Under the pieces are notes generated by a model. The model was given only the letters and a program-made list of their open reading frames with translations. It ran no database searches and was not told the origin of the DNA. The translations under genes were made by a program, and so were the position numbers. This document shows, one piece after another, positions 1-64,000 of a stretch of DNA of 64,000 nt (positions are counted from its first letter, which is position 1; the number at the start of each line of letters is the position of its first letter). The stretch covers positions 1 through 64,000 of IMG/VR virus record IMGVR_UViG_3300032307_000369; one strand, 5' to 3'.

Positions 1-150
1 GGTCTTATCAGTGATCGCTACCTCGCGGTAGTGAGCAGGCTTGTCTAAATGAACTATTACTAGCGGAGTTATGTAGGCATACCTCCTTTGGCTGTGTCAC
101 CACAGTTATTCTTCGTAGACAGCAAGCCGCCTACAGGATGTTAAACCACC
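1..150 (-). ncRNA. Candidate structured ncRNA, runs off the left edge
   Basis: Non-coding and GC-richer than its flanks. Minus-strand pairings: GGCUUG/CAAGCC, CUGUG-guga-CACAG, GGAG-GUAUG/CAUA-A-CUCC, CUACC-gcga-GGUAG, plus a crossing GUAGGC/GCCUAC. Downstream of promoter 296-324. Confidence 0.5.
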
Positions 151-156
151 CTTAAA

Positions 157-241
157 TTCTTATACAACTGCACATTCTGGACCACGCATAGTAGGCATCG
201 GTCATCCTCCTACAGCTATTCAATGTGCATGTGTATAAGAA
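157..241 (-). ncRNA. Candidate ~85-nt structured RNA
   Basis: Long closing stem CUUAUACACAUGCACAUU / AAUGUGCAGUUGUAUAAG enclosing a GUAGG/CCUAC inner helix. Confidence 0.45.
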
Positions 242-295
242 CTTCTTATACTTCTAATTTTTAAAGAGCATTTACTAATTGCTTAGTAAGTATCT

Positions 296-324
296 ATTGT
301 AGCATTAACTTTCGTCTTTGTCAA
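296..324 (-). promoter_or_regulatory. sigma70-type promoter
   Basis: TTGACA-N17-TACAAT on the minus strand. Confidence 0.8.
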
Positions 325-343
325 CACTTTTTTAAAAATATTT

Positions 344-361
344 TGTTGTATTTCAACAACA
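344..361. promoter_or_regulatory. Putative operator TGTTGTA-N4-TACAACA (1 mismatch)
   Basis: tgttgta tttc aacaaca, 19 nt upstream of the -35 of promoter 296-324; perfect copies at 4231 and 56453. Confidence 0.5.
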
Positions 362-375
362 TAGAAAACTTATTA

Positions 376-448
376 GGGGTGACTAACGGGGTTCGAACCC
401 GTACAAAGAGAATCACAATCTCTGATGCTACCATTACATCATAGTCAC
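376..448 (-). tRNA. tRNA-His(GTG), no encoded G-1, incomplete CCA
   Basis: Cloverleaf GTGACTA/TAGTCAC, anticodon arm AGAGA-ttGTGat-TCTCT, T arm ACGGG-TTCGAAC-CCCGT, C73 followed by CCT. Confidence 0.88.
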
Positions 449-454
449 ACCTAA

Positions 455-655
455 TAAGTCTTATGTAGGCTACGAGTTTCCAGCTCGCCCCTACTTGAGT
501 TGCTCACCCTGTCACTGCGTTTTGATGTCTTAATAGTTGCAGTTCTATCCAGCGGTTCGGGAAAACATTTATGTTAACCTACCTTTTCGGGTCACCGCCC
601 CCGACCTATGACGCCAGGCTAGCGACACCGATAACATTCGGTGCTGACGGGATTC
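455..655 (-). ncRNA. Candidate ~200-nt structured ncRNA between tRNA-Arg and tRNA-His
   Basis: Multiple helices: GCACCGA/UCGGUGU, GCGGU/ACCGC enclosing two hairpins, CUGC/GCAG, GUAGG-GGCGAG/CUCGU-AGCCUAC. No ORF with a start codon and SD. Confidence 0.5.
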
Positions 656-730
656 TGGCGCGGCGGATAGGAGTCGAACCTACATAAGACACTTTAGAAG
701 AGTGTTGCCTTTCCATTAGACTACCGCCGC
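656..730 (-). tRNA. tRNA-Arg(TCT)
   Basis: GCGGCGG acceptor strand, anticodon arm ACACT-ctTCTaa-AGTGT, TTCGACT loop, encoded CCA. Confidence 0.95.
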
Positions 731-738
731 ATTACTTT

Positions 739-746
739 TATAAATA
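739..746 (+). promoter_or_regulatory. T4-like late promoter TATAAATA
   Basis: Exact TATAAATA 20 nt upstream of ORF 767. Confidence 0.6.
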
Positions 747-766
747 TTGATTATTAAGGGGACTTC

Positions 767-1369
767 ATGATTACTTCAATTTTTCCAAACAAAGTGTTAA
801 TTAAAGACTTTGATTTGAGTGACGAGTGGAACAACAATGTTACAGCAATAGTAAAAGCCATATTTGCCAAAGAGTTGGCAGAAAGAGGCGATTATGCTGC
901 CGCCGGAAATGACAGTATTTCTGTGTTCACTGAAGAAAACATGAAAGTTTGCCCAGAACTTGTAGAACTAAGACAAATGTTTGTAGACTGCTTTTATGAG
1001 TTGGCTAGTTCATATACTACTAACAAACTCACAAAAGAAGACATTGAACAACGTGTTAGAAAAGATTTAGGTCGTTTACCCTTTATGAAAAAGAATGATT
1101 TCAAACGTGTTCATAATCATGATTCCATGGTAGATGCCTTTGCAATCTTTTATCTAACAGATTTAGATAATGAAAAAGATGGTGGAGAATTAATTCTACA
1201 TGATCCAAGTTTTTCTGGAGTGTTCAACTTCCATGAAAAAAGAACATTTGGTATTGCCACTAAAAAACATAGAATGGTCATTTGCCCAAACCATATTTGG
1301 CATGAAGTGTCAATGTACACTGGCGAAAAAGAACGTGCCACTATTGTGTTAAATCTTAACGCCATATAA
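767..1369 (+). CDS. 2OG-Fe(II) oxygenase, TIGR02466-like
   Basis: HNHD...AIFYL, GGELILHDP, P..WHEV..Y.G..ER motifs; SD AAGGGG. Confidence 0.8.
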   Translation: MITSIFPNKVLIKDFDLSDEWNNNVTAIVKAIFAKELAERGDYAAAGNDSISVFTEENMKVCPELVELRQMFVDCFYELASSYTTNKLTKEDIEQRVRKDLGRLPFMKKNDFKRVHNHDSMVDAFAIFYLTDLDNEKDGGELILHDPSFSGVFNFHEKRTFGIATKKHRMVICPNHIWHEVSMYTGEKERATIVLNLNAI

Positions 1370-1370
1370 T

Positions 1371-1455
1371 TGGTACCCCTCCTCGGATTCGAACCGAGAA
1401 ACCTACGGCACTCCTTTTGAGAGAGCTGACTTTACCAAAATTTGTCCAGAGGGGC
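1371..1455 (-). tRNA. tRNA-Leu(CAA)
   Basis: GCCCCTC/GAGGGGT, anticodon loop ctCAAaa, long variable arm, CCA. Confidence 0.92.
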
Positions 1456-1464
1456 ATATTGAAT

Positions 1465-1680
1465 TTGTTGCAGTAGTTCCACCATCGTTATTGGAACCAT
1501 TCACCTGGATTAACTAGCCCGGGCAGGACTCGGTACGTCACTTGGGATACTTAACCAGCGTAGCAACCAATCTGCGAGGATCTTCCGATCCTCTGGGAGT
1601 TGAACCCATTTGCCTTCTACTATATCAGTCCTTCGAAGAAACCTCTATAGCGTGTTGTTCTCTTGCTGACACTACAACAA
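1465..1680 (-). ncRNA. ~216-nt structured RNA containing a circularly permuted tRNA-like module (Y-RNA/YrlA-like)
   Basis: 10-bp closing stem UUGUUGUAGU/ACUGCAACAA. Internal order: T arm (UGGG-UUCAACU-CCCA), 7-bp hairpin GAGGAUC-GGAA-GAUCCUC, D-like arm GCA-GAUUGGU-UGC. Confidence 0.6.
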
Positions 1681-1684
1681 AACT

Positions 1685-1759
1685 TGGTGCCCCAGGATGG
1701 AATCGAACCACCACACCCTGCTTACAAAACAGGACCTCTACCACTAAGGATACAAGGGC
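1685..1759 (-). tRNA. tRNA-Thr(TGT)
   Basis: Anticodon arm CCTGT-ttTGTaa-GCAGG, TTCGATT loop, CCA. Confidence 0.93.
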
Positions 1760-1765
1760 TAAAAT

Positions 1766-1841
1766 TGGTCTCCCTACTAGGATTCGAACCTAGACCACAC
1801 GGCCCCAAACCGCGGATGCAACCAGGTAACACTTTAGAGAG
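1766..1841 (-). tRNA. tRNA-Pro(TGG)
   Basis: CTCTCTA/TAGGGAG, anticodon arm CGCGG-ttTGGgg-CCGTG, CCA. Confidence 0.93.
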
Positions 1842-1848
1842 ATATAAT

Positions 1849-1943
1849 TGGCGGAAAGCAGAGGAGTCGAACCCCACCCGGCTCATCACCAGGACCCAGT
1901 TTTCAAGGCTGGTCGGGGAACCAACTCCCCTGCATTACTTTCC
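1849..1943 (-). tRNA. tRNA-Ser(TGA) with atypical D arm
   Basis: GGAAAGT/GCTTTCC, G73, loop ctTGAaa, long variable arm, D arm GGGGAG-TTGG-TTCCCC, CCA. Confidence 0.85.
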
Positions 1944-1949
1944 ATAACT

Positions 1950-2023
1950 TGGCGTACCTCCAGGGACTCGAACCCCGACGAACAGTTTTGGAGACTGTCA
2001 TGCTGCCATTACATTAGAGATAC
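1950..2023 (-). tRNA. tRNA-Trp(CCA)
   Basis: Anticodon arm ACAGT-ctCCAaa-ACTGT, G73, CCA. Confidence 0.94.
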
Positions 2024-2029
2024 ATTAAT

Positions 2030-2107
2030 TGGAGTACGGGGTCGGATTTGAACCGACGGTTTTACGGATTTGCAATCCGATGCAATGGGCCGCTCTGCCA
2101 CCCGTAC
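2030..2107 (-). tRNA. tRNA-Cys(GCA)
   Basis: GTACGGG/CCCGTAC, U73, loop ttGCAaa, CCA. Confidence 0.93.
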
Positions 2108-2118
2108 ATAAATTAATT

Positions 2119-2193
2119 TGGTGGTAAAGGTGAGATTCGAACTCACACCGGGCACCGTATGAAGGTGTTGCACAACCATTATGCTACTTTACC
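2119..2193 (-). tRNA. tRNA-CAT (elongator Met or Ile2; not fMet)
   Basis: G1-C72 paired, loop ttCATac, A73, CCA; no three consecutive G-C pairs in the anticodon stem. Confidence 0.88.
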
Positions 2194-2194
2194 A

Positions 2195-2297
2195 TATAGA
2201 AACATACTCCGCAGGAATTGAACCTGCCTACCCGGGAATGTCCCGAGCTGTAATCCGCTACATCTGCTTGGCCTAAGCATTTGAATATGTTTTTATA
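2195..2297 (-). ncRNA. tRNA-like element lacking a 7-nt anticodon loop and CCA
   Basis: T arm GCAGG-UUCAAUU-CCUGC, D-like arm UGCUU-AGGCC-AAGCA, UGUAG-CGGA-UUACA arm, variable arm CGGGA/UCCCG, ~15-bp closing stem. Confidence 0.6.
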
Positions 2298-2371
2298 TGG
2301 TAGGGGCACAGAGAATCGAACTCTGATTTACGGGTTAAAAGCCCGCTACTTTACCATTAAGTTATACCCCC
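2298..2371 (-). tRNA. tRNA-Lys(TTT)
   Basis: Anticodon arm GCGGG-ctTTTaa-CCCGT, TTCGATT loop, CCA. Confidence 0.94.
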
Positions 2372-2400
2372 ATCATCTTACCACTCTTGTCACTTTCCAT
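2362..2400 (-). CDS. 12-aa mini-ORF MESDKSGKMMGV ending inside tRNA-Lys
   Basis: SD AAAGGAG 7 nt before ATG; the last codons and TAA lie in the tRNA-Lys acceptor and D region. Confidence 0.4.
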   Translation of the reverse strand: MESDKSGKMMGV

Positions 2401-2444
2401 GACAGATCTCCTTTTTAAAGTTAAATTTTATTCATAAATACAAG

Positions 2445-2681
2445 ATGACACGTTTATATGCTTATCATTGTATAAAGAAATTTGTAACATTCTTTCCTAC
2501 ACCAGTATTTTTAATACTGTCTTTGTGTAGTATTTTTTATTTTGGTCCTCCTATGTGCGGAGGATTTGCTTACGAAATGGCACTAATGTGGTTTCTTATG
2601 GCACTAGCACATGCAAGACCTTGGATTGAATACATTGAAATCAAACGCTGTCCTAACGGATGCGGTTGCCACACTGAATAA
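2445..2681 (+). CDS. Small membrane protein with Cys/His-rich tail
   Basis: Two hydrophobic stretches, MCG and CPNGCGCH motifs; ATAAATA late-type motif just upstream. Confidence 0.6.
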   Translation: MTRLYAYHCIKKFVTFFPTPVFLILSLCSIFYFGPPMCGGFAYEMALMWFLMALAHARPWIEYIEIKRCPNGCGCHTE

Positions 2682-2684
2682 ACT

Positions 2685-2758
2685 TGGCAGAGGGTACTGG
2701 GATCGAACCAGTGATGACAGAGTCAAAGTCTGTAGTGTTACCGCTACACCAACCCCCA
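2685..2758 (-). tRNA. tRNA-Gln(TTG)
   Basis: Anticodon arm ACAGA-ctTTGac-TCTGT, U1, G73, CCA. Confidence 0.92.
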
Positions 2759-2766
2759 ACAAAACC

Positions 2767-2842
2767 TGGTGCTACCTGTAGGAATCGAACCTACTTCAAC
2801 GGTGCTTCAAACCGCCGCTATGACCACATCAGCTAAAGTAGC
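2767..2842 (-). tRNA. tRNA-Phe(GAA)
   Basis: GCTACTT/AGGTAGC, anticodon arm GCGGT-ttGAAgc-ACCGT, CCA. Confidence 0.92.
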
Positions 2843-2843
2843 A

Positions 2844-2920
2844 TGGCCGGCCCTGAGAGACTCGAACTCCCAACCTCTAGTTTCGAAGACTAGCACTCTA
2901 ATCCATTGAGTTAAGGACCG
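2844..2920 (-). tRNA. tRNA-Arg(TCG)
   Basis: CGGTCCT/AGGGCCG, anticodon arm CTAGT-ctTCGaa-ACTAG, CCA. Confidence 0.93.
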
Positions 2921-2928
2921 TAAAACTT

Positions 2929-3003
2929 TGGTACCCGAAGCAAGATTTGAACTTGCGACCAACGGCTTATCAAGCCGCTGCTCTACCACTGAGCTATCCG
3001 GGT
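2929..3003 (-). tRNA. tRNA-Ile(GAT)
   Basis: Anticodon arm GCGGC-ttGATaa-GCCGT, A73, CCA. Confidence 0.94.
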
Positions 3004-3011
3004 AAATTGCT

Positions 3012-3074
3012 AAGGGACACATTCTAATGTTGTTTGAGACTGAGCTGGGGGTCTGTGTTCAGCAAGTCTCCCTT
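3012..3074 (-). ncRNA. Structured spacer (three-way junction candidate)
   Basis: AAGGGA/UCCCUU closing stem, GAGACU/AGUCUC with GCUG/CAGC, and ACAUU/AAUGU. Confidence 0.35.
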
Positions 3075-3079
3075 CTAAC

Positions 3080-3155
3080 TGGCGCCGTGGACGGGAATCG
3101 AACCCGCCTAAATCGGATAGACAATCCGGTGCTCTACCCAGAGAACTACCACGGC
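3080..3155 (-). tRNA. tRNA-Asp(GTC)
   Basis: GCCGTGG/CCACGGC, loop ttGTCta, G73, CCA. Confidence 0.92.
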
Positions 3156-3162
3156 ATATAAC

Positions 3163-3244
3163 GTAAGGCTATGCGAGCTCATCTGCATACTTAGGCTTTT
3201 TGTCTTCTCCTGCCCGGGCAGTTACGACTGTAGCGTCACCTTAT
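3163..3244 (-). ncRNA. Structured spacer RNA
   Basis: UAAGG/CCUUA closing stem, UGCCC/GGGCA palindrome, UAUGC/GCAUA hairpin. Confidence 0.35.
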
Positions 3245-3247
3245 GAT

Positions 3248-3322
3248 TGGCATCCTGCACGGGTATCGATCCCGTTCCTACACCTTGAAAGGGTGTTGAT
3301 CTAGCCAGTAATCTAGCAGGAT
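3248..3322 (-). tRNA. tRNA-Glu(TTC), A54 T-loop variant
   Basis: ATCCTGC/GCAGGAT, anticodon arm ACACC-ctTTCaa-GGTGT, T-loop ATCGATA, CCA. Confidence 0.9.
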
Positions 3323-3328
3323 ATAATT

Positions 3329-3414
3329 TGGTGGAGCCGGTTGGACTTGAACCAACAATGCACGGGGGCGGCGGATTTACAGTCCACTGGGGTTACCAAT
3401 TTTCCTACGACTCC
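3329..3414 (-). tRNA. tRNA-Tyr(GTA)
   Basis: GGAGTCG/CGGCTCC, loop ctGTAaa, long variable arm, CCA. Confidence 0.94.
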
Positions 3415-3424
3415 AAATTTGTAA

Positions 3425-3625
3425 ACACACTGTCTGCGGCATTTCAGCCCATGCCAGCTCAATGTGTGTATTAAAGCACTCTTCATGGATGAACCCACTT
3501 GCCGTACGGCCTGAGAATGCTTTAATACGTAACCATTTTTTTATCCACACAAGGATAAGCCATCCGGTACGCCGCCCGTTTGCTCCATGTTTTAAGTGCG
3601 GAGCCAGGACCTCGTTTCCTGTATG
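3425..3625 (-). ncRNA. Structured RNA region at the head of the tRNA array
   Basis: ~14-bp stem GUAUUAAAGCAUUCUC/GAGUGCUUUAAUAC with two internal hairpins; ACACAUUG/CAGUGUGU; GCUCC/GGAGC; UUAUCC/GGAUAA. Confidence 0.45.
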
Positions 3626-3641
3626 TTCACACTGTGTACTG

Positions 3642-3815
3642 TTAGTTTACACTAAACGTTGGCAATTTTGCTAACGATTCGTGATAAACTTTGGCACGGT
3701 CAAACTTATCTTGAATAAGTTTTTGAAGTTGTTCTTTAGACATTTCGCCAAGAACAGCTTCATAAGCCTGCTCAACAATACGTTCATTTAATTTTTCGTA
3801 ATCTATCTTTTTCAT
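3642..3815 (-). CDS. 57-aa hypothetical protein (MKKIDYEKLNERIVEQAYEAVLG...), first gene after the attenuator
   Basis: SD AAAGGA, ATG at 3815, TAA at 3642; below the ORF-track cutoff. Confidence 0.7.
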   Translation of the reverse strand: MKKIDYEKLNERIVEQAYEAVLGEMSKEQLQKLIQDKFDRAKVYHESLAKLPTFSVN

Positions 3816-3827
3816 TTTTTCCTTTAT

Positions 3828-3864
3828 AAAAACAAAAACCCTAGGGTTTTTAATCCTAGGGTCC
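3828..3864 (-). terminator. Intrinsic terminator (attenuator) upstream of the tRNA operon
   Basis: 8-bp stem ACCCUAGG/CCUAGGGU, 9-nt loop, then UUUUGUUUUU. Confidence 0.8.
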
Positions 3865-3895
3865 TTGAAGTTTTGAAATGTATTAAGTTTTTTAC

Positions 3896-4042
3896 TTAAC
3901 CATCCCAGCCCTCCCGGACCCTTGTAATCTCTGATGTGCGATCATATCCTAGACTCAGATTAATCACAGACCAATAGGCTGGCATAAAGCCGCCCAACTG
4001 GGGTTTGCAATTATGTTGTCTAAAATTCGATTGCGTTTTCAT
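3896..4042 (-). CDS. 48-aa leader peptide MKTQSNFRQHNCKPQLGGFMPAYWSVINLSLGYDRTSEITRVREGWDG
   Basis: Translated by hand. Lies between tandem promoters and the terminator; codons 41-43 contain AGGGUCC, complementary to the terminator 5' arm. Confidence 0.7.
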   Translation of the reverse strand: MKTQSNFRQHNCKPQLGGFMPAYWSVINLSLGYDRTSEITRVREGWDG

Positions 4043-4096
4043 TTTGATTACCGTTTTACCTTTTTTGTTCACACACTTTTGTAAGTGTATGTGTTA

Positions 4097-4125
4097 ATTG
4101 TATATTTTATTTAGTCTTTTGTCAA
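4097..4125 (-). promoter_or_regulatory. sigma70-type promoter P2 of the tRNA operon
   Basis: TTGACA-N17-TACAAT. Confidence 0.8.
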
Positions 4126-4192
4126 GCACTAATTTGTCTTTTGACAAAATATTTATGACAATTAAAACTGGATACTTTTACAACTTGTCTCT

Positions 4193-4221
4193 ATTGTATA
4201 GTACTTGCTTGGCCTTGTCAA
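4193..4221 (-). promoter_or_regulatory. sigma70-type promoter P1 of the tRNA operon
   Basis: TTGACA-N17-TACAAT. Confidence 0.8.
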
Positions 4222-4230
4222 GAACTTTTT

Positions 4231-4248
4231 TGTTGTATTTTTACAACA
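4231..4248. promoter_or_regulatory. Putative operator TGTTGTA-N4-TACAACA
   Basis: Perfect 7-4-7 inverted repeat 9 nt upstream of the -35 of P1. Confidence 0.55.
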
Positions 4249-4249
4249 A

Positions 4250-4840
4250 CTATTCTTTATCAGCAAGATTGAAGTCTACTGGGATTGCAAGCCTACACTG
4301 TCCTTGGAAAGGATTAACATAATGATACAGGAAACTAGGGAAGATTGCAAATTCTCCTGACTTTGGACTGTATACATTGGATTTAAATTTTGGCATCATC
4401 TCAAGTAGATAGCCTCTGTTTGCGTTGACTCTTGGATCTTCCAGTGTGAGTTCCCCACCCTTGCCATCTTCAACCAATAGATAAAAGACTCCAGTCATGT
4501 GGGATCCTGAGTGATTGTGATTGATCATAAAGTATCCAGGAGAATATCCTGCAACCCATCCACGTAGATAACTGTGTGGGTAATTGGACAAGTCCAAATC
4601 AAAAGATTCTTTTAAAAATGTAGCAAACGCAGGGAGTACTACTTCTGTTTTGAATCGTTCAATTATTGCTGACCCTGACTCAAATATGTTATCTTGAAGT
4701 ATATCGCTTGGCGGATTTTGTAAATCGTAAAGGGCAAACAGTTCACCAACTAGATCATTCAACAGATTCTGATCTTTGATTGAATCTTTAAGCACAGGTG
4801 TGGGCCAAAGATAGTTCATTCCATTAGTTAACAAGGTCAA
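4250..4840 (-). CDS. 2OG-Fe(II) oxygenase, TIGR02466-like
   Basis: HNHSGSHMTGVFYL, GELTLEDPR, FPSFLYHYVNPF...R motifs. Confidence 0.85.
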   Translation of the reverse strand: MTLLTNGMNYLWPTPVLKDSIKDQNLLNDLVGELFALYDLQNPPSDILQDNIFESGSAIIERFKTEVVLPAFATFLKESFDLDLSNYPHSYLRGWVAGYSPGYFMINHNHSGSHMTGVFYLLVEDGKGGELTLEDPRVNANRGYLLEMMPKFKSNVYSPKSGEFAIFPSFLYHYVNPFQGQCRLAIPVDFNLADKE

Positions 4841-5225
4841 ACTCCTTTAAAAAATACATCTTTACATCTGGTATAATACCAATCTCTTCATTAAAATCAA
4901 AACCTACTGCATTCAGTATCTTATTGTATGTATCTTTATCCTGCTCGTAGGGAACATAGTATGGATCGTTGCCATGTAGCAATTCTGGATCATTTAGTGA
5001 TTCGTAAAAATCCTCACTAAAATGCTGGTTAAGCCATCGAGCATAGCATATGGCAACTACATAACTCTTAGCAGGATATACCCAACCTAATTCTGTTGTT
5101 GTAAAATACTTAATGGCGTTTTCTACTATTTCATCTCGTACTTCAACTTTGTGCAGACTTAGATCATCATCGTGTTCAGTATTGAGTCTGTGAAATATCT
5201 CTTGACGTATCTTCCATTCTTTCAT
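4824..5225 (-). CDS. Hypothetical protein of the radical SAM cluster
   Basis: ORF with overlapping neighbours; WVYPAKSYVVAICYA core. Confidence 0.7.
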   Translation of the reverse strand: MKEWKIRQEIFHRLNTEHDDDLSLHKVEVRDEIVENAIKYFTTTELGWVYPAKSYVVAICYARWLNQHFSEDFYESLNDPELLHGNDPYYVPYEQDKDTYNKILNAVGFDFNEEIGIIPDVKMYFLKEFDLVN

Positions 5226-6126
5226 AATATTCTAATAATCCTCGATAGCCATTACAACTGTTGGTTAGATCTCTAACGTATCTGTAATGTTCTGTTAAAC
5301 AATGACCCTTAAAAGGACAACTTTGACATATTGGGCTTAGACTTTGTTTTTCTTTTTCTGCCCAAGCAATGTATTCCTCAAAACTGTCTAGTTCTAAGAA
5401 GTATTCGTTATCGTTGAGATCAAACTCTAAAACAGCAAAATTTCCTTTAGGAGTAATGTACACATGGTCATCACTAAAACTGTTATATATTTTATCTAAA
5501 CTATCTTGTATATGATATTCATTGATAAACTCAAACTTCTTCTCTACTGGACTCTCTAACCACTTGATAACAAAGTTTTCAAAATCTCTGTGTGACACAC
5601 TGTGACAGTTGGCTTGGTTGGTGCTGTATGGTTTGATCTCAACTGATGATACTGCACTGCACATATTCAATTCATGTATCATGCTATCAACATCTAGGTC
5701 AATTAATTTTTTACTGGCTAGGATAAGAACGTATAAAGGCTTTTGAGACATCAGCATATTTTGATATACAGTTTCATTTTTTTCTCTAGCTTCAAAATCG
5801 TAGCTGACACTGAGCGTAATGTCATCGTCAAAGAACCAATCATGTATCATACTGTAGTTGGTTATGATATTAATAGAACCTGTATAATATTTTTTAATGG
5901 TACGTTTTAGTTCATAAAATTCTTCACGTTTTAAAATTCCAATTTCACCACCATACAAATCAATACCTTTAATTTTTGTATGTGCTGTAATTTGTTGTAG
6001 ACGTGTTTCTAACTGCTCAGAACTAATAGTCAATCTGTCACGTAGCTGTTGAGGAGTTAGGTAACAGAAGTTGCAACTAAAATTACAATAGTACGTTGGG
6101 TTAATGGATACTGTAACTTCACGCAT
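5176..6126 (-). CDS. Radical SAM protein with C-terminal Cys cluster (SPASM/Twitch-like)
   Basis: CNFSCNFC, LYGGEI, CQSCPFKGHC. Confidence 0.9.
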   Translation of the reverse strand: MREVTVSINPTYYCNFSCNFCYLTPQQLRDRLTISSEQLETRLQQITAHTKIKGIDLYGGEIGILKREEFYELKRTIKKYYTGSINIITNYSMIHDWFFDDDITLSVSYDFEAREKNETVYQNMLMSQKPLYVLILASKKLIDLDVDSMIHELNMCSAVSSVEIKPYSTNQANCHSVSHRDFENFVIKWLESPVEKKFEFINEYHIQDSLDKIYNSFSDDHVYITPKGNFAVLEFDLNDNEYFLELDSFEEYIAWAEKEKQSLSPICQSCPFKGHCLTEHYRYVRDLTNSCNGYRGLLEYYERMEDTSRDISQTQY

Positions 6127-7189
6127 ATTCTTTTACATACTCTGTTGGTTCTAAAATGCCTGACATGTTATTAGCTTCAATGATCTTAGGCGCGAGTGCC
6201 TTCATGCGTATACAATGTGCCTCTACTAGATTGAAATCTTTTAGGTCTTTGATTGTTTTGCGACAGCCGTTACAAATTTCAAACATTGGACAAGTGTAAC
6301 ATGCTTGCTTCAAACTTTGTAGTTCAGGCTCTACTCTTAATGGGAAGATCTTTTTACCTAACATCTCTTCTTTAAAATTGATTGAGTACAGTCTGTCATC
6401 TCCAAATGATCCACAACTGTAGTAGTCCCCGCTTGGTTGTAGTGTTCTAATACCGCCATCACATTTACGATTTTGTGGACATGATGTTGCGCCACCGTTT
6501 AATCGCTTGACCATTTGTTTAGTATTAAACTCCCATTCAGTCAACCCTAGTTCCCAAATCTTAACATATATTTCGTAAATCTTTGCCAGCATGTAGGGTT
6601 TGCCCTCTTGTCCCATTACAATGTTTTTAAATTTAACAGGGGGACCACTACTAAAAGCATAGTTGAGTTTACATTCAACACCCATCTTCTTAGCAAGCTC
6701 TACATTCTTAATGGCAAGATGTTCATTCTCTTCTGTAATAACACTAATAAAGTCTGGACGATAACCCACGTGCTCTAACATAGCATCACTTACAGCCCAA
6801 AAATCTTCTTCACTAAATTCTGTAAGGTCACCCTTTAATCTTCCGCCACCGTATTGGAATGATGTAGTAATACCCATGCGTTTGTGATTAAACAACTCTT
6901 TCCACTTGCTGGGATTTTTATAAAATGGCCAAAGATTAGATGTAAAACTTAACGTGGCATTAGAACCAATAGTTTCTAAATGTTCAATAATTTTCCAGTA
7001 GTAGCTAGGATCCATCATTAAAGGATCACCACCATTAACAATGATAGTTTGTGTTTCTGGGTAGCGTTTTAAAAATGCGTAGACATACTCTAAATCTAAT
7101 TCTAAAGATTTATCTTCAGTAATGTGTGTGCTACTACAGAACGTGCATTTAAAGTTACAACGTTCTGTTGGTTTAATTATTAAATCCAT
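6119..7189 (-). CDS. Radical SAM/SPASM protein
   Basis: CNFKCTFC, NGGDPL, CPQNRKC..CGSF..CYTCPMFEICNGC. Confidence 0.92.
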   Translation of the reverse strand: MDLIIKPTERCNFKCTFCSSTHITEDKSLELDLEYVYAFLKRYPETQTIIVNGGDPLMMDPSYYWKIIEHLETIGSNATLSFTSNLWPFYKNPSKWKELFNHKRMGITTSFQYGGGRLKGDLTEFSEEDFWAVSDAMLEHVGYRPDFISVITEENEHLAIKNVELAKKMGVECKLNYAFSSGPPVKFKNIVMGQEGKPYMLAKIYEIYVKIWELGLTEWEFNTKQMVKRLNGGATSCPQNRKCDGGIRTLQPSGDYYSCGSFGDDRLYSINFKEEMLGKKIFPLRVEPELQSLKQACYTCPMFEICNGCRKTIKDLKDFNLVEAHCIRMKALAPKIIEANNMSGILEPTEYVKEYA

Positions 7190-7190
7190 T

Positions 7191-7484
7191 TTATTTTGAC
7201 AGTGGACTGCCTACTTCCAAATTGCCATCACCTCTTTCTAAACCATTCAATTGACGTATAACGTCCATGATTAAATGCTTATATTTCTGTGTAGGTCCTT
7301 CAAGTTCTTTAATCTTGGCATCCCAGTAATCTCTTTTCTCTGGAATCTCCATATCCCTAACGCAATTATTAGCGTATACCAAATACTCTTGGCAATAAAT
7401 TTCACGCTGTGCTTCGTACTTTTCTTTTAAAGAAATAAGTTCTTCTGGACTTAGGGTGTCTAAATCTACTCCATGGTCAATCAT
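7191..7484 (-). CDS. Hypothetical helical protein
   Basis: ORF translationally coupled to its neighbours. Confidence 0.6.
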   Translation of the reverse strand: MIDHGVDLDTLSPEELISLKEKYEAQREIYCQEYLVYANNCVRDMEIPEKRDYWDAKIKELEGPTQKYKHLIMDVIRQLNGLERGDGNLEVGSPLSK

Positions 7485-9112
7485 GTTATTCTCCTAAATA
7501 GCTCATTCATTATTACTAATTTGTTTTCTTCAACCCAACGAGGAATGGCTTCAGTCCTTACCACACCTTTGATAGTATTAATATTTCTAGGCGGAGTATC
7601 AGGATTTAAAATGTCTTCAATTTCATCATAGATCTCTTGATACCCATCTAAAATTTTAAAAATCTCCCAACAGTGTTTTGCAAATTCACTCACAGTAACA
7701 CTGTCTTTAAACATGTCATACATTGTTCGTATTAAATTGTTGCCTGCAAAATTCATGAAAAACATTTGCACAACATCTTCTCTTGTAAAAGAATAGCTAC
7801 TGGCAACTGTTTTATAATATGTTCTGCGATTCTTAAATAATCCGCCTTGGTTGGCAATATCCTGTTCATCAACGTTGTCAGTATATACATCAACCAGCTC
7901 AATGTTGTAAATTTCTTGATAAACAGGATCACTAATTTCGCTGTCAGGTAACGCCATTAAGTCGTAACGCCAACTTGACCATGCTCCCAAATCATAAAAC
8001 AATTCCCATTCTGCATAAAAATCATCTAAGGTACTTCCTGGCATGGCCATGATAAGTTCCATGCCAGGATGATAATCATATTTGGCACATAGATCCCGCA
8101 TGTATTTGCCAAGTTTAATTTTATCTGAGACTTTCATATCAGTGCGTTTAGCAACTTGCATTGCAACATCACTGATGCTTTGAATACTGATGTTGGGCAC
8201 AATGGCTGCTCTATCTTTTCTACCAAACGGTTGAATGATCTCAAAGAAACTATCTACTAGTCTTTTTCTTCTTTCGTAGTCTTTTGTTTTTACTTGACTG
8301 ATATCAATGAAGGTTAACCCTGCATCTTTGGCAAACTTTAAGAGTCCTAAGTCACGTTCTTCAAACACACCAAAATTAGCATCAGCACAAATAGCTTCAG
8401 TATATCCTGCTTCTACAATAGCAACACAATCCCGTTGAGCCCATTCAACTTCTTTTTTAATAATTTTTCCACCAATGCCGCCACCCCATTCACAATAGGT
8501 ACATTTAAAAGGACAACCTCTTGTGGTCTCAATGACCATCATGAGTTCCATATCGTGTTCACGACCATAGGCACTGAGTTCTTTTAGGAAACTTAGATTC
8601 TCTTCATACGGACTTGCTAGTGGAAATTCCCAACGCTGTTGTTTATTAGAACGTAACTCATAAGTGATTTGATTGACATCAATATTATCTTCAATGTATT
8701 GATCAATTACGTCAGTGACAAAGAATTCACCAGGGAACATAGGGCGTAAAATATAATCATACATCCAACGTTTTTGCCAAAGCTCTTTGTCTTTGGCTCC
8801 TATCATTGGACCACCTAGCAAATTTACTACTTTTGGATTTTGTTTTTTAACGTATTCAGCAATGTTGTCGCACAGTGTATAATTCCAAACATAACTGCTG
8901 TACATGACTATATCAGCTTCTTTAATTAGCTCATATATCTCTTCAATGTTTTGATACTTGTTATATTTGTAAGGAGGTTCTAGCCATTCAACTTGATCGG
9001 CGTATTTTCCGTTATGCTCGTAAAAACTTTTGCATAGCATCCACGTGACTGGATTGATTAAACTCCAGTCGGCATGTGGCGGATTGATAAAGGCTATTTT
9101 GATTCTTTTCAT
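7481..9112 (-). CDS. Cobalamin-binding radical SAM protein (class B methyltransferase-like)
   Basis: N-terminal B12-binding-type domain (SSYVWN...LLGGP), TTRGCPFKCTYCEW, DANFG. Confidence 0.88.
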   Translation of the reverse strand: MKRIKIAFINPPHADWSLINPVTWMLCKSFYEHNGKYADQVEWLEPPYKYNKYQNIEEIYELIKEADIVMYSSYVWNYTLCDNIAEYVKKQNPKVVNLLGGPMIGAKDKELWQKRWMYDYILRPMFPGEFFVTDVIDQYIEDNIDVNQITYELRSNKQQRWEFPLASPYEENLSFLKELSAYGREHDMELMMVIETTRGCPFKCTYCEWGGGIGGKIIKKEVEWAQRDCVAIVEAGYTEAICADANFGVFEERDLGLLKFAKDAGLTFIDISQVKTKDYERRKRLVDSFFEIIQPFGRKDRAAIVPNISIQSISDVAMQVAKRTDMKVSDKIKLGKYMRDLCAKYDYHPGMELIMAMPGSTLDDFYAEWELFYDLGAWSSWRYDLMALPDSEISDPVYQEIYNIELVDVYTDNVDEQDIANQGGLFKNRRTYYKTVASSYSFTREDVVQMFFMNFAGNNLIRTMYDMFKDSVTVSEFAKHCWEIFKILDGYQEIYDEIEDILNPDTPPRNINTIKGVVRTEAIPRWVEENKLVIMNELFRRIT

Positions 9113-9145
9113 AGATTATACTATTATACAGCATAAAGTTAACAA

Positions 9146-9661
9146 TTACAAGCCTTCTACATTATAAGTGAAACTAGCAAGTCTTCGTGTAATTTTACTT
9201 TTACTAGCTCTATGGAAAAAGCCAGGAGTTTGATTGAGCAACACTAAATCTCCTTTTTTAGGATAGTAAGTGTCAATGTTACCTTCCCCGGGCCATTTGA
9301 ATTGTATTTCCCCACCAGTTGCAGGGTTCTGGTCATCAAAGTAAAATAAGAAGAAGATATTACCTCCTTCAAATCCATCGTTGTGCCAAATACTGCTGTC
9401 AGCATCTACACCTTCAGCAATAACATAACTCATAAAATTATTCTTTGGAAACGCTTGATTAATGTATTTTTCAGTTATGTATACTTTGGCTGCTTCCATT
9501 TGCAACACTACTTCTTTAGGCAGGTTATCTTTAAAGTTATCACGCAAACGCTCTTCATGATATTGAAACTCTACGCTATCAATATCGATCATGCTGGCTA
9601 ATTCTTCTTCTCTAAAATAAGCATATCCTTTAGTAAGGAAATCATTCTTCCAATCTAACAT
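9146..9661 (-). CDS. 2OG-Fe(II) oxygenase
   Basis: WHND, GGEIQF, FHRA...RRLASF. Confidence 0.8.
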   Translation of the reverse strand: MLDWKNDFLTKGYAYFREEELASMIDIDSVEFQYHEERLRDNFKDNLPKEVVLQMEAAKVYITEKYINQAFPKNNFMSYVIAEGVDADSSIWHNDGFEGGNIFFLFYFDDQNPATGGEIQFKWPGEGNIDTYYPKKGDLVLLNQTPGFFHRASKSKITRRLASFTYNVEGL

Positions 9662-9662
9662 C

Positions 9663-10685
9663 TCATTTCTCCAGTTTCATTTGTACGTATTTAAATGACT
9701 TTTTAAAAACACACTCATCTAAGTCTTTGGTTAATTCTTTATAGTCACTGCTGATAAAACAACTGAACCCGCATTTTTGATAAAACTCACAAGTAAAGCA
9801 ATTGCGTTCATTCATAAAGTTTTGAATAATAGCTGTGCCTTCTAAATTGGATGTGACATTGTTTTTCATCAACACACTTCCTGAACACCCTTTAGGTGAA
9901 GTGTTATCGTACATAATAGTAAAACTACTACCACGTGTACAAGCCATTTTATTGTTGGGTGCAGTTCCTAAAAATGATTCTACATTCATAGTCTTAGGAT
10001 ACTTATCAATTAATGTTTTATAAAATTCATACAACTCTGACTCTTTTGGCATCATTACTTTTAATGCGTTATGACCAGGTAACAAGTGATCCCATGTCAT
10101 GGTAAAGTTATTGTACAAGTAATCGTGATACTCGTCACCCTTTAAAAGATTAGCAATATTTTGTTTAGTGATTACCAGGCTGATTAATTTAACATAAGGT
10201 TTGAACTGTTCAATATTTTGTTTAAAAATTTCAAACTGAGCAGGATTAAATCTGCCAGCTAGGTCATAACTAACACTCATAGTCAAGTCGTATTTTTGAC
10301 AAAACTGTATCACATGATCCATTCTATCGTTAACTAAATTCGTAACAAAGTTGAAGATTAACACTTTATCCTTAGGAACTTTGTTTCGAACTTGTTTTAT
10401 GAATTCGCCGTAATACTCAATAAAGCCTTGATCTATTAGTTCATCCTGAAATAGTTCGCCACCCATAATATGTAGGTGAAATTCTTTGTTTTTATTATTT
10501 TTAATCCAATTGCATACAGGGTCAACTTTTTTTAGAATTTCCTCTTGGCTCAAACCAATACGACTGTTATGATCCTGTGGACAGAATACACAACTCATAT
10601 TGCAATGTTCAAAGAAGTTGACTACGATCTCAGACCAGTCAATTACTTTTTCCTTTATTACGCCATAAAAAAATTCATCACTCAT
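9663..10685 (-). CDS. Radical SAM protein (SPASM-like C-terminus)
   Basis: CNMSCVFC, MGGELF, CFTCEFYQKCGFSC. Confidence 0.9.
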   Translation of the reverse strand: MSDEFFYGVIKEKVIDWSEIVVNFFEHCNMSCVFCPQDHNSRIGLSQEEILKKVDPVCNWIKNNKNKEFHLHIMGGELFQDELIDQGFIEYYGEFIKQVRNKVPKDKVLIFNFVTNLVNDRMDHVIQFCQKYDLTMSVSYDLAGRFNPAQFEIFKQNIEQFKPYVKLISLVITKQNIANLLKGDEYHDYLYNNFTMTWDHLLPGHNALKVMMPKESELYEFYKTLIDKYPKTMNVESFLGTAPNNKMACTRGSSFTIMYDNTSPKGCSGSVLMKNNVTSNLEGTAIIQNFMNERNCFTCEFYQKCGFSCFISSDYKELTKDLDECVFKKSFKYVQMKLEK

Positions 10686-11824
10686 GCAAACACCATTTGT
10701 TTTAATCTAGGATCGTTATTATTTTTTAACTCATACACAAGTTGTAGAATATAATTATTCCATTTTTGTACATGGGTTAGTATATCAAATACAATACTAA
10801 CGTTGTCCTTTTCAAAGTCTTTCTTTAGTATGCTGTTTATCTGTTCAGACGTCATGTTATCACGATTTTGAATCAGTGACCTTAACGTGTCAAAAACAAA
10901 ATGGGCATGATTACTTTCAAAGTAGTCTTCATCTAGTAATCTTATCTTATCATCTATTTGAATATCTTTGAACCAAAACTCTTGTAAGAATTTTCCAAGT
11001 TCTAATATTTCATCAATGTGTGCTAGAAAGTAAGCACTGTCCCTAGTTATGAACTTTAATTCGTTGTCAAACATCCAATATAACTTTGGATGAGATCTAA
11101 GTTTTTCTCTCCAACAATCATCGTCCCAAGATATATCTAAATCAAATGCTTCTTTTACATTTGCTTGCATGAAGTACTTGATAAAATAGAAGTACCACTC
11201 GCTAACTTCCATGGCTAATGCTTTTGATAACACATAGATGTATTTGTCTTTAAAAACTTCAATATGTGTTTCATCATTGAAAAAGTTTGCAAGATGCCAT
11301 TCAATACTGAATCCTTCAATGTGCTGTTTAACCCATTGTTGTCTTAGACCATTGTCACTCCATGGATTTAGATTATCAAATAATTCAATAAATTGTTTTT
11401 TGTTTAAGAACTCTATGTCAAGTATACTTGTTTTATTAAAATCCATAAAACTACTATTCAGCACTATAGCAGGGAAATGTAGTTTTGATCTTTGTACAGA
11501 TGCATTATAGCAACAAAATGCCAAGTTAGCATCCATGTTAGGAAAAATTGTTTTTATCCAGTTTACAAAGATGATATTAAAAGCATCCATGTCAACATAA
11601 AAGTTAAGTTTAGCTTCGTGCTCTAAACTGAGTAATAGTGAATGCCAATCTTTATAAGCACCATTTGCGCCCACTAGGTCTGCATACGTTGTAGCTTGAT
11701 GCTTGATTGGGTTTAGTGTAGACTTTTGTGCAACATTGGGATTTTTACTGACGATGATTCTTTTTTTAGAATTGTTGACTAGATAGTCTGGAGAGACATA
11801 TATTTTATTAAAAAGGTGTAACAT
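10682..11824 (-). CDS. Hypothetical protein, paralog of 12395-13555
   Basis: MLHLFNKIYV N-terminus, FYVDMDAF..WIKTIFP. Confidence 0.7.
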   Translation of the reverse strand: MLHLFNKIYVSPDYLVNNSKKRIIVSKNPNVAQKSTLNPIKHQATTYADLVGANGAYKDWHSLLLSLEHEAKLNFYVDMDAFNIIFVNWIKTIFPNMDANLAFCCYNASVQRSKLHFPAIVLNSSFMDFNKTSILDIEFLNKKQFIELFDNLNPWSDNGLRQQWVKQHIEGFSIEWHLANFFNDETHIEVFKDKYIYVLSKALAMEVSEWYFYFIKYFMQANVKEAFDLDISWDDDCWREKLRSHPKLYWMFDNELKFITRDSAYFLAHIDEILELGKFLQEFWFKDIQIDDKIRLLDEDYFESNHAHFVFDTLRSLIQNRDNMTSEQINSILKKDFEKDNVSIVFDILTHVQKWNNYILQLVYELKNNNDPRLKQMVFA

Positions 11825-12369
11825 TATACAATCCTTTTATATTGATCTACATAAGATTCGTACCCGTCAGTGTTAATATATAAATCAAATGGCATGCACA
11901 ATCTTGTTCCCGGTCCACGATGAGTTAGTACTTCATGTCCTAAATAACTAGGGAAGATTAATAGGTCGCCAGGTTCTGGATGAATTTCAACTGGGTTGAA
12001 CCAACTTTGATTGATGTTAATTTGTTGTGATGGAGGATGTAATACGATTTCTCCTCCAGTTGCAGTTTGAAGATAAAATATCCCAGATAACCATCCCCAA
12101 GGATGCCAATGCCAACGAGCACTGTCTCCAGGCTCAATATACAGCATATTGCCGTTTAATTTTACCTCTGCACCTTTAGGTAGCTCTTCTTTCCAAGTTT
12201 CTGAAACAGCACTCATGATTTTTTCATAAAGTTTAGCTGTGAACTCGTCAGTGTCTTTAAACCATTTATTTTCGTGCTTGCTTACAACATCACTTTGAAA
12301 CATGAGTGTTGCCAACTCTTCGTTACCATGCTCATAATGTATTTTAGTTGGCCAAATTTCTCTTTTCAT
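11824..12369 (-). CDS. 2OG-Fe(II) oxygenase, TIGR02466-like
   Basis: WHWHPWGWLSGIFYL, GDLLIFPSYLGHEV...R. Confidence 0.85.
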   Translation of the reverse strand: MKREIWPTKIHYEHGNEELATLMFQSDVVSKHENKWFKDTDEFTAKLYEKIMSAVSETWKEELPKGAEVKLNGNMLYIEPGDSARWHWHPWGWLSGIFYLQTATGGEIVLHPPSQQININQSWFNPVEIHPEPGDLLIFPSYLGHEVLTHRGPGTRLCMPFDLYINTDGYESYVDQYKRIV

Positions 12370-12394
12370 TTAAACGCCTTTATAACACATTTGG

Positions 12395-13555
12395 TTATTG
12401 GATCACAAATGCGTTTAATTTAGATATTTGATTTTCTTTGTACAGTTGTTTTATATGCGCTAAGAGATAGATGTTATATCTAATTTTATCGTCAGAACCA
12501 AAAATTAGAAATTCTGTAACATTACTAGAACCGTCTATTTCATTCATAATTAGAGTTTCTAAATCGCTGTCAGTCAATTCAGATTTTCTACACATAGTAA
12601 AAACTTCTTTATTATGATTGATCCAGTTCAAGCCATTCTCGCCTGGATCATTTAATAATCCCAATGTCCAGTAAATGGTCAAGTGAGCTTTAAATTTTTC
12701 AAACTGTGAAGCAGTAATGTTGTTAAAATAAATCAAGCTATCGCTGTGTGGAACCGCAATTGATTCAACTCCCCAAATAGAAGAAGAGAACCAAATATCA
12801 AATGCAGGGTCTTCAACGGCTTCAGCTAGATTACTAGTAGTATACGTCTTTGTTGGACTGAATAAGTTTATGACATCTGGATTTAATAAATTTTCTATAA
12901 TGAAGCTTTTGCATTCATAAAAAGATTCTTGCATACCAAACTGTCTTTTGTTCAGTGCTATTGTTTTTAATTGTTCTTTACATGACCCATTGGCTAGATA
13001 AGATGCCAATAATAGTTCTAGACTTAAATCTGATTTAACTAGATTAACAAAACCATTGTACACGCTTGAATCTACATTGATTTGATAAAATACTTGACTA
13101 AACTCTTGTTGACTAATAAAATCTGCAATTTGAGTTTCTCTATAAGATCTTGAATAATTGTAGTATGTAGATGTTCCAAACATTCTAGTTTGAAACTGGT
13201 AAGTTGATACCATAGTATATGCATCATCAACTGTAGCTGACGGCAATACTGCTTTGATCCATGTGATTACAATCTTTAAAAAGTTTTCTTTATCTACATA
13301 TACAATGAGTTTTCTATCGCTAGTAAATGTATATTGATTTAACGAATTTAAAAATAACAGAAAGTTAGAATATTTTTTATCTTCTCCAACTAAATCGTCA
13401 ATTGATCTTGCATATTCGATCAACCTTCCATGCGCTACTCCATCAAGGTCTTGGAGCATACTAACTCCATTGGTTTGAGAAATAACAAGTCTGTCGTTGT
13501 TAACATCAATAACATCGTCAGATTCTAAATAAACTTTTTTAAACAGATGGAACAC
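12395..13555 (-). CDS. Hypothetical protein, paralog of 10682-11824
   Basis: MFHLFKKVYL N-terminus, VYVDKENF..WIKAVLP. Confidence 0.7.
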   Translation of the reverse strand: MFHLFKKVYLESDDVIDVNNDRLVISQTNGVSMLQDLDGVAHGRLIEYARSIDDLVGEDKKYSNFLLFLNSLNQYTFTSDRKLIVYVDKENFLKIVITWIKAVLPSATVDDAYTMVSTYQFQTRMFGTSTYYNYSRSYRETQIADFISQQEFSQVFYQINVDSSVYNGFVNLVKSDLSLELLLASYLANGSCKEQLKTIALNKRQFGMQESFYECKSFIIENLLNPDVINLFSPTKTYTTSNLAEAVEDPAFDIWFSSSIWGVESIAVPHSDSLIYFNNITASQFEKFKAHLTIYWTLGLLNDPGENGLNWINHNKEVFTMCRKSELTDSDLETLIMNEIDGSSNVTEFLIFGSDDKIRYNIYLLAHIKQLYKENQISKLNAFVIQ

Positions 13556-14252
13556 TTTGAATCTCCTCGATATCTCTTTTCATTGCTTCAACGAAATCAT
13601 CAGGATTAAACTTGTCAACGACAATCGCCCATGTTATAATGAAAATAGAGTTGTTGGGGTTAGCCCAATAATGGTATAAATTTTTACCTTTAAAAATATA
13701 GTCGTTAAAATATACTTCATGATACTTGAAGTTTTTGCTGTCTACAGTACTGTAGAAATCATAAAAATCATCATACTTCAATAATGATACAAAATTAATT
13801 CCAATGGTTAAATTGTTATCAAATCTTGGAGCTTGCTTAATTTGCTCTTTATAATTGTCATCATTAATTGAATATGTATTAAAATATAATAGGCTATCTA
13901 GTATACTAGCCCATACATCTAGTAGCTCTTTGTTTGCTTTGATAAACTCAGTATAACCAAAGTCATTTACTCCCTTATATTGCAGTAATAAACGTATGGC
14001 TTCTTTTTCTAAGAAAGGAATATTGACTAGAAAAGGTGAATTTAAATAATCAAGTAATAGCCCGTCAGCTAACTCAGTGTGTGCTTCTAACTTGATATCT
14101 GAAGGAATATCTAAATTACTAAGATAAGTTAATAACTTTGTCCCTTTCAAATCGCTGTTTTCATAATCAATTAGATAAAATGTTTCTTTATCAGCAAAAT
14201 ATTTTTTTAATTCTTCAATTTTAATAGGCGCAGTTGTTTCAATAATTTTCAT
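13539..14252 (-). CDS. Hypothetical protein of the radical SAM cluster
   Basis: Long ORF coupled to the CHxx-motif gene. Confidence 0.7.
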   Translation of the reverse strand: MKIIETTAPIKIEELKKYFADKETFYLIDYENSDLKGTKLLTYLSNLDIPSDIKLEAHTELADGLLLDYLNSPFLVNIPFLEKEAIRLLLQYKGVNDFGYTEFIKANKELLDVWASILDSLLYFNTYSINDDNYKEQIKQAPRFDNNLTIGINFVSLLKYDDFYDFYSTVDSKNFKYHEVYFNDYIFKGKNLYHYWANPNNSIFIITWAIVVDKFNPDDFVEAMKRDIEEIQSVPSV

Positions 14253-14848
14253 CTTCTGCCTCTTGAATTATGGCAATTGCTATGACAACTAACGTGGCAA
14301 ACTTCTTTATAGTAAGTGGTACCATCGTCACCTAAGATATTTGGTCTAAGAGTTTGATATACTGTACTCATGTTAAGAATAAAGTTATTTAAATTTCCTC
14401 TAGAAATGATGTTGTTTGATTGTATGTCAAAATAGTTATTGATCACTGTAGGTTGCTCGCCCTGAGAAGTGATCGCAATCCTAGTCAAGTCAACGTTGCT
14501 AGTTGTTGCTGTGTATGGACCAGCTGGGGTATTTCCGCCGTTACCTGTGACTTTACGAACACAGCGTATATTTCTAATTCTAGTATAATATTGAATAATT
14601 AGACGTATGCCTTCAGTTACGCCGTCAGCCTCAATTACTCCAAGAGCTCCAAAATTATTATTAACTTCAACAGGATCTAATCCTCCCCAATCAGTGCGAT
14701 GGGCAAACCAACCGTCTTCTGCTTCTGGAAATGGTTTAATGTTTGTGCCCCAAACAATACCGGTTCTAGCAACACCGTTGATTTGTTCAATAGTACGTTG
14801 AACAATGGTTAATCGTCTAATTGGTCCTGGACTTTCTAATGCTGGCAT
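14249..14848 (-). CDS. Putative radical SAM target/precursor with C-terminal CHxxCHxxCHxSRGRR
   Basis: Ends YYKEVCHVSCHSNCHNSRGRR; lies directly downstream of a rSAM/SPASM gene. Confidence 0.7.
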   Translation of the reverse strand: MPALESPGPIRRLTIVQRTIEQINGVARTGIVWGTNIKPFPEAEDGWFAHRTDWGGLDPVEVNNNFGALGVIEADGVTEGIRLIIQYYTRIRNIRCVRKVTGNGGNTPAGPYTATTSNVDLTRIAITSQGEQPTVINNYFDIQSNNIISRGNLNNFILNMSTVYQTLRPNILGDDGTTYYKEVCHVSCHSNCHNSRGRR

Positions 14849-14849
14849 C

Positions 14850-15908
14850 TTAAATTTCCTTGATTATGAACACTCTGCTGTTCTTTTTAGTATTTATGTT
14901 TTCTAACTCTAGCATCAAACTCTTTGGAGCACCACAAACCTCGCCTTGCCATTCCAATTGATGACAGTCGCCGCCACATTTATGAAATACTGCACAGTTA
15001 TAGCATCTTGAGTCCATATTACGTTCGCAAGCCATATTTTCTAATCTACGCTCGCTAGTTAACAACGTAGTTAAATCATCGTCAATATGTCCAAACTGTT
15101 GCTCTGGAGCACTATTTGGACATCCAGATATAGTACCGTCAGCGTTCAGTGTGAATAACTTTTCCTCACAATCCCTACAAAAAGTTCCGCCTCGAGTAAG
15201 GTTGTGCTCAAATTTAGAATACACAGTTTCTAAAAATTCGTTATTAAACCATGATCTAGCATTGTGTTGCTCACTCAATTGATGCATGAGTAAAAACCAA
15301 GCATCTTGTTCCAAGTTGGTTGGAAATATATCAGGATACAGTCTAGCGTTTCCATTATTGGTCAAACGCTCTAAGCTCATTTCCTTAACACCCAAATCCC
15401 GTACCCATTCTAATAAATCCAAGGGATTCATTTTTACAGTTCCGCTGGTAACACTTATGAACAATTTAATTTCAACTCCCAGGTCCTGCAAAGTTTGTAA
15501 ATTCTTACGCCATAGGTCATACTGCTTGGGATTGGCAAATCTAATGTCTGGATCCCAACTAGTACCAATTCTGTTACCAAGCGGGCCTTGAATAAATGCA
15601 ATAATTTCTGGAGTGAGTTTAAACACTAGGTTAGTGGTAACTCCCCACGTCATATAGGGCCAAATCTCTTTACTTTGATCGTACACATACTGCATAGTAC
15701 TTAAATCAGCTAGGAAAGGTTCACCACCATGAAACTCACAATGAACATGTGGACTATTGGGAATCGCTTGACCCAACCTTCTCAGCCAGTCTGCTACTTT
15801 AACATGGTCCCAATATATCTTAGCACCGTTAGTTCCGCTGGTAAAACAGTGTTTGCAATTTAAATTACAAGTTTCTGTTGTTTTAAGGTAGATACTTAAT
15901 TCTTTCAT
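14850..15908 (-). CDS. Radical SAM/SPASM protein
   Basis: CNLNCKHC, FHGGEPFL, FCRDC..GCPN..CYNCAVFHKCGGDC; start placed at the ATGA overlap with the upstream gene. Confidence 0.92.
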   Translation of the reverse strand: MKELSIYLKTTETCNLNCKHCFTSGTNGAKIYWDHVKVADWLRRLGQAIPNSPHVHCEFHGGEPFLADLSTMQYVYDQSKEIWPYMTWGVTTNLVFKLTPEIIAFIQGPLGNRIGTSWDPDIRFANPKQYDLWRKNLQTLQDLGVEIKLFISVTSGTVKMNPLDLLEWVRDLGVKEMSLERLTNNGNARLYPDIFPTNLEQDAWFLLMHQLSEQHNARSWFNNEFLETVYSKFEHNLTRGGTFCRDCEEKLFTLNADGTISGCPNSAPEQQFGHIDDDLTTLLTSERRLENMACERNMDSRCYNCAVFHKCGGDCHQLEWQGEVCGAPKSLMLELENINTKKNSRVFIIKEI

Positions 15909-16363
15909 TTTAGCCCAATGCTTATTGCCCAAGTGTCTCTTTGATTGAACACTCTGTGTTTGTGCCCTTTTGGAATAGACACACTGTCGCCTGACTTTAG
16001 AATATAAGTTTTATTTTTGATTTGCACTCTTTTGCGACCCTTAATAACGTACAACATTACATTTGTGGTATCATGGTGCCAACCAAAACTATAGTCAGTT
16101 CTAGGACTATAGAATAAATGGATATCTTTAATTTTAAGTTTACCAAAACACTTTTTAATATTTTGGTTCTTTTCTAGTCCTTCAACCTTAATGGCCGAAT
16201 AGTTCCTAATACTAGCCACATACTGAGTATATGATAATTTTTGATTAGCATACCAAGACCACATGGTATGACCTGTTCTATCAATAACGACAATCTCGTT
16301 ATTGTCAAAACGCTCAAATGAAATTATCTCTTCCTTGAGCATTTTGTACAGCGTTTTTACCAC
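15905..16363 (-). CDS. JmjC/cupin-fold oxygenase
   Basis: SFGWHHD, GRKRV, IPKGHKHRV. Confidence 0.8.
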   Translation of the reverse strand: MVKTLYKMLKEEIISFERFDNNEIVVIDRTGHTMWSWYANQKLSYTQYVASIRNYSAIKVEGLEKNQNIKKCFGKLKIKDIHLFYSPRTDYSFGWHHDTTNVMLYVIKGRKRVQIKNKTYILKSGDSVSIPKGHKHRVFNQRDTWAISIGLK

Positions 16364-17271
16364 TTAATAAATCCTCGACTGTATCCTTCAGGACGATTAT
16401 ATCCATCTTCAAACGCCTGCTGCCATTCTGTATTTCTATCGTATCCCTTAGTCCAAAATTGACTAACATCTAGATCTCCACGCTCAATCCAACCTACAGC
16501 CAATTTCATACAATGATGGAATGTTTTTGCACGTGGACTTGGCATGATAATAGTAACGGCTTTCCAAAGCAAACTACTAAAATTAGTTACTAGTGCGGGT
16601 TTCTTTTCACAAGCCATGATCCAAAGAGCACCTGGAGCAAGTAAGTCTTGTTCTATTACTAGATTGTTTTCTCTAATATCTATAATCACATTATACTGTT
16701 CATGTTGTGGTTTATCAACTAGCACTCCGTTGTATTTTTGCCACATGTCTTGATTACTACTACCAAGAACTTCAATGCTGGCAAACTCCACATGAGTTAG
16801 GGATAATGTATGATAAGCGATCCAAGCAAGAAATCCACTACCAATAATCAAACAGCGACTGTCTGGACCGCTACGGTCACCAACTGCACGTAAATCTTGT
16901 TCAACCAAATTAATGCCACAAGCAACTGGCTCAATAATATATTTTGGATCTGCTTCTGGAACTCTTACCCACTCATTCATTTTTACATTATAGAAGTCTG
17001 CATAAGCAGGCTCGCCACGAGTGGCTATGAAATCACCTTCTTTGATTCCGCTAACAAGAGCACCTACTCGTGTTACCTGACCAAGACCTTCATGCCCTTG
17101 CATGTGTAAAGGTAACGGACCAAACTCCCCACGCATCATAGCAATATCGCTACGACAAACACCAGTCATTACAGCTTTGACTTCAATTTCATTTGATAAT
17201 GGTTCAGGCTTCTCCCAAATTTGTTCTTTGAAAGCGCCGTTGCTGTCTGTATAAAGTAGCCTAGTTTTCAA
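16357..17271 (-). CDS. Medium-chain (Zn-type) dehydrogenase/reductase
   Basis: GVCRSD, GHEGLG, IEPVACG, IIGSGFLA. Confidence 0.85.
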   Translation of the reverse strand: MKTRLLYTDSNGAFKEQIWEKPEPLSNEIEVKAVMTGVCRSDIAMMRGEFGPLPLHMQGHEGLGQVTRVGALVSGIKEGDFIATRGEPAYADFYNVKMNEWVRVPEADPKYIIEPVACGINLVEQDLRAVGDRSGPDSRCLIIGSGFLAWIAYHTLSLTHVEFASIEVLGSSNQDMWQKYNGVLVDKPQHEQYNVIIDIRENNLVIEQDLLAPGALWIMACEKKPALVTNFSSLLWKAVTIIMPSPRAKTFHHCMKLAVGWIERGDLDVSQFWTKGYDRNTEWQQAFEDGYNRPEGYSRGFIKW

Positions 17272-18152
17272 AACTGAATCCTCTCATGTATCCACAAGTC
17301 CTGTAAAAATTGTCTTTGCCAAAATTGCTCATTGCTTATGTTGCTGATAGCACAATCAATCATGTTTTTATACGCTTCTTCTGGACAAAGCCCTAACTCA
17401 AAACGTTTAACTGTGCCATCTTTCATTTCAAATTCTACTGCACGATTGTCTGCTACACCATCTGCCCAGTTAGCTTCCATCTTCCATGTTTTTCCATTTT
17501 GCATGTACTTGATCTTACAAAGATCGTCAACATCATACACACCGTCCCTTTTGACTGCGCCATATTCTGTATCTTCAATTTTGTCTAAAGTATGCATTTG
17601 GCGAGCTTCTTGTCCAGTCATTTGTGCGTCCATCCACTTGTCATTAAGTGCAATGTACAAACTGAGCAAGTGTGGCATAAGGTCTCTACTAACTCCACCA
17701 AATGCCAATTTCTTTGTAGTAAACCAAGTACCTGGACCTGGGATACGATTCTTGTTAATCCATTTAATTTTTATAGCCTTGGCATCTGCTACACACTCCC
17801 GCATCTCTGCAATGTTATCACGCCACATGTTATTTTTAACCAACATGAAACGTGTATTTGGGAATGTGTTTACAAGAGTTGACCACACGTCAGCATTGGA
17901 TACCCCAGGCTTTTCAATAAAGATTATTTTGGCATGTTTAGCCAATTTCATAGCCATTTCAAAATGTGTAAAGTTTGGAGTACAAATATGCACAGTATCA
18001 AAAGGACCATGAGCAAAAATAGCAGACTCAATATTGGGCAAGTCAGCACGTTTACCAATATCGTTATCTACTGTAATCACTTCAATTTTTAATTCTTCCA
18101 ACACTTTTTTGTATAGAGATCCAATCCCCATACCCACTACCAGGCTTTTCAT
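17268..18152 (-). CDS. Gfo/Idh/MocA family oxidoreductase
   Basis: VVGMGIG, ICTPNFTH, IEKP, GGVSRDLMPH. Confidence 0.85.
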   Translation of the reverse strand: MKSLVVGMGIGSLYKKVLEELKIEVITVDNDIGKRADLPNIESAIFAHGPFDTVHICTPNFTHFEMAMKLAKHAKIIFIEKPGVSNADVWSTLVNTFPNTRFMLVKNNMWRDNIAEMRECVADAKAIKIKWINKNRIPGPGTWFTTKKLAFGGVSRDLMPHLLSLYIALNDKWMDAQMTGQEARQMHTLDKIEDTEYGAVKRDGVYDVDDLCKIKYMQNGKTWKMEANWADGVADNRAVEFEMKDGTVKRFELGLCPEEAYKNMIDCAISNISNEQFWQRQFLQDLWIHERIQF

Positions 18153-18616
18153 TTTTTATTTTCCTTAGTAAGTTCACACATCAAAACAAAATTATCGTAA
18201 GACTTGCGTACTGCTGGATTACTTATTAGCTCTTTGAATTCATCCATCATGGCTCTGACACCAGCCTCAGCCGCTTCTCTGTAACTACACCATTCAAGAG
18301 CATACCGTTCTTCGCCAAACTCTTCGGCTAGTTTTTTCCATGCTTCAAGTTGTCTAGGAGTAAGTGGCTTGTGTTTTTCTGGAACCCTCAGAGCACTGGC
18401 CTCCATGATTTTTCTACTGATAGCATCTTCAGCCACACGACCTGCGGCTATCAATGCGGCATAATCAGGATCTATATTATACACCCTGCTGGACCCGCCT
18501 GGATAAACTTGCACCATGTGAGTTCCCTTGCCAAAAGAGTCTGTGAGCTCTTGGTCGTATTCAGAAACTGGTTGGTAACGTCTGCCAACTTTTTTGTAAA
18601 AAACTGTTTTTTTCAT
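18149..18616 (-). CDS. Hypothetical phage protein
   Basis: ORF coupled to its neighbours. Confidence 0.65.
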   Translation of the reverse strand: MKKTVFYKKVGRRYQPVSEYDQELTDSFGKGTHMVQVYPGGSSRVYNIDPDYAALIAAGRVAEDAISRKIMEASALRVPEKHKPLTPRQLEAWKKLAEEFGEERYALEWCSYREAAEAGVRAMMDEFKELISNPAVRKSYDNFVLMCELTKENKK

Positions 18617-18927
18617 AGCAAGCCTGCTGAATCTTCTTTTAGAATTTTTGCATTTTGATTTGGGAACCGTTGCATAAAGATTTTACTTATTTCTTCTATA
18701 GTTTCGGCCTGACCAACAAATTGATTGTCGTCTTTCCTATAACAGTATAACACCTTGCCATGCTTTTCTAAAGTCAAAAGAACTTCTTCTTTTTCTTGCT
18801 CTTGTTTGATTTGTTTGACTACCAAATGTGTAATCATTTTGAGCATAAGTTTTTGAATAGCCCAAGAAAATATTACCCAACTTAGGACTCCTATCCAAAA
18901 CCCATTCCAAAATTCGTCCATAAACAC
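18613..18927 (-). CDS. Hypothetical protein with N-terminal TM helix
   Basis: SD GGAG, hydrophobic N-terminus. Confidence 0.6.
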   Translation of the reverse strand: MFMDEFWNGFWIGVLSWVIFSWAIQKLMLKMITHLVVKQIKQEQEKEEVLLTLEKHGKVLYCYRKDDNQFVGQAETIEEISKIFMQRFPNQNAKILKEDSAGLL

Positions 18928-18948
18928 TCCAAATTGTTCAGTATCGCT

Positions 18949-18977
18949 ATTATAATATAGTAGACATTACATGTCAA
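18949..18977 (-). promoter_or_regulatory. Consensus sigma70 promoter driving the leftward cluster
   Basis: TTGACA-N17-TATAAT. Confidence 0.85.
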
Positions 18978-19019
18978 TCATATAAAAATATTTAACCAAA
19001 CTGATTTTACCAAAAGGCA

Positions 19020-19048
19020 TTGACAAATAGCTGATATTACCTTATACT
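19020..19048 (+). promoter_or_regulatory. sigma70 promoter, divergent
   Basis: TTGACA-N17-TATACT. Confidence 0.8.
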
Positions 19049-19097
19049 AGTAAAACGCTTGCAGGTGTAAGCGATTTTAAAACTTAGGAGAATAGGC

Positions 19098-19442
19098 ATG
19101 AATAAGGCAGAACACGCACTTGAACTTTTCAAAGACCACTGTGCTAAGAGCACAGGTATTGCTAATCAGTGGATTGGCAAATCAAACACATATCAGTTTG
19201 ATATTGGTCGTCCCACAGCGAATGGTACCATTAATGGTGTGATTCGTAAATTGGCTGGCACAGATGTTAGCGGTAAGCACATTTGGGCTGTTGCTGGTTC
19301 TATTAAAATTGATATCAACGGCGAATTCCATCGCGGTACAGGTATCCCACGCAGTTTGATGAAGGACATTACTTCTCAAGCTGATTTCTTGTACACACAA
19401 GAAAAAGCACAAACAACTACCAAAGCAACTGTTACAGTATAA
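19098..19442 (+). CDS. Hypothetical protein
   Basis: SD AGGAG. Confidence 0.65.
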   Translation: MNKAEHALELFKDHCAKSTGIANQWIGKSNTYQFDIGRPTANGTINGVIRKLAGTDVSGKHIWAVAGSIKIDINGEFHRGTGIPRSLMKDITSQADFLYTQEKAQTTTKATVTV

Positions 19443-19453
19443 TGATAACTGCA

Positions 19454-19475
19454 CAAGGGGGTAGATGCCCCCTTG
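19454..19475 (+). terminator. Hairpin, possible terminator
   Basis: CAAGGGGG/CCCCCTTG stem; weak U tract. Confidence 0.4.
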
Positions 19476-19497
19476 ATTCAGTGATACTGGAGTTATA

Positions 19498-19890
19498 ATG
19501 AGTATGCATTTAGAAGGCCCGTGGTTATCTACGAGCGGAAAAAAGAAGGGCAAGCAAAAATTCCGTAATGCTGAACAGGCACGGAAGGCTCGCGAGCAAA
19601 GAGAAAGCTGGCAAGATTTACTCAAACGACATGATGTCAAACCTGTTACCAAAAAACAGAAGATTGACAGCACGTTGAGTTCATGTTATAGTTTAAAGAT
19701 ACCAGAAGGTCGTAACACTACTTCTCACATTAAAAGTTTGGACAGTGGCTTAGGCAGTGCTACACTTAAAGCGCCTAAGGTGTATACGGGCACTAAGGTA
19801 AAGGGTATTGCCACTATGCACAAGTCAAACGCTGTTCCGGTGTTCAGTGATGAAGAGGCAGTGGAAATAAGTAAAATGCGAAGAGGTTAA
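19498..19890 (+). CDS. Basic hypothetical phage protein
   Basis: SD GGAG; GIATMHKSNAVPV C-terminal motif recalled from large myoviruses. Confidence 0.7.
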   Translation: MSMHLEGPWLSTSGKKKGKQKFRNAEQARKAREQRESWQDLLKRHDVKPVTKKQKIDSTLSSCYSLKIPEGRNTTSHIKSLDSGLGSATLKAPKVYTGTKVKGIATMHKSNAVPVFSDEEAVEISKMRRG

Positions 19891-19891
19891 T

Positions 19892-20848
19892 TTGAAAAAG
19901 ACATCATGCCCGTTATGTGGGTCAAATCATGTGGAAGTGTTAGACACAATAGATAAAAATCTGTTGCGTAATGTATACCTAAAAGAATACAATACTGATG
20001 TTGGTCATATGATTACCAGTGACATGCGTGTGCTTGGATGTCAATCTTGTGACCTAAAATGGTTTGATCCAATGTTTACTGGTGATCAAAACTTTTACTC
20101 AGACTTGCAAAAATTTGATTGGTACTATAAAGATGATAAATTTGAGTACGATCACGTTGCTAACTTTATCAAATCAAAAGATAAAGTATTGGAAGTTGGC
20201 TGTGGCAAAGGAGCATTTAGTTCACGCATTCCTACTAAAAAATATGTAGGTTTGGAGTTTAGCGAAACTGCAAGAGACTTAGCCATTGCTTTGGGCAGGG
20301 ACGTTCGAACGCAAAGTATTGAAGAACATGCTGTGGAAAATGCAGAAAAATATGATGTTGTCTGTAGTTTTCAAGTGCTTGAACACGTAACTGATCCTAG
20401 AAGTTTTATTGAAAATTGCATCAAAACATTGAAGCCAGGTGGTACATTGATAATAACTACTCCGTCAGAAGATAGTTTTTTACAGCATATTCAAGACTTT
20501 GCATTGAACATGCCGCCACATCATGTGACCAAATGGACTGATAAGTGTTTGAATAATTTAGAAAAGGAATTTGGTGTTAAGTGCGTACATTTGTACCATG
20601 AGCCCCTAAATTCTTTCCATATTCCATGGTTTTTCACCAGTATGGTGGTATACCAGTTAAATAAAACGTTGGGAATTGTTCACAGTCTAATAAAACAACC
20701 CAAGCACTGGTTGAGCCACATGTTGGCTGTGTTACTATATAAATTGATTGGTAACCAAATTCCAAGTGCATATCAAGGACACGGCCATACCGTAATTGCC
20801 GTGTATAAAAAATCCGCGAACGGTACACTACCCAAAACAGAGCTATGA
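19892..20848 (+). CDS. Class I SAM-dependent methyltransferase with N-terminal Zn ribbon
   Basis: CPLC..CQSC, VLEVGCGKG, FQVLEHV.DP, NMPPHH. Confidence 0.85.
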   Translation: MKKTSCPLCGSNHVEVLDTIDKNLLRNVYLKEYNTDVGHMITSDMRVLGCQSCDLKWFDPMFTGDQNFYSDLQKFDWYYKDDKFEYDHVANFIKSKDKVLEVGCGKGAFSSRIPTKKYVGLEFSETARDLAIALGRDVRTQSIEEHAVENAEKYDVVCSFQVLEHVTDPRSFIENCIKTLKPGGTLIITTPSEDSFLQHIQDFALNMPPHHVTKWTDKCLNNLEKEFGVKCVHLYHEPLNSFHIPWFFTSMVVYQLNKTLGIVHSLIKQPKHWLSHMLAVLLYKLIGNQIPSAYQGHGHTVIAVYKKSANGTLPKTEL

Positions 20849-20886
20849 CAATTCATATTGTCTAGCCTACTTTAAGGAGAAAAAGT

Positions 20887-21429
20887 ATGGATAAGATTCT
20901 TAGACCAGCAGTGTTATTTTTTGGCTTTCTAATAGCAATATTTGTAGTACAAAATGTAACCGCTAATAAGATTTACAAATTGCAAAATGGAGTAGTAGTG
21001 TCTTCTAAAGATATTATTACAATTAAAGATAGAGAACGCCAATTGGACTGTTTGGCAAAAAATATCTATCACGAAGCCGCAAGCGAGCCTTTTGAAGGCA
21101 AAGTCGCAGTGGCACAAGTAACAATGAACAGAGTTGAGAGTGGCAAATACCCATCCGACGTCTGTGGAGTTGTTTACCAAAAAAATATCTTTATGGAAAA
21201 GGTAGTTTGTCAATTCAGTTGGTATTGCCAAAATGGAGGCAAGATGCCAATTCGTTCAAACGAAATGTATCAAGAAAGCATGGCAGTGGCTAAAAAGGTT
21301 CTTTTGGAAGATTTCAGATTGGACATACTAAAGGATGCAATGTTCTATCATGCAGACTATGTCAATCCAAATTGGAAGAAAGAAAAAATTGGTAAAATTG
21401 GTCGTCACATTTTTTATAGGGGAAATTAA
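20887..21429 (+). CDS. Cell wall hydrolase, SleB family
   Basis: CLAKNIYHEAASE, AVAQVTMNRV, CQFSW, YHADYV.P.W, IGRHIFY. Confidence 0.92.
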   Translation: MDKILRPAVLFFGFLIAIFVVQNVTANKIYKLQNGVVVSSKDIITIKDRERQLDCLAKNIYHEAASEPFEGKVAVAQVTMNRVESGKYPSDVCGVVYQKNIFMEKVVCQFSWYCQNGGKMPIRSNEMYQESMAVAKKVLLEDFRLDILKDAMFYHADYVNPNWKKEKIGKIGRHIFYRGN

Positions 21430-21756
21430 ATGAATCAAGTTTCGTCAAAGGTAGCAGTATTTTTTCAACCAATTATGAAATTCATAACTGAAAAACTAGG
21501 TCATGTGTCAACAGAAGCACTAGGCTGGATGGCAGTTATCATAATTCATGCGGCTACATTGCCAACATTCCTAGCAGTAATGATGGGACTATCAGATCGA
21601 TTGCCCTCTGTGGACGTAATTTTACTTGTTTGGGCTGGTTTGGCACTTTTGTTCTTTAAAGCAGTTTTGCTCAAAGATATGTTGAATGTTGCCACAATTG
21701 GTTTTGGTTTTATGCTACAAGCCACAATGATGGCTTTGATATTCTTCAAATCATAA
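21430..21756 (+). CDS. Small integral membrane protein (3 TM)
   Basis: Three hydrophobic segments. Confidence 0.7.
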   Translation: MNQVSSKVAVFFQPIMKFITEKLGHVSTEALGWMAVIIIHAATLPTFLAVMMGLSDRLPSVDVILLVWAGLALLFFKAVLLKDMLNVATIGFGFMLQATMMALIFFKS

Positions 21757-21791
21757 ACAAAAACTAATTTTACCAAAATGAAGGAATAGTG

Positions 21792-21820
21792 TTGACAAAA
21801 CCTATTCCTTCTGTTATTAT
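21792..21820 (+). promoter_or_regulatory. sigma70 promoter with -35 inside a 9-bp inverted repeat
   Basis: TTGACA-N17-TATTAT with extended TG; flanking AAGGAATAG/CTATTCCTT. Confidence 0.7.
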
Positions 21821-21851
21821 TACTATACACATTAACACAGAAAGGTATTTT

Positions 21852-21974
21852 ATGAAAATTGCAGTGATCACATTTATGGTAATGATGCTTACAGCATGCG
21901 GAACCGTTGGTGGTGCAGTAAGTGGTGCAGGACAGGATCTGTCCAAAGCAGGTGATTGGATTAAAAATCGTTAA
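21852..21974 (+). CDS. Entericidin EcnA/B-like lipoprotein
   Basis: MKIAVITFMVMMLTAC-GTVGGAVSGAGQDLSKAG: lipobox plus the entericidin pattern; start moved to ATG 21852. Confidence 0.75.
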   Translation: MKIAVITFMVMMLTACGTVGGAVSGAGQDLSKAGDWIKNR

Positions 21975-21992
21975 TAGGCATAGGAGAGGCAA

Positions 21993-22577
21993 ATGAAAAA
22001 GGCTCTAGTATTACTTCCAGTTGTTGCGGCATTGACCGCTTGTGGTACGTTTAGTTCAAAAGATCCGTATCAAAAGCGAGCTGATGACTTTATGGAACAG
22101 CGTCAAAAACAGGTTGAGAAGGTACAGGATAAAACTCCAAGTTGGTATCATAAAACCCCAGTGGCTAACCAAGGTGCAATATACGCCGTTGGTACAGCTA
22201 GTTCAACTAATCAGTGGGTAGCTCTAGATAATGCTAAGGTGCTGGCTAAGGCTAGTATTTGTACTAGTGTCAATGGCACTGTTAGCAAAAAGAGCAAGGT
22301 CTACTTTAGAAATACTGAAAATGACACAGTAGAAGTTAGTGAACTAGCCATCGTTGAACGATGTGAAAAGACTGATGTAAGTGGTTTGGACGTATCTCGT
22401 CAAGCTACCGCAGTCATTAATGGTAGACACTACTACTGGGTAGAGGTTGCGTTTCCTTTAGGAGAAGCCAACATCATTCAAAGTCAGCGTCAACGTAATA
22501 AAGAACGTGAAGCTTCCATTGTGGGATCTAAACAATTGTTCAATGAAGTTGACTCAGCTGACCAACGTAAAAATTAA
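21993..22577 (+). CDS. LPP20-like lipoprotein
   Basis: Lipobox LTAC, P.WY, AVGTA.S...A...A..LAKA.I. Confidence 0.7.
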   Translation: MKKALVLLPVVAALTACGTFSSKDPYQKRADDFMEQRQKQVEKVQDKTPSWYHKTPVANQGAIYAVGTASSTNQWVALDNAKVLAKASICTSVNGTVSKKSKVYFRNTENDTVEVSELAIVERCEKTDVSGLDVSRQATAVINGRHYYWVEVAFPLGEANIIQSQRQRNKEREASIVGSKQLFNEVDSADQRKN

Positions 22578-22588
22578 GGAGATCTTGT

Positions 22589-22738
22589 ATGTTTGAATCA
22601 ATTGAAATTAGAAAAGCCGAAAACGGTATCATTGTAACCATCAAGACAGAAGATGAGGACAAGGATTTTGTTTTTGGCAATATCCCAAAAACCTTGAAGT
22701 TTGTTAAAGAATATTTGGAAACAAAACCCCAATCATGA
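22589..22738 (+). CDS. 49-aa hypothetical protein (MFESIEIRKAENGIIV...)
   Basis: SD AAGGAG; TGA overlaps the next ATG. Confidence 0.65.
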   Translation: MFESIEIRKAENGIIVTIKTEDEDKDFVFGNIPKTLKFVKEYLETKPQS

Positions 22739-23211
22739 AATGGCTACTGGCATTAGTATTGCTCATGCCAGCTGTAGCGTGGGCGAACTGTACTTCTGAA
22801 ACTACCGAAAGAACTGTTACAAAAACAGTACAGCCAAACGGTAGAGAATTGGTTAATACTGAAAAGACGTATGTTTGCAAAAATGGCAAACGAGAAGTAT
22901 TCTCCAATTGCAAAACATTCCAGTGGAGTACTTTTTTAGGTGAAACCAATACATCTAAATCTTGTTCAGAATGGGATGAGCGTGAGGCAACTGACACGGC
23001 ATTGACTTATGCACACGATGGTGTTATAGTTGAATGGATAGATACTCGTGGAAAGTTTAAAGGATCTATTATTGCTTGGACACTGCCAAAATCGCAAGAA
23101 GGCTGGTGCAGACAAATCGTTGTGACCAAAGACTATGGCAGTAGTTCTGACAACACTGTTAGGATAATGTGCTACGCAGAAGGAAGAGGATGGCAGTATT
23201 GGCGACGCTAA
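22735..23211 (+). CDS. Secreted protein with RT0821/17-kDa surface-antigen-like C-terminal domain
   Basis: Signal peptide; AL....G....W....G.....CR......C....W pattern. Confidence 0.6.
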   Translation: MKWLLALVLLMPAVAWANCTSETTERTVTKTVQPNGRELVNTEKTYVCKNGKREVFSNCKTFQWSTFLGETNTSKSCSEWDEREATDTALTYAHDGVIVEWIDTRGKFKGSIIAWTLPKSQEGWCRQIVVTKDYGSSSDNTVRIMCYAEGRGWQYWRR

Positions 23212-23241
23212 TAAGCAATAAATATAGATGAGGAAAATTTA

Positions 23242-24834
23242 ATGACATTAGCTTGGCTATTACTTATTACTGGTTTAACAATTTCAGCTGTGGCGATCTA
23301 CTATTCTGTAGTAGGTCTTGCCGCTATTTTTAGTGCGGCAGTTATTCCCATCATAGTTATGGGCAGTGCCTTAGAAGTAGCTAAATTGGTATGTGCCAGC
23401 TGGTTAAAGGCAAATTGGAACAGAACTCCAATATTAATGAAGACTTATATGACCATTGCAGTAATTGTGCTAATGGCCATAACATCAATGGGTATCTTTG
23501 GATTCTTATCAAAAGCCCACAGTGATCAAAGTCTAGTAAGTGGTGACGTTATGGGACGAATCGCCATTTATGATGAAAAAATTAAAACATCAAAAGAAAA
23601 TATAGATGCAAATAGAAAAGCACTTAGACAGATGGACGAAGCTGTGGATCAAAGCATGGCACGTTCTAACGATGAGAAAGGTGCTGACAAAGCCGTTGCT
23701 ATACGCAGAGGACAAGCAAAAGAACGTGCTAGACTGCAAAAAGAAATCGCTGACGAACAAGCCACAGTTGCCAAGCTCAATGAAGAATCTGCACCCATAC
23801 GAGCCGAAGTCAGAAAAGTGGAAGCAGAAGTTGGACCACTAAAGTATATTGCTAAACTAATTTACGGTGATGCTGGCGCTGACGAGAACATGCTGGAGAG
23901 AGCAGTTACTTGGGTTATTATTTTAATTGTGGTTGTATTTGACCCACTAGCAGTTATCATGCTACTTGCCGCCCAAATGTCGTTTGGATGGAAAAGACCC
24001 AATGAAGAACCAGTGGCAGTCAAGGACAGTGTTGAAAAAGAAACAACTGAAGAACCATTTGTTGGTATAATTGCCCAGGAGGTTGCAAGTGTACTTCCTG
24101 AAGCTGTAACCACAGTTCCAGATGAGTCAGTGGCTATTTTGAAAGATGCAAAAGAAAAGTTAGCACAGTTTGTTGACAAGGTTAATTTAGAAAACAAGCC
24201 AGAGCCACTTGTATTTGAAACTGTTAAAGGCTTTGCTGTTCCAAAAGTTGACAACGTACCAAATCTAGAAAACTTGACAGCATATACACCAAATGTTAAA
24301 GAATTAAACATACAGCCAATTCAACCAGAAGAAACTGAAGATGCTGGACTTGAAGCATGGAATAAAATGCTTGAAGAAGCCGAACAAGCAGTACGAGAAG
24401 AAAAATTAGCCAATAATAAGTTTCCATCAGATCCATTTACAGGACAACAGTTCAAATTAGTAACTGATGAAAAAGAACAATACTATGTATACAATGGAAC
24501 CAATTGGGTCAAGGCTCCGTTAAACGGCGAGGCACATGCTCCTGCTGATGATGATAATAAAAAATATAAAATATTTCCAGAACTAATCAATACCAATTAT
24601 GTTCAAAATGAAGAACAAGTGGAAAGTGGACTTTGGCAGGAAACTACTCAGTCACTAAGTCAAAACGATTATCAACAAAAAGTACTTGAGGCTAACATTC
24701 GTTCACTTGTAGAATCAATTAATGATGGTTCAATTTCAATTGAACAATTAACTGAAGACGAAGCCTTAGCAGTTGAAGAATATTTGAAAAAGGAAAGCAA
24801 TGGCAGGGAAGATAACGATAGTAAGTCCACCTGA
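23242..24834 (+). CDS. Membrane-anchored coiled-coil protein with acidic C-terminal region
   Basis: Three N-terminal TM helices, coiled coil, fourth TM (IVVVFDPLAV). Confidence 0.7.
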   Translation: MTLAWLLLITGLTISAVAIYYSVVGLAAIFSAAVIPIIVMGSALEVAKLVCASWLKANWNRTPILMKTYMTIAVIVLMAITSMGIFGFLSKAHSDQSLVSGDVMGRIAIYDEKIKTSKENIDANRKALRQMDEAVDQSMARSNDEKGADKAVAIRRGQAKERARLQKEIADEQATVAKLNEESAPIRAEVRKVEAEVGPLKYIAKLIYGDAGADENMLERAVTWVIILIVVVFDPLAVIMLLAAQMSFGWKRPNEEPVAVKDSVEKETTEEPFVGIIAQEVASVLPEAVTTVPDESVAILKDAKEKLAQFVDKVNLENKPEPLVFETVKGFAVPKVDNVPNLENLTAYTPNVKELNIQPIQPEETEDAGLEAWNKMLEEAEQAVREEKLANNKFPSDPFTGQQFKLVTDEKEQYYVYNGTNWVKAPLNGEAHAPADDDNKKYKIFPELINTNYVQNEEQVESGLWQETTQSLSQNDYQQKVLEANIRSLVESINDGSISIEQLTEDEALAVEEYLKKESNGREDNDSKST

Positions 24835-25213
24835 TATCTATGTTAATCGAACAACCAGTATTATTCTTGTTAATACTACTGAAAAAGAACAAGAGCAGAT
24901 TAGCGATTGGTTCAACCAAAATCAACTAGCCCAAGAGCTTTCAATTTATTTTTACAATAACGAACGAAACCTTCAATGGCTAGTAATGTCATTTGCTGTG
25001 GCTCAATTTCGATATATCAATCTAGATAACACTCAGGATCAAAGTGGCTTGCTTGCAGGGCACTTTTTAAGTTCTGACAACTGTTATTATACTCTAACCG
25101 ATACTAATTTATATGAAGCATACAGATTAGTAAATACTTCAAAGTTAGAAACAATAACTGAATTTTTAGATAAGGTAATATCAATTGAGCACACTGAAAC
25201 ACCAGAACTGTGA
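24800..25213 (+). CDS. Hypothetical protein
   Basis: ORF overlapping both neighbours. Confidence 0.6.
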
Positions 25214-26405
25214 TTTTTGCGGCAAGGGTAAAGAAGACGTTGAAAAACTCGTCGTTGGTTCTAACGGATCAATCTGTAATGAGTGTGTGACTCTTTGTGA
25301 TAGAATTTTAAAAGATCAAAAAGGTAAAGTCAAAAACGATCACCTTAATCAATTTAATCCTGTTAGGATAAAAGAATATCTAGATGAATTTATTATAGGT
25401 CAGGATGAGGCTAAAATATCCGTTTGTGTTGGAGTAAGTCAACACTATAAAAGAATTAGCAGTTACACCAGTTATGTTGACTTGGACAAAAGTAATGTAA
25501 TGCTAATGGGTCCAACTGGTTGTGGCAAGACTCTCATGGTAAAGAAAATTGCAGAGTTTATTGATGTACCATTTGCACACTGTGATGCAAATACATTGAC
25601 TGAAGCTGGCTATGTTGGTGACGATGTAGAAACTGTAATACAACAATTATTACTTAGAGCTGATGGTGATGTTGAAGCAGCCTGCCGTGGAATAATTTAT
25701 ATTGATGAAATAGATAAAATAAGTAGAAAGGGCGAATCTAATACTGCTACCAAAGATGTGGGCGGTGAAGGGGTACAACAAAGTCTACTCAAAATGATTG
25801 AAGGTACAGTACTTAAAATTCAGGTGGGCAAAAAACGTGAAGAAGTAGAAATAGACACTAAGAATATTTTGTTTATTGTTGGCGGCAGTTTTGTTGGACT
25901 TGAAAAGATTATCAATGATAGATTAAACAATACTGGAATTGGATTTAATAGTGCATTAAAAAAGACTTCACAAACTAATCTATTTTCTAAAGTAGATCAA
26001 AAGGATTTGATCACTTATGGGTTAATTCCAGAGTTTGTGGGCAGATTTAGTATATTGACCACAGTTGATGATTTGACCAAAGAAGACCTGATTAAGATAT
26101 TAACAGTGCCACGTAATAATTTAATTAATCAGTATAAGTATTTGTTTGATATGGATGGTTTAGAATTAGATTTTGAACCAGAAGCTCTAGAAGCAATTGC
26201 AGATAAAAGTATAGAATCTAAAACGAACGCCCGCGGTCTAAGAAGTACTTTAGAAAAACTATTAATACCTTACCAATTTGAAGCTCAAGAATTGGTCAAG
26301 AAGGGTTTAAAGAAAATACTAATAAGTAAGAACACTGTGATTAAAGGAGAATTACCAATTTTTATGTTTAACCAGAGAAAGAAAGAAAATGCCAAAACAA
26401 TATAA
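25185..26405 (+). CDS. clpX: ATP-dependent Clp protease ATP-binding subunit ClpX
   Basis: C4 Zn domain [46 protein letters not shown] loop. Confidence 0.93.
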
Positions 26406-26637
26406 TTCATCTTCTCGAAATGGTATCAGAGGTAACTCTGTTACAGTTGACGGGGATTTCAATAAAGCACTGAGAAAATTCAAAAAACGTGTAGAAGAAA
26501 GTGGTATCTTAGAAGCCGTAAAGGCAAAGATGTTTTACGAAAAACCAACCACTGAACGCAAACGTGCTAAAGGAGCCGCAAGGGCTCGCTGGCTTAAAAA
26601 AGTCAGAAACGAACAACTTCCTAAAAAACTCTATTGA
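26389..26637 (+). CDS. rpsU: 30S ribosomal protein bS21
   Basis: [16 protein letters not shown]......[11 protein letters not shown]. Confidence 0.92.
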
Positions 26638-26662
26638 CATAACACCATAGTTTTGTTATAAT
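26634..26662 (+). promoter_or_regulatory. sigma70 promoter, predicted leaderless transcript
   Basis: TTGACA-N17-TATAAT with extended TG; ATG 8 nt after the -10. Confidence 0.75.
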
Positions 26663-26669
26663 ATGTATT

Positions 26670-27209
26670 ATGGCAAAACATTTAATGGTAGATTTGGAAA
26701 CAATGGCGACTGGGCCTGACTCAGTTATTTTAACAATCGGTGCTGTTAAGTTTGACCCTTGGGGTCCAAACGTAGATCGTAGCACACACAATATTTTTTA
26801 TCGAAGAGTTGACACACAAACTTGTGAAGACTTGGGCATGAAAATTGATCCTGGAACTTTAGACTGGTGGAGTAAGCAGGCACCAGAAATTATTGACGAA
26901 GCTTTCAGTCCAGACAACCGTATTCATATTGAACAAGTAATAGAAGAGTTTCATAAGTTTGCTTGGGGCTGTGATTGCTTTTGGAGTCACGGCGCAATTT
27001 TTGACATTGTGATTTTAGAAGAATATTATCGCAAGCTCAAACGAGCACTTCCATGGAACTTTTGGCAAATACGTGACACACGCACAATCTTTGATTTAGG
27101 ATATGACCCTGAGATGCCCAAGGACGCAAAACACAATGCGTTAGAAGATGCATACCGACAAGCAGTAGGTGTGCAAAATATGTACAAGAAAGTGGCTAGG
27201 CAAAAATGA
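26670..27209 (+). CDS. 3'-5' exonuclease (DEDDh, Rv2179c/DUF5051-like)
   Basis: MVDLETM, IGAVKF, WSHGAIFD, RDTRT, HNALEDA. Confidence 0.85.
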   Translation: MAKHLMVDLETMATGPDSVILTIGAVKFDPWGPNVDRSTHNIFYRRVDTQTCEDLGMKIDPGTLDWWSKQAPEIIDEAFSPDNRIHIEQVIEEFHKFAWGCDCFWSHGAIFDIVILEEYYRKLKRALPWNFWQIRDTRTIFDLGYDPEMPKDAKHNALEDAYRQAVGVQNMYKKVARQK

Positions 27210-27397
27210 ACGAACGAATTAAAGAACTTTGGGATGAAGCAGCCAAACTTGAATCTGATCCTTCTTGGCAAGGGCAGACTAAGTTTATGGAAAAGTTCGC
27301 CGAGTTGATTATTAGAGAATGTGCCAACGTTGCCGCCGAGCATAGTGCATTGGACATTTATGAAGAAATTAGAGAACATTTTGGAGTTGAAGAATGA
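27206..27397 (+). CDS. Hypothetical phage protein
   Basis: EKFAELIIRECA motif; coupled starts. Confidence 0.6.
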   Translation: MNERIKELWDEAAKLESDPSWQGQTKFMEKFAELIIRECANVAAEHSALDIYEEIREHFGVEE

Positions 27398-27576
27398 GTG
27401 AAGAATTTGATAAAGCAATGGCAGAATTTTTAGCCAATGGCGGAGTTATACAAAAAGGCGAGTATCGAGAAAGCGGTCGTGTTGAGGGAGCCGAACGATC
27501 AAACTCTTGGGGTACTAAAAAAGCTGGCAGACCTCCTGCCACAGCAGTTGTTGAAATTGATGAGGAAGAAGAATGA
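27394..27576 (+). CDS. Hypothetical phage protein
   Basis: [10 protein letters not shown] motif; coupled starts. Confidence 0.6.
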
Positions 27577-28595
27577 GAATTGAAGACGAAGTCAAACTTG
27601 ATTTTAAAGATGTTTTAATTCGTCCTAAACGAAGTACTCTAAGTAGCCGTAAAGAAGTTGATTTAAAAAGAACATATACTTTTAAACACAGTAAGGCAAC
27701 TTGGTCAGGCATTCCAATTATGGCAAGTAATATGGATGGCGTTGGCACATTTGAAATGGCAACAGCATTACAAAAAGATCTTTTGTTCACATGTCTTGTA
27801 AAAAGTTATAATAGTGATATTGAAAAATGGAAGGATGCACTTGCATTAGATCCAGAAAATATTGCAGTAAGTACTGGTGTTGGTGAAAAGGATTTTGAAA
27901 GATTGAAATATATACTAACAGCAGTCAATAGCATTAAATTTATTTGTATTGACGTAGCAAATGGGTATGGTGAATATTTTGGCGATTATGTTTCTAAAGT
28001 AAGAGCCGAATTTCCTAATCATACAATTATCGCCGGTAATGTGGTTACCGCAGACATGACACAGGAGTTAATTTTACGTGGCGCAGACATTGTTAAAGTG
28101 GGCATTGGCCCTGGTAGCGTTTGTACTACTCGCGTCCAAACTGGTGTGGGCTACCCTCAGCTTAGTGCAATTATTGAATGTGCCGATGCCGCTCACGGTC
28201 TTGGTGCTCATATTATTGCTGATGGTGGATGTGTTTGTCCTGGTGATGTTGCTAAGGCTTTCGGCGCTGGTGCGGACTTTGTGATGCTAGGCGGCATGCT
28301 GGCAGGACACGACGAAGGCGGCGGCGAAGTCAAAGATGGCAAAGTCACTTTCTACGGAATGAGTTCAGATACGGCTATGAATAAGCATAGTGGTGGTGTT
28401 GCTAGTTATCGAAGTTCAGAAGGACGTACTGTAACAGTGCCGCATCGAGGTTCTGTTGAAAATACAGTATTGGATTTGCTTGGTGGACTTAGAAGTACAT
28501 GTACTTACGTTGGAGCACCATCGCTAAAACAGTTGTCAAAGTGTACTACGTTTATCAAAGTGTCTAGACAAATAAATGATGTTTTTGTAAAATAG
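27573..28595 (+). CDS. guaC: GMP reductase
   Basis: [52 protein letters not shown]. Confidence 0.95.
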
Positions 28596-28620
28596 CATAT
28601 AATCAACTAAGGAACATATT

Positions 28621-29136
28621 GTGATTACTCTTAAAGAATTTATGGAAATTTGTAACTACCGCATTACTGAAGGTAGTGACTATCAATGGGAATGTTATGG
28701 ACCAAATGCATACACACTAGATAGCTGGAATGGTGATCAAGATGGTCACAGTTTCAGCATTTACTTTGATACCAAAACACAAGAAGTTTATGAAGTACAA
28801 ATTCACGACTATCGTAATCAACGTGCTTATCGTATGATCAATCCTGAGTTTGTTAAAAAGCATAAAAAAGAAGCTAAACGTCGTGCAGTAGAATACAAAG
28901 AAGCATGGGATAATGTTGACTATGTGGATTTGGAAGTTGATGACGATTGGATTCAAAAAGCTCTAGCAGTTGAAGCAGGAGAAGTTTATGACACCCGTGT
29001 GTCAGTACCACTAGTACTAGATCGTGACCAAATGTATGATCTAATGACCATGGCTCATGAACGAGATATAACATTGAATGAACTAGTTGAATTTGTATTA
29101 AGAGAAGAAATCAAAAGGATTGAAAATGGACTATAA
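28621..29136 (+). CDS. Hypothetical phage protein
   Basis: GTG start with SD AAGGA. Confidence 0.7.
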   Translation: MITLKEFMEICNYRITEGSDYQWECYGPNAYTLDSWNGDQDGHSFSIYFDTKTQEVYEVQIHDYRNQRAYRMINPEFVKKHKKEAKRRAVEYKEAWDNVDYVDLEVDDDWIQKALAVEAGEVYDTRVSVPLVLDRDQMYDLMTMAHERDITLNELVEFVLREEIKRIENGL

Positions 29137-29416
29137 ACCAGGTGTTGGGAAAGTTTTAGTAAGACTAGTGGATGCAGAAAAAACAACCGCTGGCGGACTT
29201 ATTATTGCACAGACTGCCGTCGAACAAACAAATCAAGCAACGGTAATCGCTGTAGGTAAAGGCAAAACGTCAGATGCAGGAGTAGTTTTTGACATTCCTG
29301 TTAATGTAAATGACCTAGTAATGTTCAGTAAGGGTGCTGGTGTTGTGATTGCAATTGACGGTGAAGAAATGCTAGTTCTCAGAGAAGAAGATATCTTTGC
29401 CGTTTTGGAGGAATAA
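29120..29416 (+). CDS. groES: Co-chaperonin GroES
   Basis: KTTAGGLII, VIAVGKG, V.V.D.V.F.K.AG, LVLRE.DI.AV. Confidence 0.9.
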   Translation: MKMDYKPGVGKVLVRLVDAEKTTAGGLIIAQTAVEQTNQATVIAVGKGKTSDAGVVFDIPVNVNDLVMFSKGAGVVIAIDGEEMLVLREEDIFAVLEE

Positions 29417-29418
29417 TT

Positions 29419-29679
29419 GTGGCATATAATTTTAATTTTGATGTCAGCGCACAAATTTCTGCCAAGACTGTAGAAGACATGATTAAAAAAGTCGTTGAAG
29501 AACAGACTGGAAAAAAGGCTGCACGAGTTGAACTTAAGATGCGTAGCGTGACAAAAGGTATGGGTCCTTCAGAACATACAGAAACTGTATTTGATGGTGC
29601 AACAGTATATTTTGAAAATGAAAAAATTGAAACTATTTTTAACGGAAACAAATCATTTAAAAAGGACACATACGAATAA
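29419..29679 (+). CDS. Hypothetical protein
   Basis: SD GGAGG, GTG start. Confidence 0.6.
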   Translation: MAYNFNFDVSAQISAKTVEDMIKKVVEEQTGKKAARVELKMRSVTKGMGPSEHTETVFDGATVYFENEKIETIFNGNKSFKKDTYE

Positions 29680-30632
29680 TGGCTACCTTAGAACAAAAAC
29701 AAGAGTTAATCGATACACTTAAATTTACTCCACGCACGGTTAACATTCAAATTTATGCTTATGGCGGCGAATGTTATATGGGCAAAGTAGATAGAAAAAT
29801 CTATGACTACTTTAAAGAACATAAAATTGACATGGACCAATATGCTAGTGATTGGGACAGCACTTTTGATTTTGTTCCCGAGGAGTTGCGTCCCTTCCCT
29901 CCAGGCAGTCCGTACGAATGCGATAGTCTTTGTCATGCCAGTGGTCCAGAAGTAAGCGACAATAACTATATTGAAATTACAGACGAAAACGGTGATAAAA
30001 TTTGGCAGAGCTCATTTGGACTCAATGAACTAGAAGATGCCGGTGTTGAAGTTGACGAATGGGAAACTGCTATCATTGACGACTTAGATGATGGTACCGT
30101 TGTGTTTTGGGGTGGACAAGGTGAAAAAGGCACTTGCTTTGGTAGTAGTTTTGAACTCCGTGCGCCATTTGATCCTAAGAAGCTAAGGATCAGTTATAGC
30201 AACTGTGATGGCTGGTGGATATGTAACGGCGTTAGTTACGATGACGAAGACCTTGATAATGACGACCTAAGCACCACTGGCAAGTGGGGTGAGAACAAAT
30301 GGGTCATTGTTGGAGGCGAAGAAGTTTATGAAGGCGTTGAACGTGATGAGGATGGAGAACTCCCCTCAATTCAAGAACTAGAAGAAGATAGTGAAGAATG
30401 GGATCCTGCCGCAGAACTTGACAAGATCACAGAAGACATGATGACCGAGTGGTATGATAAAGATACTAAGCCTGCACACAAAGGCAATTACGAAGTTATG
30501 ATTGATGCTCCTTGGCCTAATGGTGGTTTAGGTCGAGCAGAGTGGTCTGGTCGTGGTTGGAAGCAAGATGGAAAGAAAGTGGCCATACATCAATGGCGCG
30601 GTTTAAAATTTAATCCTAACGAGATAGTCTAA
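29679..30632 (+). CDS. Acidic hypothetical phage protein
   Basis: Long ORF. Confidence 0.7.
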   Translation: MATLEQKQELIDTLKFTPRTVNIQIYAYGGECYMGKVDRKIYDYFKEHKIDMDQYASDWDSTFDFVPEELRPFPPGSPYECDSLCHASGPEVSDNNYIEITDENGDKIWQSSFGLNELEDAGVEVDEWETAIIDDLDDGTVVFWGGQGEKGTCFGSSFELRAPFDPKKLRISYSNCDGWWICNGVSYDDEDLDNDDLSTTGKWGENKWVIVGGEEVYEGVERDEDGELPSIQELEEDSEEWDPAAELDKITEDMMTEWYDKDTKPAHKGNYEVMIDAPWPNGGLGRAEWSGRGWKQDGKKVAIHQWRGLKFNPNEIV

Positions 30633-30796
30633 TGTTAAACTTACGTCAAATGATGATTGAATATATTTGTTTTGCTTTTGAAGAACAAGAGCTTATGACA
30701 AAATTTCATGTGAGTGAATCTGAGCTGTCAAACTTATGTGATATTGACTTGTTAGAAATTTATGATCAAACCCTACTCACACCAATTCAAGACTAA
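30632..30796 (+). CDS. 54-aa hypothetical protein (MLNLRQMMIEYICFAFEE...)
   Basis: TAATG-coupled start; translated by hand. Confidence 0.55.
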   Translation: MLNLRQMMIEYICFAFEEQELMTKFHVSESELSNLCDIDLLEIYDQTLLTPIQD

Positions 30797-31016
30797 GGAA
30801 GAAGCTGAAGCTTTTATTAGAAAAATCATGGGGCCACCAAAAAGGCAGCTTGAGGGTAAAGAGCACGATCAAGTTTGGCTAATGCTACAACTGGCTGAAC
30901 CAGTTCAAGAAACTAACAATCAACATAGTTGGTGTGCTGAATATAACATAGGTGGAAAGAAATATGATGTACATTTCTTTCCAAATGAAGATCCGTTTAT
31001 AGAAGAGTATCTATAA
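30762..31016 (+). CDS. Hypothetical protein
   Basis: ORF; start uncertain. Confidence 0.55.
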   Translation: MIKPYSHQFKTKEEAEAFIRKIMGPPKRQLEGKEHDQVWLMLQLAEPVQETNNQHSWCAEYNIGGKKYDVHFFPNEDPFIEEYL

Positions 31017-31019
31017 ATA
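31012..31019 (+). promoter_or_regulatory. T4-like late promoter TATAAATA
   Basis: Exact match, followed by a 5' hairpin. Confidence 0.6.
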
Positions 31020-31094
31020 AAATTGTGGATGGTCCACAACTAACACTCTTTAAATGATAGGTACTTAGAGTGTGTACCGTAAAAAGGAAGAAAA

Positions 31095-31931
31095 ATGATG
31101 TATAATCAAAAACTCGTTGCGAGTATAAAAGCTAACGGAAAAGTCCTACGTGAATTCAAGGACACGGTCTATATTCCATTTGGCAGCGAATATAGCTTCT
31201 TAATCAAAAATCTCAATACAACTCGTGCTGTGGTAAATGTGTTTATCGACGGAGAGAATGTCGTTCCTGGCGGATTGGTCATAGACCCGGGTCGGACTGT
31301 CGACTTAGAGCGTTGGATTAAAAACGGCAATCTCTCCGAAGGTAACAAGTTCAAGTTTATTGAACGCACCACTGCCATTGAAGATGGTCCGCGTGGTATC
31401 AAACTAGAAGACGGTTTAGTGCGTATTGAATATCAGTTTGAAATTCCAAGACCTGTTATTAACACCAGCTGGCTTAGTGCTAGCGGGTCATCAGGTTTTC
31501 CAAACTCAGCAACTTACAGTTCAACAAGTTACAATGTTAACGGTGTGATGCGTAGTGTGGACTTTAGCAAAGGTGAAAATATGAAAGCCTCTGCTACCAG
31601 TGCTATGAACTCTACATTACAAAGTATGGGCATCAGTGCTAGTGCTAGTGAATTACATGACGGTATGGCCACTATGGATTGGAATGATGTAGGAATTACT
31701 GTCCCAGGTAGCAAGAGTGAACAAAAGTTTCAAACTACTACTGTTGGTGTACTAGATCCTACAATACACAACATTGTATTGAAATTGGTTGGCGACTTGG
31801 GCAACAATAAGCCGGTCACTAAACCAGTCACAGTTGCTCACAAACCAAAGTGTGTGACATGCGGAAAACAAAATCGAGCTCATGCTAAATTTTGCGTAGA
31901 GTGTGGAACAGCATTGGAAATTTTCGCATAA
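31095..31931 (+). CDS. Hypothetical protein with C-terminal double zinc ribbon
   Basis: CVTCG...FCVECG. Confidence 0.75.
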   Translation: MMYNQKLVASIKANGKVLREFKDTVYIPFGSEYSFLIKNLNTTRAVVNVFIDGENVVPGGLVIDPGRTVDLERWIKNGNLSEGNKFKFIERTTAIEDGPRGIKLEDGLVRIEYQFEIPRPVINTSWLSASGSSGFPNSATYSSTSYNVNGVMRSVDFSKGENMKASATSAMNSTLQSMGISASASELHDGMATMDWNDVGITVPGSKSEQKFQTTTVGVLDPTIHNIVLKLVGDLGNNKPVTKPVTVAHKPKCVTCGKQNRAHAKFCVECGTALEIFA

Positions 31932-31940
31932 GGTAGTAAC

Positions 31941-32180
31941 ATGGCAAGTCTAGCTGAATATTTTGCAAACAAAGATCATTATAAGCCTAAGTGGGAATAC
32001 GGTACCCGTGTGTTTGGTTATTGGAATAAAATTCCGTTTGTAGGCATGATCGTTGCTGACAGAGAAAAGGATCACATCCTAGTTCATGCAGACTTGCCAA
32101 TTAAATTTGATGACAAGTTACACAATGTCATAGTGGTTAAACATAGAGACATCAAATCTAAATTGCAGTCTCTTTTGTAA
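31941..32180 (+). CDS. Hypothetical protein (SH3/Tudor-like beta fold possible)
   Basis: SD AAGG; G.RVFG.W..IPFVG pattern. Confidence 0.6.
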   Translation: MASLAEYFANKDHYKPKWEYGTRVFGYWNKIPFVGMIVADREKDHILVHADLPIKFDDKLHNVIVVKHRDIKSKLQSLL

Positions 32181-32227
32181 CCATAAATAGATTGTTGGAT
32201 TTCTTCCAACATTTTTAAGGAGAAGCA

Positions 32228-33265
32228 ATGGACTTTGTATTAAACGTTCTTTTAAAGAACATATCATACCTATGGATGATATTCTTCATTATGATCTCAG
32301 CTGGACTAGCAAAAGAGTATCAACTCTTCGCCCCGGCTTTTGCCTATGTAAGAAATGTATTCCGTAGCAACAGGTTCGTTCTAGTTATCCTTAGTGCGAT
32401 TGGGGGTATTCTCCCCATAGAGGGCCGGGTCACAGTGTCAGCAGGCTTGCTTGACACTGTTGCTCCAAAAGATGGTCCAGGTCGTGAAAAGATGGGTATT
32501 ATTGATTATATGGCAACGCACCACTATTATATGTGGTCGCCGTTGGAAAAATCAGTAGTCATTCCTATTGCGGCTTTTGGTCTGTCTTATGCGGCATGGA
32601 TCGGCATGATAGCTCCAGTTTTAATTGCTAGTATTTTATTCATTGGTTGGTACATTTGGTACAAGACCAAAGAAGACGATCTAGTAATTGTTCCTGGAAA
32701 TTTTAAACTAAGTCAAGTAATGCGCAGTAGCGTTCCTATGTTTGTGGCCATTGGCGCTTACATATGGAGTGACAACTTCATTGCCTGTTTTGGTTTATTA
32801 TCGCTCTACTATGTTATCATAACTCAACAATGGAATCTAAAGAAACTTTTAGGTTATGTTAATTGGGAAGTGATTGCTACAGTAGCAGTGGTCATCGTAC
32901 TAGGAAACTATTTTAAATCCGAAGAAGCATATTTTACTGAACTGATTAAGGGAACAGCTATTGATCCTGCAACATTAATTGGTATGGTAATTATTAGTGC
33001 TCTAGGATTTTTTGGCAGTTTTGCTATGGGCAGTAGCAGTAAGTTTATAGCGTTGGCTGTATTGATGGCTCAAATCTTTGGAGTTGAGTACTTCTTATGG
33101 TTCTTCGTGGTTGACTATGCTGGTTACTTGTTAAGCCCAACTCATAAATGTGTAATGATTGGTAACCGATATTTTGGTACACCGTTAAAAACATATTATG
33201 CCGCATTAGGGGCATGGGTTGGTATCATGGCCGTAACAGCTGGGACGATCGTGTTTATTATCTAA
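32228..33265 (+). CDS. Polytopic membrane transporter, DUF401-like (ion transporter superfamily)
   Basis: About 10 TM segments; GGILPIEG, THHYYMWSPL and GYLLSPTHKC recall DUF401 motifs. Confidence 0.65.
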   Translation: MDFVLNVLLKNISYLWMIFFIMISAGLAKEYQLFAPAFAYVRNVFRSNRFVLVILSAIGGILPIEGRVTVSAGLLDTVAPKDGPGREKMGIIDYMATHHYYMWSPLEKSVVIPIAAFGLSYAAWIGMIAPVLIASILFIGWYIWYKTKEDDLVIVPGNFKLSQVMRSSVPMFVAIGAYIWSDNFIACFGLLSLYYVIITQQWNLKKLLGYVNWEVIATVAVVIVLGNYFKSEEAYFTELIKGTAIDPATLIGMVIISALGFFGSFAMGSSSKFIALAVLMAQIFGVEYFLWFFVVDYAGYLLSPTHKCVMIGNRYFGTPLKTYYAALGAWVGIMAVTAGTIVFII

Positions 33266-33269
33266 ACAC

Positions 33270-33297
33270 AAGAGGGGCAGTAAGCCCCTCTTCTTAA
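33270..33297 (+). terminator. Intrinsic terminator
   Basis: AAGAGGGGC-agtaa-GCCCCTCTT then CTTAATT. Confidence 0.65.
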
Positions 33298-33307
33298 TTA
33301 AAAATAT

Positions 33308-33352
33308 CGACTAGTATAACTAGTCGCTTGAGAATCGGAAGACGGCTCTCAA
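33308..33352 (+). promoter_or_regulatory. 8-3-8 palindrome plus 5' UTR hairpin upstream of the barrel gene
   Basis: CGACTAGT-ata-ACTAGTCG, then TTGAGA..TCG-gaaga-CGG..TCTCAA. Confidence 0.45.
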
Positions 33353-33374
33353 CTTAAATCCAAAAGGTGATTAT

Positions 33375-34268
33375 ATGAAACAAATAGCAATATTAGCTAT
33401 ACTATTGGCATCTACATCAATAGCTATGGCGCAGAGTAGAATTGGCACTATTGCCGATGAAGTAGTAAAAGAAACATCAACAAAGCAAAATCTTCCAGAT
33501 CTTTCTGGAGAGTCACAAACACTGCCACCAGTAGTAGTCACAGCAGAAAAAATAAATCAGTTTGATCGAGTTGGTCCATACAATCAGCCAGTATGGACTA
33601 CTACTAGAATGTTCCCTAGTACTAGAACTTATGTTATGACTCCGCCAGGTACAGTTATGTACGAAAAATGGTTTGACTTTAGAAATAGACGTAATGGTCC
33701 AACTCAGATTCGTATGCGTGATGAATTGGCTTTTGGTCTAGGAAATAGATTAGAACTAGACCTATACGCACACACAGTTTATGATGGACCGTCAGAACAG
33801 AAAGAATTCAACTGGCGTGGCTTTAGTTGGGAGATACGATATGCTCTAGCTGATTGGGGCAAAATACCTGGTAACCCTACGCTGTACTTTGAACATAAGT
33901 TAATTAACGGTCGTCAAGGAATTGAACCTAAACTTTTACTAGGGGACAGAATTGGTGAAACGGATTATATTTGGAGTGCCAACTTTATATATGAAGCTAA
34001 CCTTGCCAAAGCCAATGCTGACAAAGAACGAGAGTACGCCGCTACATTTAGTTTAGGCAAGATTATTGATAATGATCTTATGCTTGGATTCTCGTCTATG
34101 TATCGCTATCATAACTATGATCAAAACATTGAAGAGCTTTATGCTGGTCCGGTAGTAAATTGGCGGATCAGTAAACAGGCTAGACTTAGTTTTGAACACA
34201 TGCCTAGAATTAGAAGTGATGGATACAACGACAGCAGAAGTTTGTTTATTTTTGGATGGACTCTTTAA
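33375..34268 (+). CDS. Outer-membrane beta-barrel protein with TonB-box-like segment
   Basis: Signal peptide, TLPPVVVTAE, alternating amphipathic strands, C-terminal FIFGWTL. Confidence 0.6.
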   Translation: MKQIAILAILLASTSIAMAQSRIGTIADEVVKETSTKQNLPDLSGESQTLPPVVVTAEKINQFDRVGPYNQPVWTTTRMFPSTRTYVMTPPGTVMYEKWFDFRNRRNGPTQIRMRDELAFGLGNRLELDLYAHTVYDGPSEQKEFNWRGFSWEIRYALADWGKIPGNPTLYFEHKLINGRQGIEPKLLLGDRIGETDYIWSANFIYEANLAKANADKEREYAATFSLGKIIDNDLMLGFSSMYRYHNYDQNIEELYAGPVVNWRISKQARLSFEHMPRIRSDGYNDSRSLFIFGWTL

Positions 34269-34290
34269 TATCAAAAAATCCTATTTGCTA

Positions 34291-34319
34291 TTGACTTAGG
34301 AAATAAATAGTATTATACT
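34291..34319 (+). promoter_or_regulatory. sigma70 promoter with -35 as the loop of an inverted repeat
   Basis: TTGACT-N17-TATACT; TATTTGCTA/TAGGAAATA flanks. Confidence 0.65.
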
Positions 34320-34368
34320 ATACTATTATAACAGTATCAGAGCATAGCTCTTATTATATTATTAAAGC

Positions 34369-34395
34369 AGTGGGGGAGAAATCCCCCACTTTACA
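34369..34395 (+). terminator. GC-rich GAAA hairpin, possible terminator
   Basis: AGTGGGGGA-GAAA-TCCCCCACT-TTAC. Confidence 0.5.
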
Positions 34396-34404
34396 AATAT
34401 AGAT

Positions 34405-34412
34405 TATAAATA
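34405..34412 (+). promoter_or_regulatory. T4-like late promoter TATAAATA upstream of dnaK
   Basis: Exact match. Confidence 0.6.
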
Positions 34413-34489
34413 ATTGCGTTACTGATGCACCTAATGGGCACAGTAAAAAGGGCAAAGCCCAAACAGATCTTACTTTAAAAGGAGATAAA

Positions 34490-36379
34490 ATGTCAAAGAT
34501 CATCGGTATCGACCTCGGTACAACAAATTCATGCGTAGCCGTTATAGAGAACGGAATCCCCAAAGTTATTGAAAACAGCGAAGGTGCTAGAACAACACCA
34601 TCAATTGTTGCCTATGCCAATAACGAAATCTTAGTAGGTGCTAGCGCCAAACGTCAAGCAGTTACTAATCCTAAAAATACAATCTATGCTAGTAAGCGTC
34701 TAATTGGACGCAAGTTTGAAGAGCAGGCTGTACAAAAAGACATTGACCTAATGCCTTACAAAATTGTTCGTGCAGACAACGGTGATGCTTGGATTGAAGC
34801 TAACAACGACAAACTTGCACCCCCACAAATCTCCGCTGAAGTTCTTCGCAAAATGAAGAAAACTGCTGAAGATTACTTGGGCGAAACAGTTACTCAAGCA
34901 GTTATCACAGTACCAGCATACTTCAACGATAGTCAACGTCAAGCTACTAAGGATGCAGGTAAGATTGCAGGTTTAGAAGTATCGCGTATTATTAACGAAC
35001 CAACTGCGGCTGCTCTTAGCTACGGTGTTGATAAGACTGACAAAGCTGATAGAAAAATTGCTGTTTATGACCTTGGTGGTGGAACATTTGATGTCAGCAT
35101 TATTGACATTGCTGATGTTGATGGTGACAAACAAATTGAAGTACTGAGCACTAACGGAGACACGTTCTTGGGTGGTGAAGACTTTGACCAACGCATCATG
35201 GACTACTTAGTTGATGAGTTTAAGAAAGAACAAGGTGTTGACCTTAAGAAAGACATGTTGGCACTACAACGCTTAAAAGAAGCCAGTGAAAAAGCCAAGA
35301 TTGAACTATCAAGCAGTGCGCAAACAGATGTAAACTTGCCTTACATTACAGCAGATGCAAGCGGACCTAGACACATGGCAATTAAATTGACTCGTGCTAA
35401 ATTTGAGTCAATGGTTGAAGATTTGATTCAGCGCAGTTTAGATCCATGCCGTCAAGCTATGAAAGATGCAGGCGTGACAGCTAGCGACATTGACGAAGTT
35501 ATTTTGGTTGGTGGTCAAACCCGTATGCCTAAGGTGCAAGAAGAAGTTGAAAAACTTTTTGGTAAGGCTCCACGTCGTGATGTAAATCCTGACGAAGCTG
35601 TTGCAGTTGGTGCGGCAATTCAAGGCGCTGTTCTAGGTGGTGATCGTAAAGACGTATTGCTATTAGACGTAACTCCTTTGAGTCTTGGTATTGAGACACT
35701 GGGTGGTGTGATGACCAAGATCATTCAAAAGAACACAACTATCCCAACTAAAGGACAACAAACTTTCTCTACAGCAGAAGATAATCAACCAGCTGTGACA
35801 ATCAAGGTGTTCCAAGGCGAACGTGAACTTTGTCAGCATAATAAAATGTTAGGTGAATTTAATCTTGAAGGTATTGCTCCAGCACGTCGTGGTCAGCCAC
35901 AGATTGAAGTTACTTTTGACATTGATGCTAACGGCATTATGAACATTAGTGCTAAAGACAAATCAACTGGCAAAGAAAACAAGATCACTATTAAATCTGA
36001 TAGCGGCTTGAGCAAAGAAGAAATTGAAAAAATGATTCAAGATGCTGAAGCAAATGCTGAGGCTGATAAGAAAGCACGTGAACTAATTGATTCTCGCAAC
36101 AATGCAGAATCGCAAGTACACTCTGTTAAGAAAGACTTAACAGAATATGGTAGTAAAATTACTGAAGCTGATAAGTCTAACATAGAAACTGCTATTACAC
36201 ATGTAGAAGATTCTATCAAAGGCAATGATGCTGAAGTGATTACTAAATCAGTAAGTGCATTGTTTGAAGCAATGACACCACTGATTCAAGCAAAGACTAG
36301 TACTGCTTCAGAAAGCAACAACAATAATCAAGACGATGTTGTTGATGCTCAATACACTGAAACACCTAAGTCTGAATAA
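34490..36379 (+). CDS. dnaK: Chaperone DnaK (Hsp70)
   Basis: [50 protein letters not shown]. Confidence 0.98.
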
Positions 36380-36427
36380 GGTACCTTTAAGGGCCTAATT
36401 TGATTCTTACTTTAAAAGGAGATTATC

Positions 36428-36862
36428 ATGAATCAACTAAGAACTATAGATGCAGATACATTAACAAAAGCTCTAATTGGATTTGACACAATGTTTGATC
36501 AATTCGAACGTAGATTTTCTAATTCAATTAGCAACACTTACCCTCCTCATAATGTTATCAAAATTGATGACAACAATTATGAGATCCAAGTGGCTGTGAC
36601 TGGTTTTGGAAAAGACGAAGTCACTGTTGAACTTGATCAAAATGTATTAATTGTGACTGCTGGTAGAGATGTTGCAGAAGATGAAAAGACATATCTACAC
36701 CGAGGACTTGCACAACGCAATTTTGTTCGCAACTTCCCGCTTGCTGAACATATTGAGGTTAAAGGTGCAGAACAAAAGAATGGCATCTTGTCAATTAGAC
36801 TAGAACGCCTTGTTCCAGAAGCACTCAAGCCACGTCGAATTAATATCACGTATTCAGAGTAA
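36428..36862 (+). CDS. Small heat shock protein Hsp20 (IbpA-like)
   Basis: YPPHNV, IQVAVTGF, YLHRGLAQRNF.R.F.LA, A...NGIL.I.L.R.VPE. Confidence 0.93.
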   Translation: MNQLRTIDADTLTKALIGFDTMFDQFERRFSNSISNTYPPHNVIKIDDNNYEIQVAVTGFGKDEVTVELDQNVLIVTAGRDVAEDEKTYLHRGLAQRNFVRNFPLAEHIEVKGAEQKNGILSIRLERLVPEALKPRRINITYSE

Positions 36863-36866
36863 TTGG

Positions 36867-36897
36867 CAAAGGGGCCACTTGTGCCCCTTTGTTATTT
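36867..36897 (+). terminator. Intrinsic terminator
   Basis: CAAAGGGGC/GCCCCTTTG stem then TTATTT. Confidence 0.7.
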
Positions 36898-36934
36898 GTA
36901 GTATAATAAGTAAAAATAATATTTAGGAAATTAA

Positions 36935-37237
36935 ATGGGTGAAATTGCTACCAAACAAAAAAGTCTAGTAACTACAGATCTAATTGAACCTAGAAAGTTC
37001 AAAGTGATCTTCTTCAATGATGACAAAACTCCAATGGACTTTGTTATAGATTTGCTAATCAACTTGTTTAACCATGATCAAACTAGTAGCAGTAAATTAA
37101 CAATGGAAATTCATCATGAAGGCTCAGCAGTGGTTGGTGTTTATCCTTATGAAATAGCCGAGCAAAAAGGAATTGAATCCACACACATTGCACGACAAGC
37201 AGGATACCCATTACTAATTAAAGTTGAATCGGAGTAA
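36935..37237 (+). CDS. clpS: Clp adaptor ClpS
   Basis: VIFFNDDKTPMDFVI, M.IH.EG.AVVG.Y..EIAE.K, GYPL. Confidence 0.93.
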   Translation: MGEIATKQKSLVTTDLIEPRKFKVIFFNDDKTPMDFVIDLLINLFNHDQTSSSKLTMEIHHEGSAVVGVYPYEIAEQKGIESTHIARQAGYPLLIKVESE

Positions 37238-37239
37238 AG

Positions 37240-37785
37240 ATGAGTTTACGGGAAATTACTAAAGATCTACATCACGAAGCAGAAACAACAAAGTTTGCTA
37301 AGATGCTACTAAGTGGTAAAATTGGCAAGGAAGATTACAGAAACTATCTGTATAACTTACTAGCAATTTACGATCCAATTGAGTGGTACTGTAAACGTCA
37401 GGGCTTTCTTACTAACATGCCAGACCTGCCAAGACTCAAGTCTATCTATGCAGATTTTACAGAATTAGATGAGTGCGGATATTACTACCTAACTCCTGCT
37501 ACATTAGAATATCAAACATACTTACATAAACTAGGCAATGATCCAGAACGTAAACATCTTGTTAAGGCGCATTTATATTGCCGCCATATGGGCGACCTAT
37601 TCGGTGGCCAAATCATTAAGAAGCAAGTAGCACATATTTCAAGTGGTAAGTTTTACGACTTTGAAAATGCTGATGCTATGAAGATGGCTATTCGTGAAAC
37701 ACTTACAGATGACTTGGGTGACGAAGCTCGGGTGGCATTTGAATTTGCTATTAAAATGATGCGTGATCTCTATGCCGGAGAGTAA
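37240..37785 (+). CDS. Heme oxygenase (HemO/Ho1-like)
   Basis: L.E.TKDLHH.AE, AHLYCRHMGDLFGGQII, F.FE..D. Confidence 0.92.
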   Translation: MSLREITKDLHHEAETTKFAKMLLSGKIGKEDYRNYLYNLLAIYDPIEWYCKRQGFLTNMPDLPRLKSIYADFTELDECGYYYLTPATLEYQTYLHKLGNDPERKHLVKAHLYCRHMGDLFGGQIIKKQVAHISSGKFYDFENADAMKMAIRETLTDDLGDEARVAFEFAIKMMRDLYAGE

Positions 37786-38458
37786 AGTATGGGACACCCT
37801 AATTGAAATCCAAGCTCTACTTGAGACGTCCTTTGAAAAAACAGGAGTCGAAGTCTTCGAGCCTGGCATGGATCGTTTTAATCAACCTGGTTGGGTTAAT
37901 CGTGTATGGACTAGCGATAAGTATCGTAGGGCCCACGTTGATGTCGTCGATGCTAGGCTAACCAAAGGTCTTTGGATGATGCACTGTTGCATCTTCCCGC
38001 ATACACATAATCCAGCTCCAATTTACGGCTTTGATGTTATTGCTGGTAAGAATAAAATTACTGGCTGTTTCCACGACTATTCAAAAGCAGGTGATCCTAA
38101 TCATCCCATGATGCAGTGGTTTCATGATGAAGTCAGTAAGTTAGAATGGCGCAGAGAGCGAACTTTACCTGAATGGGCCACTAACATTTTTAGTGGTAGC
38201 ATGGTTGCCGCAGGCAATGTACAAGATGAACAAGAACTAGAGCAAATTACTAATCTTGCTAAAACCACTATAGAACACTATCTAAGCACAGTTGCTGATA
38301 CTAACAATACCGTTCCTGATACTACATGGGATCAAAACTACTACGCACAGAATCAAAAATGTAACCCGCATACACCCAGAGTTATGGTTAGTTTAGGGCT
38401 TTCAGAAGATGATGTCAAGCATTTTATACAGGAATGTCTGTTTCCAGAGATTCGATAA
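37772..38458 (+). CDS. Ferredoxin-dependent bilin reductase, PcyX/PcyA family
   Basis: RRAHVDVVD, WMMHCCIFP, PIYGFDVIAG, W...IFS, QKCNPHT; start set to ATG 37772. Confidence 0.88.
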   Translation: MPESKVWDTLIEIQALLETSFEKTGVEVFEPGMDRFNQPGWVNRVWTSDKYRRAHVDVVDARLTKGLWMMHCCIFPHTHNPAPIYGFDVIAGKNKITGCFHDYSKAGDPNHPMMQWFHDEVSKLEWRRERTLPEWATNIFSGSMVAAGNVQDEQELEQITNLAKTTIEHYLSTVADTNNTVPDTTWDQNYYAQNQKCNPHTPRVMVSLGLSEDDVKHFIQECLFPEIR

Positions 38459-38468
38459 ATAATACATT

Positions 38469-40280
38469 ATGCGTTTAGATGAATTTCAATTAGCGGGACA
38501 AGTCCCTTCAACTGTACAAAGAGCTGTTCCAGCAACGGCTCAACCCACTGCACAACCAGCAATGTCCACAACGGGCACTGGAGCAACTGAACAAGATGCA
38601 AAAAATGCTCTTATATCTCTTGTAGATAATAGTAAAGATTTGCCACCAGATTCGCCAGTTCATGAATTTGTAAACAAGTTCTTAAATACAATCTTAACTC
38701 ACATACAAGATATACCAGTTCAAGAAGCATCAAAAATGCTTCAGAATATACAAGATGCTAACTCTGAACTTCTTCAAACAATACTGTTAAATCTACAACA
38801 ACTGACCCCAGAAGAATTAGCTATCGTAACTTCAGAAACCTCAGACATTAATGCAAAAGTTGAAGCAGTTAAGAAAATTGCAGATAGACTGTTAAAAACA
38901 AAGCCAGTACAAAAGGCGTTCAATAAACAAGTGGCCACTATTGAATTAGACGTTAAAGGTAATATTGGTAAACTTGACAGCGCAATTGAAAAACGAGCAC
39001 AAAAATTTGCTAGAGATTTTGGACTACCATTGAAGTGGGCTAGAAACTTGATTGGTATGTTTGATGTAAACATTACTAGAGAACAACGTGATGAATTTTT
39101 AGCCGCATGTGAAGCAGGAACTGCTCTAGATGTTGGTCAAATGATACAAGATGGTGAAGGCAAAGTTGAAGATTACGTACTACTAACACAGCCTAAAATT
39201 AAAGAAGTATTTGACAGTGTAAAAGATACTCTATTAGACATTTCATTAAGTACAGGTCAACGTGGTGCCACAGGACCTTTTGAGGCCATGATGGCTATCA
39301 TGGGAGGTTGTAAAAAGCCTGCACCAAATGAGGGCGGAGACCTTAAAACTAAAGATGGCTTAAAACTTGAAGTTAAAGCCACTTCTATTAGTCCAAGTAC
39401 AGAATCTCCAACTTCTGGAGGTAATACTAATGCATGGTTAGATTCTACTGCTGGAAAAGAAATTTCTGGATCTGCATTGAGAAAAGTGGCCAACGAATGG
39501 CTAAGAGATGTTGCTCCTGAAGCGTTAACTGATAAAAAATTCCAAACTGTTTGGAAAAAGGCTGATTTTAGATCAGGTGGGTTATCAAGTCTAAAAGAAG
39601 CACTAATAATGTTGAGAGATTTAGCTTACAAACCAGCTCCTGGCAAAAAGCTAATAACTGCCATGATGGCTGAAATGTATCCGAACATCACAAATCTTCA
39701 AAGTGAAGGTTACGATTTTGATGCCGCTTGTATGAGAATACTGAGTGCTATTGGAAAAAGCACAGGGGACATCAAAGCAGACAAACCATTTAAAGATGCA
39801 ATTGCTAAAGAGCAAGGAGTCATGGGCTTGTTAGAGTATATTAAAGGAAAAGGTAATGACGGATTTGTTTTCTTTAATAGTTCAACACAAAAATTTAAAA
39901 TTGTAATTGGTGTTAAAGGTGTAATTGCAGAGTTAGGTGCTAAAGATTCTAACTTGCACTTTGATGCTCCAATGACCATGGGCGGTTCTGCTAAGGCTAG
40001 TGCAGGCGTATATTATGGTGCAAAACCAGGAAGTCCAGAAGGCCAAGAATACTTGCAAAAATTCAACTCAAGTCCAGAAAGAGTTGAACTATATAGACAA
40101 GTACAACTGGCAAAACAAGCGGCAGCTCAAAACAAATCATTAGCCATGATTGAAGCCGCAAAAGAAGGCTTAACAGAATTTGAGTTTGAAGGTAAAAAAT
40201 ATTCTGTATCTAAAGCCGCTTTAAAGAAATATTTTGAGCCTGACATCCCAATGTCTAGAACCAAAAAGAAAACCCGTTAA
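38469..40280 (+). CDS. Large late protein with PD-(D/E)xK-like motif; possible head-packaged protein
   Basis: ATAAATA 8 nt upstream; MRLDEF N-terminus; GPFE..M....GGDL......LEVK. Confidence 0.6.
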   Translation: MRLDEFQLAGQVPSTVQRAVPATAQPTAQPAMSTTGTGATEQDAKNALISLVDNSKDLPPDSPVHEFVNKFLNTILTHIQDIPVQEASKMLQNIQDANSELLQTILLNLQQLTPEELAIVTSETSDINAKVEAVKKIADRLLKTKPVQKAFNKQVATIELDVKGNIGKLDSAIEKRAQKFARDFGLPLKWARNLIGMFDVNITREQRDEFLAACEAGTALDVGQMIQDGEGKVEDYVLLTQPKIKEVFDSVKDTLLDISLSTGQRGATGPFEAMMAIMGGCKKPAPNEGGDLKTKDGLKLEVKATSISPSTESPTSGGNTNAWLDSTAGKEISGSALRKVANEWLRDVAPEALTDKKFQTVWKKADFRSGGLSSLKEALIMLRDLAYKPAPGKKLITAMMAEMYPNITNLQSEGYDFDAACMRILSAIGKSTGDIKADKPFKDAIAKEQGVMGLLEYIKGKGNDGFVFFNSSTQKFKIVIGVKGVIAELGAKDSNLHFDAPMTMGGSAKASAGVYYGAKPGSPEGQEYLQKFNSSPERVELYRQVQLAKQAAAQNKSLAMIEAAKEGLTEFEFEGKKYSVSKAALKKYFEPDIPMSRTKKKTR

Positions 40281-40331
40281 ACACTAATTCACTAAGCATT
40301 TAATTTGTTGCCAGTTCTCCGTTAAATAATA

Positions 40332-40865
40332 ATGACGGAATTCGGAGAGCGAGCAATGAAAAAACAAATGTATGCCTGTCTTCTATTGGCTTGGGCAAGT
40401 GCTACTCATTCGGCACCATTAGGCGACTTTCAATTTAAAAGTCCAGCATTTAATGGTACTGGGTATAGTTCACATGTACTAACCATAGAAAATCAAGAAC
40501 GTACACGTCAAAAAGAACGTGAAGATAAGGTTCAAGCGGCTTTAGATAAAGCTGCCTCTGAAGCTAAAAACACTAACTTATCAAAATTTCTAAGCAATTT
40601 AGAAAGTAGAATCTACGCACAAATTAGCCAAAACGTAGCAACCGCTATGTTTGCAAATAACGGATGTAGTGTTAGTAGTTCTTCATCATGTCAAGGTTCT
40701 GTAAATTTCCAAGGTAATCAAATATCATGGCAAAGAGTCGCTGATGCATTTAACTGCACAGGCTCATCTAACGGAACTTGTATTCAACTAACAGTTGCAG
40801 ATCCAACAGGCACAACTACTAACATCTATGTGCCGTTAGAATCATTCCAAATGCCAGGGAATTAA
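40332..40865 (+). CDS. csgF: Curli assembly protein CsgF-like
   Basis: Signal peptide, F.SPAFNG, SKFL.NLESRIYAQIS; start may be ATG 40356. Confidence 0.8.
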   Translation: MTEFGERAMKKQMYACLLLAWASATHSAPLGDFQFKSPAFNGTGYSSHVLTIENQERTRQKEREDKVQAALDKAASEAKNTNLSKFLSNLESRIYAQISQNVATAMFANNGCSVSSSSSCQGSVNFQGNQISWQRVADAFNCTGSSNGTCIQLTVADPTGTTTNIYVPLESFQMPGN

Positions 40866-40868
40866 TAT

Positions 40869-42107
40869 ATGAAAAAGACTCTATTATCCCTAGCAATTTT
40901 AAGTATGCTTAGTGGCTGTGCAATATTGCAGTCTACTGGAGAATTTGATAAAACTCCAGAAGTAACAGGTCAAATGAAAGATGTAAAAAAAGAATTTGAC
41001 ACTATTCCTGGACCATCAGCTGGTAGACCACTAAGTGTTGCTGTTTATAGTTTCCAAGATAAAACAGGACAACGTAGACCACAGGCTAATATTGCTAGTT
41101 TATCAACAGCAGTTACACAGGGCGGTGAAACATTCTTAATACAAGCACTACAAAATGTAGGTCGTGGAGAATGGTTTGACGTAGTTGAACGTGTGGGTGT
41201 TGATAATCTAACAAAAGAAAGATTAATAATTCGTCAAATGCGAGAAGCATACGAAGGAAAAGATGCTAAACCATTACTACCAATGCAATTTGCAGGTGTA
41301 ATATTTGAAGGTGGAATCGTGGGCTATGACTCTAGTACAACCAGTGGTGGAGTAGGACAGCGTATTTTTGGTATTGGCAAACAAACTCAATGGTCTACTG
41401 ACAGAGTTACAGTAAGTTTAAGAGCAGTGTCAGTAAACACTGGTAAAGTACTAGCCAGTGTAACTGTACAAAAGACCATTATGAGTTCAGCAGACAGTGT
41501 ATCTGCATTGAAGTTTTTTGATGCTGGAACACAGGCTTTTGAAGCTGAAGCAGGTTTGACTATAAACGAGCCAGGCACTTATGCTGTAAAAGCAACTGTT
41601 GAAATGGCAGTGGTTGAGTTAATTAAAGAAGGTCAACGCAAGGGTGTATGGGATTTTAAGCAAGAGGCTAAACAACCTCCAGCCATGTCTTTCATACCTC
41701 CTACACAGACAGCCCCAGTAATTAGCAGTGAAGTAAAACAAGAAGTTAAAGTTGAGGAGAAAAAAGATGTCGTGGTTCAATCACAAACCCAATCCGAAAC
41801 CAAAACCAAGGCCGTACCCAGTACCGCCACAGAAGTAAAGAATGAAGAACCTAATGCTAATTTACAAGTAACAGCAATGCAAACTGGTGTAAAGCCAACA
41901 GTAGATTTATTTGGAGTTAGATATTTAAAAGAAGATTCATTTGTATATAAAGAAGCAAATGAAAAAAGTCAGCGCACCTGGCTATTGAAGAAAGGTGCTG
42001 AATTATACATTATTACTCCGGGGCCTGAGGGTTGGCACCAAGTAAGAGACGCAAGTAAGCGTAAAGGATTTGTCAAAGATTCAGTGCTCGGAACTGACAA
42101 ACCATAA
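40869..42107 (+). CDS. csgG: CsgG curli secretion channel lipoprotein fused to a C-terminal SH3b-like domain
   Basis: Lipobox LSGC, VAVYSFQDKTGQ, STAVTQG, F.VVER.G.DNLTKER.IIR; C-terminal L.KG......GW..V....KGFV. Confidence 0.92.
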   Translation: MKKTLLSLAILSMLSGCAILQSTGEFDKTPEVTGQMKDVKKEFDTIPGPSAGRPLSVAVYSFQDKTGQRRPQANIASLSTAVTQGGETFLIQALQNVGRGEWFDVVERVGVDNLTKERLIIRQMREAYEGKDAKPLLPMQFAGVIFEGGIVGYDSSTTSGGVGQRIFGIGKQTQWSTDRVTVSLRAVSVNTGKVLASVTVQKTIMSSADSVSALKFFDAGTQAFEAEAGLTINEPGTYAVKATVEMAVVELIKEGQRKGVWDFKQEAKQPPAMSFIPPTQTAPVISSEVKQEVKVEEKKDVVVQSQTQSETKTKAVPSTATEVKNEEPNANLQVTAMQTGVKPTVDLFGVRYLKEDSFVYKEANEKSQRTWLLKKGAELYIITPGPEGWHQVRDASKRKGFVKDSVLGTDKP

Positions 42108-42204
42108 AGATAGCGAGTACGGAGGAATGTCGAAGTAAACTTAATTAACGGCTAATGGCCAAGGAGCGTGATTGGAGAACATATAATCCAATCGTGTATA
42201 GAAG

Positions 42205-43179
42205 ATGGAAAAAAGAAGAACAGGCGGTGGTGGGTTGTCGAGTAAATTACTCACTAGTTTAGTGTTGTCCGCAATGACTACATTGGGCTACGCGGCTGAC
42301 AATAGTATCTATATTGATCAAGCAGGTGATAACAGCACAATTACTATAACACAAGATGGTGCTGGAAATAGAGTAAAAGGTATATTACTTAACGGCACAG
42401 CTGGAGGCACAACTGATCCAGCAAAACTAACAGGCAATGCACAGACAATTAACATTGAACAGACTGGTGCAACCAACGTTTTGGCTGTTGGTGTTAACTC
42501 AACACAAGGTGGTTCAGTTTCTGGATACGCTAACGTGGGTGTGAATTTGAATTACCAAGTGAGTGGTGGTGGTAATACTGGTTATATTAATATTAATAAT
42601 AATGGTCAAGGCACTGCAATTGGTAATGTTGTTAGTGTTGTTCAAAGTGGTGGCGGTGCAACTACTACACTTAACATGACTGGCACAAGTAATCAATTAA
42701 CAGTTGGGCAAAGTGGTGGAGCTAATAACTCATTTACTGGCACAATTAATGCTGACGACACTGTAGCAACTGTGAGTAATACTTTAGGTGGCGGTAACAG
42801 TACAACATTAGACATGACTGGCAATAAAGGTCAAGTTAGTGTTACAACAACTGGTGCTACAAACACAACCAGCGTAACACAAAGTGCATTTGGAACAACT
42901 GGTGCGCAAGTATTAGTTAACATTAACGGTTCTGGCAATGACACAACAATTACACAAAGTGGACTATATGACCATTTTGCTAGTCTAACTGTAGTTGGAA
43001 ACAGTAATGACTTCACTATTGCACAGTCTGGTGGTTCTGCAACTGGACACTCTGCTACAATGACTGTTAATGGAAGTTCAAACGTTGTTGGTGTTACGCA
43101 ACAGGGCTCAGTTTCCAATCTAGTTAACATGGCAGTAAGTGGTGGTAATAATACATACACAATATTACAAAAAAATTAA
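42205..43179 (+). CDS. Curlin-repeat (CsgA/B-like) protein
   Basis: Signal peptide; repeated xNxxxIxQxGxxN strands (NSIYIDQAGDNSTITITQDG ... NNTYTILQKN). Confidence 0.8.
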   Translation: MEKRRTGGGGLSSKLLTSLVLSAMTTLGYAADNSIYIDQAGDNSTITITQDGAGNRVKGILLNGTAGGTTDPAKLTGNAQTINIEQTGATNVLAVGVNSTQGGSVSGYANVGVNLNYQVSGGGNTGYININNNGQGTAIGNVVSVVQSGGGATTTLNMTGTSNQLTVGQSGGANNSFTGTINADDTVATVSNTLGGGNSTTLDMTGNKGQVSVTTTGATNTTSVTQSAFGTTGAQVLVNINGSGNDTTITQSGLYDHFASLTVVGNSNDFTIAQSGGSATGHSATMTVNGSSNVVGVTQQGSVSNLVNMAVSGGNNTYTILQKN

Positions 43180-43188
43180 GAGGTTGGA

Positions 43189-44295
43189 ATGAACGTATGG
43201 AAAGCAATATTACTTGTTTCGTTACTAAACCTGCCAAATGCTCATGCGGCAATTGGTAAAGTAACGGAGCAAGTAAACATACCGCCTACAATTCAACGAG
43301 ACAAATCAACTTTGACTGGTAGTAAAGGCACTGGCGTTGAAATGAATGACGCTATTCAAACCAAAGCAGGCAAAGTAGGAATTACATTTCAAGACGATAC
43401 TAGAGTACAAGTAAACGAAAATTCAAAATTAGTCATAGACGACTTCGTCTATGATGCAAAAAGCAAAAGTGGTAAACTTGGTGCTAAAATTGCACTGGGC
43501 ACAGTTCGTTACGCTAGCGGACAAATTGCTAAAAATAGTCCACAGAACGTAAACCTAAATACACCCAGTGCCACAGTGGCAGTACGTGGCACTGACTTTA
43601 CAGCCACAGTAGATGAATTAGGTGAATCAACTATTATTTTGCTACCTAGTTGTCCTAATGATAGACCAATGCGTACAGTGAGAGATATTGAAGCGGGTTG
43701 TAAAACAGGTGTGATTGAAGTTAGTAATGACGTAGGTACTGTAGTATTGAATCAGCCATTCCAAGTGACTAAGGTACAAAGCAGAACACAACCGCCTACT
43801 CCTCCAAAAACATTAGAGTTATCAGAAATGGCCATTAGTAACTTGTTAATTATAAGTCCTCCAAAGGAAGTTAAACAAGCACAAGAAGAACAACGCAAAA
43901 TGTTTAATCCATTAGACATAGATTTCTTAAAAGAAAAAGGATTAGAAAATTGGCTTGACATGCAGGCTGGTATTATTTACGAAGACAAGTTAAAGAAAAA
44001 CTTTTTAGACAATGATTTTTTAGCAAGTTTGTTTGAGATTATTGGTAATGAATTAGATCAAAAATTCTTAGATCCTGTGGATCCTGTATTACCTGATTAC
44101 AAAAGAGCAAGCGGTATAGTTGCCTATAAAGATGATACCAGTGTTGAATTGTGTAGAGATAACGGAGCTGATATACAGTGTGTTAGAACTCCACTTACAC
44201 AAAATTCAACTATCTATCAACACCAAGGTAGTTTAGAATTTAAGAATAGAATTAATCAGGGCGGCAACACTACCATTACGCTGATACAACGATGA
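43189..44295 (+). CDS. FecR-domain secreted protein
   Basis: D.IQT......ITF.D.T.V.V.ENS.LVID.F, G.VRYASG, TPSATVAVRGTDF. Confidence 0.85.
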   Translation: MNVWKAILLVSLLNLPNAHAAIGKVTEQVNIPPTIQRDKSTLTGSKGTGVEMNDAIQTKAGKVGITFQDDTRVQVNENSKLVIDDFVYDAKSKSGKLGAKIALGTVRYASGQIAKNSPQNVNLNTPSATVAVRGTDFTATVDELGESTIILLPSCPNDRPMRTVRDIEAGCKTGVIEVSNDVGTVVLNQPFQVTKVQSRTQPPTPPKTLELSEMAISNLLIISPPKEVKQAQEEQRKMFNPLDIDFLKEKGLENWLDMQAGIIYEDKLKKNFLDNDFLASLFEIIGNELDQKFLDPVDPVLPDYKRASGIVAYKDDTSVELCRDNGADIQCVRTPLTQNSTIYQHQGSLEFKNRINQGGNTTITLIQR

Positions 44296-46019
44296 AAAAA
44301 TTTCTAATATTTCTATTTTTTGTTTGTTCAAATTCTTTTGCGGCTATCACTGACGGCAAGTTTGGTATCAATCAAATATTTGATGTGCAATACTGGTGGA
44401 ATGGTACAACCCTAAACGCCAGTAATTTCATTGCTCCTTATGACAAAAACTTTCAAACTGTAACTGCTACTACGGGACAATACTTCCAATTTTTTAATAG
44501 TACAACTAATCCTGGCAAACACGGATTAAAACTAATGAATAGTAATGGCACACAGGCAAGAATTATACACGACTACGGCGACATAACTGCCTTAGGTAAC
44601 GGTGCTATTTTCTATATTGGTAGTGGATTTTTTGGTAATGTTATTTCTACAGCACAGGGTTATAACTACGGTGCTAGTGCATCATTCACTAACATGGACA
44701 CAAGTGTTACTAGTACTGATTTAAACAACTATACGTTTGCAAGTACAACTCCGTTGGCTGCTGGACAAACTGCGGCACCCGCTGGTCCTGCTCCTACTGC
44801 TATCTATATGAACAATGCTACTGTAAAAATTACACGAGCAATACCAACCACAAGCAATAGTCCACCAGGTGAAGGTCCTAACAATGCGTTTGATAATAAC
44901 TCTGGCACAAAGTACCTAAACTTTGATAAAAAAAATGCAGGCGTTACTGTGCAGTTAAACACAGGTCGAGTAGTAACTGGGTTCACAGTTACAACAGCCA
45001 ACGACTTTAGTGGACGTGATCCTACTAGTTATAAATTGTATGGTAGTAATGATGGATCAACTTGGGTGTTAATCAAACAAGACACTATCACATTAAGTGA
45101 CAATAGATTTACAACTAGTTCAGTTATTAATGTAGGCAATACTACAGCTTATGCATATTACTTTATGTTGTTTCCAACAACCAAAGCAGGTGATGGTTGT
45201 GGCTTAAATTGTGATAGTATGCAAATAGCTGAACTAACATATTACTATGATTCTAATAGTACAGTAACTAGTACAGCCACAAGCTCTACCATTGTTGACC
45301 CTGTAAATGGTGCTAGTCCTTCAGTACAAGGCGGTACCATAACACAATCAAATGCTCCTACTAACCAAATTATAGGAAGTGGTGGCGGCAGTGTTAATAT
45401 TACTGCTGGTCAACAAAGTCGTGTGAATAATTGGAACAAAGGTTTAAATCAAATCCCAAATAATTATTTGTATATTGATCAAGTAAGCGGCAACTTTAAT
45501 AATGTAACCATTACACAAACCACTACTACAGGCAAAAATAGAATAGAAGCAACACTGAGTGGCACTGGTAGTAACACTGTCAACGCCACACAATCTGGCA
45601 CCAACTACTTCAATTTGAATATTGGTGGTGCTAACAATAATATGACTAGCCAGCAGTCCAACAATAGTTCAACTAGTAACTATAAAGAAACTACAATTAC
45701 TGGTAATAATAATATTATCAATACTAACCAAAAAGACAATGCTAATCATTTGATGTTCACTACAGTAACAGGGAACAGTAACAATGTGAACGCAGTACAA
45801 GAAGGTACAGGCGGACATTATTTAGAAAATAAACTTACAGGAAATGGGCATACAGTTCTTGTAAATCAAAATGGAAACACTGCCAACAATGCTAGGATTG
45901 ATTTAACCAATAGCGGAGGTGCTGGCAGTGTGGATTTACAACAGTCTGGTGGGAAATCTTTTACTATTATTCAAAGCTGTACTAACCCAGCTGGGTGTAG
46001 CACAGTTGTAAGACAATAA
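44292..46019 (+). CDS. Curlin-repeat protein with internal discoidin (F5/8 type C)-like domain
   Basis: Signal peptide; NAFDNN..TKYL, TANDF..RDP..Y.LYGSNDG..W; C-terminal N/Q-rich curlin-like strands. Confidence 0.75.
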   Translation: MKKFLIFLFFVCSNSFAAITDGKFGINQIFDVQYWWNGTTLNASNFIAPYDKNFQTVTATTGQYFQFFNSTTNPGKHGLKLMNSNGTQARIIHDYGDITALGNGAIFYIGSGFFGNVISTAQGYNYGASASFTNMDTSVTSTDLNNYTFASTTPLAAGQTAAPAGPAPTAIYMNNATVKITRAIPTTSNSPPGEGPNNAFDNNSGTKYLNFDKKNAGVTVQLNTGRVVTGFTVTTANDFSGRDPTSYKLYGSNDGSTWVLIKQDTITLSDNRFTTSSVINVGNTTAYAYYFMLFPTTKAGDGCGLNCDSMQIAELTYYYDSNSTVTSTATSSTIVDPVNGASPSVQGGTITQSNAPTNQIIGSGGGSVNITAGQQSRVNNWNKGLNQIPNNYLYIDQVSGNFNNVTITQTTTTGKNRIEATLSGTGSNTVNATQSGTNYFNLNIGGANNNMTSQQSNNSSTSNYKETTITGNNNIINTNQKDNANHLMFTTVTGNSNNVNAVQEGTGGHYLENKLTGNGHTVLVNQNGNTANNARIDLTNSGGAGSVDLQQSGGKSFTIIQSCTNPAGCSTVVRQ

Positions 46020-46709
46020 TTAAGACTTAAACAAATATCGTTTATGTAAATGTAATCGAGCCTTGTTATACTGTACAAATGTTATAACAAGAGCAACTGC
46101 CCAAGGCACAATAGCCGCGGCCCATGGAACAAGTCCTGCCCACCATGCAGCCATCAATGGTTCTTTCATTAGCATTAACATAGCAACAGCAAACAGTACA
46201 AACGAGCCTACAAATACTGTGTCAGGCCAACGCTGTAAAATCTTGCTGACCATAGTAGCACCAAACAAAATAATTGGCACTGAGATTAATAGTCCAGCAA
46301 TAATAAGAACAAAGTTTCCGTTAGCGGCTGCGGCAATACCTAGTGCATTGTCTATACCCATAACAGCGTCAGCAACTACAATAGTTGAAATTGCACCCCA
46401 GAATGTGTCCTTGGCTTCAATGTTGTGTTCACCGTGGTCAAACACTAGTTTCCAACCAATCCATATCAATGCGGCAGCACCTATAGCACGTAAGCCTGGA
46501 ATCATCAGTAGGTACGTTAATGCCGCAACACTTACAAAACGTATAGCGATAGCACCAAAGGTACCCCAAAAGATTGCCTTCTTGCGTAAGTGATCTGGTA
46601 ATTTATTAGCCGCCATTCCAATAACAAGAGCGTTATCACCAGCTAATACAATATCTATCAAAATGATAGCTAAAAAAGCCCAAAGGGCTTGAAGCGTAAA
46701 GAGTTCCAT
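46020..46709 (-). CDS. TerC/YjbE family membrane protein
   Basis: IDIVLAGDNALVIGMAA, AI..IVVADAVMGIDNALGIA. Confidence 0.92.
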   Translation of the reverse strand: MELFTLQALWAFLAIILIDIVLAGDNALVIGMAANKLPDHLRKKAIFWGTFGAIAIRFVSVAALTYLLMIPGLRAIGAAALIWIGWKLVFDHGEHNIEAKDTFWGAISTIVVADAVMGIDNALGIAAAANGNFVLIIAGLLISVPIILFGATMVSKILQRWPDTVFVGSFVLFAVAMLMLMKEPLMAAWWAGLVPWAAAIVPWAVALVITFVQYNKARLHLHKRYLFKS

Positions 46710-46835
46710 ACTTTTCCTTGAAATTTATGGTCTCACTTCTTTGTCTATATACCGGGCTTTCTAGCCGTGTTGACGATATATAAAGCCAACCCATGTCGGC
46801 TAGTTACTCCCCAAAAATATTTAGTTAAATACATG

Positions 46836-47372
46836 ATGCGAGCAAAAGAATTTATACTAGAAGCAGAAGCCAGTGATACTGAGTTAAAACAACGTTGGGG
46901 TGACTTTTCTCCAGAAGACAAGCCTATGCTTCCACAAACACGAGTTGGAGGTGCTCCTGCACCCACACTATGGACAGCATACAGTGTTATCCAAAACATT
47001 TTAGGTCGAAATCGAGTAACTGATGACGATGACGAACTAGAGCCTGGAATGTACTATGTTTATCAAAGTAATGAATCTCCAATGTTTAAGGATACCGGAG
47101 ACGGAGTTGGTAGTATAAATTTACCTAATTTAGATAGCACTGCGGCACGTGACGTTGCCACGGCAGCACACGAAGCTTACCATGCTTATGTACACAATAA
47201 GAGTCAGGGTGGCTTTGCTCATGCTAACGAAAAAATTATTAACAACCTAGCAGAAAAATGGTTAAGAAATCATTTATCTGGACCAGCTTTACATGTCGCA
47301 CTTGAAACAATAGTGGGCAGTAAAATTAGTTATGGTCCAAACCATATGCCTAAACCAGGAACTAAAAAATGA
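46836..47372 (+). CDS. Late protein with HExxH motif; possible head-packaged protein
   Basis: TTAAATA immediately upstream; MRAKEFILE N-terminus; AAHEAYH; start reset from 46767. Confidence 0.6.
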   Translation: MRAKEFILEAEASDTELKQRWGDFSPEDKPMLPQTRVGGAPAPTLWTAYSVIQNILGRNRVTDDDDELEPGMYYVYQSNESPMFKDTGDGVGSINLPNLDSTAARDVATAAHEAYHAYVHNKSQGGFAHANEKIINNLAEKWLRNHLSGPALHVALETIVGSKISYGPNHMPKPGTKK

Positions 47373-49414
47373 ATATTAAAAAAATATTATTAAGCCCTTG
47401 GACTGCCTTACTAACTCTAGCATTAGTAGTAGGTATACGTATAGCAGATCCTACATTTGTTGAAAGTGTAAGACTACGCTACTTTGACACGTTAATTACT
47501 GCCAAAGAACCAACTTTTAACAACATCGTAACTGTAAATATTGATGAAGCGAGTTTAGACAAATATGGACAATGGCCGTTGCCTCGTGCTGAGTATTCCC
47601 GACTTGTACGAGATTTATATCAGAGGGGAGCAGGGCTTGTTGTACTTAATGTGCTCATGCCAGAACCAGACCGTACAGGTGGCGACAATTCGCTGGGTCA
47701 AACTTTAAAAGAATTTCCTGTAGTACTAGGGTCAGTACCTAGTAATAAAACAAAAAATACACCAAGAGTTCCAGGCAGTGCAGTGCTAGGGCCAGAACAT
47801 TTAGATCAAATTATTCAATATCCTGGACTTATAGCCAACGTTCCGCAGTTAGAAAACTCAGCGGCTGGTGTAGGAATAGTATCAACACTACCTGAAGTAG
47901 ACGGTGTTAATCGTAGACTACCTCTTATCGTTACTGTTGACGGTAAACTTTATCCAAGCATAGCTATGGAAACACTCCGCGTTGCGGCTGGCGATAGCAC
48001 TTTTCAAGTAAAACTATTTGAAGGTGGTGTTGAAAAAATGCGTATACCTACATTTGGTCCTGTTACTACAGACAACTTAGGTCGTATATGGATTGATTGG
48101 AGCCAACAAAATCGTAGCTTCAGTTTAACCACATTACCAAAAGATTTAGAGGGAGCCATTGTTATTGTTGGTCCAACGGCTGCTGGCATTGGTAATCCAG
48201 TACCAACAAGTAAGGGCGCAGTATGGCCACATGAAGTACAAGCCGCAGTTATAGGCACTATGGTAAACGGTGTTGTTATTCAACGTCCTGATTATGCAGA
48301 CGGTGCTGAAATTATAGCGTTGTTGGCTTTTGGTTTACTATTAATTTTATTGTCAAGGTGGACTTATGTTGGAATTATTTCTACTGTGGTTATTATTGGT
48401 GCCGTCGTTCCTGGTACTTTCTACGCTTTCAATAATTGGCTCATCTTGGGAGACGCGACTGCGATCTCGTTTGGCCTTATTATCATTGCTCTTCATACTT
48501 ACGGCGTTAAGTTTGTAAGTGAGTTCTTACAGAAACAGGCAATTAAGAAACAGTTTGAAGGATATGCAAGTCCTACAGTAGTTAAACTGTTACAGGAAAA
48601 TCCAGACATCATCAAGAACGGAACAAAGCGTGAAGTTTCTATTGTATTTTCAGACTTACGTGGCTTCACACCCTTAGGTGAAAGTTTTGGTGATGATGTT
48701 AAAGGTCTAACAGAAGTTATGAATGGCTACATGGATGCTATCACACAACCTGTACTAGATGCAGATGGCATGATTATCAAGTATATTGGTGATGCAAGTA
48801 TGCACATACACAATGCTCCTATTGATGATCCGCATCATGCTAAAACAGCCGTGGCTACAGGACTTAAGATGTTAAAGGCTGTTAAACAGTTTAGTATTGA
48901 GTTGGAAGCTAAAGGTCGTCCAGGTGTTAAGATGGGTGCTGGCATCAATACTGGACTAGGCTATATTGGCGAAATGGGTTCAACCAAGCGTCATTCATAT
49001 GATGTCTTAGGTGATGCAGTGTCAACTGCCGCACGTATTGAAAGCAAATGTAAAGAGTACGGCTGTGTATTACTGGTTGGGGGTGCTACTGTAGAACAAT
49101 GCGGTGATGATTTCTTCTTCTTAAAAGTAGACGACCTAGCTGTTAAGGGTAAGAGTGTTGGGGTTGCTATCTATACAGTGTTAGATGATGTCACTGCTGA
49201 ATATCATGTGGCTAAAAAGATACATGATGCCATGCATAGTGCGTATAGATCACAAAAATTTAGCACAGCTATCAATATGTGCAAACAACTTAGAGATCAA
49301 TTTGACGGAAGATTGAGCGGCTACTACGATATGTGGATAGAACGCTGTGAGTTTCAGTTAACACAAACGTTACCAAAAGATTGGAACGGCGTGTTTATAG
49401 CAACTTCAAAATAA
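47369..49414 (+). CDS. CHASE2-domain class III adenylate cyclase
   Basis: IDE.SL..YGQWP.PR, CHASE2 plus 3 TM; VFSDLRGFT, KYIGDA, YDVLGDAVSTAARIE. Confidence 0.93.
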   Translation: MNIKKILLSPWTALLTLALVVGIRIADPTFVESVRLRYFDTLITAKEPTFNNIVTVNIDEASLDKYGQWPLPRAEYSRLVRDLYQRGAGLVVLNVLMPEPDRTGGDNSLGQTLKEFPVVLGSVPSNKTKNTPRVPGSAVLGPEHLDQIIQYPGLIANVPQLENSAAGVGIVSTLPEVDGVNRRLPLIVTVDGKLYPSIAMETLRVAAGDSTFQVKLFEGGVEKMRIPTFGPVTTDNLGRIWIDWSQQNRSFSLTTLPKDLEGAIVIVGPTAAGIGNPVPTSKGAVWPHEVQAAVIGTMVNGVVIQRPDYADGAEIIALLAFGLLLILLSRWTYVGIISTVVIIGAVVPGTFYAFNNWLILGDATAISFGLIIIALHTYGVKFVSEFLQKQAIKKQFEGYASPTVVKLLQENPDIIKNGTKREVSIVFSDLRGFTPLGESFGDDVKGLTEVMNGYMDAITQPVLDADGMIIKYIGDASMHIHNAPIDDPHHAKTAVATGLKMLKAVKQFSIELEAKGRPGVKMGAGINTGLGYIGEMGSTKRHSYDVLGDAVSTAARIESKCKEYGCVLLVGGATVEQCGDDFFFLKVDDLAVKGKSVGVAIYTVLDDVTAEYHVAKKIHDAMHSAYRSQKFSTAINMCKQLRDQFDGRLSGYYDMWIERCEFQLTQTLPKDWNGVFIATSK

Positions 49415-49816
49415 TTAACCTTCTCCTGCTGCCGCAGTTTTTACGTCATCAGGATCAATATCATCTCTACGTTTGATTGTTTTAGGTTGCTCTTTCTTAT
49501 CAGCATGTGTTACGGCTTCGTTAAACTTTTCAGCGGCTTCACGCTCAACTTTAACACCTTCCATAACACGTTCTGATTCGATCATCTTACCGCGTAAGTG
49601 CAACACAGTATTGACCTTTTGATTCAAACGAATCAAGTCGTTATCCAACATACGAATACGGTCTATAAGAGCAATAAGAACTGTGTTGGCTTCTGAGATA
49701 ACTGGCTTGACTTCTTTTGTTGACCATTCCCATACATACTTAATAATGTAGCCCATTCCAACTGCCATGACAATTGGAAAGCCATATTTGTTTACTAATT
49801 CTACTATCTCAGTCAT
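49415..49816 (-). CDS. YvrJ/BhlA-like TM coiled-coil protein
   Basis: LVNKYGFPIV..GY; paralog of 50178-50459. Confidence 0.65.
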   Translation of the reverse strand: MTEIVELVNKYGFPIVMAVGMGYIIKYVWEWSTKEVKPVISEANTVLIALIDRIRMLDNDLIRLNQKVNTVLHLRGKMIESERVMEGVKVEREAAEKFNEAVTHADKKEQPKTIKRRDDIDPDDVKTAAAGEG

Positions 49817-49830
49817 TTATTTCTCCTTGT

Positions 49831-49989
49831 TCAAACAGCAAGACCAATTAAAAATCCTATTAATGCGCCAAACAATCCTGCTCTCCACATGTCACTATCG
49901 TACCAAATAGCCTTTGGCTGATCAATCCAACGCTGTATATGCTCTGGTTGAGCTTCGTACCACACGTCCCATTTATTCTTTTTGAACAT
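49831..49989 (-). CDS. 52-aa membrane peptide (MFKKNKWDVWYEAQPEH...)
   Basis: Translated by hand; C-terminal TM helix. Confidence 0.55.
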   Translation of the reverse strand: MFKKNKWDVWYEAQPEHIQRWIDQPKAIWYDSDMWRAGLFGALIGFLIGLAV

Positions 49990-50170
49990 TTGGTTTATAT
50001 CCTCTAGTAAATGCTTCTATTGGTTCTATTTTTTGTAATATCTGTCTACCATTAATATTAACAAATCTAAACAGATCCCCATTTTTCCAACCTAACCTAT
50101 CACTATTAAATTCTTCATCAAGGATTATTCCATTTGAAGAACAATCCCAATTATAATCAATGTACAACAT
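49973..50170 (-). CDS. Hypothetical phage protein
   Basis: ORF track; IILDEE.....LGWK.GD.F pattern. Confidence 0.6.
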   Translation of the reverse strand: MLYIDYNWDCSSNGIILDEEFNSDRLGWKNGDLFRFVNINGRQILQKIEPIEAFTRGYKPNVQKE

Positions 50171-50177
50171 TTACTGC

Positions 50178-50459
50178 TTAATCCCTTCTAGCATCATTCT
50201 TACCGTCTGCTCGACTAATACGCTCCACATCTGGTTTCAAACCCAATGCATTACTTACCACAGTGTCAATACGGATAACGTCATGGTTCATGGTTTTAAC
50301 ACGATTGTCCAAAGCTACAATAATTCCAGCCATACCTTTGATACTGCCCAAAACACCCTGCAATAGTAGTTTGATTGTCAAGTACACAAAGTATCCGCCT
50401 GCAAAAGCAACTGCAATTGGGAACCCTAGATCACCAATTATTTTAAAAATTTCGTTCAT
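50178..50459 (-). CDS. YvrJ/BhlA-like TM coiled-coil protein
   Basis: IIGDLGFPIA..GYF; paralog of 49415-49816. Confidence 0.65.
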   Translation of the reverse strand: MNEIFKIIGDLGFPIAVAFAGGYFVYLTIKLLLQGVLGSIKGMAGIIVALDNRVKTMNHDVIRIDTVVSNALGLKPDVERISRADGKNDARRD

Positions 50460-50496
50460 AAAAGCTCCATTTTTTACTATATCCGTATTTATGGTG

Positions 50497-50525
50497 TTGA
50501 CAAATATATCATTAGAGCTTATAAT
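50497..50525 (+). promoter_or_regulatory. Consensus sigma70 promoter, predicted leaderless transcript
   Basis: TTGACA-N17-TATAAT; ATG 7 nt after the -10. Confidence 0.75.
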
Positions 50526-50531
50526 ACATAC

Positions 50532-50771
50532 ATGAACACTATTGATAAAGCACTAATTGAGCTGAAATGTCAAATTTTGGACATTTTGTTTGTTAAACGA
50601 CTCCAGGGTAAAACTGAGATTCCTGTACAAGAACTTCTTGAAGAATTAGGAATGGATGAAGATACCAATCTAACCGGGCTTGATCCGCAAGATACTATCG
50701 AACTAAACAGTAAGACACTTGATGATGTGGAACAGGCAAAGCGTAAAATTCGCTCGTCTATGTTCCATTAA
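50532..50771 (+). CDS. Hypothetical protein
   Basis: ORF starting at the predicted TSS. Confidence 0.6.
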   Translation: MNTIDKALIELKCQILDILFVKRLQGKTEIPVQELLEELGMDEDTNLTGLDPQDTIELNSKTLDDVEQAKRKIRSSMFH

Positions 50772-50780
50772 ATAGTATAC

Positions 50781-50855
50781 CTGGCGATAGTTCAACGGAT
50801 AGAACAGTAGCCTTCTAAGCTATTAATCCAGGTTCGATTCCTGGTCGCCGGACCA
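50781..50855 (+). tRNA. tRNA-Arg(TCT), second copy
   Basis: CTGGCGA/TCGCCGG, anticodon arm GTAGC-ctTCTaa-GCTAT, CCA. Confidence 0.94.
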
Positions 50856-50872
50856 CTTTTAGAAAGTTTGCT

Positions 50873-51706
50873 ATGAAAATTAACCTAGTCAGTGACATGC
50901 ACATCAACTTTCAAGATATTAACTTGCCAGGTGGTGATGTGCTCATTATGGCTGGTGATATCATGGAAGCTGGGCATCTACGTCTTGCTGACAATGCTAA
51001 AAAGAATACTTTTATTGCAGACCGGTACCGTAGATTCATCAATGAAGAATTAATCAAATACCGTCATGTGATCTACGTTGCGGGTAATCACGAACATTAT
51101 AGTAACAGCTATGACGATACTCACGATAGACTAAAACGTGAATTGCCTGACAACGTGCATTTTTTAGAAGCAGAATCAATCAAGATTGATGATGTATGGT
51201 TCTTTGGTGGCACGTTTTGGACTGACATGAACAAGGGTGATCCTATTACTGCCAGTGTGTTAAAACAAAACATGGCTGACTTCAGTGGGTCTATCAAATT
51301 TGGTAATAGTATTCGTGTTGATACCATGTACGGTGATAGTTTTTACACCAGTAAATTCACTCCAGCGTATGCCAAGGGCGTGTTTCACGAAACAATGGAA
51401 AAATTGAAAACTTTTTTAGAAGCTCACCCTGATGAAAAAGTTGTTGTAGTAAGTCATCATGCACCAACAGAGTTGAGTGTTAATGAATACTACAAAAATG
51501 AATTCCATATGAATGGTGGATACCATAGTCGATTGGGTGATTTTATTTTAGATCATCCTAATATCAAAGTATGGTGCCATGGTCACATGCACGATCCGGT
51601 TGATTACACTATAGGCACAACTCGTGTGCTGAGTAACCCACGTGGTTATAAAGGATATGAGCAACAAGCTGAAGTGTTTGATCCTAATTTTAGTTTTGAC
51701 GTATAA
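50873..51706 (+). CDS. Calcineurin-like metallophosphoesterase
   Basis: SDMH, AGD, GNHE, SHHAP, HGHMH. Confidence 0.9.
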   Translation: MKINLVSDMHINFQDINLPGGDVLIMAGDIMEAGHLRLADNAKKNTFIADRYRRFINEELIKYRHVIYVAGNHEHYSNSYDDTHDRLKRELPDNVHFLEAESIKIDDVWFFGGTFWTDMNKGDPITASVLKQNMADFSGSIKFGNSIRVDTMYGDSFYTSKFTPAYAKGVFHETMEKLKTFLEAHPDEKVVVVSHHAPTELSVNEYYKNEFHMNGGYHSRLGDFILDHPNIKVWCHGHMHDPVDYTIGTTRVLSNPRGYKGYEQQAEVFDPNFSFDV

Positions 51707-51717
51707 GGACAACAGAC

Positions 51718-52347
51718 ATGGGATTTGTTTGTGATGGAGATTTATCTAAGATATTTGGACGCATTGACAAAAAACTGTCTGTTGTGCATGATAAAGACAA
51801 GTCGTTAGTTAAACTACTTGATCTTGACATTGAACAAGGACCGTGGCTTGCTGGCGGAGCCGTACTCACATGGCTCAGTGGACATCCTGTTGGAGACAGT
51901 GACTTTGATATCTTTTTCAAAGACTTGCGACAGTTTGATGAAATGTTTGGCAGGCTCATGCGCAATCATGCTAGTATTATCTATACCAGTGAAAACGCAT
52001 TAACTCTACATCTTACCATTGATGATGAACTCAAACGCATACAATTAATTCGAAAGAGTTATTTTGATTCTGCAAAAGATGTAATTGATCATTTTGATTT
52101 TACAATTTGTCAATTGGTCACTGATGGATACCAAGTAATTGGTGCTGATCATACCTTTGAACATTTAAAAGAAAAAAGAATTGTCAGTGTAGGTCCAGCA
52201 AAGCGGTCTGTGGTAAAACGAATTGTCAAATACGTTAGTTATGGGTATACCGTTGATCAAAATTTGATGCAGTCTATTCTTGACAACCCAGATGATTATG
52301 ACTGGTCGTTTAATAACATAGATGAAAATTATGAAAACGCATTCTAA
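51718..52347 (+). CDS. Nucleotidyltransferase, CCA/poly(A)-polymerase head-like
   Basis: LAGGAV.......DSDFDIFF, FDFTIC. Confidence 0.65.
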   Translation: MGFVCDGDLSKIFGRIDKKLSVVHDKDKSLVKLLDLDIEQGPWLAGGAVLTWLSGHPVGDSDFDIFFKDLRQFDEMFGRLMRNHASIIYTSENALTLHLTIDDELKRIQLIRKSYFDSAKDVIDHFDFTICQLVTDGYQVIGADHTFEHLKEKRIVSVGPAKRSVVKRIVKYVSYGYTVDQNLMQSILDNPDDYDWSFNNIDENYENAF

Positions 52348-52714
52348 GTATCATGGTTGGAGTTTACTAGACCCACGTCCAGTATTTTACCTAGACGAAA
52401 CAACTCACACTGAATTGTGTGTATGGAACGGTATATACATGACCAAAAAACAAGCTATGTTGATTGCGTGTGAAAAATACTTGTCAATTTGGCCTACCCC
52501 AACTATGAAAAATCGTAGCTATCAAGAGTTCATTACTGCATATTTTAGTAATGCGTTTGGTCACAGAGAGTGGGATGGCATTATTTCTAGATTGAACAAC
52601 GGACAAGATCACTACAATTTGCTAGTTAAGATGCTAAAACCGCATACTCAAAAGATGCCGGCATATTCCGGACCAGAAGTTTTGTCTTGGTTTAACCTAC
52701 ACAAACAAAAATAG
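52322..52714 (+). CDS. Hypothetical protein
   Basis: ORF; start may be ATG 52331. Confidence 0.6.
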   Translation: MKIMKTHSKYHGWSLLDPRPVFYLDETTHTELCVWNGIYMTKKQAMLIACEKYLSIWPTPTMKNRSYQEFITAYFSNAFGHREWDGIISRLNNGQDHYNLLVKMLKPHTQKMPAYSGPEVLSWFNLHKQK

Positions 52715-52722
52715 GCTATATT

Positions 52723-52941
52723 ATGACTCGTTATACAGCAGAAGTTAAATACGACAAAGACACAGACGAACATTATTTGCAGTTTGATCCAGAAGTTCTA
52801 TCTCAAATGGGATGGGATTTTGGTGATACTATAATTTGGAAGGATAATAACGATGGGTCATTCACGCTTACGAAAAAAGTGGATAACCAACCCAGTGACC
52901 AGACTTCAAATGTTCCAGTTAATGGAGCCGCTGAAGAGTAA
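52723..52941 (+). CDS. AbrB/MazE-like swapped-hairpin small protein
   Basis: L.F..E.L.QMGW..GD.I.W......F.L pattern. Confidence 0.6.
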   Translation: MTRYTAEVKYDKDTDEHYLQFDPEVLSQMGWDFGDTIIWKDNNDGSFTLTKKVDNQPSDQTSNVPVNGAAEE

Positions 52942-53536
52942 ACTACTAGGTTTCCCTTTATACAAAGAAGAAATCAGTGCCGTAATTGGTGAATTACTTA
53001 GTACTAAATTTAGAGCTGATATCATACAAGCTGAAGCAAGCCAAGTAGATATAGGTGATGTAAACGTGAGTGCCTGTTATGATCCAGAATTGGACAGTAT
53101 GGATCGACCTTGTATTGAAATAGTATTAGTTTATAATCCTTACGATACATTTTTAATTTTTGATCAAGAATTATTTTCCACATTGACCAAAAGACTCTGT
53201 GATGCACTATCACATGAACAAATTCATCAACAACAGCACAGATCTAGATTTTGGGAAGATGTGGATTATGATGACCCTGATGACGATGAAGCATATTTGG
53301 CTAACAAAGATGAAATTGATGCATACAGTCATAACATTGCCAATGAACTTTTGGACTTCGCAGACCTAAATCAGGTCTTGACATTAATACAATATCCAAG
53401 TAAAATAAAGATTGAACACAGCGTAAACCTTTGGGTTTACATGCAAACATTTAACAACGATACAAATCATCCAGTAATCAAAAGATTACTAAAAAAAGTT
53501 ACTAAAATTCTACCTAAGGTAGTTTTACAAAGATAA
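52910..53536 (+). CDS. Hypothetical protein with HExxH motif
   Basis: ALSHEQIH, YL...DEIDAY; start reset to ATG 52910. Confidence 0.6.
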   Translation: MFQLMEPLKSKLLGFPLYKEEISAVIGELLSTKFRADIIQAEASQVDIGDVNVSACYDPELDSMDRPCIEIVLVYNPYDTFLIFDQELFSTLTKRLCDALSHEQIHQQQHRSRFWEDVDYDDPDDDEAYLANKDEIDAYSHNIANELLDFADLNQVLTLIQYPSKIKIEHSVNLWVYMQTFNNDTNHPVIKRLLKKVTKILPKVVLQR

Positions 53537-53653
53537 ATAAAATACTATGAAGACAACAGCATATCAATTTGCATCCAATAAGAAGATTCCTTCTTCCGTT
53601 GTCTACTTGTCTTTAATCCCACGAATACGATTACAACACTCTTAAAAAGTTAA

Positions 53654-53754
53654 GGGAGTGTTGCTAATATTGGCCTAAGGGCAGAGCTTATACCTCTGTA
53701 AGCACCGTCTAGATAAGGCGGCGAATGTGGGTTCGATTCCCGCCACTCCTACCA
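53654..53754 (+). tRNA. tRNA with TAT anticodon (nominally Ile) and a 28-nt variable region
   Basis: GGGAGTG/CACTCCT, A73, CCA; anticodon arm CAGAG-ctTATac-CTCTG; V-arm CCGTCT-agata-AGGCGG; T arm GTGGG-TTCGATT-CCCGC. Confidence 0.8.
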
Positions 53755-53760
53755 AACATT

Positions 53761-53845
53761 GCCTGCATGGTGAAATAGGTAAACACAGCAGACTTAAAAT
53801 CTGCCGGAGAAATCCTTCCCAGTTCGATTCTGGGTGCAGGCACCA
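53761..53845 (+). tRNA. tRNA-Leu(TAA)
   Basis: GCCTGCA/TGCAGGC, anticodon arm GCAGA-ctTAAaa-TCTGC, CCA. Confidence 0.94.
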
Positions 53846-53852
53846 AATACAG

Positions 53853-53881
53853 TTGACAAAGATAACAAAAACATATATAAT
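53853..53881 (+). promoter_or_regulatory. Consensus sigma70 promoter
   Basis: TTGACA-N17-TATAAT. Confidence 0.8.
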
Positions 53882-53904
53882 AAGGAACACTTTAAAAGGA
53901 AAAT

Positions 53905-53988
53905 GCGACTGTGGTGGAATGGTATACACAGCAGACTTAAAATCTGCCGCCGCAAGGATTGAGGGTTCGAGTCTCTCCAGTCGTACCA
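53905..53988 (+). tRNA. tRNA-Leu(TAA), second copy
   Basis: GCGACTG/CAGTCGT, same anticodon arm as 53761-53845, CCA. Confidence 0.94.
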
Positions 53989-53994
53989 AACATT

Positions 53995-54825
53995 ATGAGA
54001 AATCACTATTGGTCATGCAGTAAATTTGCCGACTGGCTTAGGGGCACTGCTAAACTAAAAATGGGCACTGCCGAGCAATGGGACGAGTGGACTACCACTG
54101 CCCAAATGAAACACAACTTCCGTTATTGGTTGGCAGAAGAAGGTTTGGATTATTTGCAAAAGATTGTTTATTGGCCTACAGATACTCTTTATGATTTTAA
54201 GTACTATATTAATAACCGTTGGGTTACTCGCACTCATAGTCTTACCGCTCACCCTCGTGACATCAAGCCCGGTAGCTGGTGCGACGTGGGCAACCGGTTC
54301 CTCCCTTGCTTATTCAACGAACTTGTTGACTATGTCGAAATTGAACTAGCTTGGTGGCATGTCGCTTGGGATGAAGAAGCACGTAAAAAATTTAAGAGCC
54401 CTTGGTATGCTACAGGTTGGTTCCGCTGGCGTACATGGCGTAATCCAGAATGCGGAATTGCCAATTTAGAGTGGCAACGTAAACTTATTCACGATGACGA
54501 ATACTGTAAAGACGAAAAGTATTACATGAAGCCAACTCCCCAAGCTGTCAAAGCACAGGAGATTTTGGATCTTTATATTTGGTGGACACAAATTTATCGC
54601 AATCGCCCAGACCCGTATGAAGCTAGTGGTTGGACAGCGGCTTGCGAAGCGCAACGTGAGGCTAACGGTGGTAAGTTAAGTTGGAATACTCCAAAAGATC
54701 CTGCACTTAAAAAGCAAAGCGACAAAGCACACAAGCTACTTCAAAAGATTGAAGCAGACTATGAGAAAGAAGACGAACAAATGATGATTCGTTTAATCAA
54801 AGTTCGACATGGCTTGTGGACATAA
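53995..54825 (+). CDS. Trp-rich hypothetical phage protein
   Basis: Start reset to ATG 53995 (MRNHYWSC...). Confidence 0.7.
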   Translation: MRNHYWSCSKFADWLRGTAKLKMGTAEQWDEWTTTAQMKHNFRYWLAEEGLDYLQKIVYWPTDTLYDFKYYINNRWVTRTHSLTAHPRDIKPGSWCDVGNRFLPCLFNELVDYVEIELAWWHVAWDEEARKKFKSPWYATGWFRWRTWRNPECGIANLEWQRKLIHDDEYCKDEKYYMKPTPQAVKAQEILDLYIWWTQIYRNRPDPYEASGWTAACEAQREANGGKLSWNTPKDPALKKQSDKAHKLLQKIEADYEKEDEQMMIRLIKVRHGLWT

Positions 54826-54859
54826 TTGTATAAACTTCATTTAAACTAGGAGAACTAAA

Positions 54860-55039
54860 ATGGCAGGTGTAGCGAAAAGTAATTATCTCACAGTAACCGA
54901 AGTGATAGACGGAAAACATGTTACAGTTTTTAACAAGATGTTTTTTAACGCTGGGGATATGAACAAGTACATTAAAGAAGAAAAGTTTTTAGAAAAATAT
55001 CCAAAACCACAATACACCATTTATAAGGAATGCTATTAA
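54860..55039 (+). CDS. 59-aa hypothetical protein (MAGVAKSNYLTV...)
   Basis: SD AGGAG; translated by hand. Confidence 0.65.
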   Translation: MAGVAKSNYLTVTEVIDGKHVTVFNKMFFNAGDMNKYIKEEKFLEKYPKPQYTIYKECY

Positions 55040-55242
55040 TGAGTGATCCGTTAGACGAAGCAGAAAGATTTACCAATTTATTCCTCCAAGAAGGTCTTGC
55101 CCGTAGAGCGCCAGTTCCTGAAAAAACTGGAGTATGTCTAGTAGTAGATTGTGGCGAACCTACTGAAGGATCATTTTGTTCAAAAGAATGTCGTGAAGAT
55201 TACGAAAAGATTGAACGTCTCCGTAAGATTCGTGGTAATTGA
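55039..55242 (+). CDS. TraR/DksA-like C4 zinc-finger protein
   Basis: MSDPLDEA, C..DCGE....FCSKECR. Confidence 0.6.
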   Translation: MSDPLDEAERFTNLFLQEGLARRAPVPEKTGVCLVVDCGEPTEGSFCSKECREDYEKIERLRKIRGN

Positions 55243-55287
55243 ATATCAAGTTTGAACAAACTCCCCTAAATAATTTGTAACAAAGCA

Positions 55288-55316
55288 TAGACATTAGTGT
55301 TTGTCCTTGTTATAAT
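55288..55316 (+). promoter_or_regulatory. sigma70 promoter
   Basis: TAGACA-N17-TATAAT with extended TG. Confidence 0.65.
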
Positions 55317-55358
55317 TAAAGCTAACGCACTTAAACAAAGACACACTTAAGGATTTAC

Positions 55359-56447
55359 ATGTCTTATTTTCTCAAATCTGGTAATACATTCCGCGTCAGT
55401 TCTAAAGAAGCCATGGACTTGCATGACAAGTTGCCAGCAGGTAACTATGTGGTTAAAGAGATGCCCATGGATGGCCCACTTTACCTAGAGCATATTGACT
55501 CTTTTGAAGTCAAAGGCAAACGTTACGGTGACTTGGACAAGAATACTGATCGTATTCTTAATACCTTTATGAGCCGTACAGCATCTACAGGTGTTATGCT
55601 TGCAGGTGAAAAAGGTTCTGGCAAGTCATTGCTGGCTAAGAATTTGGCCATTGTTGCGGCTCGTGACATGAACATTCCATGCATTGTTATCAATGCTCCT
55701 TGGGTTGGTGATAAGTTTAACAGTTTCATTCAAAGCATTGAACAACCATGCATGGTCTTGTTTGATGAGTTTGAAAAAGTTTACGATAGCGATGACCAAG
55801 AAAAGGCATTGACCTTGCTGGATGGTGTATTCCCTAGCAAGAAGCTGTTTGTCCTAACTTGTAACGACAAGTGGCGTATTGACCAGCACATGCGTAACCG
55901 TCCAGGTCGCCTGTACTACATGTTGGACTACAAAGGTCTTGATGCGGCATTTATTACTGAGTACTGCATGGATAACTTGAAGCCAGCACTGCAAAAGCAC
56001 ACTGAAAAGTTGTGCCAAATTGCCAGCTTGTTTAGCCAGTTTAACTTTGACATGTTGAAAGCAACAGTTGAAGAAATGAACCGTTACGATGAAGAACCAC
56101 AAGATGCTCTGCGTATGCTGAACGTCAAGCCAGAGTTTGATTCAGGCAACAAGTTCACAGTCAAGCTACAACTTAACGGTGATGAGCTGAAAGACACTGA
56201 TTTGGAAAGCCAAGAGTGGAGTGGTAACCCATTGCAAAGCCAAGTTCGAATCCACTACAAGAATTTTGCTGAACAGCAAGATGACGAAGGAGATTTGGAC
56301 TGGGATTGGGAACGTTTGCATTTTGAAGCTATTGACTTGAAGAAGATTGATAGCCAAACTGGTAAGTTCGTATTTGTTAAGGATGGCGCTGTGCTTACCC
56401 TTAACAAGGTTAAAGAAAAATCTTATAACTACTACGATGCTTTTTGA
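55359..56447 (+). CDS. AAA+ ATPase
   Basis: GEKGSGKS, LFDEFEK, LTLLDG, RPGR. Confidence 0.88.
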   Translation: MSYFLKSGNTFRVSSKEAMDLHDKLPAGNYVVKEMPMDGPLYLEHIDSFEVKGKRYGDLDKNTDRILNTFMSRTASTGVMLAGEKGSGKSLLAKNLAIVAARDMNIPCIVINAPWVGDKFNSFIQSIEQPCMVLFDEFEKVYDSDDQEKALTLLDGVFPSKKLFVLTCNDKWRIDQHMRNRPGRLYYMLDYKGLDAAFITEYCMDNLKPALQKHTEKLCQIASLFSQFNFDMLKATVEEMNRYDEEPQDALRMLNVKPEFDSGNKFTVKLQLNGDELKDTDLESQEWSGNPLQSQVRIHYKNFAEQQDDEGDLDWDWERLHFEAIDLKKIDSQTGKFVFVKDGAVLTLNKVKEKSYNYYDAF

Positions 56448-56452
56448 TAAAC

Positions 56453-56470
56453 TGTTGTAAACATACAACA
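56453..56470. promoter_or_regulatory. Putative operator TGTTGTA-N4-TACAACA
   Basis: Perfect 7-4-7 inverted repeat 18 nt upstream of the -35 at 56489. Confidence 0.55.
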
Positions 56471-56477
56471 TTTAAGG

Positions 56478-56517
56478 AACAGGACTAGTTGACAAAACCA
56501 GCTAGTCCTGTTATAAT
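56478..56517 (+). promoter_or_regulatory. sigma70 promoter with -35 inside an 11-bp perfect inverted repeat; predicted leaderless
   Basis: AACAGGACTAG-TTGACA...-CTAGTCCTGTT-ATAAT; ATG 7 nt after the -10. Confidence 0.75.
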
Positions 56518-56523
56518 TTACGC

Positions 56524-57072
56524 ATGACAAATACATATATTACATCAGATTTGCACTTTGGTCACAGAAACATTATGAATTTCTGTCCAGTTAGTCGCGC
56601 ACGATATAACGGTGACGTAGACTACATGAATGAACAAATGATAGTTGAATGGAACGCTATTGTTCAACCAGAAGACACTGTTTACATTTTGGGTGACGTT
56701 GCGTTCTTGCCCACAGCCAAAGCTGTGAGTATCATGCGCCGTTTGAACGGTACAAAGATTTTGATTGAAGGTAATCATGACCGTAAGGCATTGCATGATC
56801 CTGTATTCCGCAGTTGTTTTTCTGAAGTACACAAGTATCTTTGGATTGATTACAAGGGCACACAGGTAATCATGTTTCATTATCCTATTGCAGAATGGGA
56901 TCAAATGCACAGGGGCAGTGTACACTTTCATGGACACTTGCATGGCAATGTCAGCGGAATGGAAAAATATCGCTGCCGTGACATGGGCATGGATGCAACT
57001 GGTAACATTGTGACCAAAATGGAAGATGCTATCAAGGACGCTCTTACGGGCGAAATCAAAAGTCATCATTAA
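56524..57072 (+). CDS. Calcineurin-like phosphoesterase
   Basis: TSDLHFGH, LGD, GNHD, HYP, HGHLH. Confidence 0.92.
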   Translation: MTNTYITSDLHFGHRNIMNFCPVSRARYNGDVDYMNEQMIVEWNAIVQPEDTVYILGDVAFLPTAKAVSIMRRLNGTKILIEGNHDRKALHDPVFRSCFSEVHKYLWIDYKGTQVIMFHYPIAEWDQMHRGSVHFHGHLHGNVSGMEKYRCRDMGMDATGNIVTKMEDAIKDALTGEIKSHH

Positions 57073-57081
57073 GGAATCAGT

Positions 57082-57546
57082 ATGGCTAAGTGTTATCAAC
57101 TTGTTGGAGTTCCAGGCAGTGGAAAAAGCACATGGATCAAAAATCAAGATTGGGCAGTGGACTGTGTGGTAGTTTCCACAGACGAATTTGTTGAAGATTA
57201 TGCTCGCGAGTGTGGTTCAACTTATAATGAAGTGTTTGACGACTACATGCCCACTGCTGTTAATCTAATGGCTGACCAAGTTGTTCGTGCTCGTGAAGCA
57301 GGCAAAGATATTATTTGGGATCAAACTAGTACTACTCAAAAAAGTCGTGCTCGTAAATTCCGTATGTTGCCTGAGTACGATCATATTGCTGTAGTTTTTA
57401 CTACACCTGAACAAGACGAGTTGGCTAAAAGATTGGCTAGCCGTCCAGGAAAAAATATTCCTGCTCACGTTATGCGTAGTATGATTAACCATTTTGAAAT
57501 GCCTGATGAAGAAGAAGGATTTAAAGAAATTTGGAGAGTATCATGA
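57082..57546 (+). CDS. P-loop kinase, polynucleotide-kinase-like (AAA_33)
   Basis: GVPGSGKST, WDQT....R. Confidence 0.85.
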   Translation: MAKCYQLVGVPGSGKSTWIKNQDWAVDCVVVSTDEFVEDYARECGSTYNEVFDDYMPTAVNLMADQVVRAREAGKDIIWDQTSTTQKSRARKFRMLPEYDHIAVVFTTPEQDELAKRLASRPGKNIPAHVMRSMINHFEMPDEEEGFKEIWRVS

Positions 57547-57989
57547 AACAAGAGTTGGACGAACAACTATGTACCAAGTACCCTAAGATATTTGTAAACC
57601 GTCATGAAGACATGACTACTACTGCTATGTGTTGGGGCTTTGGTTGTGGCGATGGATGGTATCAAATACTTGACAGTCTTTGCAGTCAAATTCAACACCA
57701 CATTGATTGGAACAACAGTAACTTTGATAAAGGTTATACTCAATACAAACAAGTTCCGCAAGTGGTTGTTGATCAAGTCAAAGAAAAATTTGGTGGGTTA
57801 CGTTTTTATTACCAAGGTGGTGATGACTACATTCACGGACTAGTTAGCATGGCAGAATCTTGGGCAGTTAACACTTGTGAAGAGTGTGGATCGTCTGGAA
57901 AGATTCGACATGGCGGATGGATCAAAACTCTTTGTGATAAGCACGAAGAAGAGCGGCAACAACGATATAAAGAACGATTCGATGTTTAA
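57543..57989 (+). CDS. Hypothetical phage protein
   Basis: CG.GW, QVKEKFGGLRFY, CE.CG...C motifs. Confidence 0.75.
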   Translation: MKQELDEQLCTKYPKIFVNRHEDMTTTAMCWGFGCGDGWYQILDSLCSQIQHHIDWNNSNFDKGYTQYKQVPQVVVDQVKEKFGGLRFYYQGGDDYIHGLVSMAESWAVNTCEECGSSGKIRHGGWIKTLCDKHEEERQQRYKERFDV

Positions 57990-58863
57990 AGAAGACTTAA
58001 AGAAGTATGTAGAAACTTCTAACCTAGTTAACATGAAAGAGTGTGGTGACGGTATCTACGTGCTAAAGTACAAGAAGAAAGTGTTCTACGATAACTTGTG
58101 GAACGAATACATTGCTGAATGTCGTGGCTCTATTGTGGACAAGGATTTCAACTTGGTTGCTTATCCATTCACAAAGATCTACAACTATGGTATTGAAAAG
58201 GAAGCACCAGTGCTTGCTCCAGATACTAAGGTAACTGCTTTCCGCAAGGTTAACGGTTTTATGGTTGCTTGTACATTGCATAACGGCAAACTGTTAGTGA
58301 GTACTACTGGTAGCACAGACAGCGACTATGTAAACATGGCACGTGAACTGATTGACGAAGCAAAGTACTTAGACTTGTGCTCACGTTGGGCAGGTTATAC
58401 ATTTATGTTTGAGTGCGTTCATCGTAACGACCCACACATTGTTCCTGAAAAGGAAGGTATGTATGTCCTAGGCTATCGTGAAAATAAATGGCACACTCCT
58501 GTAGAACATGATCCGTTCATGTTAATGGAAATGAGTCGTGTGTTAGATTGTTTTGTGCCAGAAAGCATAATGACCAATATGGCACGTTTACAACAGTTGG
58601 CTAAGGAATGTAAGCATGAAGGTTATGTATTCTATACTGACGATGGTGTAAGTGCCAAAATCAAGAGCCCTTACTATTTGACTTCAAAGTGGGTTGCCCG
58701 AAATCCGCGCACAGACAAATTGGTGAACTTGCAAAATGACATCAAGCACAATCTTGACGAAGAATACTATCCACTCGTGGATGCTATCCGTGCTAACATT
58801 GTTGAATACACTGCTATGGACGAGCAAGCTCGACTAGCCTGGGTAAGGGAACAATTGGCATGA
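57982..58863 (+). CDS. RNA ligase, T4 Rnl1-like
   Basis: ECRG, PF.KIYNY, KVNG (motif I), FEC, EGYV, KIKSPYY; start reset to ATG 57982. Confidence 0.85.
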   Translation: MFKEDLKKYVETSNLVNMKECGDGIYVLKYKKKVFYDNLWNEYIAECRGSIVDKDFNLVAYPFTKIYNYGIEKEAPVLAPDTKVTAFRKVNGFMVACTLHNGKLLVSTTGSTDSDYVNMARELIDEAKYLDLCSRWAGYTFMFECVHRNDPHIVPEKEGMYVLGYRENKWHTPVEHDPFMLMEMSRVLDCFVPESIMTNMARLQQLAKECKHEGYVFYTDDGVSAKIKSPYYLTSKWVARNPRTDKLVNLQNDIKHNLDEEYYPLVDAIRANIVEYTAMDEQARLAWVREQLA

Positions 58864-59018
58864 GTAACTTGTGGTTTAATATTAGATTTGGAACGAGGCA
58901 TTTTCAATTTTCTAGAGATTGGGAAATAACATTTCGTGTTAATCCTTATTGGATTGAAAATCCTCCTTCCAAATGGTTTGAAATTTATTGCTTATTTGGA
59001 ATGGAGTTTGGACTATGA
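58860..59018 (+). CDS. 52-aa hypothetical protein (MSNLWFNIRFG...)
   Basis: ATGA-coupled at both ends; translated by hand. Confidence 0.6.
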   Translation: MSNLWFNIRFGTRHFQFSRDWEITFRVNPYWIENPPSKWFEIYCLFGMEFGL

Positions 59019-59194
59019 AAGATGAAAGTAATTTGCCCGTTGCGGAACAGAGCCTGGTGTTCCGTTTACGCAAGCGAGCAGAAATACGTAGGCAAATCAA
59101 AGATCGCAAAAGTGTTCAAGAAGGCGCTCCAGATCGAATTGCAGATCTGTTAGAAGAAGCGGCCAACGAAATCGAACGTCTCCAAAACCAATAA
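59015..59194 (+). CDS. Hypothetical phage protein
   Basis: RLRKRAEIRR...DRIADLLEEAA.EI; start reset to ATG 59015. Confidence 0.65.
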   Translation: MKDESNLPVAEQSLVFRLRKRAEIRRQIKDRKSVQEGAPDRIADLLEEAANEIERLQNQ

Positions 59195-59207
59195 AATACT
59201 GCATTTT

Positions 59208-59250
59208 GGTAAAATCAGATATTGACTTTATCTGGTTTTACCTGTATAAT
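59208..59250 (+). promoter_or_regulatory. sigma70 promoter with -35 as the loop of a 14-bp inverted repeat
   Basis: GGTAAAATCAGATA-TTGACTT-TATCTGGTTTTACC-TG-TATAAT. Confidence 0.75.
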
Positions 59251-59280
59251 TTACACATACACTAACAGAAAGGGCTAGTC

Positions 59281-61449
59281 ATGTTACTTAATCTTGCGCC
59301 AAACAACGAAGCTATTTTGAGCAATGTTGGACAAATTGGTGAATTCCGTATTCGCAACAGTGCTAAGGCATTTAGTATTTTGAGCTCTGGCTTGTATGCT
59401 AATAAGATCCGTGCTATCGTTCGTGAACTTTCATGTAACGCAGTGGACAGCCATGTGGCGGCAGGACGTAGCGATACTCCGTTTGATGTGCATCTTCCAA
59501 ACGCTTTGGAACCTTGGTTTGCTATTCGCGACTACGGAACAGGACTGAGCCATGAACAAGTTACTAATATCTATACTACCTATTTTGAATCTACTAAGAC
59601 CAATAGCAACGACTTTATTGGTGCGTTGGGTCTTGGTTCTAAGTCTCCTTTTTCTTACACTGATAACTTTACAGTAACCGCAATCAAAGACGGTCGTAAA
59701 GGTATCTACACTGCATTTATCAACGAAACTGGTGTGCCTAGTATTGCTAAGATGGGCGAAGAAGAAACTGACGAGCCAGCAGGTGTTGAGGTTAAGTTCT
59801 CAGTCAATGACCGTTGGGACTTTGACAAATTCCGTAGCGAAGCACGTACTGTATATCAGTATTTTAAATTGCAACCTGTGATCAGTGGCAATGCTGATTT
59901 TACTATTCCAGTGATTGAATATGACCGTAAGGATATTATTCCTGGTGTACACAGCTATAAAGACACACGACAAAGTAAAGCAATCATGGGTAACATTGCT
60001 TACCCAATTGACATTCCACAAGCAGAACGCAATGATAAAGATATCTTTGCCATGCTTAACTGTGGTTTGGAATTGCATTTTACTATTGGCGAATTGGATT
60101 TCCAGGCGTCACGTGAAGGCTTGAGCTACATTCCACAAACTGTCAACGCTATCAAGGCCAAACTGGAAGCTGTTAATTTGGCATTGGCTGAAGTATTGTC
60201 TGGTGAAGCAAGTGCTATTACTAATGATTGGGAAAAGACTTTCTTCCTTTTGAAGAAGAAAGAAAACAATCTTTGGACTGAAGCTGTTAAAAAGTATGTT
60301 GCAGATACGAACTTTGATTTGATTGATGCAGGTACTAGCAGTTACTACATCCGTGCTAAAAATTGGACTATGCCAGTTAAAGAATTGGCGGAACTCTATA
60401 ACATTGACATTATGGCATTTGACAAACAGTCTGGTAAAAAGGCTGTGAGCAACTTGAAAGCTGAAAATGTTCATGTGGCTAATGCTCCAGTTTATCAAGC
60501 ATGGACTATTATTTTGCGTGAAGGTGTTACCTTTATTAAAAATGATACCAAAGTTGGTGCAAGTGCTCGTGCTAAGTTTCATTGGAACAATGCTACATTT
60601 GATAAGACTACCCCGCATTATCAAACTGTGTATGTTTTGAACAAGGCAAACAAGGACAAGCCTGCTAAGTTTGATGAGTTCCTTAAGGCAGTTCGCAATC
60701 CGCCTAGCGTGATGTTTGCCAGTGAATTGATGGAAAAGGAACGTGCTCAAAGTAGTGCAGGTGGCCGTAACGTCACTATCATGCGTTTGGAAGAACGTGG
60801 TCGTGGTGGATACTATAGCCAGAAAGAAATGGTATGGCGTGACGCTGGCAAGGCTGATAGTTTTGATTCCACTAAAACTTACTACTACTTGCCACTTAGT
60901 GGATTCAATGTACAAAGTTCGTTTAGCACATATTCTTTTGACGTCAAAGAATTTCAAAAGGATCTTAGCCAATGTGGTATCAGTGGACTAACTGAAACTG
61001 ATATTTACGGTGTTCGTAAAAGTGATATCGAATGGATTAAGACTCAAAAAAATTGGGTTAACATTGAACAACATCTTAGCAATGTTTTGGCAAAAGTTGA
61101 TAAAAAACTTTTGATGAGTTTGGTGTTAAATGCTATTGACAGTTTCCATCTTATCAGTTACAATGAAAGCATAGTGACCGATGTGGTAACTAAAAATAGT
61201 CCATACTTGAAATTGGTAACACAATTTAAAGATTATGAAAAGATCCGTTACAGTGAAGTCAGTTTGAAGCGTTTGTGTGATCGTTACGCCAAAGGTGTAG
61301 CTTTTAACCCAACTGCTTTTGTGCAGAAGTTTGTTGATGAATGCTCTGTTATCAGCAAACGTTACCCGTTGTTGCAATACCTACGTAGTGCTCCTAACAA
61401 AGAAATCGCAGAGTATGTTAATTTAATCGACGCACAGAAAGGTGTTTAA
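59281..61449 (+). CDS. rIIA: rIIA-like protein (GHKL ATPase N-terminus)
   Basis: LSSGLY.NKIRA.VRELSCNA.D, RDYGTG, GALGLGSKSPF.YTD.F, L.F..SREGL; adjacent to rIIB. Confidence 0.85.
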   Translation: MLLNLAPNNEAILSNVGQIGEFRIRNSAKAFSILSSGLYANKIRAIVRELSCNAVDSHVAAGRSDTPFDVHLPNALEPWFAIRDYGTGLSHEQVTNIYTTYFESTKTNSNDFIGALGLGSKSPFSYTDNFTVTAIKDGRKGIYTAFINETGVPSIAKMGEEETDEPAGVEVKFSVNDRWDFDKFRSEARTVYQYFKLQPVISGNADFTIPVIEYDRKDIIPGVHSYKDTRQSKAIMGNIAYPIDIPQAERNDKDIFAMLNCGLELHFTIGELDFQASREGLSYIPQTVNAIKAKLEAVNLALAEVLSGEASAITNDWEKTFFLLKKKENNLWTEAVKKYVADTNFDLIDAGTSSYYIRAKNWTMPVKELAELYNIDIMAFDKQSGKKAVSNLKAENVHVANAPVYQAWTIILREGVTFIKNDTKVGASARAKFHWNNATFDKTTPHYQTVYVLNKANKDKPAKFDEFLKAVRNPPSVMFASELMEKERAQSSAGGRNVTIMRLEERGRGGYYSQKEMVWRDAGKADSFDSTKTYYYLPLSGFNVQSSFSTYSFDVKEFQKDLSQCGISGLTETDIYGVRKSDIEWIKTQKNWVNIEQHLSNVLAKVDKKLLMSLVLNAIDSFHLISYNESIVTDVVTKNSPYLKLVTQFKDYEKIRYSEVSLKRLCDRYAKGVAFNPTAFVQKFVDECSVISKRYPLLQYLRSAPNKEIAEYVNLIDAQKGV

Positions 61450-61450
61450 A

Positions 61451-62251
61451 ATGAGCTATCCGTATTTGATTCAAGGCAATAATGTTGTTGTGGTAATTGA
61501 CAACAAGCCGCACACTATCAGCAAGACACATATCACTTACCAAAAGGTAGTTGATGCAATTAAAGCTAATGACTGGGAAACAGTTAAAGACACAATTGAA
61601 CCTAAAAAGGTTGTACTAGAGTACGGCAAAGGTAACGTTGAAGTCCAAGGAGAACAGTTGTTTTGGAAAGGCAAAGCGTTTCATAATGCTTTGGCAACTC
61701 GTATGATCCAAATGTTGCAAGATGGTTTCCCAGTGGAACCTCTAGTCAACTTTATGGAAAATTTGATGAAGAACCCTAGTTACCGTTCAGTAAATGAACT
61801 GTATGGTTTCTTGGAAAAGAACAACTTGCCAATTACCAGCGATGGTCACTTCCTTGCTTATAAGAAAGTTCGTAAGGATTATAAAGACTGTCATACTGGT
61901 ACAATGGATAACAGTATTGGTCAAGTGGTTGAAATGGAACGTCATAGTGTTGACGACAATGCCAACAATACTTGCAGTTCTGGTTTGCACTTCTGTTCCA
62001 AAGAGTACTTGAATAGTTTTGGTGGCGACCGCACTGTGATTGTTAAAATCAATCCTGCAGATGTTGTTAGTATTCCCACTGACTATGACTTTAGCAAGGG
62101 TCGTGCTTGCCGATACGAAGTTATTGGTGAGTTGGGTGTACATCCAGACGATGCTTTCAAAGCACCTGTTCAAGATGAAGCCTACACACAAGAGCAACTG
62201 GATGCCGCAGTTAAGGCCGCAGTTGAAGCCGCTCTTAAGGTAACACAATGA
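61451..62251 (+). CDS. rIIB: rIIB-like protein
   Basis: NPS..SV.ELY.FL....LPIT.DG.FLAYK.V, CSSGLH, V.INP.DVVSIP.D....K.R.C.Y.V. Confidence 0.88.
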   Translation: MSYPYLIQGNNVVVVIDNKPHTISKTHITYQKVVDAIKANDWETVKDTIEPKKVVLEYGKGNVEVQGEQLFWKGKAFHNALATRMIQMLQDGFPVEPLVNFMENLMKNPSYRSVNELYGFLEKNNLPITSDGHFLAYKKVRKDYKDCHTGTMDNSIGQVVEMERHSVDDNANNTCSSGLHFCSKEYLNSFGGDRTVIVKINPADVVSIPTDYDFSKGRACRYEVIGELGVHPDDAFKAPVQDEAYTQEQLDAAVKAAVEAALKVTQ

Positions 62252-62424
62252 TTAGACTTTGGTTAGCCTTTGCTATCCTTGCCGTCCTGATCCATTTGGG
62301 TATCACTACCTGGAGGAATTTGGAAGGCAAGGAACGTTGGACCTTGACAAAGTCTGTATCGTATAGTATAATTGTCGCATTGCTAGCCGTGCTAGCAATG
62401 ACTGTAATCGTAATTCTTTTTTAA
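62248..62424 (+). CDS. 58-aa two-TM membrane peptide (MIRLWLAFAIL...)
   Basis: ATGA overlap with the rIIB stop; two hydrophobic helices. Confidence 0.6.
   Translation: MIRLWLAFAILAVLIHLGITTWRNLEGKERWTLTKSVSYSIIVALLAVLAMTVIVILF
62344..62372 (+). promoter_or_regulatory. Consensus sigma70 promoter inside the small ORF
   Basis: TTGACA-N17-TATAAT. Confidence 0.6.
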
Positions 62425-62432
62425 GGATTTAT

Positions 62433-62519
62433 ATGATTGATGATCGTTGGTTGCGCCCACTGTATTTTGCTTTGGGGTTTGCTGTTTGCTTCTTTCTTTT
62501 TTCACAAGGTATTATTTAA
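62433..62519 (+). CDS. 28-aa membrane peptide MIDDRWLRPLYFALGFAVCFFLFSQGII
   Basis: SD AAGGA; stop 1 nt before the SPFH start. Confidence 0.5.
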   Translation: MIDDRWLRPLYFALGFAVCFFLFSQGII

Positions 62520-62520
62520 A

Positions 62521-63315
62521 ATGAAACGTATTTTTACTCTCTCTATTCTTGCCGCCGCAGTTTTGGCAACGGGTTGTACTCGTATTGAAACTGGTGAGGT
62601 TGGTGTTCGTGTTGGCTTTGACAAACAAGTCCAAAGTGGCGAACTATTGCCAGGTTCTTTCAATCAGGTCTTGATTGGTGACGTGCTCACATTCCCAATC
62701 AAAGATGTTAATGTCAAATTGGAAGACATGACTCCTGTGGCTAAAGATAACAGCACAATGAAAGACTTTGATGCTGTGGTTATCTATAACATTAACCAGG
62801 CGCAGGTTGCTGAACTTTACAGCACAAAGAGTCAGGCATTCCATGCCCGCCACAATGGCGACATCTACTTGATGTATAACTACATTGTTCAAACTACTCG
62901 CAATGCTATCTACAAAGAAGCACGTAAGTACGAAGCATTGGACATGGCAGACAATCGTCAACAAATGGAACAGGCTATTAAAGAGCAGATCCAAAAGTCA
63001 CTCGCTGATGAAAAGCTAGATGGCAGTTTGGTCGTTGGTCAAGTCTTGATCCGTAACATTGTGCCAGCTGACTCAGTTGTTGAAAGTGCTAACGCATTGG
63101 TTCGTGCTAAAAACGAATTGAAACAGAAAGAAGTTGAAGTTCGTACTGCCAAGATGGAAGCAGAACGTATGCAGGCATTGAGCAATCAAGGTGCTCAGAG
63201 TATTGCCTACATGCAAGCACAGGCTATGATGAACATCTCTGAAGGTATTAAGAACGGTAAAGTTCAGACTATTGTTGTGCCAAGCAACATGACTGGCTTG
63301 ATGATTAACAAGTAA
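62521..63315 (+). CDS. SPFH/Band-7 domain lipoprotein
   Basis: MKRIF..LATGC lipobox, I.TGEVGV.V.F, AE.ME, coiled coil; start reset to ATG 62521. Confidence 0.85.
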   Translation: MKRIFTLSILAAAVLATGCTRIETGEVGVRVGFDKQVQSGELLPGSFNQVLIGDVLTFPIKDVNVKLEDMTPVAKDNSTMKDFDAVVIYNINQAQVAELYSTKSQAFHARHNGDIYLMYNYIVQTTRNAIYKEARKYEALDMADNRQQMEQAIKEQIQKSLADEKLDGSLVVGQVLIRNIVPADSVVESANALVRAKNELKQKEVEVRTAKMEAERMQALSNQGAQSIAYMQAQAMMNISEGIKNGKVQTIVVPSNMTGLMINK

Positions 63316-63316
63316 T

Positions 63317-63763
63317 ATGAAACTGTTCGGACGTAGTAGCGGATACTATCTATTCTGGACAGGCTTTGTATATTTCTGGATTGGCATGTATCTTGCTTTT
63401 ACGCAAGTTGCCCGTCCAGAAATTGCCACACTAGGATTTGTACTAGCTCTTAGTGTACCACTTTGGTGCCCGCCAGTTGCTCGTTATTTTAACATGGAGC
63501 CTTTAATGTTTGATTGGTTTAAAAAGAAAGAGTATTCTAACGTGGTTAAGTTTCCAGAACCTAAGGCAGTGCCTGATATCCCTTATGTTGCGCCTCCTGA
63601 GCCAGAAAAGCCTGCTAAAATTTTCTATCGTATTGGTGTGACAGACAATAACCGAGTTGCGTTTAGTATGGGCATGTCTGAAATTATCATGACCAAAGTA
63701 GGTTGTCAACAAATGATTGATCAACTTGAAGTATTCATGAATCAACTGCCTGACGAAGAATGA
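63317..63763 (+). CDS. Hypothetical protein with two N-terminal TM helices
   Basis: ORF track; a second internal start at MFDWF is possible. Confidence 0.6.
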   Translation: MKLFGRSSGYYLFWTGFVYFWIGMYLAFTQVARPEIATLGFVLALSVPLWCPPVARYFNMEPLMFDWFKKKEYSNVVKFPEPKAVPDIPYVAPPEPEKPAKIFYRIGVTDNNRVAFSMGMSEIIMTKVGCQQMIDQLEVFMNQLPDEE

Positions 63764-64000
63764 TTAATTTTAATTTTTCTATTTCAAATCCTTGGAGTCA
63801 TCGTTGGAAAACTCTTTGGTGTAAGCACAGTCTGTTGTCAATCTACAAGGCAGTAGAATTTAATGGATATAAGACAAATACTATAATTACTGTTGACTTT
63901 AATTTAACTTCCCAAACTGACCATGCTGGACTACGATTGATGTTAGGGTTGTTTGGTTACGAAATAGAAGTTCATTTTTACGACACACGACACTGGGATA
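63760..64000 (+). CDS. Hypothetical protein, truncated by the window edge
   Basis: ATGA overlap; open to 64000. Confidence 0.55.
   Translation, partial: MINFNFSISNPWSHRWKTLWCKHSLLSIYKAVEFNGYKTNTIITVDFNLTSQTDHAGLRLMLGLFGYEIEVHFYDTRHWD

Follow-up and report, generated by a model that had tools for sequence, protein, structure and literature searches.

A T4 CTS-like N-terminal tag on many protein families of a T4-related jumbo phage and its relatives, including a probable nuclease-like protein and a candidate zincin

Enzymes, nucleases among them, can enter a T4-type head by means of a ten-residue tag and pass from it into the host (PMC9026906; PMC3012670), and the roles of the residues of this capsid-targeting sequence (CTS) have been described (PMC9026906). 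In the T4 record, the sites (marked here by a slash) are MKTYQEFIAE/A in the internal proteins IPII and IPIII, MAKINELLRE/S in gp24, MLKEQLIAE/A in gp22, and FLTE/A in gp23. In the phiKZ-like giant phages and SPN3US, the head is loaded with many ejection proteins that accompany the DNA on delivery, with processing after Glu at x-x-E motifs (PMC5694885).

The window analyzed here is the initial 64 kb of a viral contig with a total length of 245.5 kb. The source is a T4-related jumbo phage, with a capsid protein 66%–71% identical to those of the PA5oct, Rak2-like, and Vibrio 2.275.O phages. A sequence-only reading had singled out two genes of the window with similar CTS-like starts, and both ATGs and their frames are found again (P1 and P2 in Table 1). 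The phage type bearing both is T4-related, jumbo, and of roughly 340 kb; with tblastn against GenBank phages, homologs of P1 or P2 were not found, so that there is no cultured relative with either. The phage encodes its own proteostasis set (ClpP, ClpX, a ClpA/B-type ATPase, ClpS, DnaK, DnaJ, HSP20, and peptide deformylase), with the ClpS gene 1.2 kb upstream of P1.

Table 1. Features of the two tagged genes in the window (structural features as read from models)
Feature	Position	Strand	Description
P1	38469..40280	+	603 aa: tag, variable linker, four-helix bundle, PD-(D/E)xK-like domain, basic C-terminal tail
Late-promoter-like word ATAAATA (T4 type)	38455..38461	+	7 nt before the P1 ATG
P1 N-terminal tag MRLDEFQLA	38469..38495	+	From homolog alignment
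P1 linker, residues 10–40	38496..38588	+	Low-complexity P/A/Q/T; hypervariable, indel-rich; model pLDDT <50
P1 four-helix bundle, residues 41–144	38589..38900	+	Structure model
P1 PD-(D/E)xK-like domain, residues 250–520	39216..40028	+	With large helical insert; weak structural matches
P1 candidate catalytic E272, D291, E301, K303	39282..39377	+	Invariant in 101 aligned homologs
P2	46836..47372	+	178 aa, zincin-like metallopeptidase candidate
TTAAATA, imperfect late-promoter-like word	46825..46831	+	4 nt before the P2 start; weaker than that of P1
P2 tag MRAKEFILE	46836..46862	+	I-L-E then A; from homolog alignment
P2 HEAYH, residues 112–116	47169..47183	+	On long helix 104–123 (model)
P2 E132 in N-E-K	47229..47231	+	Candidate third zinc ligand; on next long helix, 132–146 (model)

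The N-termini of P1 and P2 fit one pattern, M[RK]xx[EDQ][FLI]. The genome scan proposed for such starts gives the pattern at 11 of the 261 called gene starts of the 245.5 kb, against 1.6 expected (binomial P 5.6e-7, MK/MR starts allowed for), and at 7 of 1419 internal Met positions. Position 2 alone says little, because 50 of the 261 genes begin with MK or MR. The consensus is M-[RK]-[IA]-x-E-[FIL]-[IL]-x-E, and there is conservation also in columns that the search pattern did not select (I/A at 3, I/L at 7, E at 9, A/S at 10); of 68 tags, 35 have E as residue 9, and another 15 have it as residue 8. Copies of the tag differ in their codons. Nine of the 11 tagged genes are clustered in a single block (108990–118576), and the tagged proteins have a higher median pI than the remaining ones (8.1 vs. 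5.9, P 0.02). Immediately upstream of this block are genes for a Clp ATPase and a deformylase, and the block is flanked by chaperone genes on one side and, on the other, by what is likely a replication module (with an 891-aa frame at 120689). These comparisons support the shared N-terminus as a real modular tag, selected at the protein level. The likeness to the T4 CTS that had been proposed extends to position, length, and residues (E-F-I-x-E), with a T4-type prohead protease in the same phage, and the tag end fits, as a sequence, the pattern of a prohead-protease site (hydrophobic-x-Glu, then a small residue). As a mark of two genes the tag was drawn too narrowly: both do carry it, but so do about a dozen proteins per genome.

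Counted over this genome and 40 related IMG/VR loci, the protein families with the tag number at least 24 and are unrelated to one another. At least 119 stretches of IMG/VR contain MRAKEFI as an exact match, nearly always opening an open frame, and its bearers fall into 17 families within the first 80 loci. Among homologs at 35%–45% identity, the tag is conserved while the linker after it varies freely. The tagged families include muramidase-like proteins, candidate wall hydrolases (a GH19 protein, phrog_181, 2e-27, and VanY-like proteins), and a nucleotidyltransferase fusion, DUF6267-cytidyltransferase. The homologs of this fusion in cyanophages and pelagiphages belong to the replication module, and most of them are untagged. 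There is also an untagged candidate endolysin of GH19 type at 100560 (Pfam GH19 at 24.4 bits, just below the 25.5-bit cut-off), followed by short frames with N-termini that, read by eye, are membrane- or lipoprotein-like. With such a separate lysis cassette present, the tagged GH19 and VanY-like proteins would be additional wall hydrolases, as expected of virion lysins. In the cultured relatives PA5oct and Vibrio 2.275.O, few tags occur apart from the one on a head-module protein.

P1 appears, from its upstream sequence, to be a late gene. Of the 35 genomic copies of the word ATAAATA, 24 lie no more than 60 nt ahead of a called gene start; the word also precedes the tagged gene at 111979 and, at identical spacing, a distant untagged homolog of P1. 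Between ATAAATA and the P1 ATG there is no Shine-Dalgarno sequence. The description of both genes as late and leaderless-type holds better for P1 than for P2, with its weaker word, and leaderless is a reading of the letters only. The homologs of P1 form at least 122 clusters, on contigs reaching 340 kb, and 83 of 116 full-length ones start with M[RK]xx[EDQ][FLI]; column conservation is 0.44 in the tag versus 0.18 in the linker. About a fifth to a quarter of the homologs, some distant ones included, lack the tag, and in the one example checked (P0054) there is no room for it. The tag of P1 itself is without Glu at position 9, and the cleavage rule fits only at L-D-E5.

The PD-(D/E)xK-like motif noticed in P1 is borne out by E272, D291, E301, and K303, invariant in 101 sequences, but not in the form first given, GD-x6-LEVK: the sequence reads GGD-LKTKDGLK-LEVK, with a spacer of 8 residues instead of 6 (D291-x9-E301-x-K303). 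In the model, the context is fitting, with E on a helix, D at the start of a strand, and (D/E)xK on the next strand. Residues 160 or 257 to 519 give weak structural matches to PvuII, NhoI, the Eco15I N-domain, and HinP1I (Z 3.3–3.7), and the closest of the named clusters in the ESM Atlas are those of restriction endonucleases (scores 0.78–0.80). The bundle resembles DinB/BstA-like bundles (Z 8–9), a widespread helical arrangement that implies no function. There is no match of P1 to Pfam or PHROG families and no PDB profile match over the catalytic motif; the best PDB profile row (E 1e-4), to a transport protein, falls on an unrelated part of the profile. On the model, P1 is likely a multidomain protein with a PD-(D/E)xK nuclease-like core.

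For P2, an additional ATG is present at 46833, 3 nt upstream, but 46836 is the likely start, because the homologs start with MR or MK. These homologs form 241 clusters (54%–87% identity), and the tag is present in 119 of 119 full-length ones among the matches listed; some have 20–45 additional residues separating the tag from the conserved core. Across relatives P2 is 70%–87% identical, and with a pI of 5.8 it is not basic. Its tag end fits a protease site as I-L-E9, with A next. The HExxH motif reported in P2 is confirmed, with H112, E113, and H116 invariant in 61 sequences (the location on a helix comes from the model), and N131, E132, and K133 are invariant in the same 61. In a wide structure search, the top rows are mostly zincins, at modest Z of 5.0–6.1 and with Foldseek E-values all >0.1; among the named clusters of the ESM Atlas, those closest to P2 consist of SprT-like and M78-like phage proteins (score 0.89). 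P2 has no match among Pfam, PHROG, or PDB sequences, and a few family members have scattered sub-threshold matches to Zn_peptidase_2, SprT-like, and DUF5700. P2 is a candidate for a small zincin-type metallopeptidase, as modeled.

The phage has a gene for a Peptidase_S77 prohead protease (PF03420, 91 bits; 32% identity to T4 gp21), with the catalytic His (DHP) and Ser (GVSSRG) kept in the alignment with T4 gp21. The order of the head genes is that of T4: portal, small protein, 280-aa protein, protease, scaffold-position protein, and capsid protein. The small protein behind the portal, an 86-aa frame, starts with MFLREFIYF, the tag core only. At the same gene position, PA5oct gp333 carries the full tag (MKINDIITE), and protein 441 of Vibrio phage 2.275.O starts with MKLVELFE. 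In PA5oct, 93 of 461 proteins are in the virion (PMC7318152); gp333 is flagged as a virion protein by ESI-MS/MS, and so is gp135, with the start MHLFELF. The capsid protein of the present phage contains L-A-E/SATAGSTSA, and a 78-aa tagged protein has a similar I-T-E/TATAGSTSA; the predicted cleavage site in the capsid protein is displaced by about 12 alignment columns from that of T4.

We slightly favor the tag as a clade-wide N-terminal sorting signal, the counterpart of the T4 CTS. The tag would bind the scaffolding core during prohead building, the gp21-type protease would cleave behind Glu5 and/or Glu9 (at [IAL]-x-E sites), and the mature enzymes would remain with the packaged DNA and exit with it at infection, where P1 and P2 would find their targets. 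They may be effectors at work when infection begins; penetration of the cell wall, or a function within the head, would suit the data just as well. For capsid loading we count the enrichment, clustering, modularity, and conservation beyond the search pattern; the S77 protease, the T4 order of the head genes, and the tag on the small protein behind the portal; and ATAAATA before tagged genes, the basic charge, the separate lysis cassette, and the L-A-E likeness of the capsid protein. Against it we count that neither P1 nor P2 has a homolog among the GenBank phages, so that no cultured relative holds them; that the tag is one residue shorter than in T4; that P1 lacks Glu9 and has untagged homologs; that P2 is strongly conserved and not basic, unlike T4 internal proteins; that the tagged DUF6267-cytidyltransferase fusion has mostly untagged homologs in replication modules; that few tags occur in the cultured PA5oct and Vibrio 2.275.O beyond the head-module protein; and the offset of the predicted capsid-protein site.

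An assembly signal, or a pro-segment removable by the protease, on proteins that are not injected effectors is another reading, which we regard as rather unlikely. The bearers would then be transient core or scaffold, head-maturation enzymes, or other virion parts, with P1 and P2 acting within the prohead or while still in the cell that makes the phage. Among the cultured relatives, the tag is indeed seen most clearly on a small protein at the head-core position, the conservation of P2 equals that of core structural genes, and in T4 similar N-termini occur on gp22, gp67, and gp68, scaffold-core proteins that for the most part undergo degradation (PMC9026906). But a nuclease-like protein, zincins, and wall hydrolases make poor scaffold, wall hydrolases can act only outside the cytoplasm of the producing cell, and the diversity of the tagged families and their turnover between relatives are cargo-like, not machinery-like. 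Chance or start-codon context (A-rich second codons) in an AT-rich genome deserves practically no credence: MK/MR starts are frequent, but the enrichment persists once they are allowed for, the unselected positions 3, 7, 9, and 10 are conserved, and the tag is kept between divergent homologs with differing codons. A chance origin is refuted by the conservation in P1 and P2 homologs, the spread over multiple families, and the enrichment count.

Two further readings keep the tag inside the cell. In the first, the tag would address the proteins to the proteostasis machinery of the phage, whether as N-terminal degron or as binding site for chaperones, and so time their life span or folding. ClpX recognizes some N-terminal motifs of the type Met-basic-hydrophobic, and the phage has Clp, DnaK, DnaJ, HSP20, and deformylase genes, with ClpS near P1 and the Clp ATPase and deformylase by the tagged block. 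However, the core of the tag is acidic and hydrophobic (E-F-I-x-E), a degron has no reason to end in a prohead-protease site, and the motif is found also on the head-module protein of the relatives; ClpS requires a free N-terminal Leu, Phe, Tyr, or Trp, and T4 has an equivalent tag but is not known to have Clp genes. Such a role is quite improbable. We attach similarly low probability to docking on another common intracellular partner, such as a replication or membrane complex, with a convergent likeness to the CTS: the position of the block between chaperone genes and the likely replication module, and the replication-module homologs of the nucleotidyltransferase fusion, would suit it, but there is no known candidate for such a partner, and the [IL]-x-E ending, the head-module bearer, and the late-promoter word are left unexplained.

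If the tag serves to load the capsid, the injected proteins of a whole group of uncultured giant phages could be predicted from sequence by one simple rule: the genome encodes an S77 protease, and the protein begins M-[RK]-x-x-E-[FIL]-[IL]-x-E. The T4 principle would then reach far past the T-even phages, to large enzymes; dozens of uncharacterized protein families would gain a place and time of action; there would be new tags for putting foreign proteins into large capsids; and P1 and P2 would be concrete candidates for early host take-over or anti-defense. A bolder reading, which we put forward tentatively and hold to be possible rather than probable, is that an abundant, uncultured T4-related clade of ~340 kb uses a ten-residue code to fill its capsids with a broad, readily changing set of enzymes for injection (nuclease, zincin proteases, wall hydrolases, nucleotidyltransferase, and an amidoligase-like protein), with a basic C-terminal module of 55 residues added in some sublineages. 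Such an arsenal would be like the effector repertoire of a secretion system, legible straight from sequence.

Among known enzymes, P2 is like the zincins (SprT/SPRTN, minigluzincins, M32, the protease domain of ArdC, and CapP) in having HExxH on a helix and a Glu on the next helix, with, in the model, a small β-sheet in front. P1 shares with PvuII, NhoI, and HinP1I the arrangement helix-strand-strand with invariant E272, D291, and E301-x-K303, the structural matches being weak but repeated; unlike in type II restriction endonucleases, the core is broken by a helical insert of ~130 residues and has no HMM match.

The tag itself, like that of T4 IPI, IPII, and IPIII, is a short N-terminal segment common to otherwise unrelated proteins (PMC3012670, PMC9026906). 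It has the core E-F-I-x-E of the T4 CTS and an [IL]-x-E site at the end, but it is one residue shorter. The S77 protease, the T4 order of the head genes, the partial clustering of the tagged genes, and the rather basic character of the set also recall the T4 internal proteins. Whereas T4 has three small DNA-associated internal proteins, about a dozen proteins per genome are tagged here, many of them large enzymes (120–800 aa), and, in contrast to the small, basic, and fast-evolving T4 proteins, P2 is acidic in pI and well conserved and P1 is long. Enzyme cargo as such has parallels in T4 Alt, a packaged ADP-ribosyltransferase, and in engineered CTS fusions (nuclease, GFP, β-galactosidase); unlike the latter, the present cargo would be natural and diverse. 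PA5oct gp333 and Vibrio 2.275.O protein 441, at the position of T4 gp67, have the same N-terminal motif as the tag, but these phages, unlike that of the window, are without P1 and P2 homologs (tblastn) and have few other tagged genes. The Dar proteins of bacteriophage P1 are likewise loaded into the head and accompany the DNA. In the phiKZ-like phages and SPN3US, another phage lineage, the propeptides are mostly of 80–130 residues, with no common decapeptide.

P1 and P2 begin with MRLDEFQLA and MRAKEFILE, at the places given by the sequence-only reading, and the genome scan for such starts that it had proposed has now been run. The pattern M[RK]xx[EDQ][FLI] occurs at the start of 11 of the 261 called genes (1.6 expected; P 5.6e-7) and at 7 of 1419 internal Met positions of the genome. 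Nine of the 11 genes lie within one block, and MNLFELF at 111979 is a tenth tag-like start inside it. Tagged starts also belong to 106 of the 876 genes called in 40 related IMG/VR loci. Without the tag, the tagged proteins sort into at least 24 mutually dissimilar families. The exact variant MRAKEFI is found in at least 119 IMG/VR stretches (17 families among the first 80 loci) and marks true starts, since an upstream stop nearly always lies a few codons away at most. Chance is excluded as the origin of the tag. The tagged proteins are also comparatively basic, with a median pI of 8.1 vs. 5.9 for the remaining ones (P 0.02).

The tag is kept in 83 of 116 P1 relatives and in all 119 full-length P2 relatives listed. 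In P1, column conservation is 0.44 for the tag vs. 0.18 for the hypervariable linker behind it; in some P2 relatives, 20–45 residues are inserted between core and tag. Judged from these sequences, selection on the tag works at the protein level. An origin at the nucleotide level (a leaderless signal or a recombination cassette) was rejected because most tagged genes are intra-operon, with ordinary ribosome-binding sites, and because copies of the tag use different codons.

The genome is T4-related by its hallmark genes (see the table). The 245,550-bp record, whose first 64 kb form the window, has an estimated completeness of about 70%, and related contigs reach 330–350 kb. Measured by capsid protein, the closest cultured phages are all jumbo phages: Rak2-like coliphages (66%), Pseudomonas PA5oct (67.5%), Vibrio 2.275.O (69%), and, at 71%, Sinorhizobium Phosso. 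P1, P2, and two more tagged proteins have no match in GenBank phages (tblastn), and megablast with the region gave none.

Features of the window and the genome, and of related phages
Feature	Coordinates	Remarks
ClpX, DnaK, HSP20, ClpS	window 25185-26405 and 34490-37237	
Heme oxygenase adjoining ferredoxin-dependent bilin reductase	window 37240-38458	directly upstream of P1
P1	window 38469-40280 (+)	603 aa
Curli-type (type VIII secretion) block	window 40332-46019	
TerC-family membrane protein	window 46020-46709 (-)	flanks P2
P2	window 46836-47372 (+)	178 aa
CHASE2-domain adenylate/guanylate cyclase	window 47369-49414	flanks P2
rIIA	within the window	
Starts with ATAAATA 4-7 nt from ATG	window 2445, 38469; genome 111979, 151022	no ribosome-binding site
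ClpP, DnaJ, peptide deformylase, ClpA/B-type ATPase	genome 68671-69246 and 104155-107784	
GH19-type candidate endolysin, untagged	genome 100560	Pfam 24.4 bits, just under family cut-off
Block of tagged genes	genome 108990-118576	
Weak metalloprotease match, tagged	genome 109333	128 aa
DUF6267 plus cytidyltransferase, tag-like start	genome 111979	800 aa
Dps/ferritin-like frame (by eye, FHWNVEG...), untagged	genome 115171-115641	156 aa, in tagged block
VanY-like peptidase, tagged	genome 115638	223 aa; 2e-8
GH19-type wall hydrolase, tagged	genome 116596	377 aa; phrog_181, 2e-27
Tagged protein of 78 aa	genome 118340-118576	
Peptidase_S77 prohead protease match	genome 187857-188282	
Gp23-family capsid protein	genome 189544-190731	
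Portal, T4-type		hallmark gene
PA5oct gp212, second annotated head maturation protease	NC_071039.1 179881-181020 (L175)	found in virions
Bearers of the C-terminal module (relatives)	P0415-P0510; L015:947-1699, L016:633-1322, L040:10001-11095	

The order of the head genes is that of T4 (20-67-68-21-22-23). An 86-aa frame directly 3′ of the portal starts with MFLREFIYF, the tag core in register. The counterparts in PA5oct (gp333, MKINDIITE) and Vibrio 2.275.O (protein 441, MKLVELFE) bear the full tag, and gp333 is flagged ESI-MS/MS (found in virions). Another PA5oct virion protein, gp135, starts with MHLFELF; BLAST found no homologue of it in the present genome. The support from these PA5oct bearers is modest only, since 93 of the 461 PA5oct proteins are virion proteins (PMC7318152). 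The capsid protein reads YLAE/SATAGSTSAGNVA (the slash marks the likely cleavage site) and the 78-aa tagged protein IITE/TATAGSTSASNIA, with the same sequence after the hydrophobic-x-Glu site in both. In PA5oct, the divergent neighbor of gp212, gp213, has MKIKEIILE five codons past its annotated start.

In P1, the PD-(D/E)xK-like motif reported earlier is present, with the spacing D291-x9-E301-x-K303 instead of the GD-x6-LEVK then read, which was two residues off. Residues E272, D291, E301, and K303 are invariant. The predicted structure (mean pLDDT 83) has, after the tag, a disordered linker, a generic four-helix bundle, long helices, a domain at 250–520, and a basic tail. With the full-length model, residues 257–519 align weakly to PvuII, NhoI, Eco15I, and HinP1I (Z 3.3–3.7), and among named ESM Atlas clusters the nearest are restriction endonucleases (scores 0.78–0.80). 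The invariant residues, the structure, and the ESM Atlas thus give three agreeing lines that weakly suggest a nuclease-like core. No Pfam or PHROG family was matched, the profile gave no useful match to PDB sequences, and Foldseek with the whole model returned nothing at E 0.001 or better; the list from a wide structure search was taken up by matches to the N-terminal helical bundle. The heme oxygenase–bilin reductase pair upstream of P1 has also been reported from large freshwater phages (bioRxiv 10.1101/2020.02.13.942896).

P2 does contain an HExxH motif (HEAYH), and H112, E113, H116, and E132 are invariant. The top-ranked structural matches to its predicted structure (mean pLDDT 78) are mostly zincins, with SPRTN at Z 6.1 and, among the others, M32 carboxypeptidases, minigluzincins, ArdC, CapP, and YbeY. 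Among named ESM Atlas clusters, small phage proteins of the SprT-like and M78-like kinds come nearest (score 0.89), which is a lead only. Here too, neither a Pfam or PHROG family nor a useful profile match to PDB sequences was found. Searching 1.84 billion representatives with a profile gave 814 relatives, almost none of them named; many of the core-type ones are likewise tagged. P0364, a possible P2–GH19 fusion that would hint at cell-wall action, was rejected as weak because a Tat-like signal between its parts suggests two genes read through. Other tagged genes flank P2 in many relatives, so its position has changed; homologues of the 78-aa protein (61–86 aa) often adjoin it.

Between P1 and P2, the curli-type block encodes CsgF-like, curlin-repeat, FecR-domain, and F5/8C-domain repeat proteins, as well as a CsgG whose C-terminus bears an SH3 domain; the N-termini look signal-peptide-like by eye. 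TAAATA stands immediately 5′ of csgF. Among the top matches of a literature search, no report combined curli or CsgG with a jumbo phage.

The word ATAAATA, 7 nt before the ATG of P1, is rare (35 copies in the genome), and 24 of its copies lie at most 60 nt upstream of a gene start. Given this rarity and the strong link to starts, it behaves like the late promoter of T4, TATAAATA. The genes behind it include large ones, structural-looking by size and position. The four starts with the word closest to the ATG suggest leaderless late transcripts. For P1 such a transcript is plausible, and a distant untagged P1 homologue (L052) keeps the 7-nt spacing. Only an imperfect copy precedes P2.

Several tagged proteins look like hydrolases. 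These would be additional to the lysis enzyme, given the separate untagged candidate endolysin, behind which stand short frames whose N-termini resemble, by eye, those of membrane proteins or lipoproteins. Tagged proteins of relatives include LysM-GH19 and amidoligase-like proteins. In relatives only, a nearly invariant C-terminal module of ~55 residues, ENFADG[KR]NPQDKGDSKRHG..TKASVS.LRK.AKQGGRKGQLAHW.ANMK.GRAKKK, closes hundreds of otherwise unrelated proteins, some P2 homologues among them. The 245-kb genome lacks this module, and no Pfam family matches it. Forty of the 96 listed proteins (rank 55 onward; mostly matched via the module) have the N-terminal tag as well.

Capsid targeting, with removal of the tag by the protease, best explains the place and composition of the tag, its protease-site ending, the bearer in the head module, the late-promoter word, and the enzyme cargo, and we consider it moderately probable. 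Against it stand the register, one residue off that of T4, the tag of P1 itself, which lacks Glu9, some untagged distant P1 homologues, the core-gene-like conservation of P2, and one tagged protein whose replication-module homologues mostly have no tag. Targeting without injection is unlikely. A degron or chaperone-binding tag is a live rival, in a phage with a near-complete Clp/DnaK set, but it leaves the protease-site ending and the head-module bearer unexplained and has a low probability; docking to another partner would be just as improbable.

Across 68 distinct tags, the consensus reads M-[RK]-[IA]-x-E-[FIL]-[IL]-x-E-[AS], where positions 3, 7, 9, and 10 lay outside the search pattern. 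In the T4 record, IPII and IPIII have MKTYQEFIAE/A, IPI MKTFKEF...ITE/A, gp24 MAKINELLRE/S, and gp22 MLKEQLIAE/A, with the site ...FLTE/A in gp23. The first ten residues of IPIII are enough for packaging; residues 4 and 7 of the T4 signal act in targeting, and 8 and 10 in processing (PMC9026906). Phe, Ile/Leu, and Glu follow in the same order in the present tag, one position earlier, and two hydrophobic-x-Glu sites overlap in it (positions 3–5 and 7–9). The protease, encoded at genome 187791-188417, is 32% identical to T4 gp21, with the His and Ser motifs aligned. The T4-like start first noticed in P1 and P2 is thus borne out by sequence in place and composition. The literature consulted on the T4 signal and on PA5oct, in a search not aimed at the tag itself, does not describe it. 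While the targeting principle is known from T4 (PMC3012670, PMC9026906), new here would be the lineage (uncultured PA5oct/Rak2-related jumbo phages), a tag shorter than that of T4 by one residue, the scale, with about a dozen tagged genes in each genome and no fewer than 24 families, and a cargo of large enzymes.

What the first reader, a model, noticed from the sequence alone, without database searches (positions are those of the whole stretch)
40332..49414. Phage curli-like secretion/fibre cassette coupled to FecR and a CHASE2 adenylate cyclase
Seen: late-type promoter, then csgF, csgG, curlin-repeat protein, FecR-domain protein and a curlin-discoidin protein, followed by TerC and a membrane CHASE2 class III cyclase. 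No CsgE or CsgD is visible. Established: CsgG/CsgF export and nucleate CsgA/B amyloid at the outer membrane; FecR domains and CHASE2 cyclases mediate trans-envelope signalling; csgG/csgF-like genes have been noted in some phages, to my recollection. Inference: the infected cell builds a glycan-binding amyloid-like surface fibre (aggregation, grazing defence or superinfection exclusion) whose state may be signalled through FecR and CHASE2 to cAMP.
Basis: partly seen in the sequence, partly recalled or inferred. Interest (0 to 1): 0.8.

Follow-up and report, generated by a model that had tools for sequence, protein, structure and literature searches.

The report
Phage curli secretion module with sensor cyclase
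A 245-kb freshwater jumbo phage carries a complete curli-type (type VIII) secretion and fibre cassette joined to a FecR-like periplasmic protein and a CHASE2 adenylate cyclase; this module is already published for marine pelagiphages, so this is a new member, and its function is still untested.

Summary
The gene calls are correct. Window 40356-49414 encodes CsgF, lipoprotein CsgG (with an SH3-like tail), a curlin-repeat subunit, a secreted FecR-domain protein, a second fibre protein with a discoidin/CBM32 head, and a CHASE2 class III adenylate cyclase.

TerC (minus strand) and a 201-aa ORF are cargo in a variable slot, not module parts.

The module is not new. It is annotated in Pelagibacter phage HTVC008M and Methylophilales phage Melnitz. 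Wittmers et al. 2022 (PMC9599517) describe it in full, including FecR and the cyclase.

In 79 IMG/VR loci, FecR follows the first fibre gene in 60/60 informative loci and the cyclase is present in 41/45.

What this work adds:
- The window phage is a freshwater jumbo phage with no cultured relative.
- All five envelope proteins carry Sec signals, so they are not virion parts.
- The FecR protein ends in a conserved curlin-like strand within a small beta-domain resembling an adhesin retention module.
- FecR-domain/CHASE2 pairs are a general bacterial sensor couple.
- FecR-containing T8SS clusters, one with an orthologous CHASE2 cyclase nearby, exist on contigs with cellular gene content.
- A TAAATA motif is conserved upstream of csgF.

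Fibre formation, FecR-CHASE2 contact and cAMP output are inferred, not shown.

The parts
40322..40333 (+). Conserved promoter-like element TTAAATAATAAT. It shares the 3' six bases of the T4 late promoter TATAAATA.
   Evidence: This is the only TAAATAHTAAT in the window. A TAAATA core lies 15-40 nt upstream of csgF in 25/27 non-redundant related loci. It is not the canonical late promoter.
40356..40865 (+). CsgF homologue (the ORF as listed starts at 40332; 40356 is the likely true start)
   Evidence: Pfam CsgF E 2.2e-7. It has a signal peptide. The family profile retrieves only E. coli CsgF from the PDB (E 0.34), aligned at the mature N-terminal F-x-F-[KR]-[NS]-P-x-F-x-G segment. F27, P30, F32 and G34 are invariant.
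40869..42107 (+). CsgG outer-membrane lipoprotein channel with a C-terminal linker and SH3-like domain (41691-42107)
   Evidence: Pfam CsgG E 1.5e-45. E. coli CsgG 3X2R matches at E 2e-43 over the whole mature protein. The lipobox is LSG|C. SH3_4 matches at E 9e-5. The extension is present in 27/79 loci. The E. coli constriction residues are not conserved.
42205..43179 (+). Curlin-repeat fibre subunit 1 (Cur1)
   Evidence: Pfam Curlin_rpt E 5.5e-6. The best PDB matches are solved curli subunits: 8C50 (E 1.4e-6) and CsgA 8ENQ (E 0.036). It has a signal peptide and six x-I-x-Q-x-G-x-x-N repeats. It follows csgG in every locus that extends far enough.
43189..44295 (+). Secreted FecR-domain protein: an N-terminal FecR/PupR-like domain, a flexible linker, and a small C-terminal beta-domain ending in a curlin-like strand
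   Evidence: Pfam FecR. The AlphaFold model has pLDDT 74. Foldseek matches 4M0N and 6OVK for the N-domain and 5IX9 for the C-domain. The tail matches the terminal Cur1 repeat by hhalign with E 4.3e-5, above all 100 shuffles. It is present in 60/60 loci.
44292..46019 (+). Fibre subunit 2 (Cur2): signal peptide, discoidin/CBM32 lectin domain (about 44847-45191), and C-terminal curlin-like strand ladder (about 45462-46019)
   Evidence: Pfam F5_F8_type_C E 1.5e-11. Foldseek matches CBM32 galactose-binding modules 3NNG, 7BLG and 2V72. AlphaFold gives a strand ladder with pLDDT 78-91. The head is variable: PA14 in HTVC008M and L090/L095, none in Melnitz.
46020..46709 (-). TerC-family membrane protein; cargo in the variable slot, not a module component
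   Evidence: Pfam TerC E 4.8e-40. It is on the opposite strand and occurs only in the window and L023.
46767..47372 (+). 201-aa ORF (likely start 46833) with a HEAYH motif and no export signal; its end overlaps the cyclase start
   Evidence: It has no Pfam, PHROG or PADLOC hit. Homologues occur in L005-L008. The protein Atlas gives only viral hypothetical proteins.
47369..49414 (+). CHASE2 class III adenylate cyclase: TM1, periplasmic CHASE2, three TM helices, cytoplasmic catalytic domain
   Evidence: Pfam CHASE2 E 1.8e-39 and Guanylate_cyc E 2.7e-18. The metal Asp residues, Lys/Asp specificity pair and Arg are present, with Asn replaced by Ser. It is present in 41/45 loci. It aligns end to end with the L097 cyclase.
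49415..49816 (-). Conserved flanking gene (phrog_18771; N-terminal TM segment, weak holin-like match)
   Evidence: It flanks the module in nearly all loci, often as a tandem pair. It sits upstream on the plus strand in pelagimyophage-like loci and downstream on the minus strand in window-like loci, which is consistent with one inversion of the module.

Best explanation
This is a phage-borne, self-contained FecR-type type VIII (curli) secretion module, derived from a cellular system.

Proposed mechanism. During infection the Sec system exports five proteins. CsgG (a lipoprotein) forms the outer-membrane channel and CsgF caps it through its conserved N-terminal peptide. Cur1, a curlin-type beta-solenoid subunit, passes through and polymerises on the cell surface. 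Cur2 adds a fibre-compatible solenoid carrying a lineage-variable lectin head (discoidin/CBM32 here, PA14 elsewhere), making the fibre adhesive for glycans.

The FecR-domain protein is an integral accessory of this T8SS variant. Its C-terminal small beta-domain ends in a curlin-like strand, which docks it to subunits, the fibre base or the pore. Its N-terminal FecR/PupR-like domain stays in the periplasm and contacts the CHASE2 domain of the inner-membrane cyclase. In this way secretion or fibre state is converted into cytoplasmic cAMP.

Shown: gene content, homology, export signals, topology, catalytic residues, co-conservation, and counterparts on contigs with cellular gene content.

Inferred: fibre assembly, glycan binding, FecR-CHASE2 contact, cAMP output, and the biological pay-off (adhesion or aggregation of infected cells, or exclusion of competing phages).
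For: Domain calls. CsgG matches E. coli CsgG at E 2e-43 and has a lipobox. The CsgF N-terminal motif is conserved. Cur1 matches solved curli subunits 8C50 and 8ENQ. Cur2 has a CBM32-like head and a strand ladder. All five envelope proteins have signal peptides and the cytoplasmic controls do not.

Synteny in 79 IMG/VR loci: FecR 60/60, cyclase 41/45, with 40 on the same strand. The order is the same in the isolates Melnitz and HTVC008M.

FecR protein: the tail resembles the terminal curlin repeat (hhalign 20.7 against a shuffle maximum of 15.8). 77/93 family representatives end in phi-x-phi-x-Q, against 10.8% of background ORFs. The N-domain resembles PupR/anti-sigma periplasmic domains and the C-domain resembles the MpIBP retention module 5IX9 (bioRxiv 10.1101/198937).

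FecR/CHASE2 pairs in unrelated bacteria: Acidobacteria, FecR-OmpA followed by CHASE2-HD-GYP; Burkholderia and Pseudomonas, LysM-FecR with a CHASE2 kinase (PMC5192318); S. meliloti, SMc02177 beside CyaD1 (PMC5498481). CHASE2 cyclases relay an extracellular protein signal via an outer-membrane barrel to cAMP (PMC13001267).

Counterparts with cellular gene content. The cyclase keeps its metal, Lys/Asp and Arg residues. Wittmers et al. report expression of the marine homologues in metatranscriptomes (PMC9599517).
Against: There is no experimental evidence for fibres. Melnitz-infected OM43 cultures showed no clumping (PMC9004378).

The E. coli CsgG constriction residues (Y51/N55/F56) are not conserved, so the pore may behave differently.

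The cyclase is missing from 4/45 loci. It is separated from FecR by a 0.6-5.2 kb slot of unrelated cargo. The bacterial-type loci P0164 and L096 have kinases rather than a CHASE2 cyclase next to the T8SS.

The catalytic Asn is Ser in this lineage.

The match to 5IX9 is weak by E-value (0.029). The solenoid of Cur2 did not retrieve solved curli by Foldseek or phmmer.

No RNA run was listed for this phage.
Confidence: 0.6

Rival explanations
1. The T8SS part, including the FecR protein, makes fibres, but the FecR protein is purely a secretion or assembly factor: a functional stand-in for the missing CsgE adaptor or a CsgB-like nucleator or anchor. On this view the CHASE2 cyclase is an independent auxiliary gene that shares the same hypervariable island, with no signalling link between them.
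For: FecR is universal (60/60) while the cyclase is not (41/45). Up to 5 kb of unrelated cargo (TerC, epimerases, GT2) separates them. Bacterial-type T8SS-FecR clusters occur without an adjacent CHASE2 cyclase. The curlin-like tail and retention-module-like C-domain speak to an assembly role.
Against: FecR-domain proteins sit next to CHASE2 sensors in unrelated bacteria that have no T8SS (PMC5192318; PMC5498481). The cyclase is kept on the same strand downstream in 40/45 loci across very divergent phages. An orthologous cyclase lies near the bacterial-type cluster in L097.
Confidence: 0.22
2. The CsgG/CsgF pair has been repurposed as a gated outer-membrane pore for lysis timing (pinholin- or secretin-like) or for uptake of solutes. 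The repeat proteins would not form functional fibres (the Buchholz et al. proposal).
For: No clumping was seen in Melnitz infections, and altered pore charge was modelled (PMC9004378). The constriction residues differ from E. coli. A holin-like small membrane protein always flanks the module. CsgE is absent.
Against: One or two Sec-exported curlin-type subunits are conserved in every locus that extends far enough. Cur1 matches solved curli. The lectin heads on Cur2 make sense only for a surface-exposed product. The CsgF peptide needed for nucleation-competent pores is invariant. Alphaproteobacterial curli operons also lack CsgE according to PMC9599517. The flanking gene's adjacency is explained by a single inversion.
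Confidence: 0.12
3. The repeat proteins are virion fibres or tail-fibre parts, and the cassette is structural.
For: The proteins are repeat-rich and beta-strand-rich with lectin-like heads, which resembles receptor-binding proteins. In pelagimyophages the module abuts baseplate genes.
Against: Both repeat proteins have cleavable Sec signal peptides, so they leave the cytoplasm where virions assemble. There are no structural PHROG hits. They are always embedded between CsgG and the cyclase. The same proteins occur in bacterial-type T8SS clusters.
Confidence: 0.03

Closest known systems
Pelagiphage T8SS (curli) module: Zaragoza-Solas 2020 (PMC7029224), Buchholz 2022 (PMC9004378), Wittmers 2022 (PMC9599517); isolates HTVC008M and Melnitz
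   Same: The gene order is the same: CsgF-CsgG-curlin-FecR-second curlin-adenylate cyclase. Protein identity to the window is 35-50%. There is no CsgE, CsgC or CsgD.
   Different: The window phage is a 245-kb freshwater/subsurface jumbo phage whose rIIA is at most 32% identical to any isolate. The freshwater SAR11 myophages were reported to lack the operon (PMC7029224). Here CsgG carries an SH3-like C-terminal domain, Cur2 carries a discoidin head, and TerC plus a 201-aa ORF are inserted before the cyclase. There is no histidine kinase upstream, unlike the podophage version.
Bacterial curli system of E. coli/Salmonella (csgBAC-csgDEFG)
   Same: It shares the CsgG lipoprotein channel (E 2e-43), CsgF with its conserved N-terminal CsgG-binding peptide, and curlin-repeat subunits exported by Sec.
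   Different: CsgE, CsgC and CsgD are absent. The constriction residues are not conserved. The subunits are larger (324 and 575 aa), and one has a lectin head. A FecR-domain protein and a sensor enzyme are added.
FecR-containing T8SS clusters on contigs with cellular gene content (GCA_041447055.1 contig; loci L096-L098), probably alphaproteobacterial
   Same: They have CsgF-CsgG-curlin-FecR-curlin-like ORF in the same order. The FecR protein has the same curlin-like tail. L097 also has a full-length orthologous CHASE2 cyclase 3.6 kb away.
   Different: GC is 57-60% against 38%. They lie in housekeeping or IS-element context. The neighbouring sensors are histidine kinases, response regulators and an EAL protein, or a cyclase on the opposite strand. 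No lectin head was seen.
FecR-domain protein plus CHASE2 sensor pairs of bacteria (Burkholderia/Pseudomonas LysM-FecR + CHASE2 kinase; S. meliloti SMc02177 + CyaD1; Acidobacteria FecR-OmpA + CHASE2-HD-GYP)
   Same: A signal-peptide FecR-domain protein is encoded next to a membrane CHASE2 sensor with an enzymatic output (PMC5192318; PMC5498481).
   Different: In those pairs the FecR protein carries a peptidoglycan anchor (LysM or OmpA-like). In the phage it carries a curlin-like tail. Those pairs are not linked to a T8SS.
FecR/PupR anti-sigma factors of iron cell-surface signalling
   Same: The fold of the periplasmic domain is shared (Foldseek 6OVK and 4M0N, E about 1e-4).
   Different: There is no cytoplasmic anti-sigma domain, no transmembrane helix, no ECF sigma factor and no TonB-dependent transducer nearby. 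The iron-regulator label is not supported.

Membership tests
Type VIII secretion (curli) system | CsgG outer-membrane lipoprotein channel | tested here: met
   Pfam CsgG E 1.5e-45. E. coli CsgG 3X2R matches at E 2e-43 over residues 7-269. The lipobox is LSG|C.
Type VIII secretion (curli) system | CsgG constriction residues as in E. coli (Y51/N55/F56) | tested here: not met
   The alignment to 3X2R shows E. coli 'pyp-asnfstav' against window 'pqaniaslstav'. The aromatic and Asn residues are replaced. This is a difference in pore lining, not a universal family criterion.
Type VIII secretion (curli) system | CsgF with an N-terminal peptide that inserts into CsgG | tested here: met
   Pfam CsgF scores 31.5 bits, above the cut-off of 25.8. 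The family profile finds only E. coli CsgF in the PDB (weak, E 0.34), aligned at the F-x-F-[KR]-[NS]-P-x-F-x-G motif, whose core is invariant in 25 sequences.
Type VIII secretion (curli) system | Sec-exported subunits made of curlin repeats | tested here: met
   Cur1: Pfam Curlin_rpt E 5.5e-6, PDB curli subunits 8C50 E 1.4e-6 and 8ENQ E 0.036, signal peptide. Cur2: profile cross-hits and a strand ladder only, with no significant PDB curli match.
Type VIII secretion (curli) system | Subunits form extracellular amyloid fibres | not testable with these tools
   This needs expression with Congo red/ThT and EM. No clumping was seen for Melnitz (PMC9004378).
Type VIII secretion (curli) system | CsgE, CsgC and CsgD accessory and regulatory genes | tested here: not met
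   None was found among the ORFs scanned at 37.2-49.8 kb. According to PMC9599517 these genes are also absent from alphaproteobacterial operons, so they do not define the wider family.
CHASE2 sensor proteins | TM helix, periplasmic CHASE2 domain, three TM helices, cytoplasmic output domain | tested here: met
   Pfam CHASE2 E 1.8e-39 over residues 16-324. Hydrophobic segments start at residues 3, 309, 325 and 356.
Class III adenylate cyclase | Two metal-binding Asp residues, a Lys/Asp (or Thr) adenine-specifying pair, and a transition-state Arg | tested here: met
   Alignment to Cya2 2W01/6FHT and CyaB 3R5G. The residues are conserved in 48 family members.
Class III adenylate cyclase | Transition-state Asn (VNxAxR) | tested here: not met
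   The residue is Ser in the window (AVSTAAR) and in 37 of 48 relatives. It covaries with Asp at the specificity position. The other 11 have Thr or Ser plus Asn. Activity is untested.
FecR anti-sigma factor (FecIRA cell-surface signalling) | Cytoplasmic anti-sigma domain, single TM helix and periplasmic FecR domain, with a cognate ECF sigma factor and a TonB-dependent transducer | tested here: not met
   Only the periplasmic domain is present, behind a cleavable signal peptide. No sigma factor or TonB-dependent receptor was found among neighbouring ORFs.
Pycsar (PycC) anti-phage cyclase systems | Pyrimidine cyclase paired with a cNMP-binding effector | tested here: not met
   PADLOC PycC hits (at most 54.6 bits) are weaker than the generic cyclase model. 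The Lys/Asp pair indicates ATP. No module protein matches an effector.

The most novel reading that the evidence does not exclude
The FecR-domain protein is a trans-envelope tether. Its curlin-like C-terminal strand is built into the base of the fibre, or lodged in the CsgG pore in the manner of an adhesin retention module. Its FecR domain stays in the periplasm, bound to the CHASE2 domain. Attachment of the lectin-tipped fibre to another cell or particle, or a secretion jam, would then be transmitted mechanically to the cyclase, and cAMP would tell the infected cell and the phage programme (for example the timing of lysis) that contact has been made. This would be a general, previously unrecognised function of FecR/CHASE2 pairs: monitoring an envelope structure through an anchor domain (LysM, OmpA-like or curlin-like).
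Probability: 0.15. Interest if true: 0.8.

Novelty: new member of a known kind. Interest (0 to 1): 0.45.

Why it matters
Phage-encoded curli systems are abundant. At least 571 IMG/VR contigs encode a CsgG relative, and the FecR family has more than 6,800 proteins in the public collection. What they do is still unknown. This window shows that the module is not confined to marine SAR11/OM43 phages: it also sits in freshwater jumbo phages, where it carries swappable lectin heads.

The analysis also reframes two components. The so-called iron regulator FecR is better read as a T8SS-integrated docking protein with a curlin-like tail. The adenylate cyclase is a CHASE2 receptor of a type that in bacteria is habitually partnered with FecR-domain proteins. 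That gives concrete, testable interactions: FecR tail with fibre or pore, and FecR head with CHASE2. It also suggests what ligand-orphan CHASE2 sensors may monitor.

Tried and rejected
1. Megablast of the cassette against deposited phages found nothing. Protein-level search was needed.
2. The canonical T4 late promoter and sigma-70/terminator scans gave no signal above shuffles.
3. The genome-contig scan with the FecR alignment gave only 6 loci. Four were phage contigs mis-binned into MAGs of four different phyla, so they are not evidence of bacterial origin.
4. No RNA-seq run was listed. Laying contigs confirmed the assembly in the probable source sample. It showed near-identical pieces in an independent subsurface sample, and only weak hints that the TerC segment is variable (a depth hole in X3, and a joint with a 26-nt side).
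5. The Pycsar defence reading of the cyclase was rejected.
6. The 264-aa ORF of the bacterial-type clusters is not homologous to the ~272-aa phage slot ORFs, which are NAD-dependent sugar epimerases/dehydratases.
7. The loci without a cyclase show no replacement histidine kinase within 10 kb.
8. Foldseek and phmmer on the Cur2 solenoid did not retrieve solved curli.
9. The upstream 603-aa protein is an orphan absent from all other loci, so it is not part of the module.
10. The Atlas search on the 201-aa ORF gave only viral hypothetical proteins.

Full report
**What is in the window.**
The window belongs to IMGVR_UViG_3300032307_000369, a 245,550-bp viral contig. Its GC content is about 38%. 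It carries a block of 16 tRNA genes plus three more, rIIA, radical-SAM proteins and a DnaK homologue. No deposited phage shares nucleotide similarity with the cassette. The window's rIIA is at most 32% identical to any isolate, the best being PA5oct-like jumbo phages. Public runs that hold the sequence are freshwater, lake and subsurface metagenomes. The element is therefore an uncultured freshwater jumbo phage.

**Check of the observation.**
- CsgF, 40332-40865
- CsgG, 40869-42107, with a weak C-terminal SH3_4 match that is firmer when the tail is scanned alone
- a Curlin_rpt protein, 42205-43179
- a FecR-domain protein, 43189-44295
- an F5/8-type-C (discoidin) protein, 44292-46019
- TerC, 46020-46709
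- a CHASE2 plus class III cyclase protein, 47369-49414

Four corrections apply:
- TerC is on the minus strand.
- A 201-aa ORF with a HEAYH motif (46767-47372) overlaps the cyclase start and was not mentioned.
- The real CsgF start is probably the ATG at 40356. It follows a GGAGAG site and begins a signal peptide.
- The "late-type promoter" is not the canonical TATAAATA, and generic promoter and terminator scans are at chance.

There is nonetheless a conserved element. A TAAATA core, usually [G/T]TAAATA[C/A/T]TAAT, lies 15-40 nt upstream of csgF in 25 of 27 non-redundant related phage loci. The extended motif occurs exactly once in the 64-kb window, at 40323-40333. Its positional conservation, rather than its frequency, argues that it is a promoter-like signal sharing the 3' six bases of the T4 late promoter.

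**It is a known module.**
tblastn finds the CsgG and cyclase genes a few kb apart in Methylophilales phage Melnitz and Pelagibacter phage HTVC008M. Their records annotate CsgF, CsgG, a curlin-repeat protein, a FecR-domain or hypothetical protein, a second curlin or hypothetical protein, and an adenylate/guanylate cyclase, in the same order. PHROGs already holds families for CsgF, CsgG, the FecR protein and the full-length cyclase. Three papers cover the module:
- Zaragoza-Solas et al. 2020 reported the curli genes in pelagimyophages and proposed "sibling capture".
- Buchholz et al. 2022 proposed a lysis-timing pore and saw no clumping in culture.
- Wittmers et al. 2022 described the whole module, including FecR and the cyclase, in myo- and podo-pelagiphages. 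They reported its expression in metatranscriptomes, proposed aggregation, superinfection defence or import, and inferred an alphaproteobacterial origin.

None of these papers mentions CHASE2.

**Co-conservation.**
At least 571 IMG/VR contigs encode a CsgG relative, and I analysed the best 80. I built profiles from the three phages' proteins and used them on the 79 other loci:
- Every locus that extends far enough has a curlin subunit after csgG.
- FecR is present in 60 of 60 loci with at least 3.6 kb downstream.
- The cyclase is present in 41 of 45 loci with at least 9.5 kb downstream, 40 of them on the same strand.

Between FecR and the cyclase lies a variable slot of 0.6-5.2 kb. It holds zero to two further curlin-type genes and unrelated cargo:
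- TerC occurs only in the window and L023.
- The 201-aa ORF occurs in the window and L005-L008.
- Elsewhere the slot holds NAD-dependent sugar epimerases/dehydratases, a family-2 glycosyltransferase and a metallophosphatase.

The four loci lacking the cyclase show no replacement kinase. One of them carries an autotransporter and a phosphate porin instead. The FecR family exceeds 6,800 proteins in the large collection, on contigs of up to 373 kb. It forms about 186 clusters at 50% identity.

**The proteins.**
CsgG aligns with E. coli CsgG over the whole mature protein (E 2e-43) and has a lipobox. The E. coli constriction residues are replaced. The SH3-like C-terminal extension is found in 27 of 79 loci.

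The CsgF family keeps an invariant F-x-F-[KR]-[NS]-P-x-F-x-G segment at the mature N-terminus. The only PDB sequences its profile retrieves are E. coli CsgF, weakly (E 0.34), and aligned at that segment. From my own knowledge of the CsgG-CsgF structures, that segment is the part that inserts into the CsgG barrel.

Cur1 matches solved curli subunits: 8C50 at E 1.4e-6 and CsgA 8ENQ at E 0.036.

For Cur2, the AlphaFold model is poor overall (pLDDT 59). It is confident for residues 390-575, which form a regular ladder of short strands. Foldseek matches the head to F5/8-type-C/CBM32 galactose-binding modules. The head is lineage-variable: PA14 in HTVC008M, L090 and L095, none in Melnitz, and unrecognised in many others.

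CsgF, CsgG, Cur1, FecR and Cur2 all begin with signal sequences, whereas cytoplasmic controls from the same window do not. This excludes a virion role for the repeat proteins.

**The cyclase.**
Its topology is TM1, a periplasmic CHASE2 domain, three TM helices and a cytoplasmic catalytic domain. Alignment to Cya2 and CyaB shows both metal Asp residues, the adenine-specifying Lys and Asp, and the Arg. The transition-state Asn is Ser. Across 48 relatives two covarying classes exist: Asp with Ser (37 sequences, including the window and Melnitz) and Thr or Ser with Asn (11, including HTVC008M). The PycC hits in PADLOC reflect only the shared fold.

**The FecR protein.**
It is not a FecR anti-sigma factor, because it has only a signal peptide and the periplasmic domain. 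The AlphaFold model (44-sequence alignment, pLDDT 74) has three parts:
- a confident N-terminal beta-domain (residues 23-200)
- a low-confidence helical linker
- a confident six-stranded C-terminal domain (residues 305-368)

Foldseek matches the N-domain to periplasmic domains of anti-sigma regulators (4M0N, and PupR 6OVK). It matches the C-domain to 5IX9 (TM 0.73 normalised to the target, rmsd 1.3 Å, 25% identity, E 0.029). 5IX9 is the MpIBP retention module, which is proposed to anchor an adhesin in its outer-membrane pore.

The last ~30 residues are conserved across the family and align in register with the terminal repeat of Cur1. The hhalign score is 20.7 (E 4.3e-5), against a mean of 8.5 and a maximum of 15.8 for 100 column shuffles, and 7.6 for the reversed control. 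Of 93 full-length family representatives, 77 end in phi-x-phi-x-Q, against 10.8% of background ORFs.

**Bacterial context.**
Two genuine acidobacterial contigs encode a FecR protein carrying an OmpA-like peptidoglycan-binding domain, followed by a CHASE2-HD-GYP protein. They have no T8SS. The literature adds LysM-FecR plus CHASE2 kinase operons in Burkholderiales and Pseudomonas. It also adds SMc02177 (FecR domain) beside the CHASE2 cyclase CyaD1 in S. meliloti. There, CHASE2 cyclases respond to an extracellular protein through the outer-membrane barrel NsrA. FecR-domain proteins with an envelope anchor therefore look like habitual partners of CHASE2 sensors.

Separately, FecR-type T8SS clusters exist on contigs with cellular gene content:
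- P0164 lies on a 345-kb contig of assembly GCA_041447055.1 among RNase E/G, Maf, InfA and YacG. Its order is dCache kinase, CsgF, CsgG, curlin, FecR, 215-aa ORF, preceded by an HWE kinase, response regulators and an EAL protein.
- L096 (57% GC) has the same T8SS-FecR unit next to a kinase, response regulators and an EAL protein.
- L097 and L098 (about 60% GC) have it flanked by IS21.
- L097 also carries a CHASE2 cyclase 3.6 kb upstream. It aligns end to end with the window's cyclase (30% identity, E 2e-98), including the shared extreme C-terminus.

This qualifies the statement in PMC9599517 that FecR, the kinase and the cyclase are not within bacterial T8SS operons. It agrees with that paper's inferred cellular origin. 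The organisms were not named by the tools. An alphaproteobacterial assignment is my inference from the HWE_HK and UPF0262 families.

**Interpretation.**
The best-supported reading is a phage-borne FecR-type T8SS. It decorates the infected cell with a curlin fibre bearing a swappable lectin head. The FecR protein links pore, subunits or fibre to a periplasmic sensor enzyme, here a CHASE2 adenylate cyclase. Homology, export signals, topology, conservation and counterparts with cellular gene content are shown. Fibre assembly, glycan binding, FecR-CHASE2 contact, cAMP output and the ecological role are inferred.

The main rival keeps the fibre but denies the signalling link. It has real support from the 4/45 loci without a cyclase, from the cargo-filled slot, and from bacterial-type clusters that use kinases instead. 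The pore-only and virion readings are weaker.

**Verdict.**
The increments found here are:
- the freshwater jumbo-phage host range
- the CsgG-SH3 and discoidin fusions
- the curlin-like, retention-module-like FecR tail
- the CHASE2 identity and its general pairing with FecR-domain proteins
- the FecR-type T8SS clusters on contigs with cellular gene content
- the cyclase active-site covariation
- the conserved TAAATA element

Noticed in passing
window 376-3414 (minus strand); also 50781-50855, 53761-53845 and 53905-53988: There is a block of 16 tRNA genes with different anticodons, plus three more tRNAs (Arg-tct and two Leu-taa) downstream of the module.
   Followed up: no
window 34490-36379; also L064 5166-7088, L070 4793-6694, L095 247-2112: The phage encodes a full-length DnaK/Hsp70 (about 66-68% identical to cellular-type DnaK in database records). 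Its position upstream of the T8SS module is conserved in related phages. L095 adds HSP20 and ClpS.
   Followed up: partly
window 37240-37785 and 37763-38458: An overlapping heme oxygenase and ferredoxin-dependent bilin reductase pair is conserved just upstream of the module throughout the window-like clade. The phage comes from freshwater and subsurface samples and its host is unknown.
   Followed up: partly
window 46767-47372 (likely start 46833); L005-L008: This 201-aa ORF has a HEAYH (HExxH-like) motif and no export signal. Its stop overlaps the cyclase start codon. It has no family match, and the Atlas gives only viral hypothetical proteins plus a faint Peptidase_M78 lead.
   Followed up: partly
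window 49415-49816 (minus) and about 49973-50459; equivalents in nearly all loci: A small protein with an N-terminal TM segment (phrog_18771, weak holin-like N-terminus), often as a tandem pair, always abuts the module. It is upstream on the same strand in pelagimyophage-like loci and downstream on the opposite strand in window-like loci, as expected from one inversion of the whole module.
   Followed up: partly
window 48990-49040 (cyclase motif); 48 homologues in the loci: The cyclase active site comes in two covarying forms, Asp with Ser (YD[VI]LGDxVSxAxR) and Thr or Ser with Asn (Y[TS]xxGDxVNLxxR). This suggests a compensated change at the ribose and base pocket.
   Followed up: yes
L083-L086 (genome contigs): Four short contigs binned into MAGs labelled Rhodobacteraceae, Legionellales, Flavobacteriaceae and Pirellulales carry the whole phage module plus the phage-specific flanking genes. 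They are almost certainly mis-binned phage DNA.
   Followed up: yes
L070 15267-18979; L095 14843-16456; L042, L054 and L058 slot ORFs: Related phages carry other envelope-remodelling cargo beside the module: an autotransporter beta-domain protein, a phosphate-selective porin, a family-2 glycosyltransferase, a metallophosphatase and NAD-dependent sugar epimerases/dehydratases.
   Followed up: partly
window 38469-40280: A 603-aa soluble protein directly upstream of csgF has no homologue in any of the 79 related loci and no family match beyond a sub-threshold Prominin hit.
   Followed up: partly
window 9663-10685 and 14850-15932 (minus strand): Two radical-SAM proteins (phrog_1802) lie in a long minus-strand gene cluster of otherwise unmatched proteins.
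   Followed up: no
window 46134-46521 in runs X3 and X2: Contigs from a related sample (X3) cover the flanks but give zero depth over TerC. One X2 contig joins 44309 to 47543, with only a 26-nt side. These are weak hints that relatives in nature lack the Cur2-TerC-ORF201 segment.
   Followed up: partly

What the first reader, a model, noticed from the sequence alone, without database searches (positions are those of the whole stretch)
53654..53754. Class II (long-arm) tRNA with a UAU anticodon next to two tRNA-Leu(UAA) genes
Seen: a 101-nt tRNA with anticodon UAU, A73, a weak D stem and a 28-nt variable region with a 6-bp helix, 6 nt upstream of tRNA-Leu(UAA). Established: bacteria usually read AUA with lysidine-modified tRNA-Ile2(CAU), and Ile tRNAs have short variable loops. 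A73 plus a long arm is the Leu-type body, and LeuRS largely ignores the anticodon. UAU differs from UAA at one position. Inference: either a TilS-independent AUA decoder or a Leu-charged tRNA that mistranslates AUA (and possibly AUG).
Basis: partly seen in the sequence, partly recalled or inferred. Interest (0 to 1): 0.65.

Follow-up and report, generated by a model that had tools for sequence, protein, structure and literature searches.

The report
Phage tRNA with two isoleucine anticodon arms
The flagged 101-base gene is a real, strongly conserved transfer RNA from a large and apparently undescribed family on phages and plasmids; it carries a normal-looking UAU anticodon arm (for the rare isoleucine codon AUA) plus a second arm that copies the anticodon loop of ordinary isoleucine tRNA, which may let the host's charging enzyme accept it.

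Summary
Window 53654-53754 is a tRNA gene: Rfam tRNA 38.7 bits (threshold 29), A73, encoded CCA, 6 nt before tRNA-Leu(UAA). ARAGORN misses it.

It is not a one-off. Pattern scans found over 100 viral contigs, cultured E. coli, Klebsiella, Pectobacterium, Vibrio and Synechococcus phages, and Xanthomonas plasmids with homologues. I parsed 97 unique sequences.

All share two anticodon-sized hairpins:
- Arm 1 has a canonical loop, Y-U-UAU-A-N.

Acceptor, arm 1, arm 2 and T stems all show compensatory changes.

The extra arm tracks the UAU anticodon. Among 117 phage tRNAs sharing one D arm, 25 of 27 UAU tRNAs carry it. None of the 90 others has such an arm.

In the window's subtype the D-stem 5' strand pairs better with an "AGC" just before arm 2 (52/52) than with the copy before arm 1 (13/52 for pair 10-25). 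Two overlapping cloverleaves therefore exist.

Best reading: an Ile-accepting, TilS-independent AUA decoder. Its second arm keeps the IleRS anticodon determinants that UAU lacks. The Leu-mischarging idea is not supported. Charging and decoding remain untested.

The parts
53654..53754 (+). whole tRNA gene (98 nt + encoded CCA)
   Evidence: Rfam tRNA 38.7 bits; 100% conserved in L003/L004/L005; family membership
53654..53660 (+). acceptor stem 5' strand GGGAGUG; pairs with 53744-53750 (CACUCCU)
   Evidence: In the family all 7 pairs show compensatory changes and 99.7% of cells are paired
53663..53666 (+). D-stem 5' strand GCUA (positions 10-13)
   Evidence: Can pair with copy 1 (53677-53680) or copy 2 (53700-53703)
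53677..53680 (+). copy 1 of the D-stem 3' strand, degenerate (AAGG)
   Evidence: Gives only 2 pairs with GCUA. The 10-25 pair forms in 13/52 long-form members
53682..53698 (+). arm 1: CAGAG-CUUAUAC-CUCUG; canonical anticodon loop, UAU at 53689-53691
   Evidence: All five stem pairs covary. The UUAUA loop is invariant in scans that did not require it
53700..53703 (+). copy 2 of the D-stem 3' strand (AAGC), followed by A at 53704
   Evidence: G10-C 52/52, C11-G 52/52, U12-A 51/52 plus one C-G compensatory change. Rfam uses this pairing
53705..53721 (+). arm 2: CCGUC-UAGAUAA-GGCGG; Ile(GAU)-type anticodon loop with A33, GAU at 53712-53714
   Evidence: The inner 3 pairs are 100% paired with compensatory changes. 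The loop is YAGAUWA in every member, including those found by scans that did not require it. The window's own tRNA-Ile(GAU) loop is UUGAUAA
53722..53726 (+). 5-nt linker CGAAU (the length of a class I variable loop); its last base behaves like position 48
   Evidence: D-loop AAU-A-UUGG goes with ...AAU and AAU-G-UUGG with ...AAC in all type-2 members
53727..53743 (+). T arm GUGGG-UUCGAUU-CCCGC
   Evidence: 100% paired in the family; 2 pairs covary
53751..53754 (+). discriminator A73 and encoded CCA
   Evidence: A73 in 95 of 96 parsed members; CCA encoded in most
53761..53845 (+). tRNA-Leu(UAA), neighbour
   Evidence: ARAGORN; Rfam 59.5 bits
53905..53988 (+). second tRNA-Leu(UAA), preceded by a perfect sigma-70-like promoter at 53853-53881
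50781..50855 (+). tRNA-Arg(UCU); reads another A-ending codon the phage uses heavily

Best explanation
This is a functional tRNA of a widespread phage and plasmid family, and it most likely decodes the isoleucine codon AUA with an unmodified-type UAU anticodon (arm 1). That would spare the element any dependence on the host's scarce lysidine-modified tRNA-Ile2 and on TilS.

The family probably arose from a tRNA-Ile(GAU) by tandem duplication of the segment [D-stem 3' strand + position 26 + anticodon arm]. The upstream copy became the UAU arm. The downstream copy (arm 2) has been kept as a 5-bp/7-nt arm with loop Y-A-G-A-U-W-A. That loop holds IleRS anticodon-loop determinants (G34, A35, U36, A38, usually A37) but has A33, which should disable it for decoding.

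The proposed role of arm 2 is to give host IleRS the anticodon determinants that a UAU anticodon lacks. The RNA would be charged with Ile while arm 2 sits in the anticodon-arm position (fold B) and would decode AUA with arm 1 in that position (fold A). Fold B uses the D-stem 5' strand paired with the conserved 'AGC' before arm 2.

What is shown and what is inferred:
- Shown: the gene, the family, the covariation, the two alternative cloverleaves, and the specific coupling of arm 2 to UAU.
- Inferred: AUA decoding, Ile charging, and the role of arm 2 in IleRS recognition.
For: 1. It is a real tRNA. Rfam scores it above threshold. It is 100% conserved while flanks diverge. Every stem covaries across 52 aligned members. 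A Levitt-pair-like covariation links the D loop to the last linker base.
2. Arm 1 has the canonical Y32-U33-NNN-A37 loop with invariant UAU. ARAGORN calls the short-linker subtype tRNA-Ile(tat) in 71/71 loci.
3. The loop of arm 2 differs from the window's own tRNA-Ile(GAU) loop only at position 33.
4. The coupling is specific. In a scan keyed only on a common D arm, 25 of 27 UAU tRNAs carry the YAGAUWA arm. None of the 90 tRNAs with other anticodons has such an arm; one shows a chance match to the motif outside any arm.
5. Wild-type E. coli IleRS charges a UAU-anticodon tRNA-Ile2 360-fold less efficiently than the LAU form (PMC3575796). This gives a reason to add the determinants.
6. In the window's subtype the pairs G10-C, C11-G and U12-A with the copy before arm 2 form in 52/52 members, with one C-G compensation. 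The 10-25 pair with the copy before arm 1 forms in only 13/52. Computed energies of folds A and B differ by only 1-3 kcal/mol. Deleting either arm in silico gives a tRNA that ARAGORN calls, in 52/52 cases each way.
7. There is demand for it. The phage is 37.5% GC and uses ATA for 20% of Ile codons. The gene sits with tRNA-Arg(UCU) and two tRNA-Leu(UAA) genes, which serve AGA (45% of Arg) and UUA (39% of Leu). A separate tRNA-Ile(GAU) is present here and in 31 of 59 large arrays that hold a family member.
Against:
- Several subtypes (type 1, the CAGAUUA group, the cyanophage copy) have no second D-strand copy. A formal fold B is unavailable to them, yet they keep loop 2, so the switch cannot be universal in this form.
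- In those forms arm 2 sits where a variable arm sits, and IleRS is not expected to reach it there.
- A third of unbiased members have U at position 37 of loop 2, so t6A37, an E. coli IleRS determinant, cannot form there.
- Why A33 is invariant is not explained by IleRS recognition alone.
- On E. coli ribosomes an unmodified UAU anticodon also read AUG (PMC3575796). That cost is not addressed.
- B. subtilis can live on a plain tRNA-Ile(UAU) mutant (abstract of PMC3919564, listed), and 2 plain phage UAU tRNAs were found. The extra arm is therefore not strictly required everywhere.
Confidence: 0.42

Rival explanations
1. It is an AUA-decoding tRNA-Ile(UAU) in a single class II-like fold (fold A). 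Arm 2 serves something other than IleRS recognition: recruiting or blocking a modification enzyme, stabilising the core, protecting against a nuclease, or limiting AUG misreading.
For: Fold A is the only cloverleaf available to type 1, the CAGAUUA group and the cyanophage copy, and ARAGORN accepts it. The ribosome tolerates long variable arms, as class II tRNAs show. The coupling to UAU demands a UAU-related role but does not say which.
Against: It does not explain three things. The conserved loop letters match the Ile(GAU) anticodon loop. The 3' linker always has class I variable-loop length (4-6 nt). In the window's subtype a second D-strand copy pairs 52/52 while the first copy has decayed.
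Confidence: 0.22
2. It is not mainly a translation adaptor. It acts as a decoy or inhibitor for a host anticodon nuclease or another tRNA-targeting defence aimed at tRNA-Ile. It would display two Ile anticodon loops, one of them (A33) possibly uncleavable.
For: Phage tRNA arrays are thought to counter tRNA-cleaving defences (general knowledge). A T4 Rnl1-like RNA ligase (57877-58863) and a metallophosphatase (50873-51706) lie nearby. The Stenotrophomonas copy lies beside a Gabija-like island. Invariant A33 is odd for a decoding loop.
Against: Near-invariant A73, the encoded CCA, perfect acceptor covariation and the Levitt-type pair point to selection for aminoacylation. Placement among tRNAs for the A-ending codons the phage uses heavily, together with the phage's codon usage, fits supply. 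No Ile-specific nuclease is known to me in these hosts.
Confidence: 0.13
3. Fold B is the working form. It would be a tRNA-Ile(GAU, A33) that reads AUC/AUU, and the UAU hairpin would be an extra arm projecting from the D loop with some other role.
For: Rfam's best alignment is this one. The D' pairing forms in 52/52 members. The junction linkers (2 nt, 1 nt, 5 nt, 0 nt) are exactly those of a class I tRNA.
Against: A33 in place of the near-universal U33 should impair decoding. The phage and many arrays already carry a normal tRNA-Ile(GAU). Many relatives cannot form fold B. It leaves the invariant canonical UAU loop, and the coupling to it, unexplained.
Confidence: 0.1
4. This is the first reader's second option: LeuRS charges it (A73 plus a long arm), so it inserts Leu at AUA and possibly AUG, as nematode nev-tRNA-Ile(UAU) is charged with Leu in vitro.
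For: A73 and a long extra arm are present. Bacterial LeuRS ignores the anticodon (general knowledge). There is a precedent in nev-tRNAs (PMC3333845). The gene is adjacent to tRNA-Leu genes.
Against: The body is not Leu-like: most members have a 4-bp class I D arm, the extra arm has a 7-nt Ile loop with long linkers, and only 1-2 of 96 members are nearest to Leu tRNAs. The family is conserved in AT-rich elements that use AUA heavily (978 ATA codons in this phage), where Leu misincorporation would be costly. Loop 2 conserves Ile determinants, not Leu ones.
Confidence: 0.08

Closest known systems
TilS-independent bacterial tRNA-Ile(UAU) ('Ile3'; Mycoplasma mobile, Bifidobacterium, Neorickettsia; B. 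subtilis suppressor mutants)
   Same: It has a UAU anticodon in a canonical loop, A73, and the presumed job of reading AUA without lysidine (PMC3575796; PMC8450103).
   Different: Those are ordinary class I tRNAs of about 75 nt. In M. mobile the adaptation lies in IleRS (Arg865). Here the host enzyme is presumably unchanged, and the tRNA carries an extra Ile(GAU)-like arm.
Class II tRNAs (bacterial Leu, Ser, Tyr)
   Same: There is an extra base-paired arm between the anticodon arm and the T arm. The total length is 90-101 nt.
   Different: - The extra arm has anticodon-arm dimensions (5 bp, 7-nt loop) with a conserved sequence.
- The 3' linker is 4-6 nt rather than 1-2 nt.
- Most members have a 4-bp class I D arm.
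- The anticodon matches none of the class II amino acids.
Nematode nev-tRNAs (class II tRNAs with Gly or Ile(UAU) anticodons, charged with Leu)
   Same: They combine a long-arm tRNA with a UAU anticodon, so the anticodon and the body type seem to disagree (PMC3333845).
   Different: nev-tRNAs derive from tRNA-Leu and keep Leu determinants. This family looks derived from tRNA-Ile, and its extra arm keeps Ile anticodon determinants. It is also found on bacterial mobile elements, not in eukaryotic nuclei.
allo-tRNAs and other non-canonical cloverleaf tRNAs of bacteria and phages (PMC5389517)
   Same: They are unusual tRNA architectures found by mining genomes and metagenomes, some of them on phages.
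   Different: allo-tRNAs are defined by 8/4 or 9/3 acceptor/T stems. This family has the canonical 7/5 arrangement and differs by a duplicated anticodon arm.

Membership tests
tRNA (Rfam RF00005) | Score at or above the curated gathering threshold (29 bits) over the full-length model | tested here: met
   38.7 bits, model positions 1-71, E = 1.4e-6
tRNA (Rfam RF00005) | 7-bp acceptor stem, 5-bp T stem with a UUCRANY loop, and G18G19 in the D loop, all supported by covariation | tested here: met
   Acceptor stem 99.7% paired with all 7 pairs covarying. T stem 100% paired. GG invariant
tRNA (Rfam RF00005) | A single anticodon arm with a 7-nt loop, U33 and a purine at 37 | tested here: inconclusive
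   There are two candidate arms. Arm 1 meets the rule (CUUAUAC). Arm 2 has A33 (UAGAUAA). Rfam picks arm 2, and ARAGORN picks arm 1 in relatives
Class II (long variable arm) tRNA of the Leu type | Variable arm longer than 10 nt that forms a stem | tested here: met
   28 nt between arm 1 and the T stem, with a 5-6-bp helix
Class II (long variable arm) tRNA of the Leu type | Leu-like body: the D arm and extra arm of bacterial tRNA-Leu, and closest sequence relatives among Leu tRNAs | tested here: not met
   Only 1-2 of 96 members are nearest to Leu after masking the loops. The extra arm has a 7-nt Ile-type loop and a 4-6-nt 3' linker
Class II (long variable arm) tRNA of the Leu type | Aminoacylation by LeuRS | not testable with these tools
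   Needs an in vitro charging assay
TilS-independent tRNA-Ile(UAU) | UAU anticodon in a canonical anticodon loop, with A73 | tested here: met
   CUUAUAC at 53687-53693; A73 at 53751. Both are conserved family-wide
TilS-independent tRNA-Ile(UAU) | Ordinary class I cloverleaf of about 75 nt | tested here: not met
   98 nt with an extra arm. Only 2 of the 27 UAU tRNAs in the unbiased scan are plain
TilS-independent tRNA-Ile(UAU) | Charged with Ile and reads AUA | not testable with these tools
A codon-meaning test on orthologue columns had too few ATA sites
nev-tRNA-like 'anticodon/body mismatch' tRNAs | Phylogenetic derivation from tRNA-Leu with Leu determinants retained | tested here: not met
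   arm 2 is an Ile(GAU) loop

The most novel reading that the evidence does not exclude
This may be a bistable 'two-headed' tRNA: one RNA that encodes two overlapping cloverleaves sharing the acceptor stem, the T arm and the D-stem 5' strand. By swapping the D-stem partner, or the coaxial stacking in its five-way junction, it would present the GAU-type arm to IleRS for charging and the UAU arm to the ribosome for decoding. In effect this separates synthetase identity from codon reading. A stronger version is that both arms decode, so a single gene covers all three Ile codons. Mobile elements would use it to obtain AUA decoding from an unmodified host IleRS without TilS.
Probability: 0.2. Interest if true: 0.9.

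Novelty: new variant of a known kind. Interest (0 to 1): 0.72.

Why it matters
AUA is the hardest sense codon for bacteria to read. It normally needs an essential enzyme (TilS) and a scarce tRNA. A plain UAU anticodon is a poor substrate for E. coli IleRS (PMC3575796).

A family found in more than 100 viral contigs, in cultured phages and on Xanthomonas plasmids, in which the UAU anticodon almost always travels with a second Ile(GAU)-like anticodon arm, suggests a natural RNA-level answer to that problem. If arm 2 really supplies synthetase identity, several things follow:
- It would be a natural example of uncoupling tRNA identity from the anticodon, which is of direct use for genetic-code engineering, where AUA is a favoured target codon.
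- It would add a new tRNA architecture.
- It would explain why tRNA finders either miss these genes or give conflicting anticodons. ARAGORN missed the window's subtype in 48 of 51 loci and called the Xanthomonas form as a nested Ile(gat).

Even on the conservative reading, phage and plasmid annotations need correcting.

Tried and rejected
- ARAGORN with introns allowed and with lowered thresholds gave only artefactual calls: a nested Ile(gat), a Gln(ctg) with a 5-nt 'intron', and a reverse-strand Asp.
- The single-sequence MFE fold predicts a competing 7-bp hairpin (GCUUAUA/UGUAAGC) that is not conserved in relatives, so I rejected it.
- Of 80 relatives of the downstream 276-aa gene, only 3 loci carry tRNAs at this position. 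Synteny therefore gave little.
- I tested the meaning of ATA through orthologue alignment columns. There were only 61 observations at variable sites, so the test was uninformative.
- Nearest-isotype comparison gave scattered results. They argue against a Leu origin but cannot prove an Ile origin. Some Ile(gat) hits were nested self-calls.
- Nearest-neighbour energies cannot choose between folds A and B.
- The 15-mer scan for the type-2 D region returned mostly chance hits. Only the 29 true tRNAs among them were used.
No read evidence was obtained, and I did not pursue it by other tools.
- Six literature searches found no description of this family. The library is incomplete, so absence there is weak evidence.
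- There is no homologue in complete E. coli genomes and no IleRS/LeuRS-type synthetase gene (PF00133) in the held part of the phage record.
- I considered and set aside intramolecular kissing between loop 2 (AUAA) and loop 1 (UUAU). The complementarity is inherent to any Ile loop, the geometry is unfavourable, and the CAGAUUA variants weaken it.
- A pseudogene is rejected by the conservation and covariation.

Full report
**The object.** Window 53654-53754 (+) reads as follows:
- acceptor GGGAGUG
- UU
- GCUA-AUAUUGGCCU-AAGG-G
- arm 1: CAGAG-CUUAUAC-CUCUG
- UAAGCA
- arm 2: CCGUC-UAGAUAA-GGCGG
- CGAAU
- T arm: GUGGG-UUCGAUU-CCCGC
- CACUCCU-A-CCA

ARAGORN finds 19 tRNAs in the window and in the whole 245,550-bp IMG/VR phage record, but not this one. 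Relaxed settings give only artefacts.

Rfam's tRNA model does hit it above threshold (38.7 bits against 29), but with a different alignment. It pairs the D stem as GCU/AGC using the 'AAGC' at 53700-53703. It takes CCGUC-UAGAUAA-GGCGG as the anticodon arm (GAU, with A at position 33). It reads CGAAU as a normal 5-nt variable loop, and it treats the UAU hairpin as part of a 31-nt insertion in the D loop.

Two cloverleaves therefore compete:
- Fold B is Rfam's: class I, with the GAU arm in the anticodon position.

**It is conserved.** Two related IMG/VR contigs carry the 101 nt unchanged. The flanking ORFs, spacers and the second tRNA-Leu are only 79-97% identical.

**It belongs to a large family.**
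- A relative of the downstream gene (L077) has a 92-nt gene followed by tRNA-Leu(UAA). ARAGORN calls that gene tRNA-Ile(tat).
- A pattern built from what the two share (UUAUA ... AGAUAA ... AUGUNGGUUCGA) hit at least 109 viral contigs. I estimated that under one hit would be expected by chance.
- BLAST found homologues in cultured phages of E. coli, Klebsiella, Pectobacterium, Vibrio and Synechococcus. Some are annotated tRNA-Ile of 95-102 nt and others are unannotated.
- The same pattern found about 30 Xanthomonadales genomes, some Pasteurellaceae genomes and a few metagenome-assembled genomes.
- The Xanthomonas-type copy is patchy: 8 of 201 genomes of that family. It is present at about 100% identity on 38 Xanthomonas plasmids. 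In one Stenotrophomonas chromosome it lies beside a KfrA/Gabija-like island. It is therefore a gene of mobile elements.

I parsed 97 unique sequences.

**Shared anatomy.** All members have these features:
- a 7-bp acceptor stem, A73 in 95 of 96, usually an encoded CCA, and a canonical T arm
- arm 1: a 5-bp stem and the loop Y-U-U-A-U-A-N
- arm 2: a stem of about 5 bp and the loop Y-A-G-A-U-W-A
- a 4-6-nt linker to the T stem

I aligned 52 long-linker members and counted pairs:

| Helix | Cells paired | Covariation |
|---|---|---|
| Acceptor stem | 99.7% | all 7 pairs show compensatory changes |
| Arm 1 | 85% | all 5 pairs covary; the 31-39 pair is an A.C or C.A mismatch in 37/52 |
| Arm 2 (inner 3 pairs) | 100% | all covary |
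| T stem | 100% | 2 pairs covary |

A D-loop purine covaries with the last linker base: A goes with U and G with C. This behaves like the 15-48 Levitt pair and argues for a tRNA-like tertiary fold.

**Are the conserved loops just a product of how I searched?** No. A scan keyed only on the type-2 D region recovered 29 true members, and all have UUAUA and AGAUAA. A scan keyed only on a D arm common to many phage tRNAs gave 117 unique tRNAs:
- 27 have a UAU loop. Of these, 25 carry the extra arm (CAGAUAA 15, CAGAUUA 9, UAGAUAA 1) and 2 are plain class I.
- 90 have other anticodons. None has such an arm; one shows a chance match to the motif outside any arm.

The extra arm is thus specifically coupled to the UAU anticodon. 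Its loop differs from the anticodon loop of the window's own tRNA-Ile(GAU) (UUGAUAA, 2929-3003) only at position 33.

**Fold A or fold B?** In the long-linker subtypes the D-stem 5' strand (10-13) can pair either with a copy before arm 1 or with a second copy ('AGC') just before arm 2. These subtypes include the window's 'type 2', the Xanthomonas type, and L148.

| Pair | Second copy (fold B) | First copy (fold A) |
|---|---|---|
| G10-C | 52/52 | 13/52 |
| C11-G | 52/52 | 50/52 |
| U12-A | 51/52, plus one C-G compensation (Rhodanobacter) | 44/52, plus 3 U-G and one C-G |

- Position 13 covaries with the second copy (C-G, U-A, G-C, A-U).
- In the Xanthomonas type both copies give 4 bp.
- The repeated unit [AGC + N + 5-bp/7-nt arm] points to an origin by tandem duplication of the D 3' strand plus anticodon arm of a tRNA-Ile(GAU).
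- Computed energies of the two folds differ by only 1-3 kcal/mol.
- Deleting either arm in silico gives a sequence that ARAGORN calls at default settings: tRNA-Ile(tat) in 52/52 and tRNA-Ile(gat) in 52/52.

However, type 1, the CAGAUUA group and the cyanophage copy have no second copy. They can form only fold A, yet they keep loop 2. The window's subtype adds a well-supported alternative D pairing.

**Function.**
- Arm 1 has every mark of a decoding loop. Arm 2 has A33, which is very rare in working anticodon loops (general knowledge).
- The phage is 37.5% GC. It uses ATA for 20% of Ile, TTA for 39% of Leu and AGA for 45% of Arg. The cluster here supplies tRNAs for exactly those codons: Arg(UCU), the UAU tRNA, and two Leu(UAA).
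- A separate tRNA-Ile(GAU) exists in this genome and in 31 of 59 large arrays that hold a family member. The gene is therefore not a redundant AUC/AUU reader.

The most likely job is AUA decoding.

**Which amino acid?**
- A73 fits both Ile and Leu.
- The body is not Leu-like.
- The conserved letters of loop 2 (G34, A35, U36, A38, often A37) are known E. coli IleRS anticodon-loop determinants (general knowledge, Nureki et al. 1994).
- Wild-type E. coli IleRS charges a UAU-anticodon tRNA 360-fold less well than the lysidine form (PMC3575796).

I therefore propose that arm 2 is kept to give host IleRS the determinants that UAU lacks, with the alternative D pairing or stacking placing arm 2 in the anticodon position during charging. 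This last step is inference. It is weakened by the subtypes that lack the second D copy, by the U37 variants, and by the unexplained need for A33.

**Rivals.**
- A single-fold AUA decoder whose extra arm has another role.
- A nuclease decoy. An Rnl1-like ligase and a phosphatase lie nearby.
- A GAU(A33) tRNA with an extra arm projecting from the D loop.

**Novelty.** Six literature searches and readings of the tRNAscan-SE 2.0, M. mobile and nev-tRNA papers turned up no description of a UAU tRNA with a second Ile-type anticodon arm. Some GenBank records simply label these genes tRNA-Ile. I class the finding as a new variant of a known kind.

Noticed in passing
window 53853-53881 (+): A perfect sigma-70 consensus promoter (TTGACA, 17 nt, TATAAT; 12/12) sits between the two tRNA-Leu(UAA) genes. 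A very similar element precedes the tRNA-Leu in L077 and L003. The second Leu gene seems to have its own strong promoter.
   Followed up: partly
window 53620-53667: The leader CAACACUCUUAA...UUAAGGGAGUGUUG can form a hairpin of about 12 bp that sequesters the 5' acceptor strand of the odd tRNA. It is conserved in L003/L004 (spacer 96.6% identical). It may be a processing or folding element.
   Followed up: no
window 57877-58863 and 50873-51706: A T4 Rnl1-type RNA ligase (PF09511) and a calcineurin-like metallophosphatase flank the tRNA cluster. This suggests a tRNA-repair module against anticodon nucleases.
   Followed up: no
window 47369-49414: A phage-encoded CHASE2 sensor domain fused to an adenylate/guanylate cyclase domain (681 aa).
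   Followed up: no
window 376-3414 (-): An array of 16 tRNA genes lies at the start of the record. It includes tRNA-Ile(GAU) and one tRNA(CAU) with a G1-C72 pair (so not an initiator). Whether that one is an elongator Met or an Ile2 tRNA was not resolved.
   Followed up: partly
L306, L330 and 38 Xanthomonas plasmids (e.g. NZ_CP023286.1 149042-149141): A 100-nt member of the same family is carried at about 100% identity on conjugative or mobilisable Xanthomonas plasmids and in a few Xanthomonadales chromosomes (8 of 201 sampled). In it both D-strand copies are intact (GCUC with GAGC and GAGC). It is unannotated in the plasmid tables. ARAGORN calls a nested 73-nt Ile(gat) instead.
   Followed up: partly
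L061 8075-8149; L324 7487-7562: A relative of this jumbo phage carries a tRNA with a CUA anticodon, which ARAGORN labels 'Pyl' (a possible amber suppressor). An Actinobacillus locus has a tRNA-like gene with a 4-base anticodon call (ctaa).
   Followed up: no
L373, L416, L435, L415, L442: Several phage tRNA-like genes with the common D arm UAGUUUAAUGGUAAAAC and the acceptor strand AGUAUAG have long insertions after the D arm. These are unclassified odd tRNAs or intron-bearing genes.
   Followed up: no
arm 1 of family members (alignment A1, columns 33/41): The 31-39 pair closing the UAU loop is an A.C or C.A mismatch in 37 of 52 long-form members and in most of type 1. The window's copy has G-C. 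This may tune AUA/AUG discrimination.
   Followed up: no
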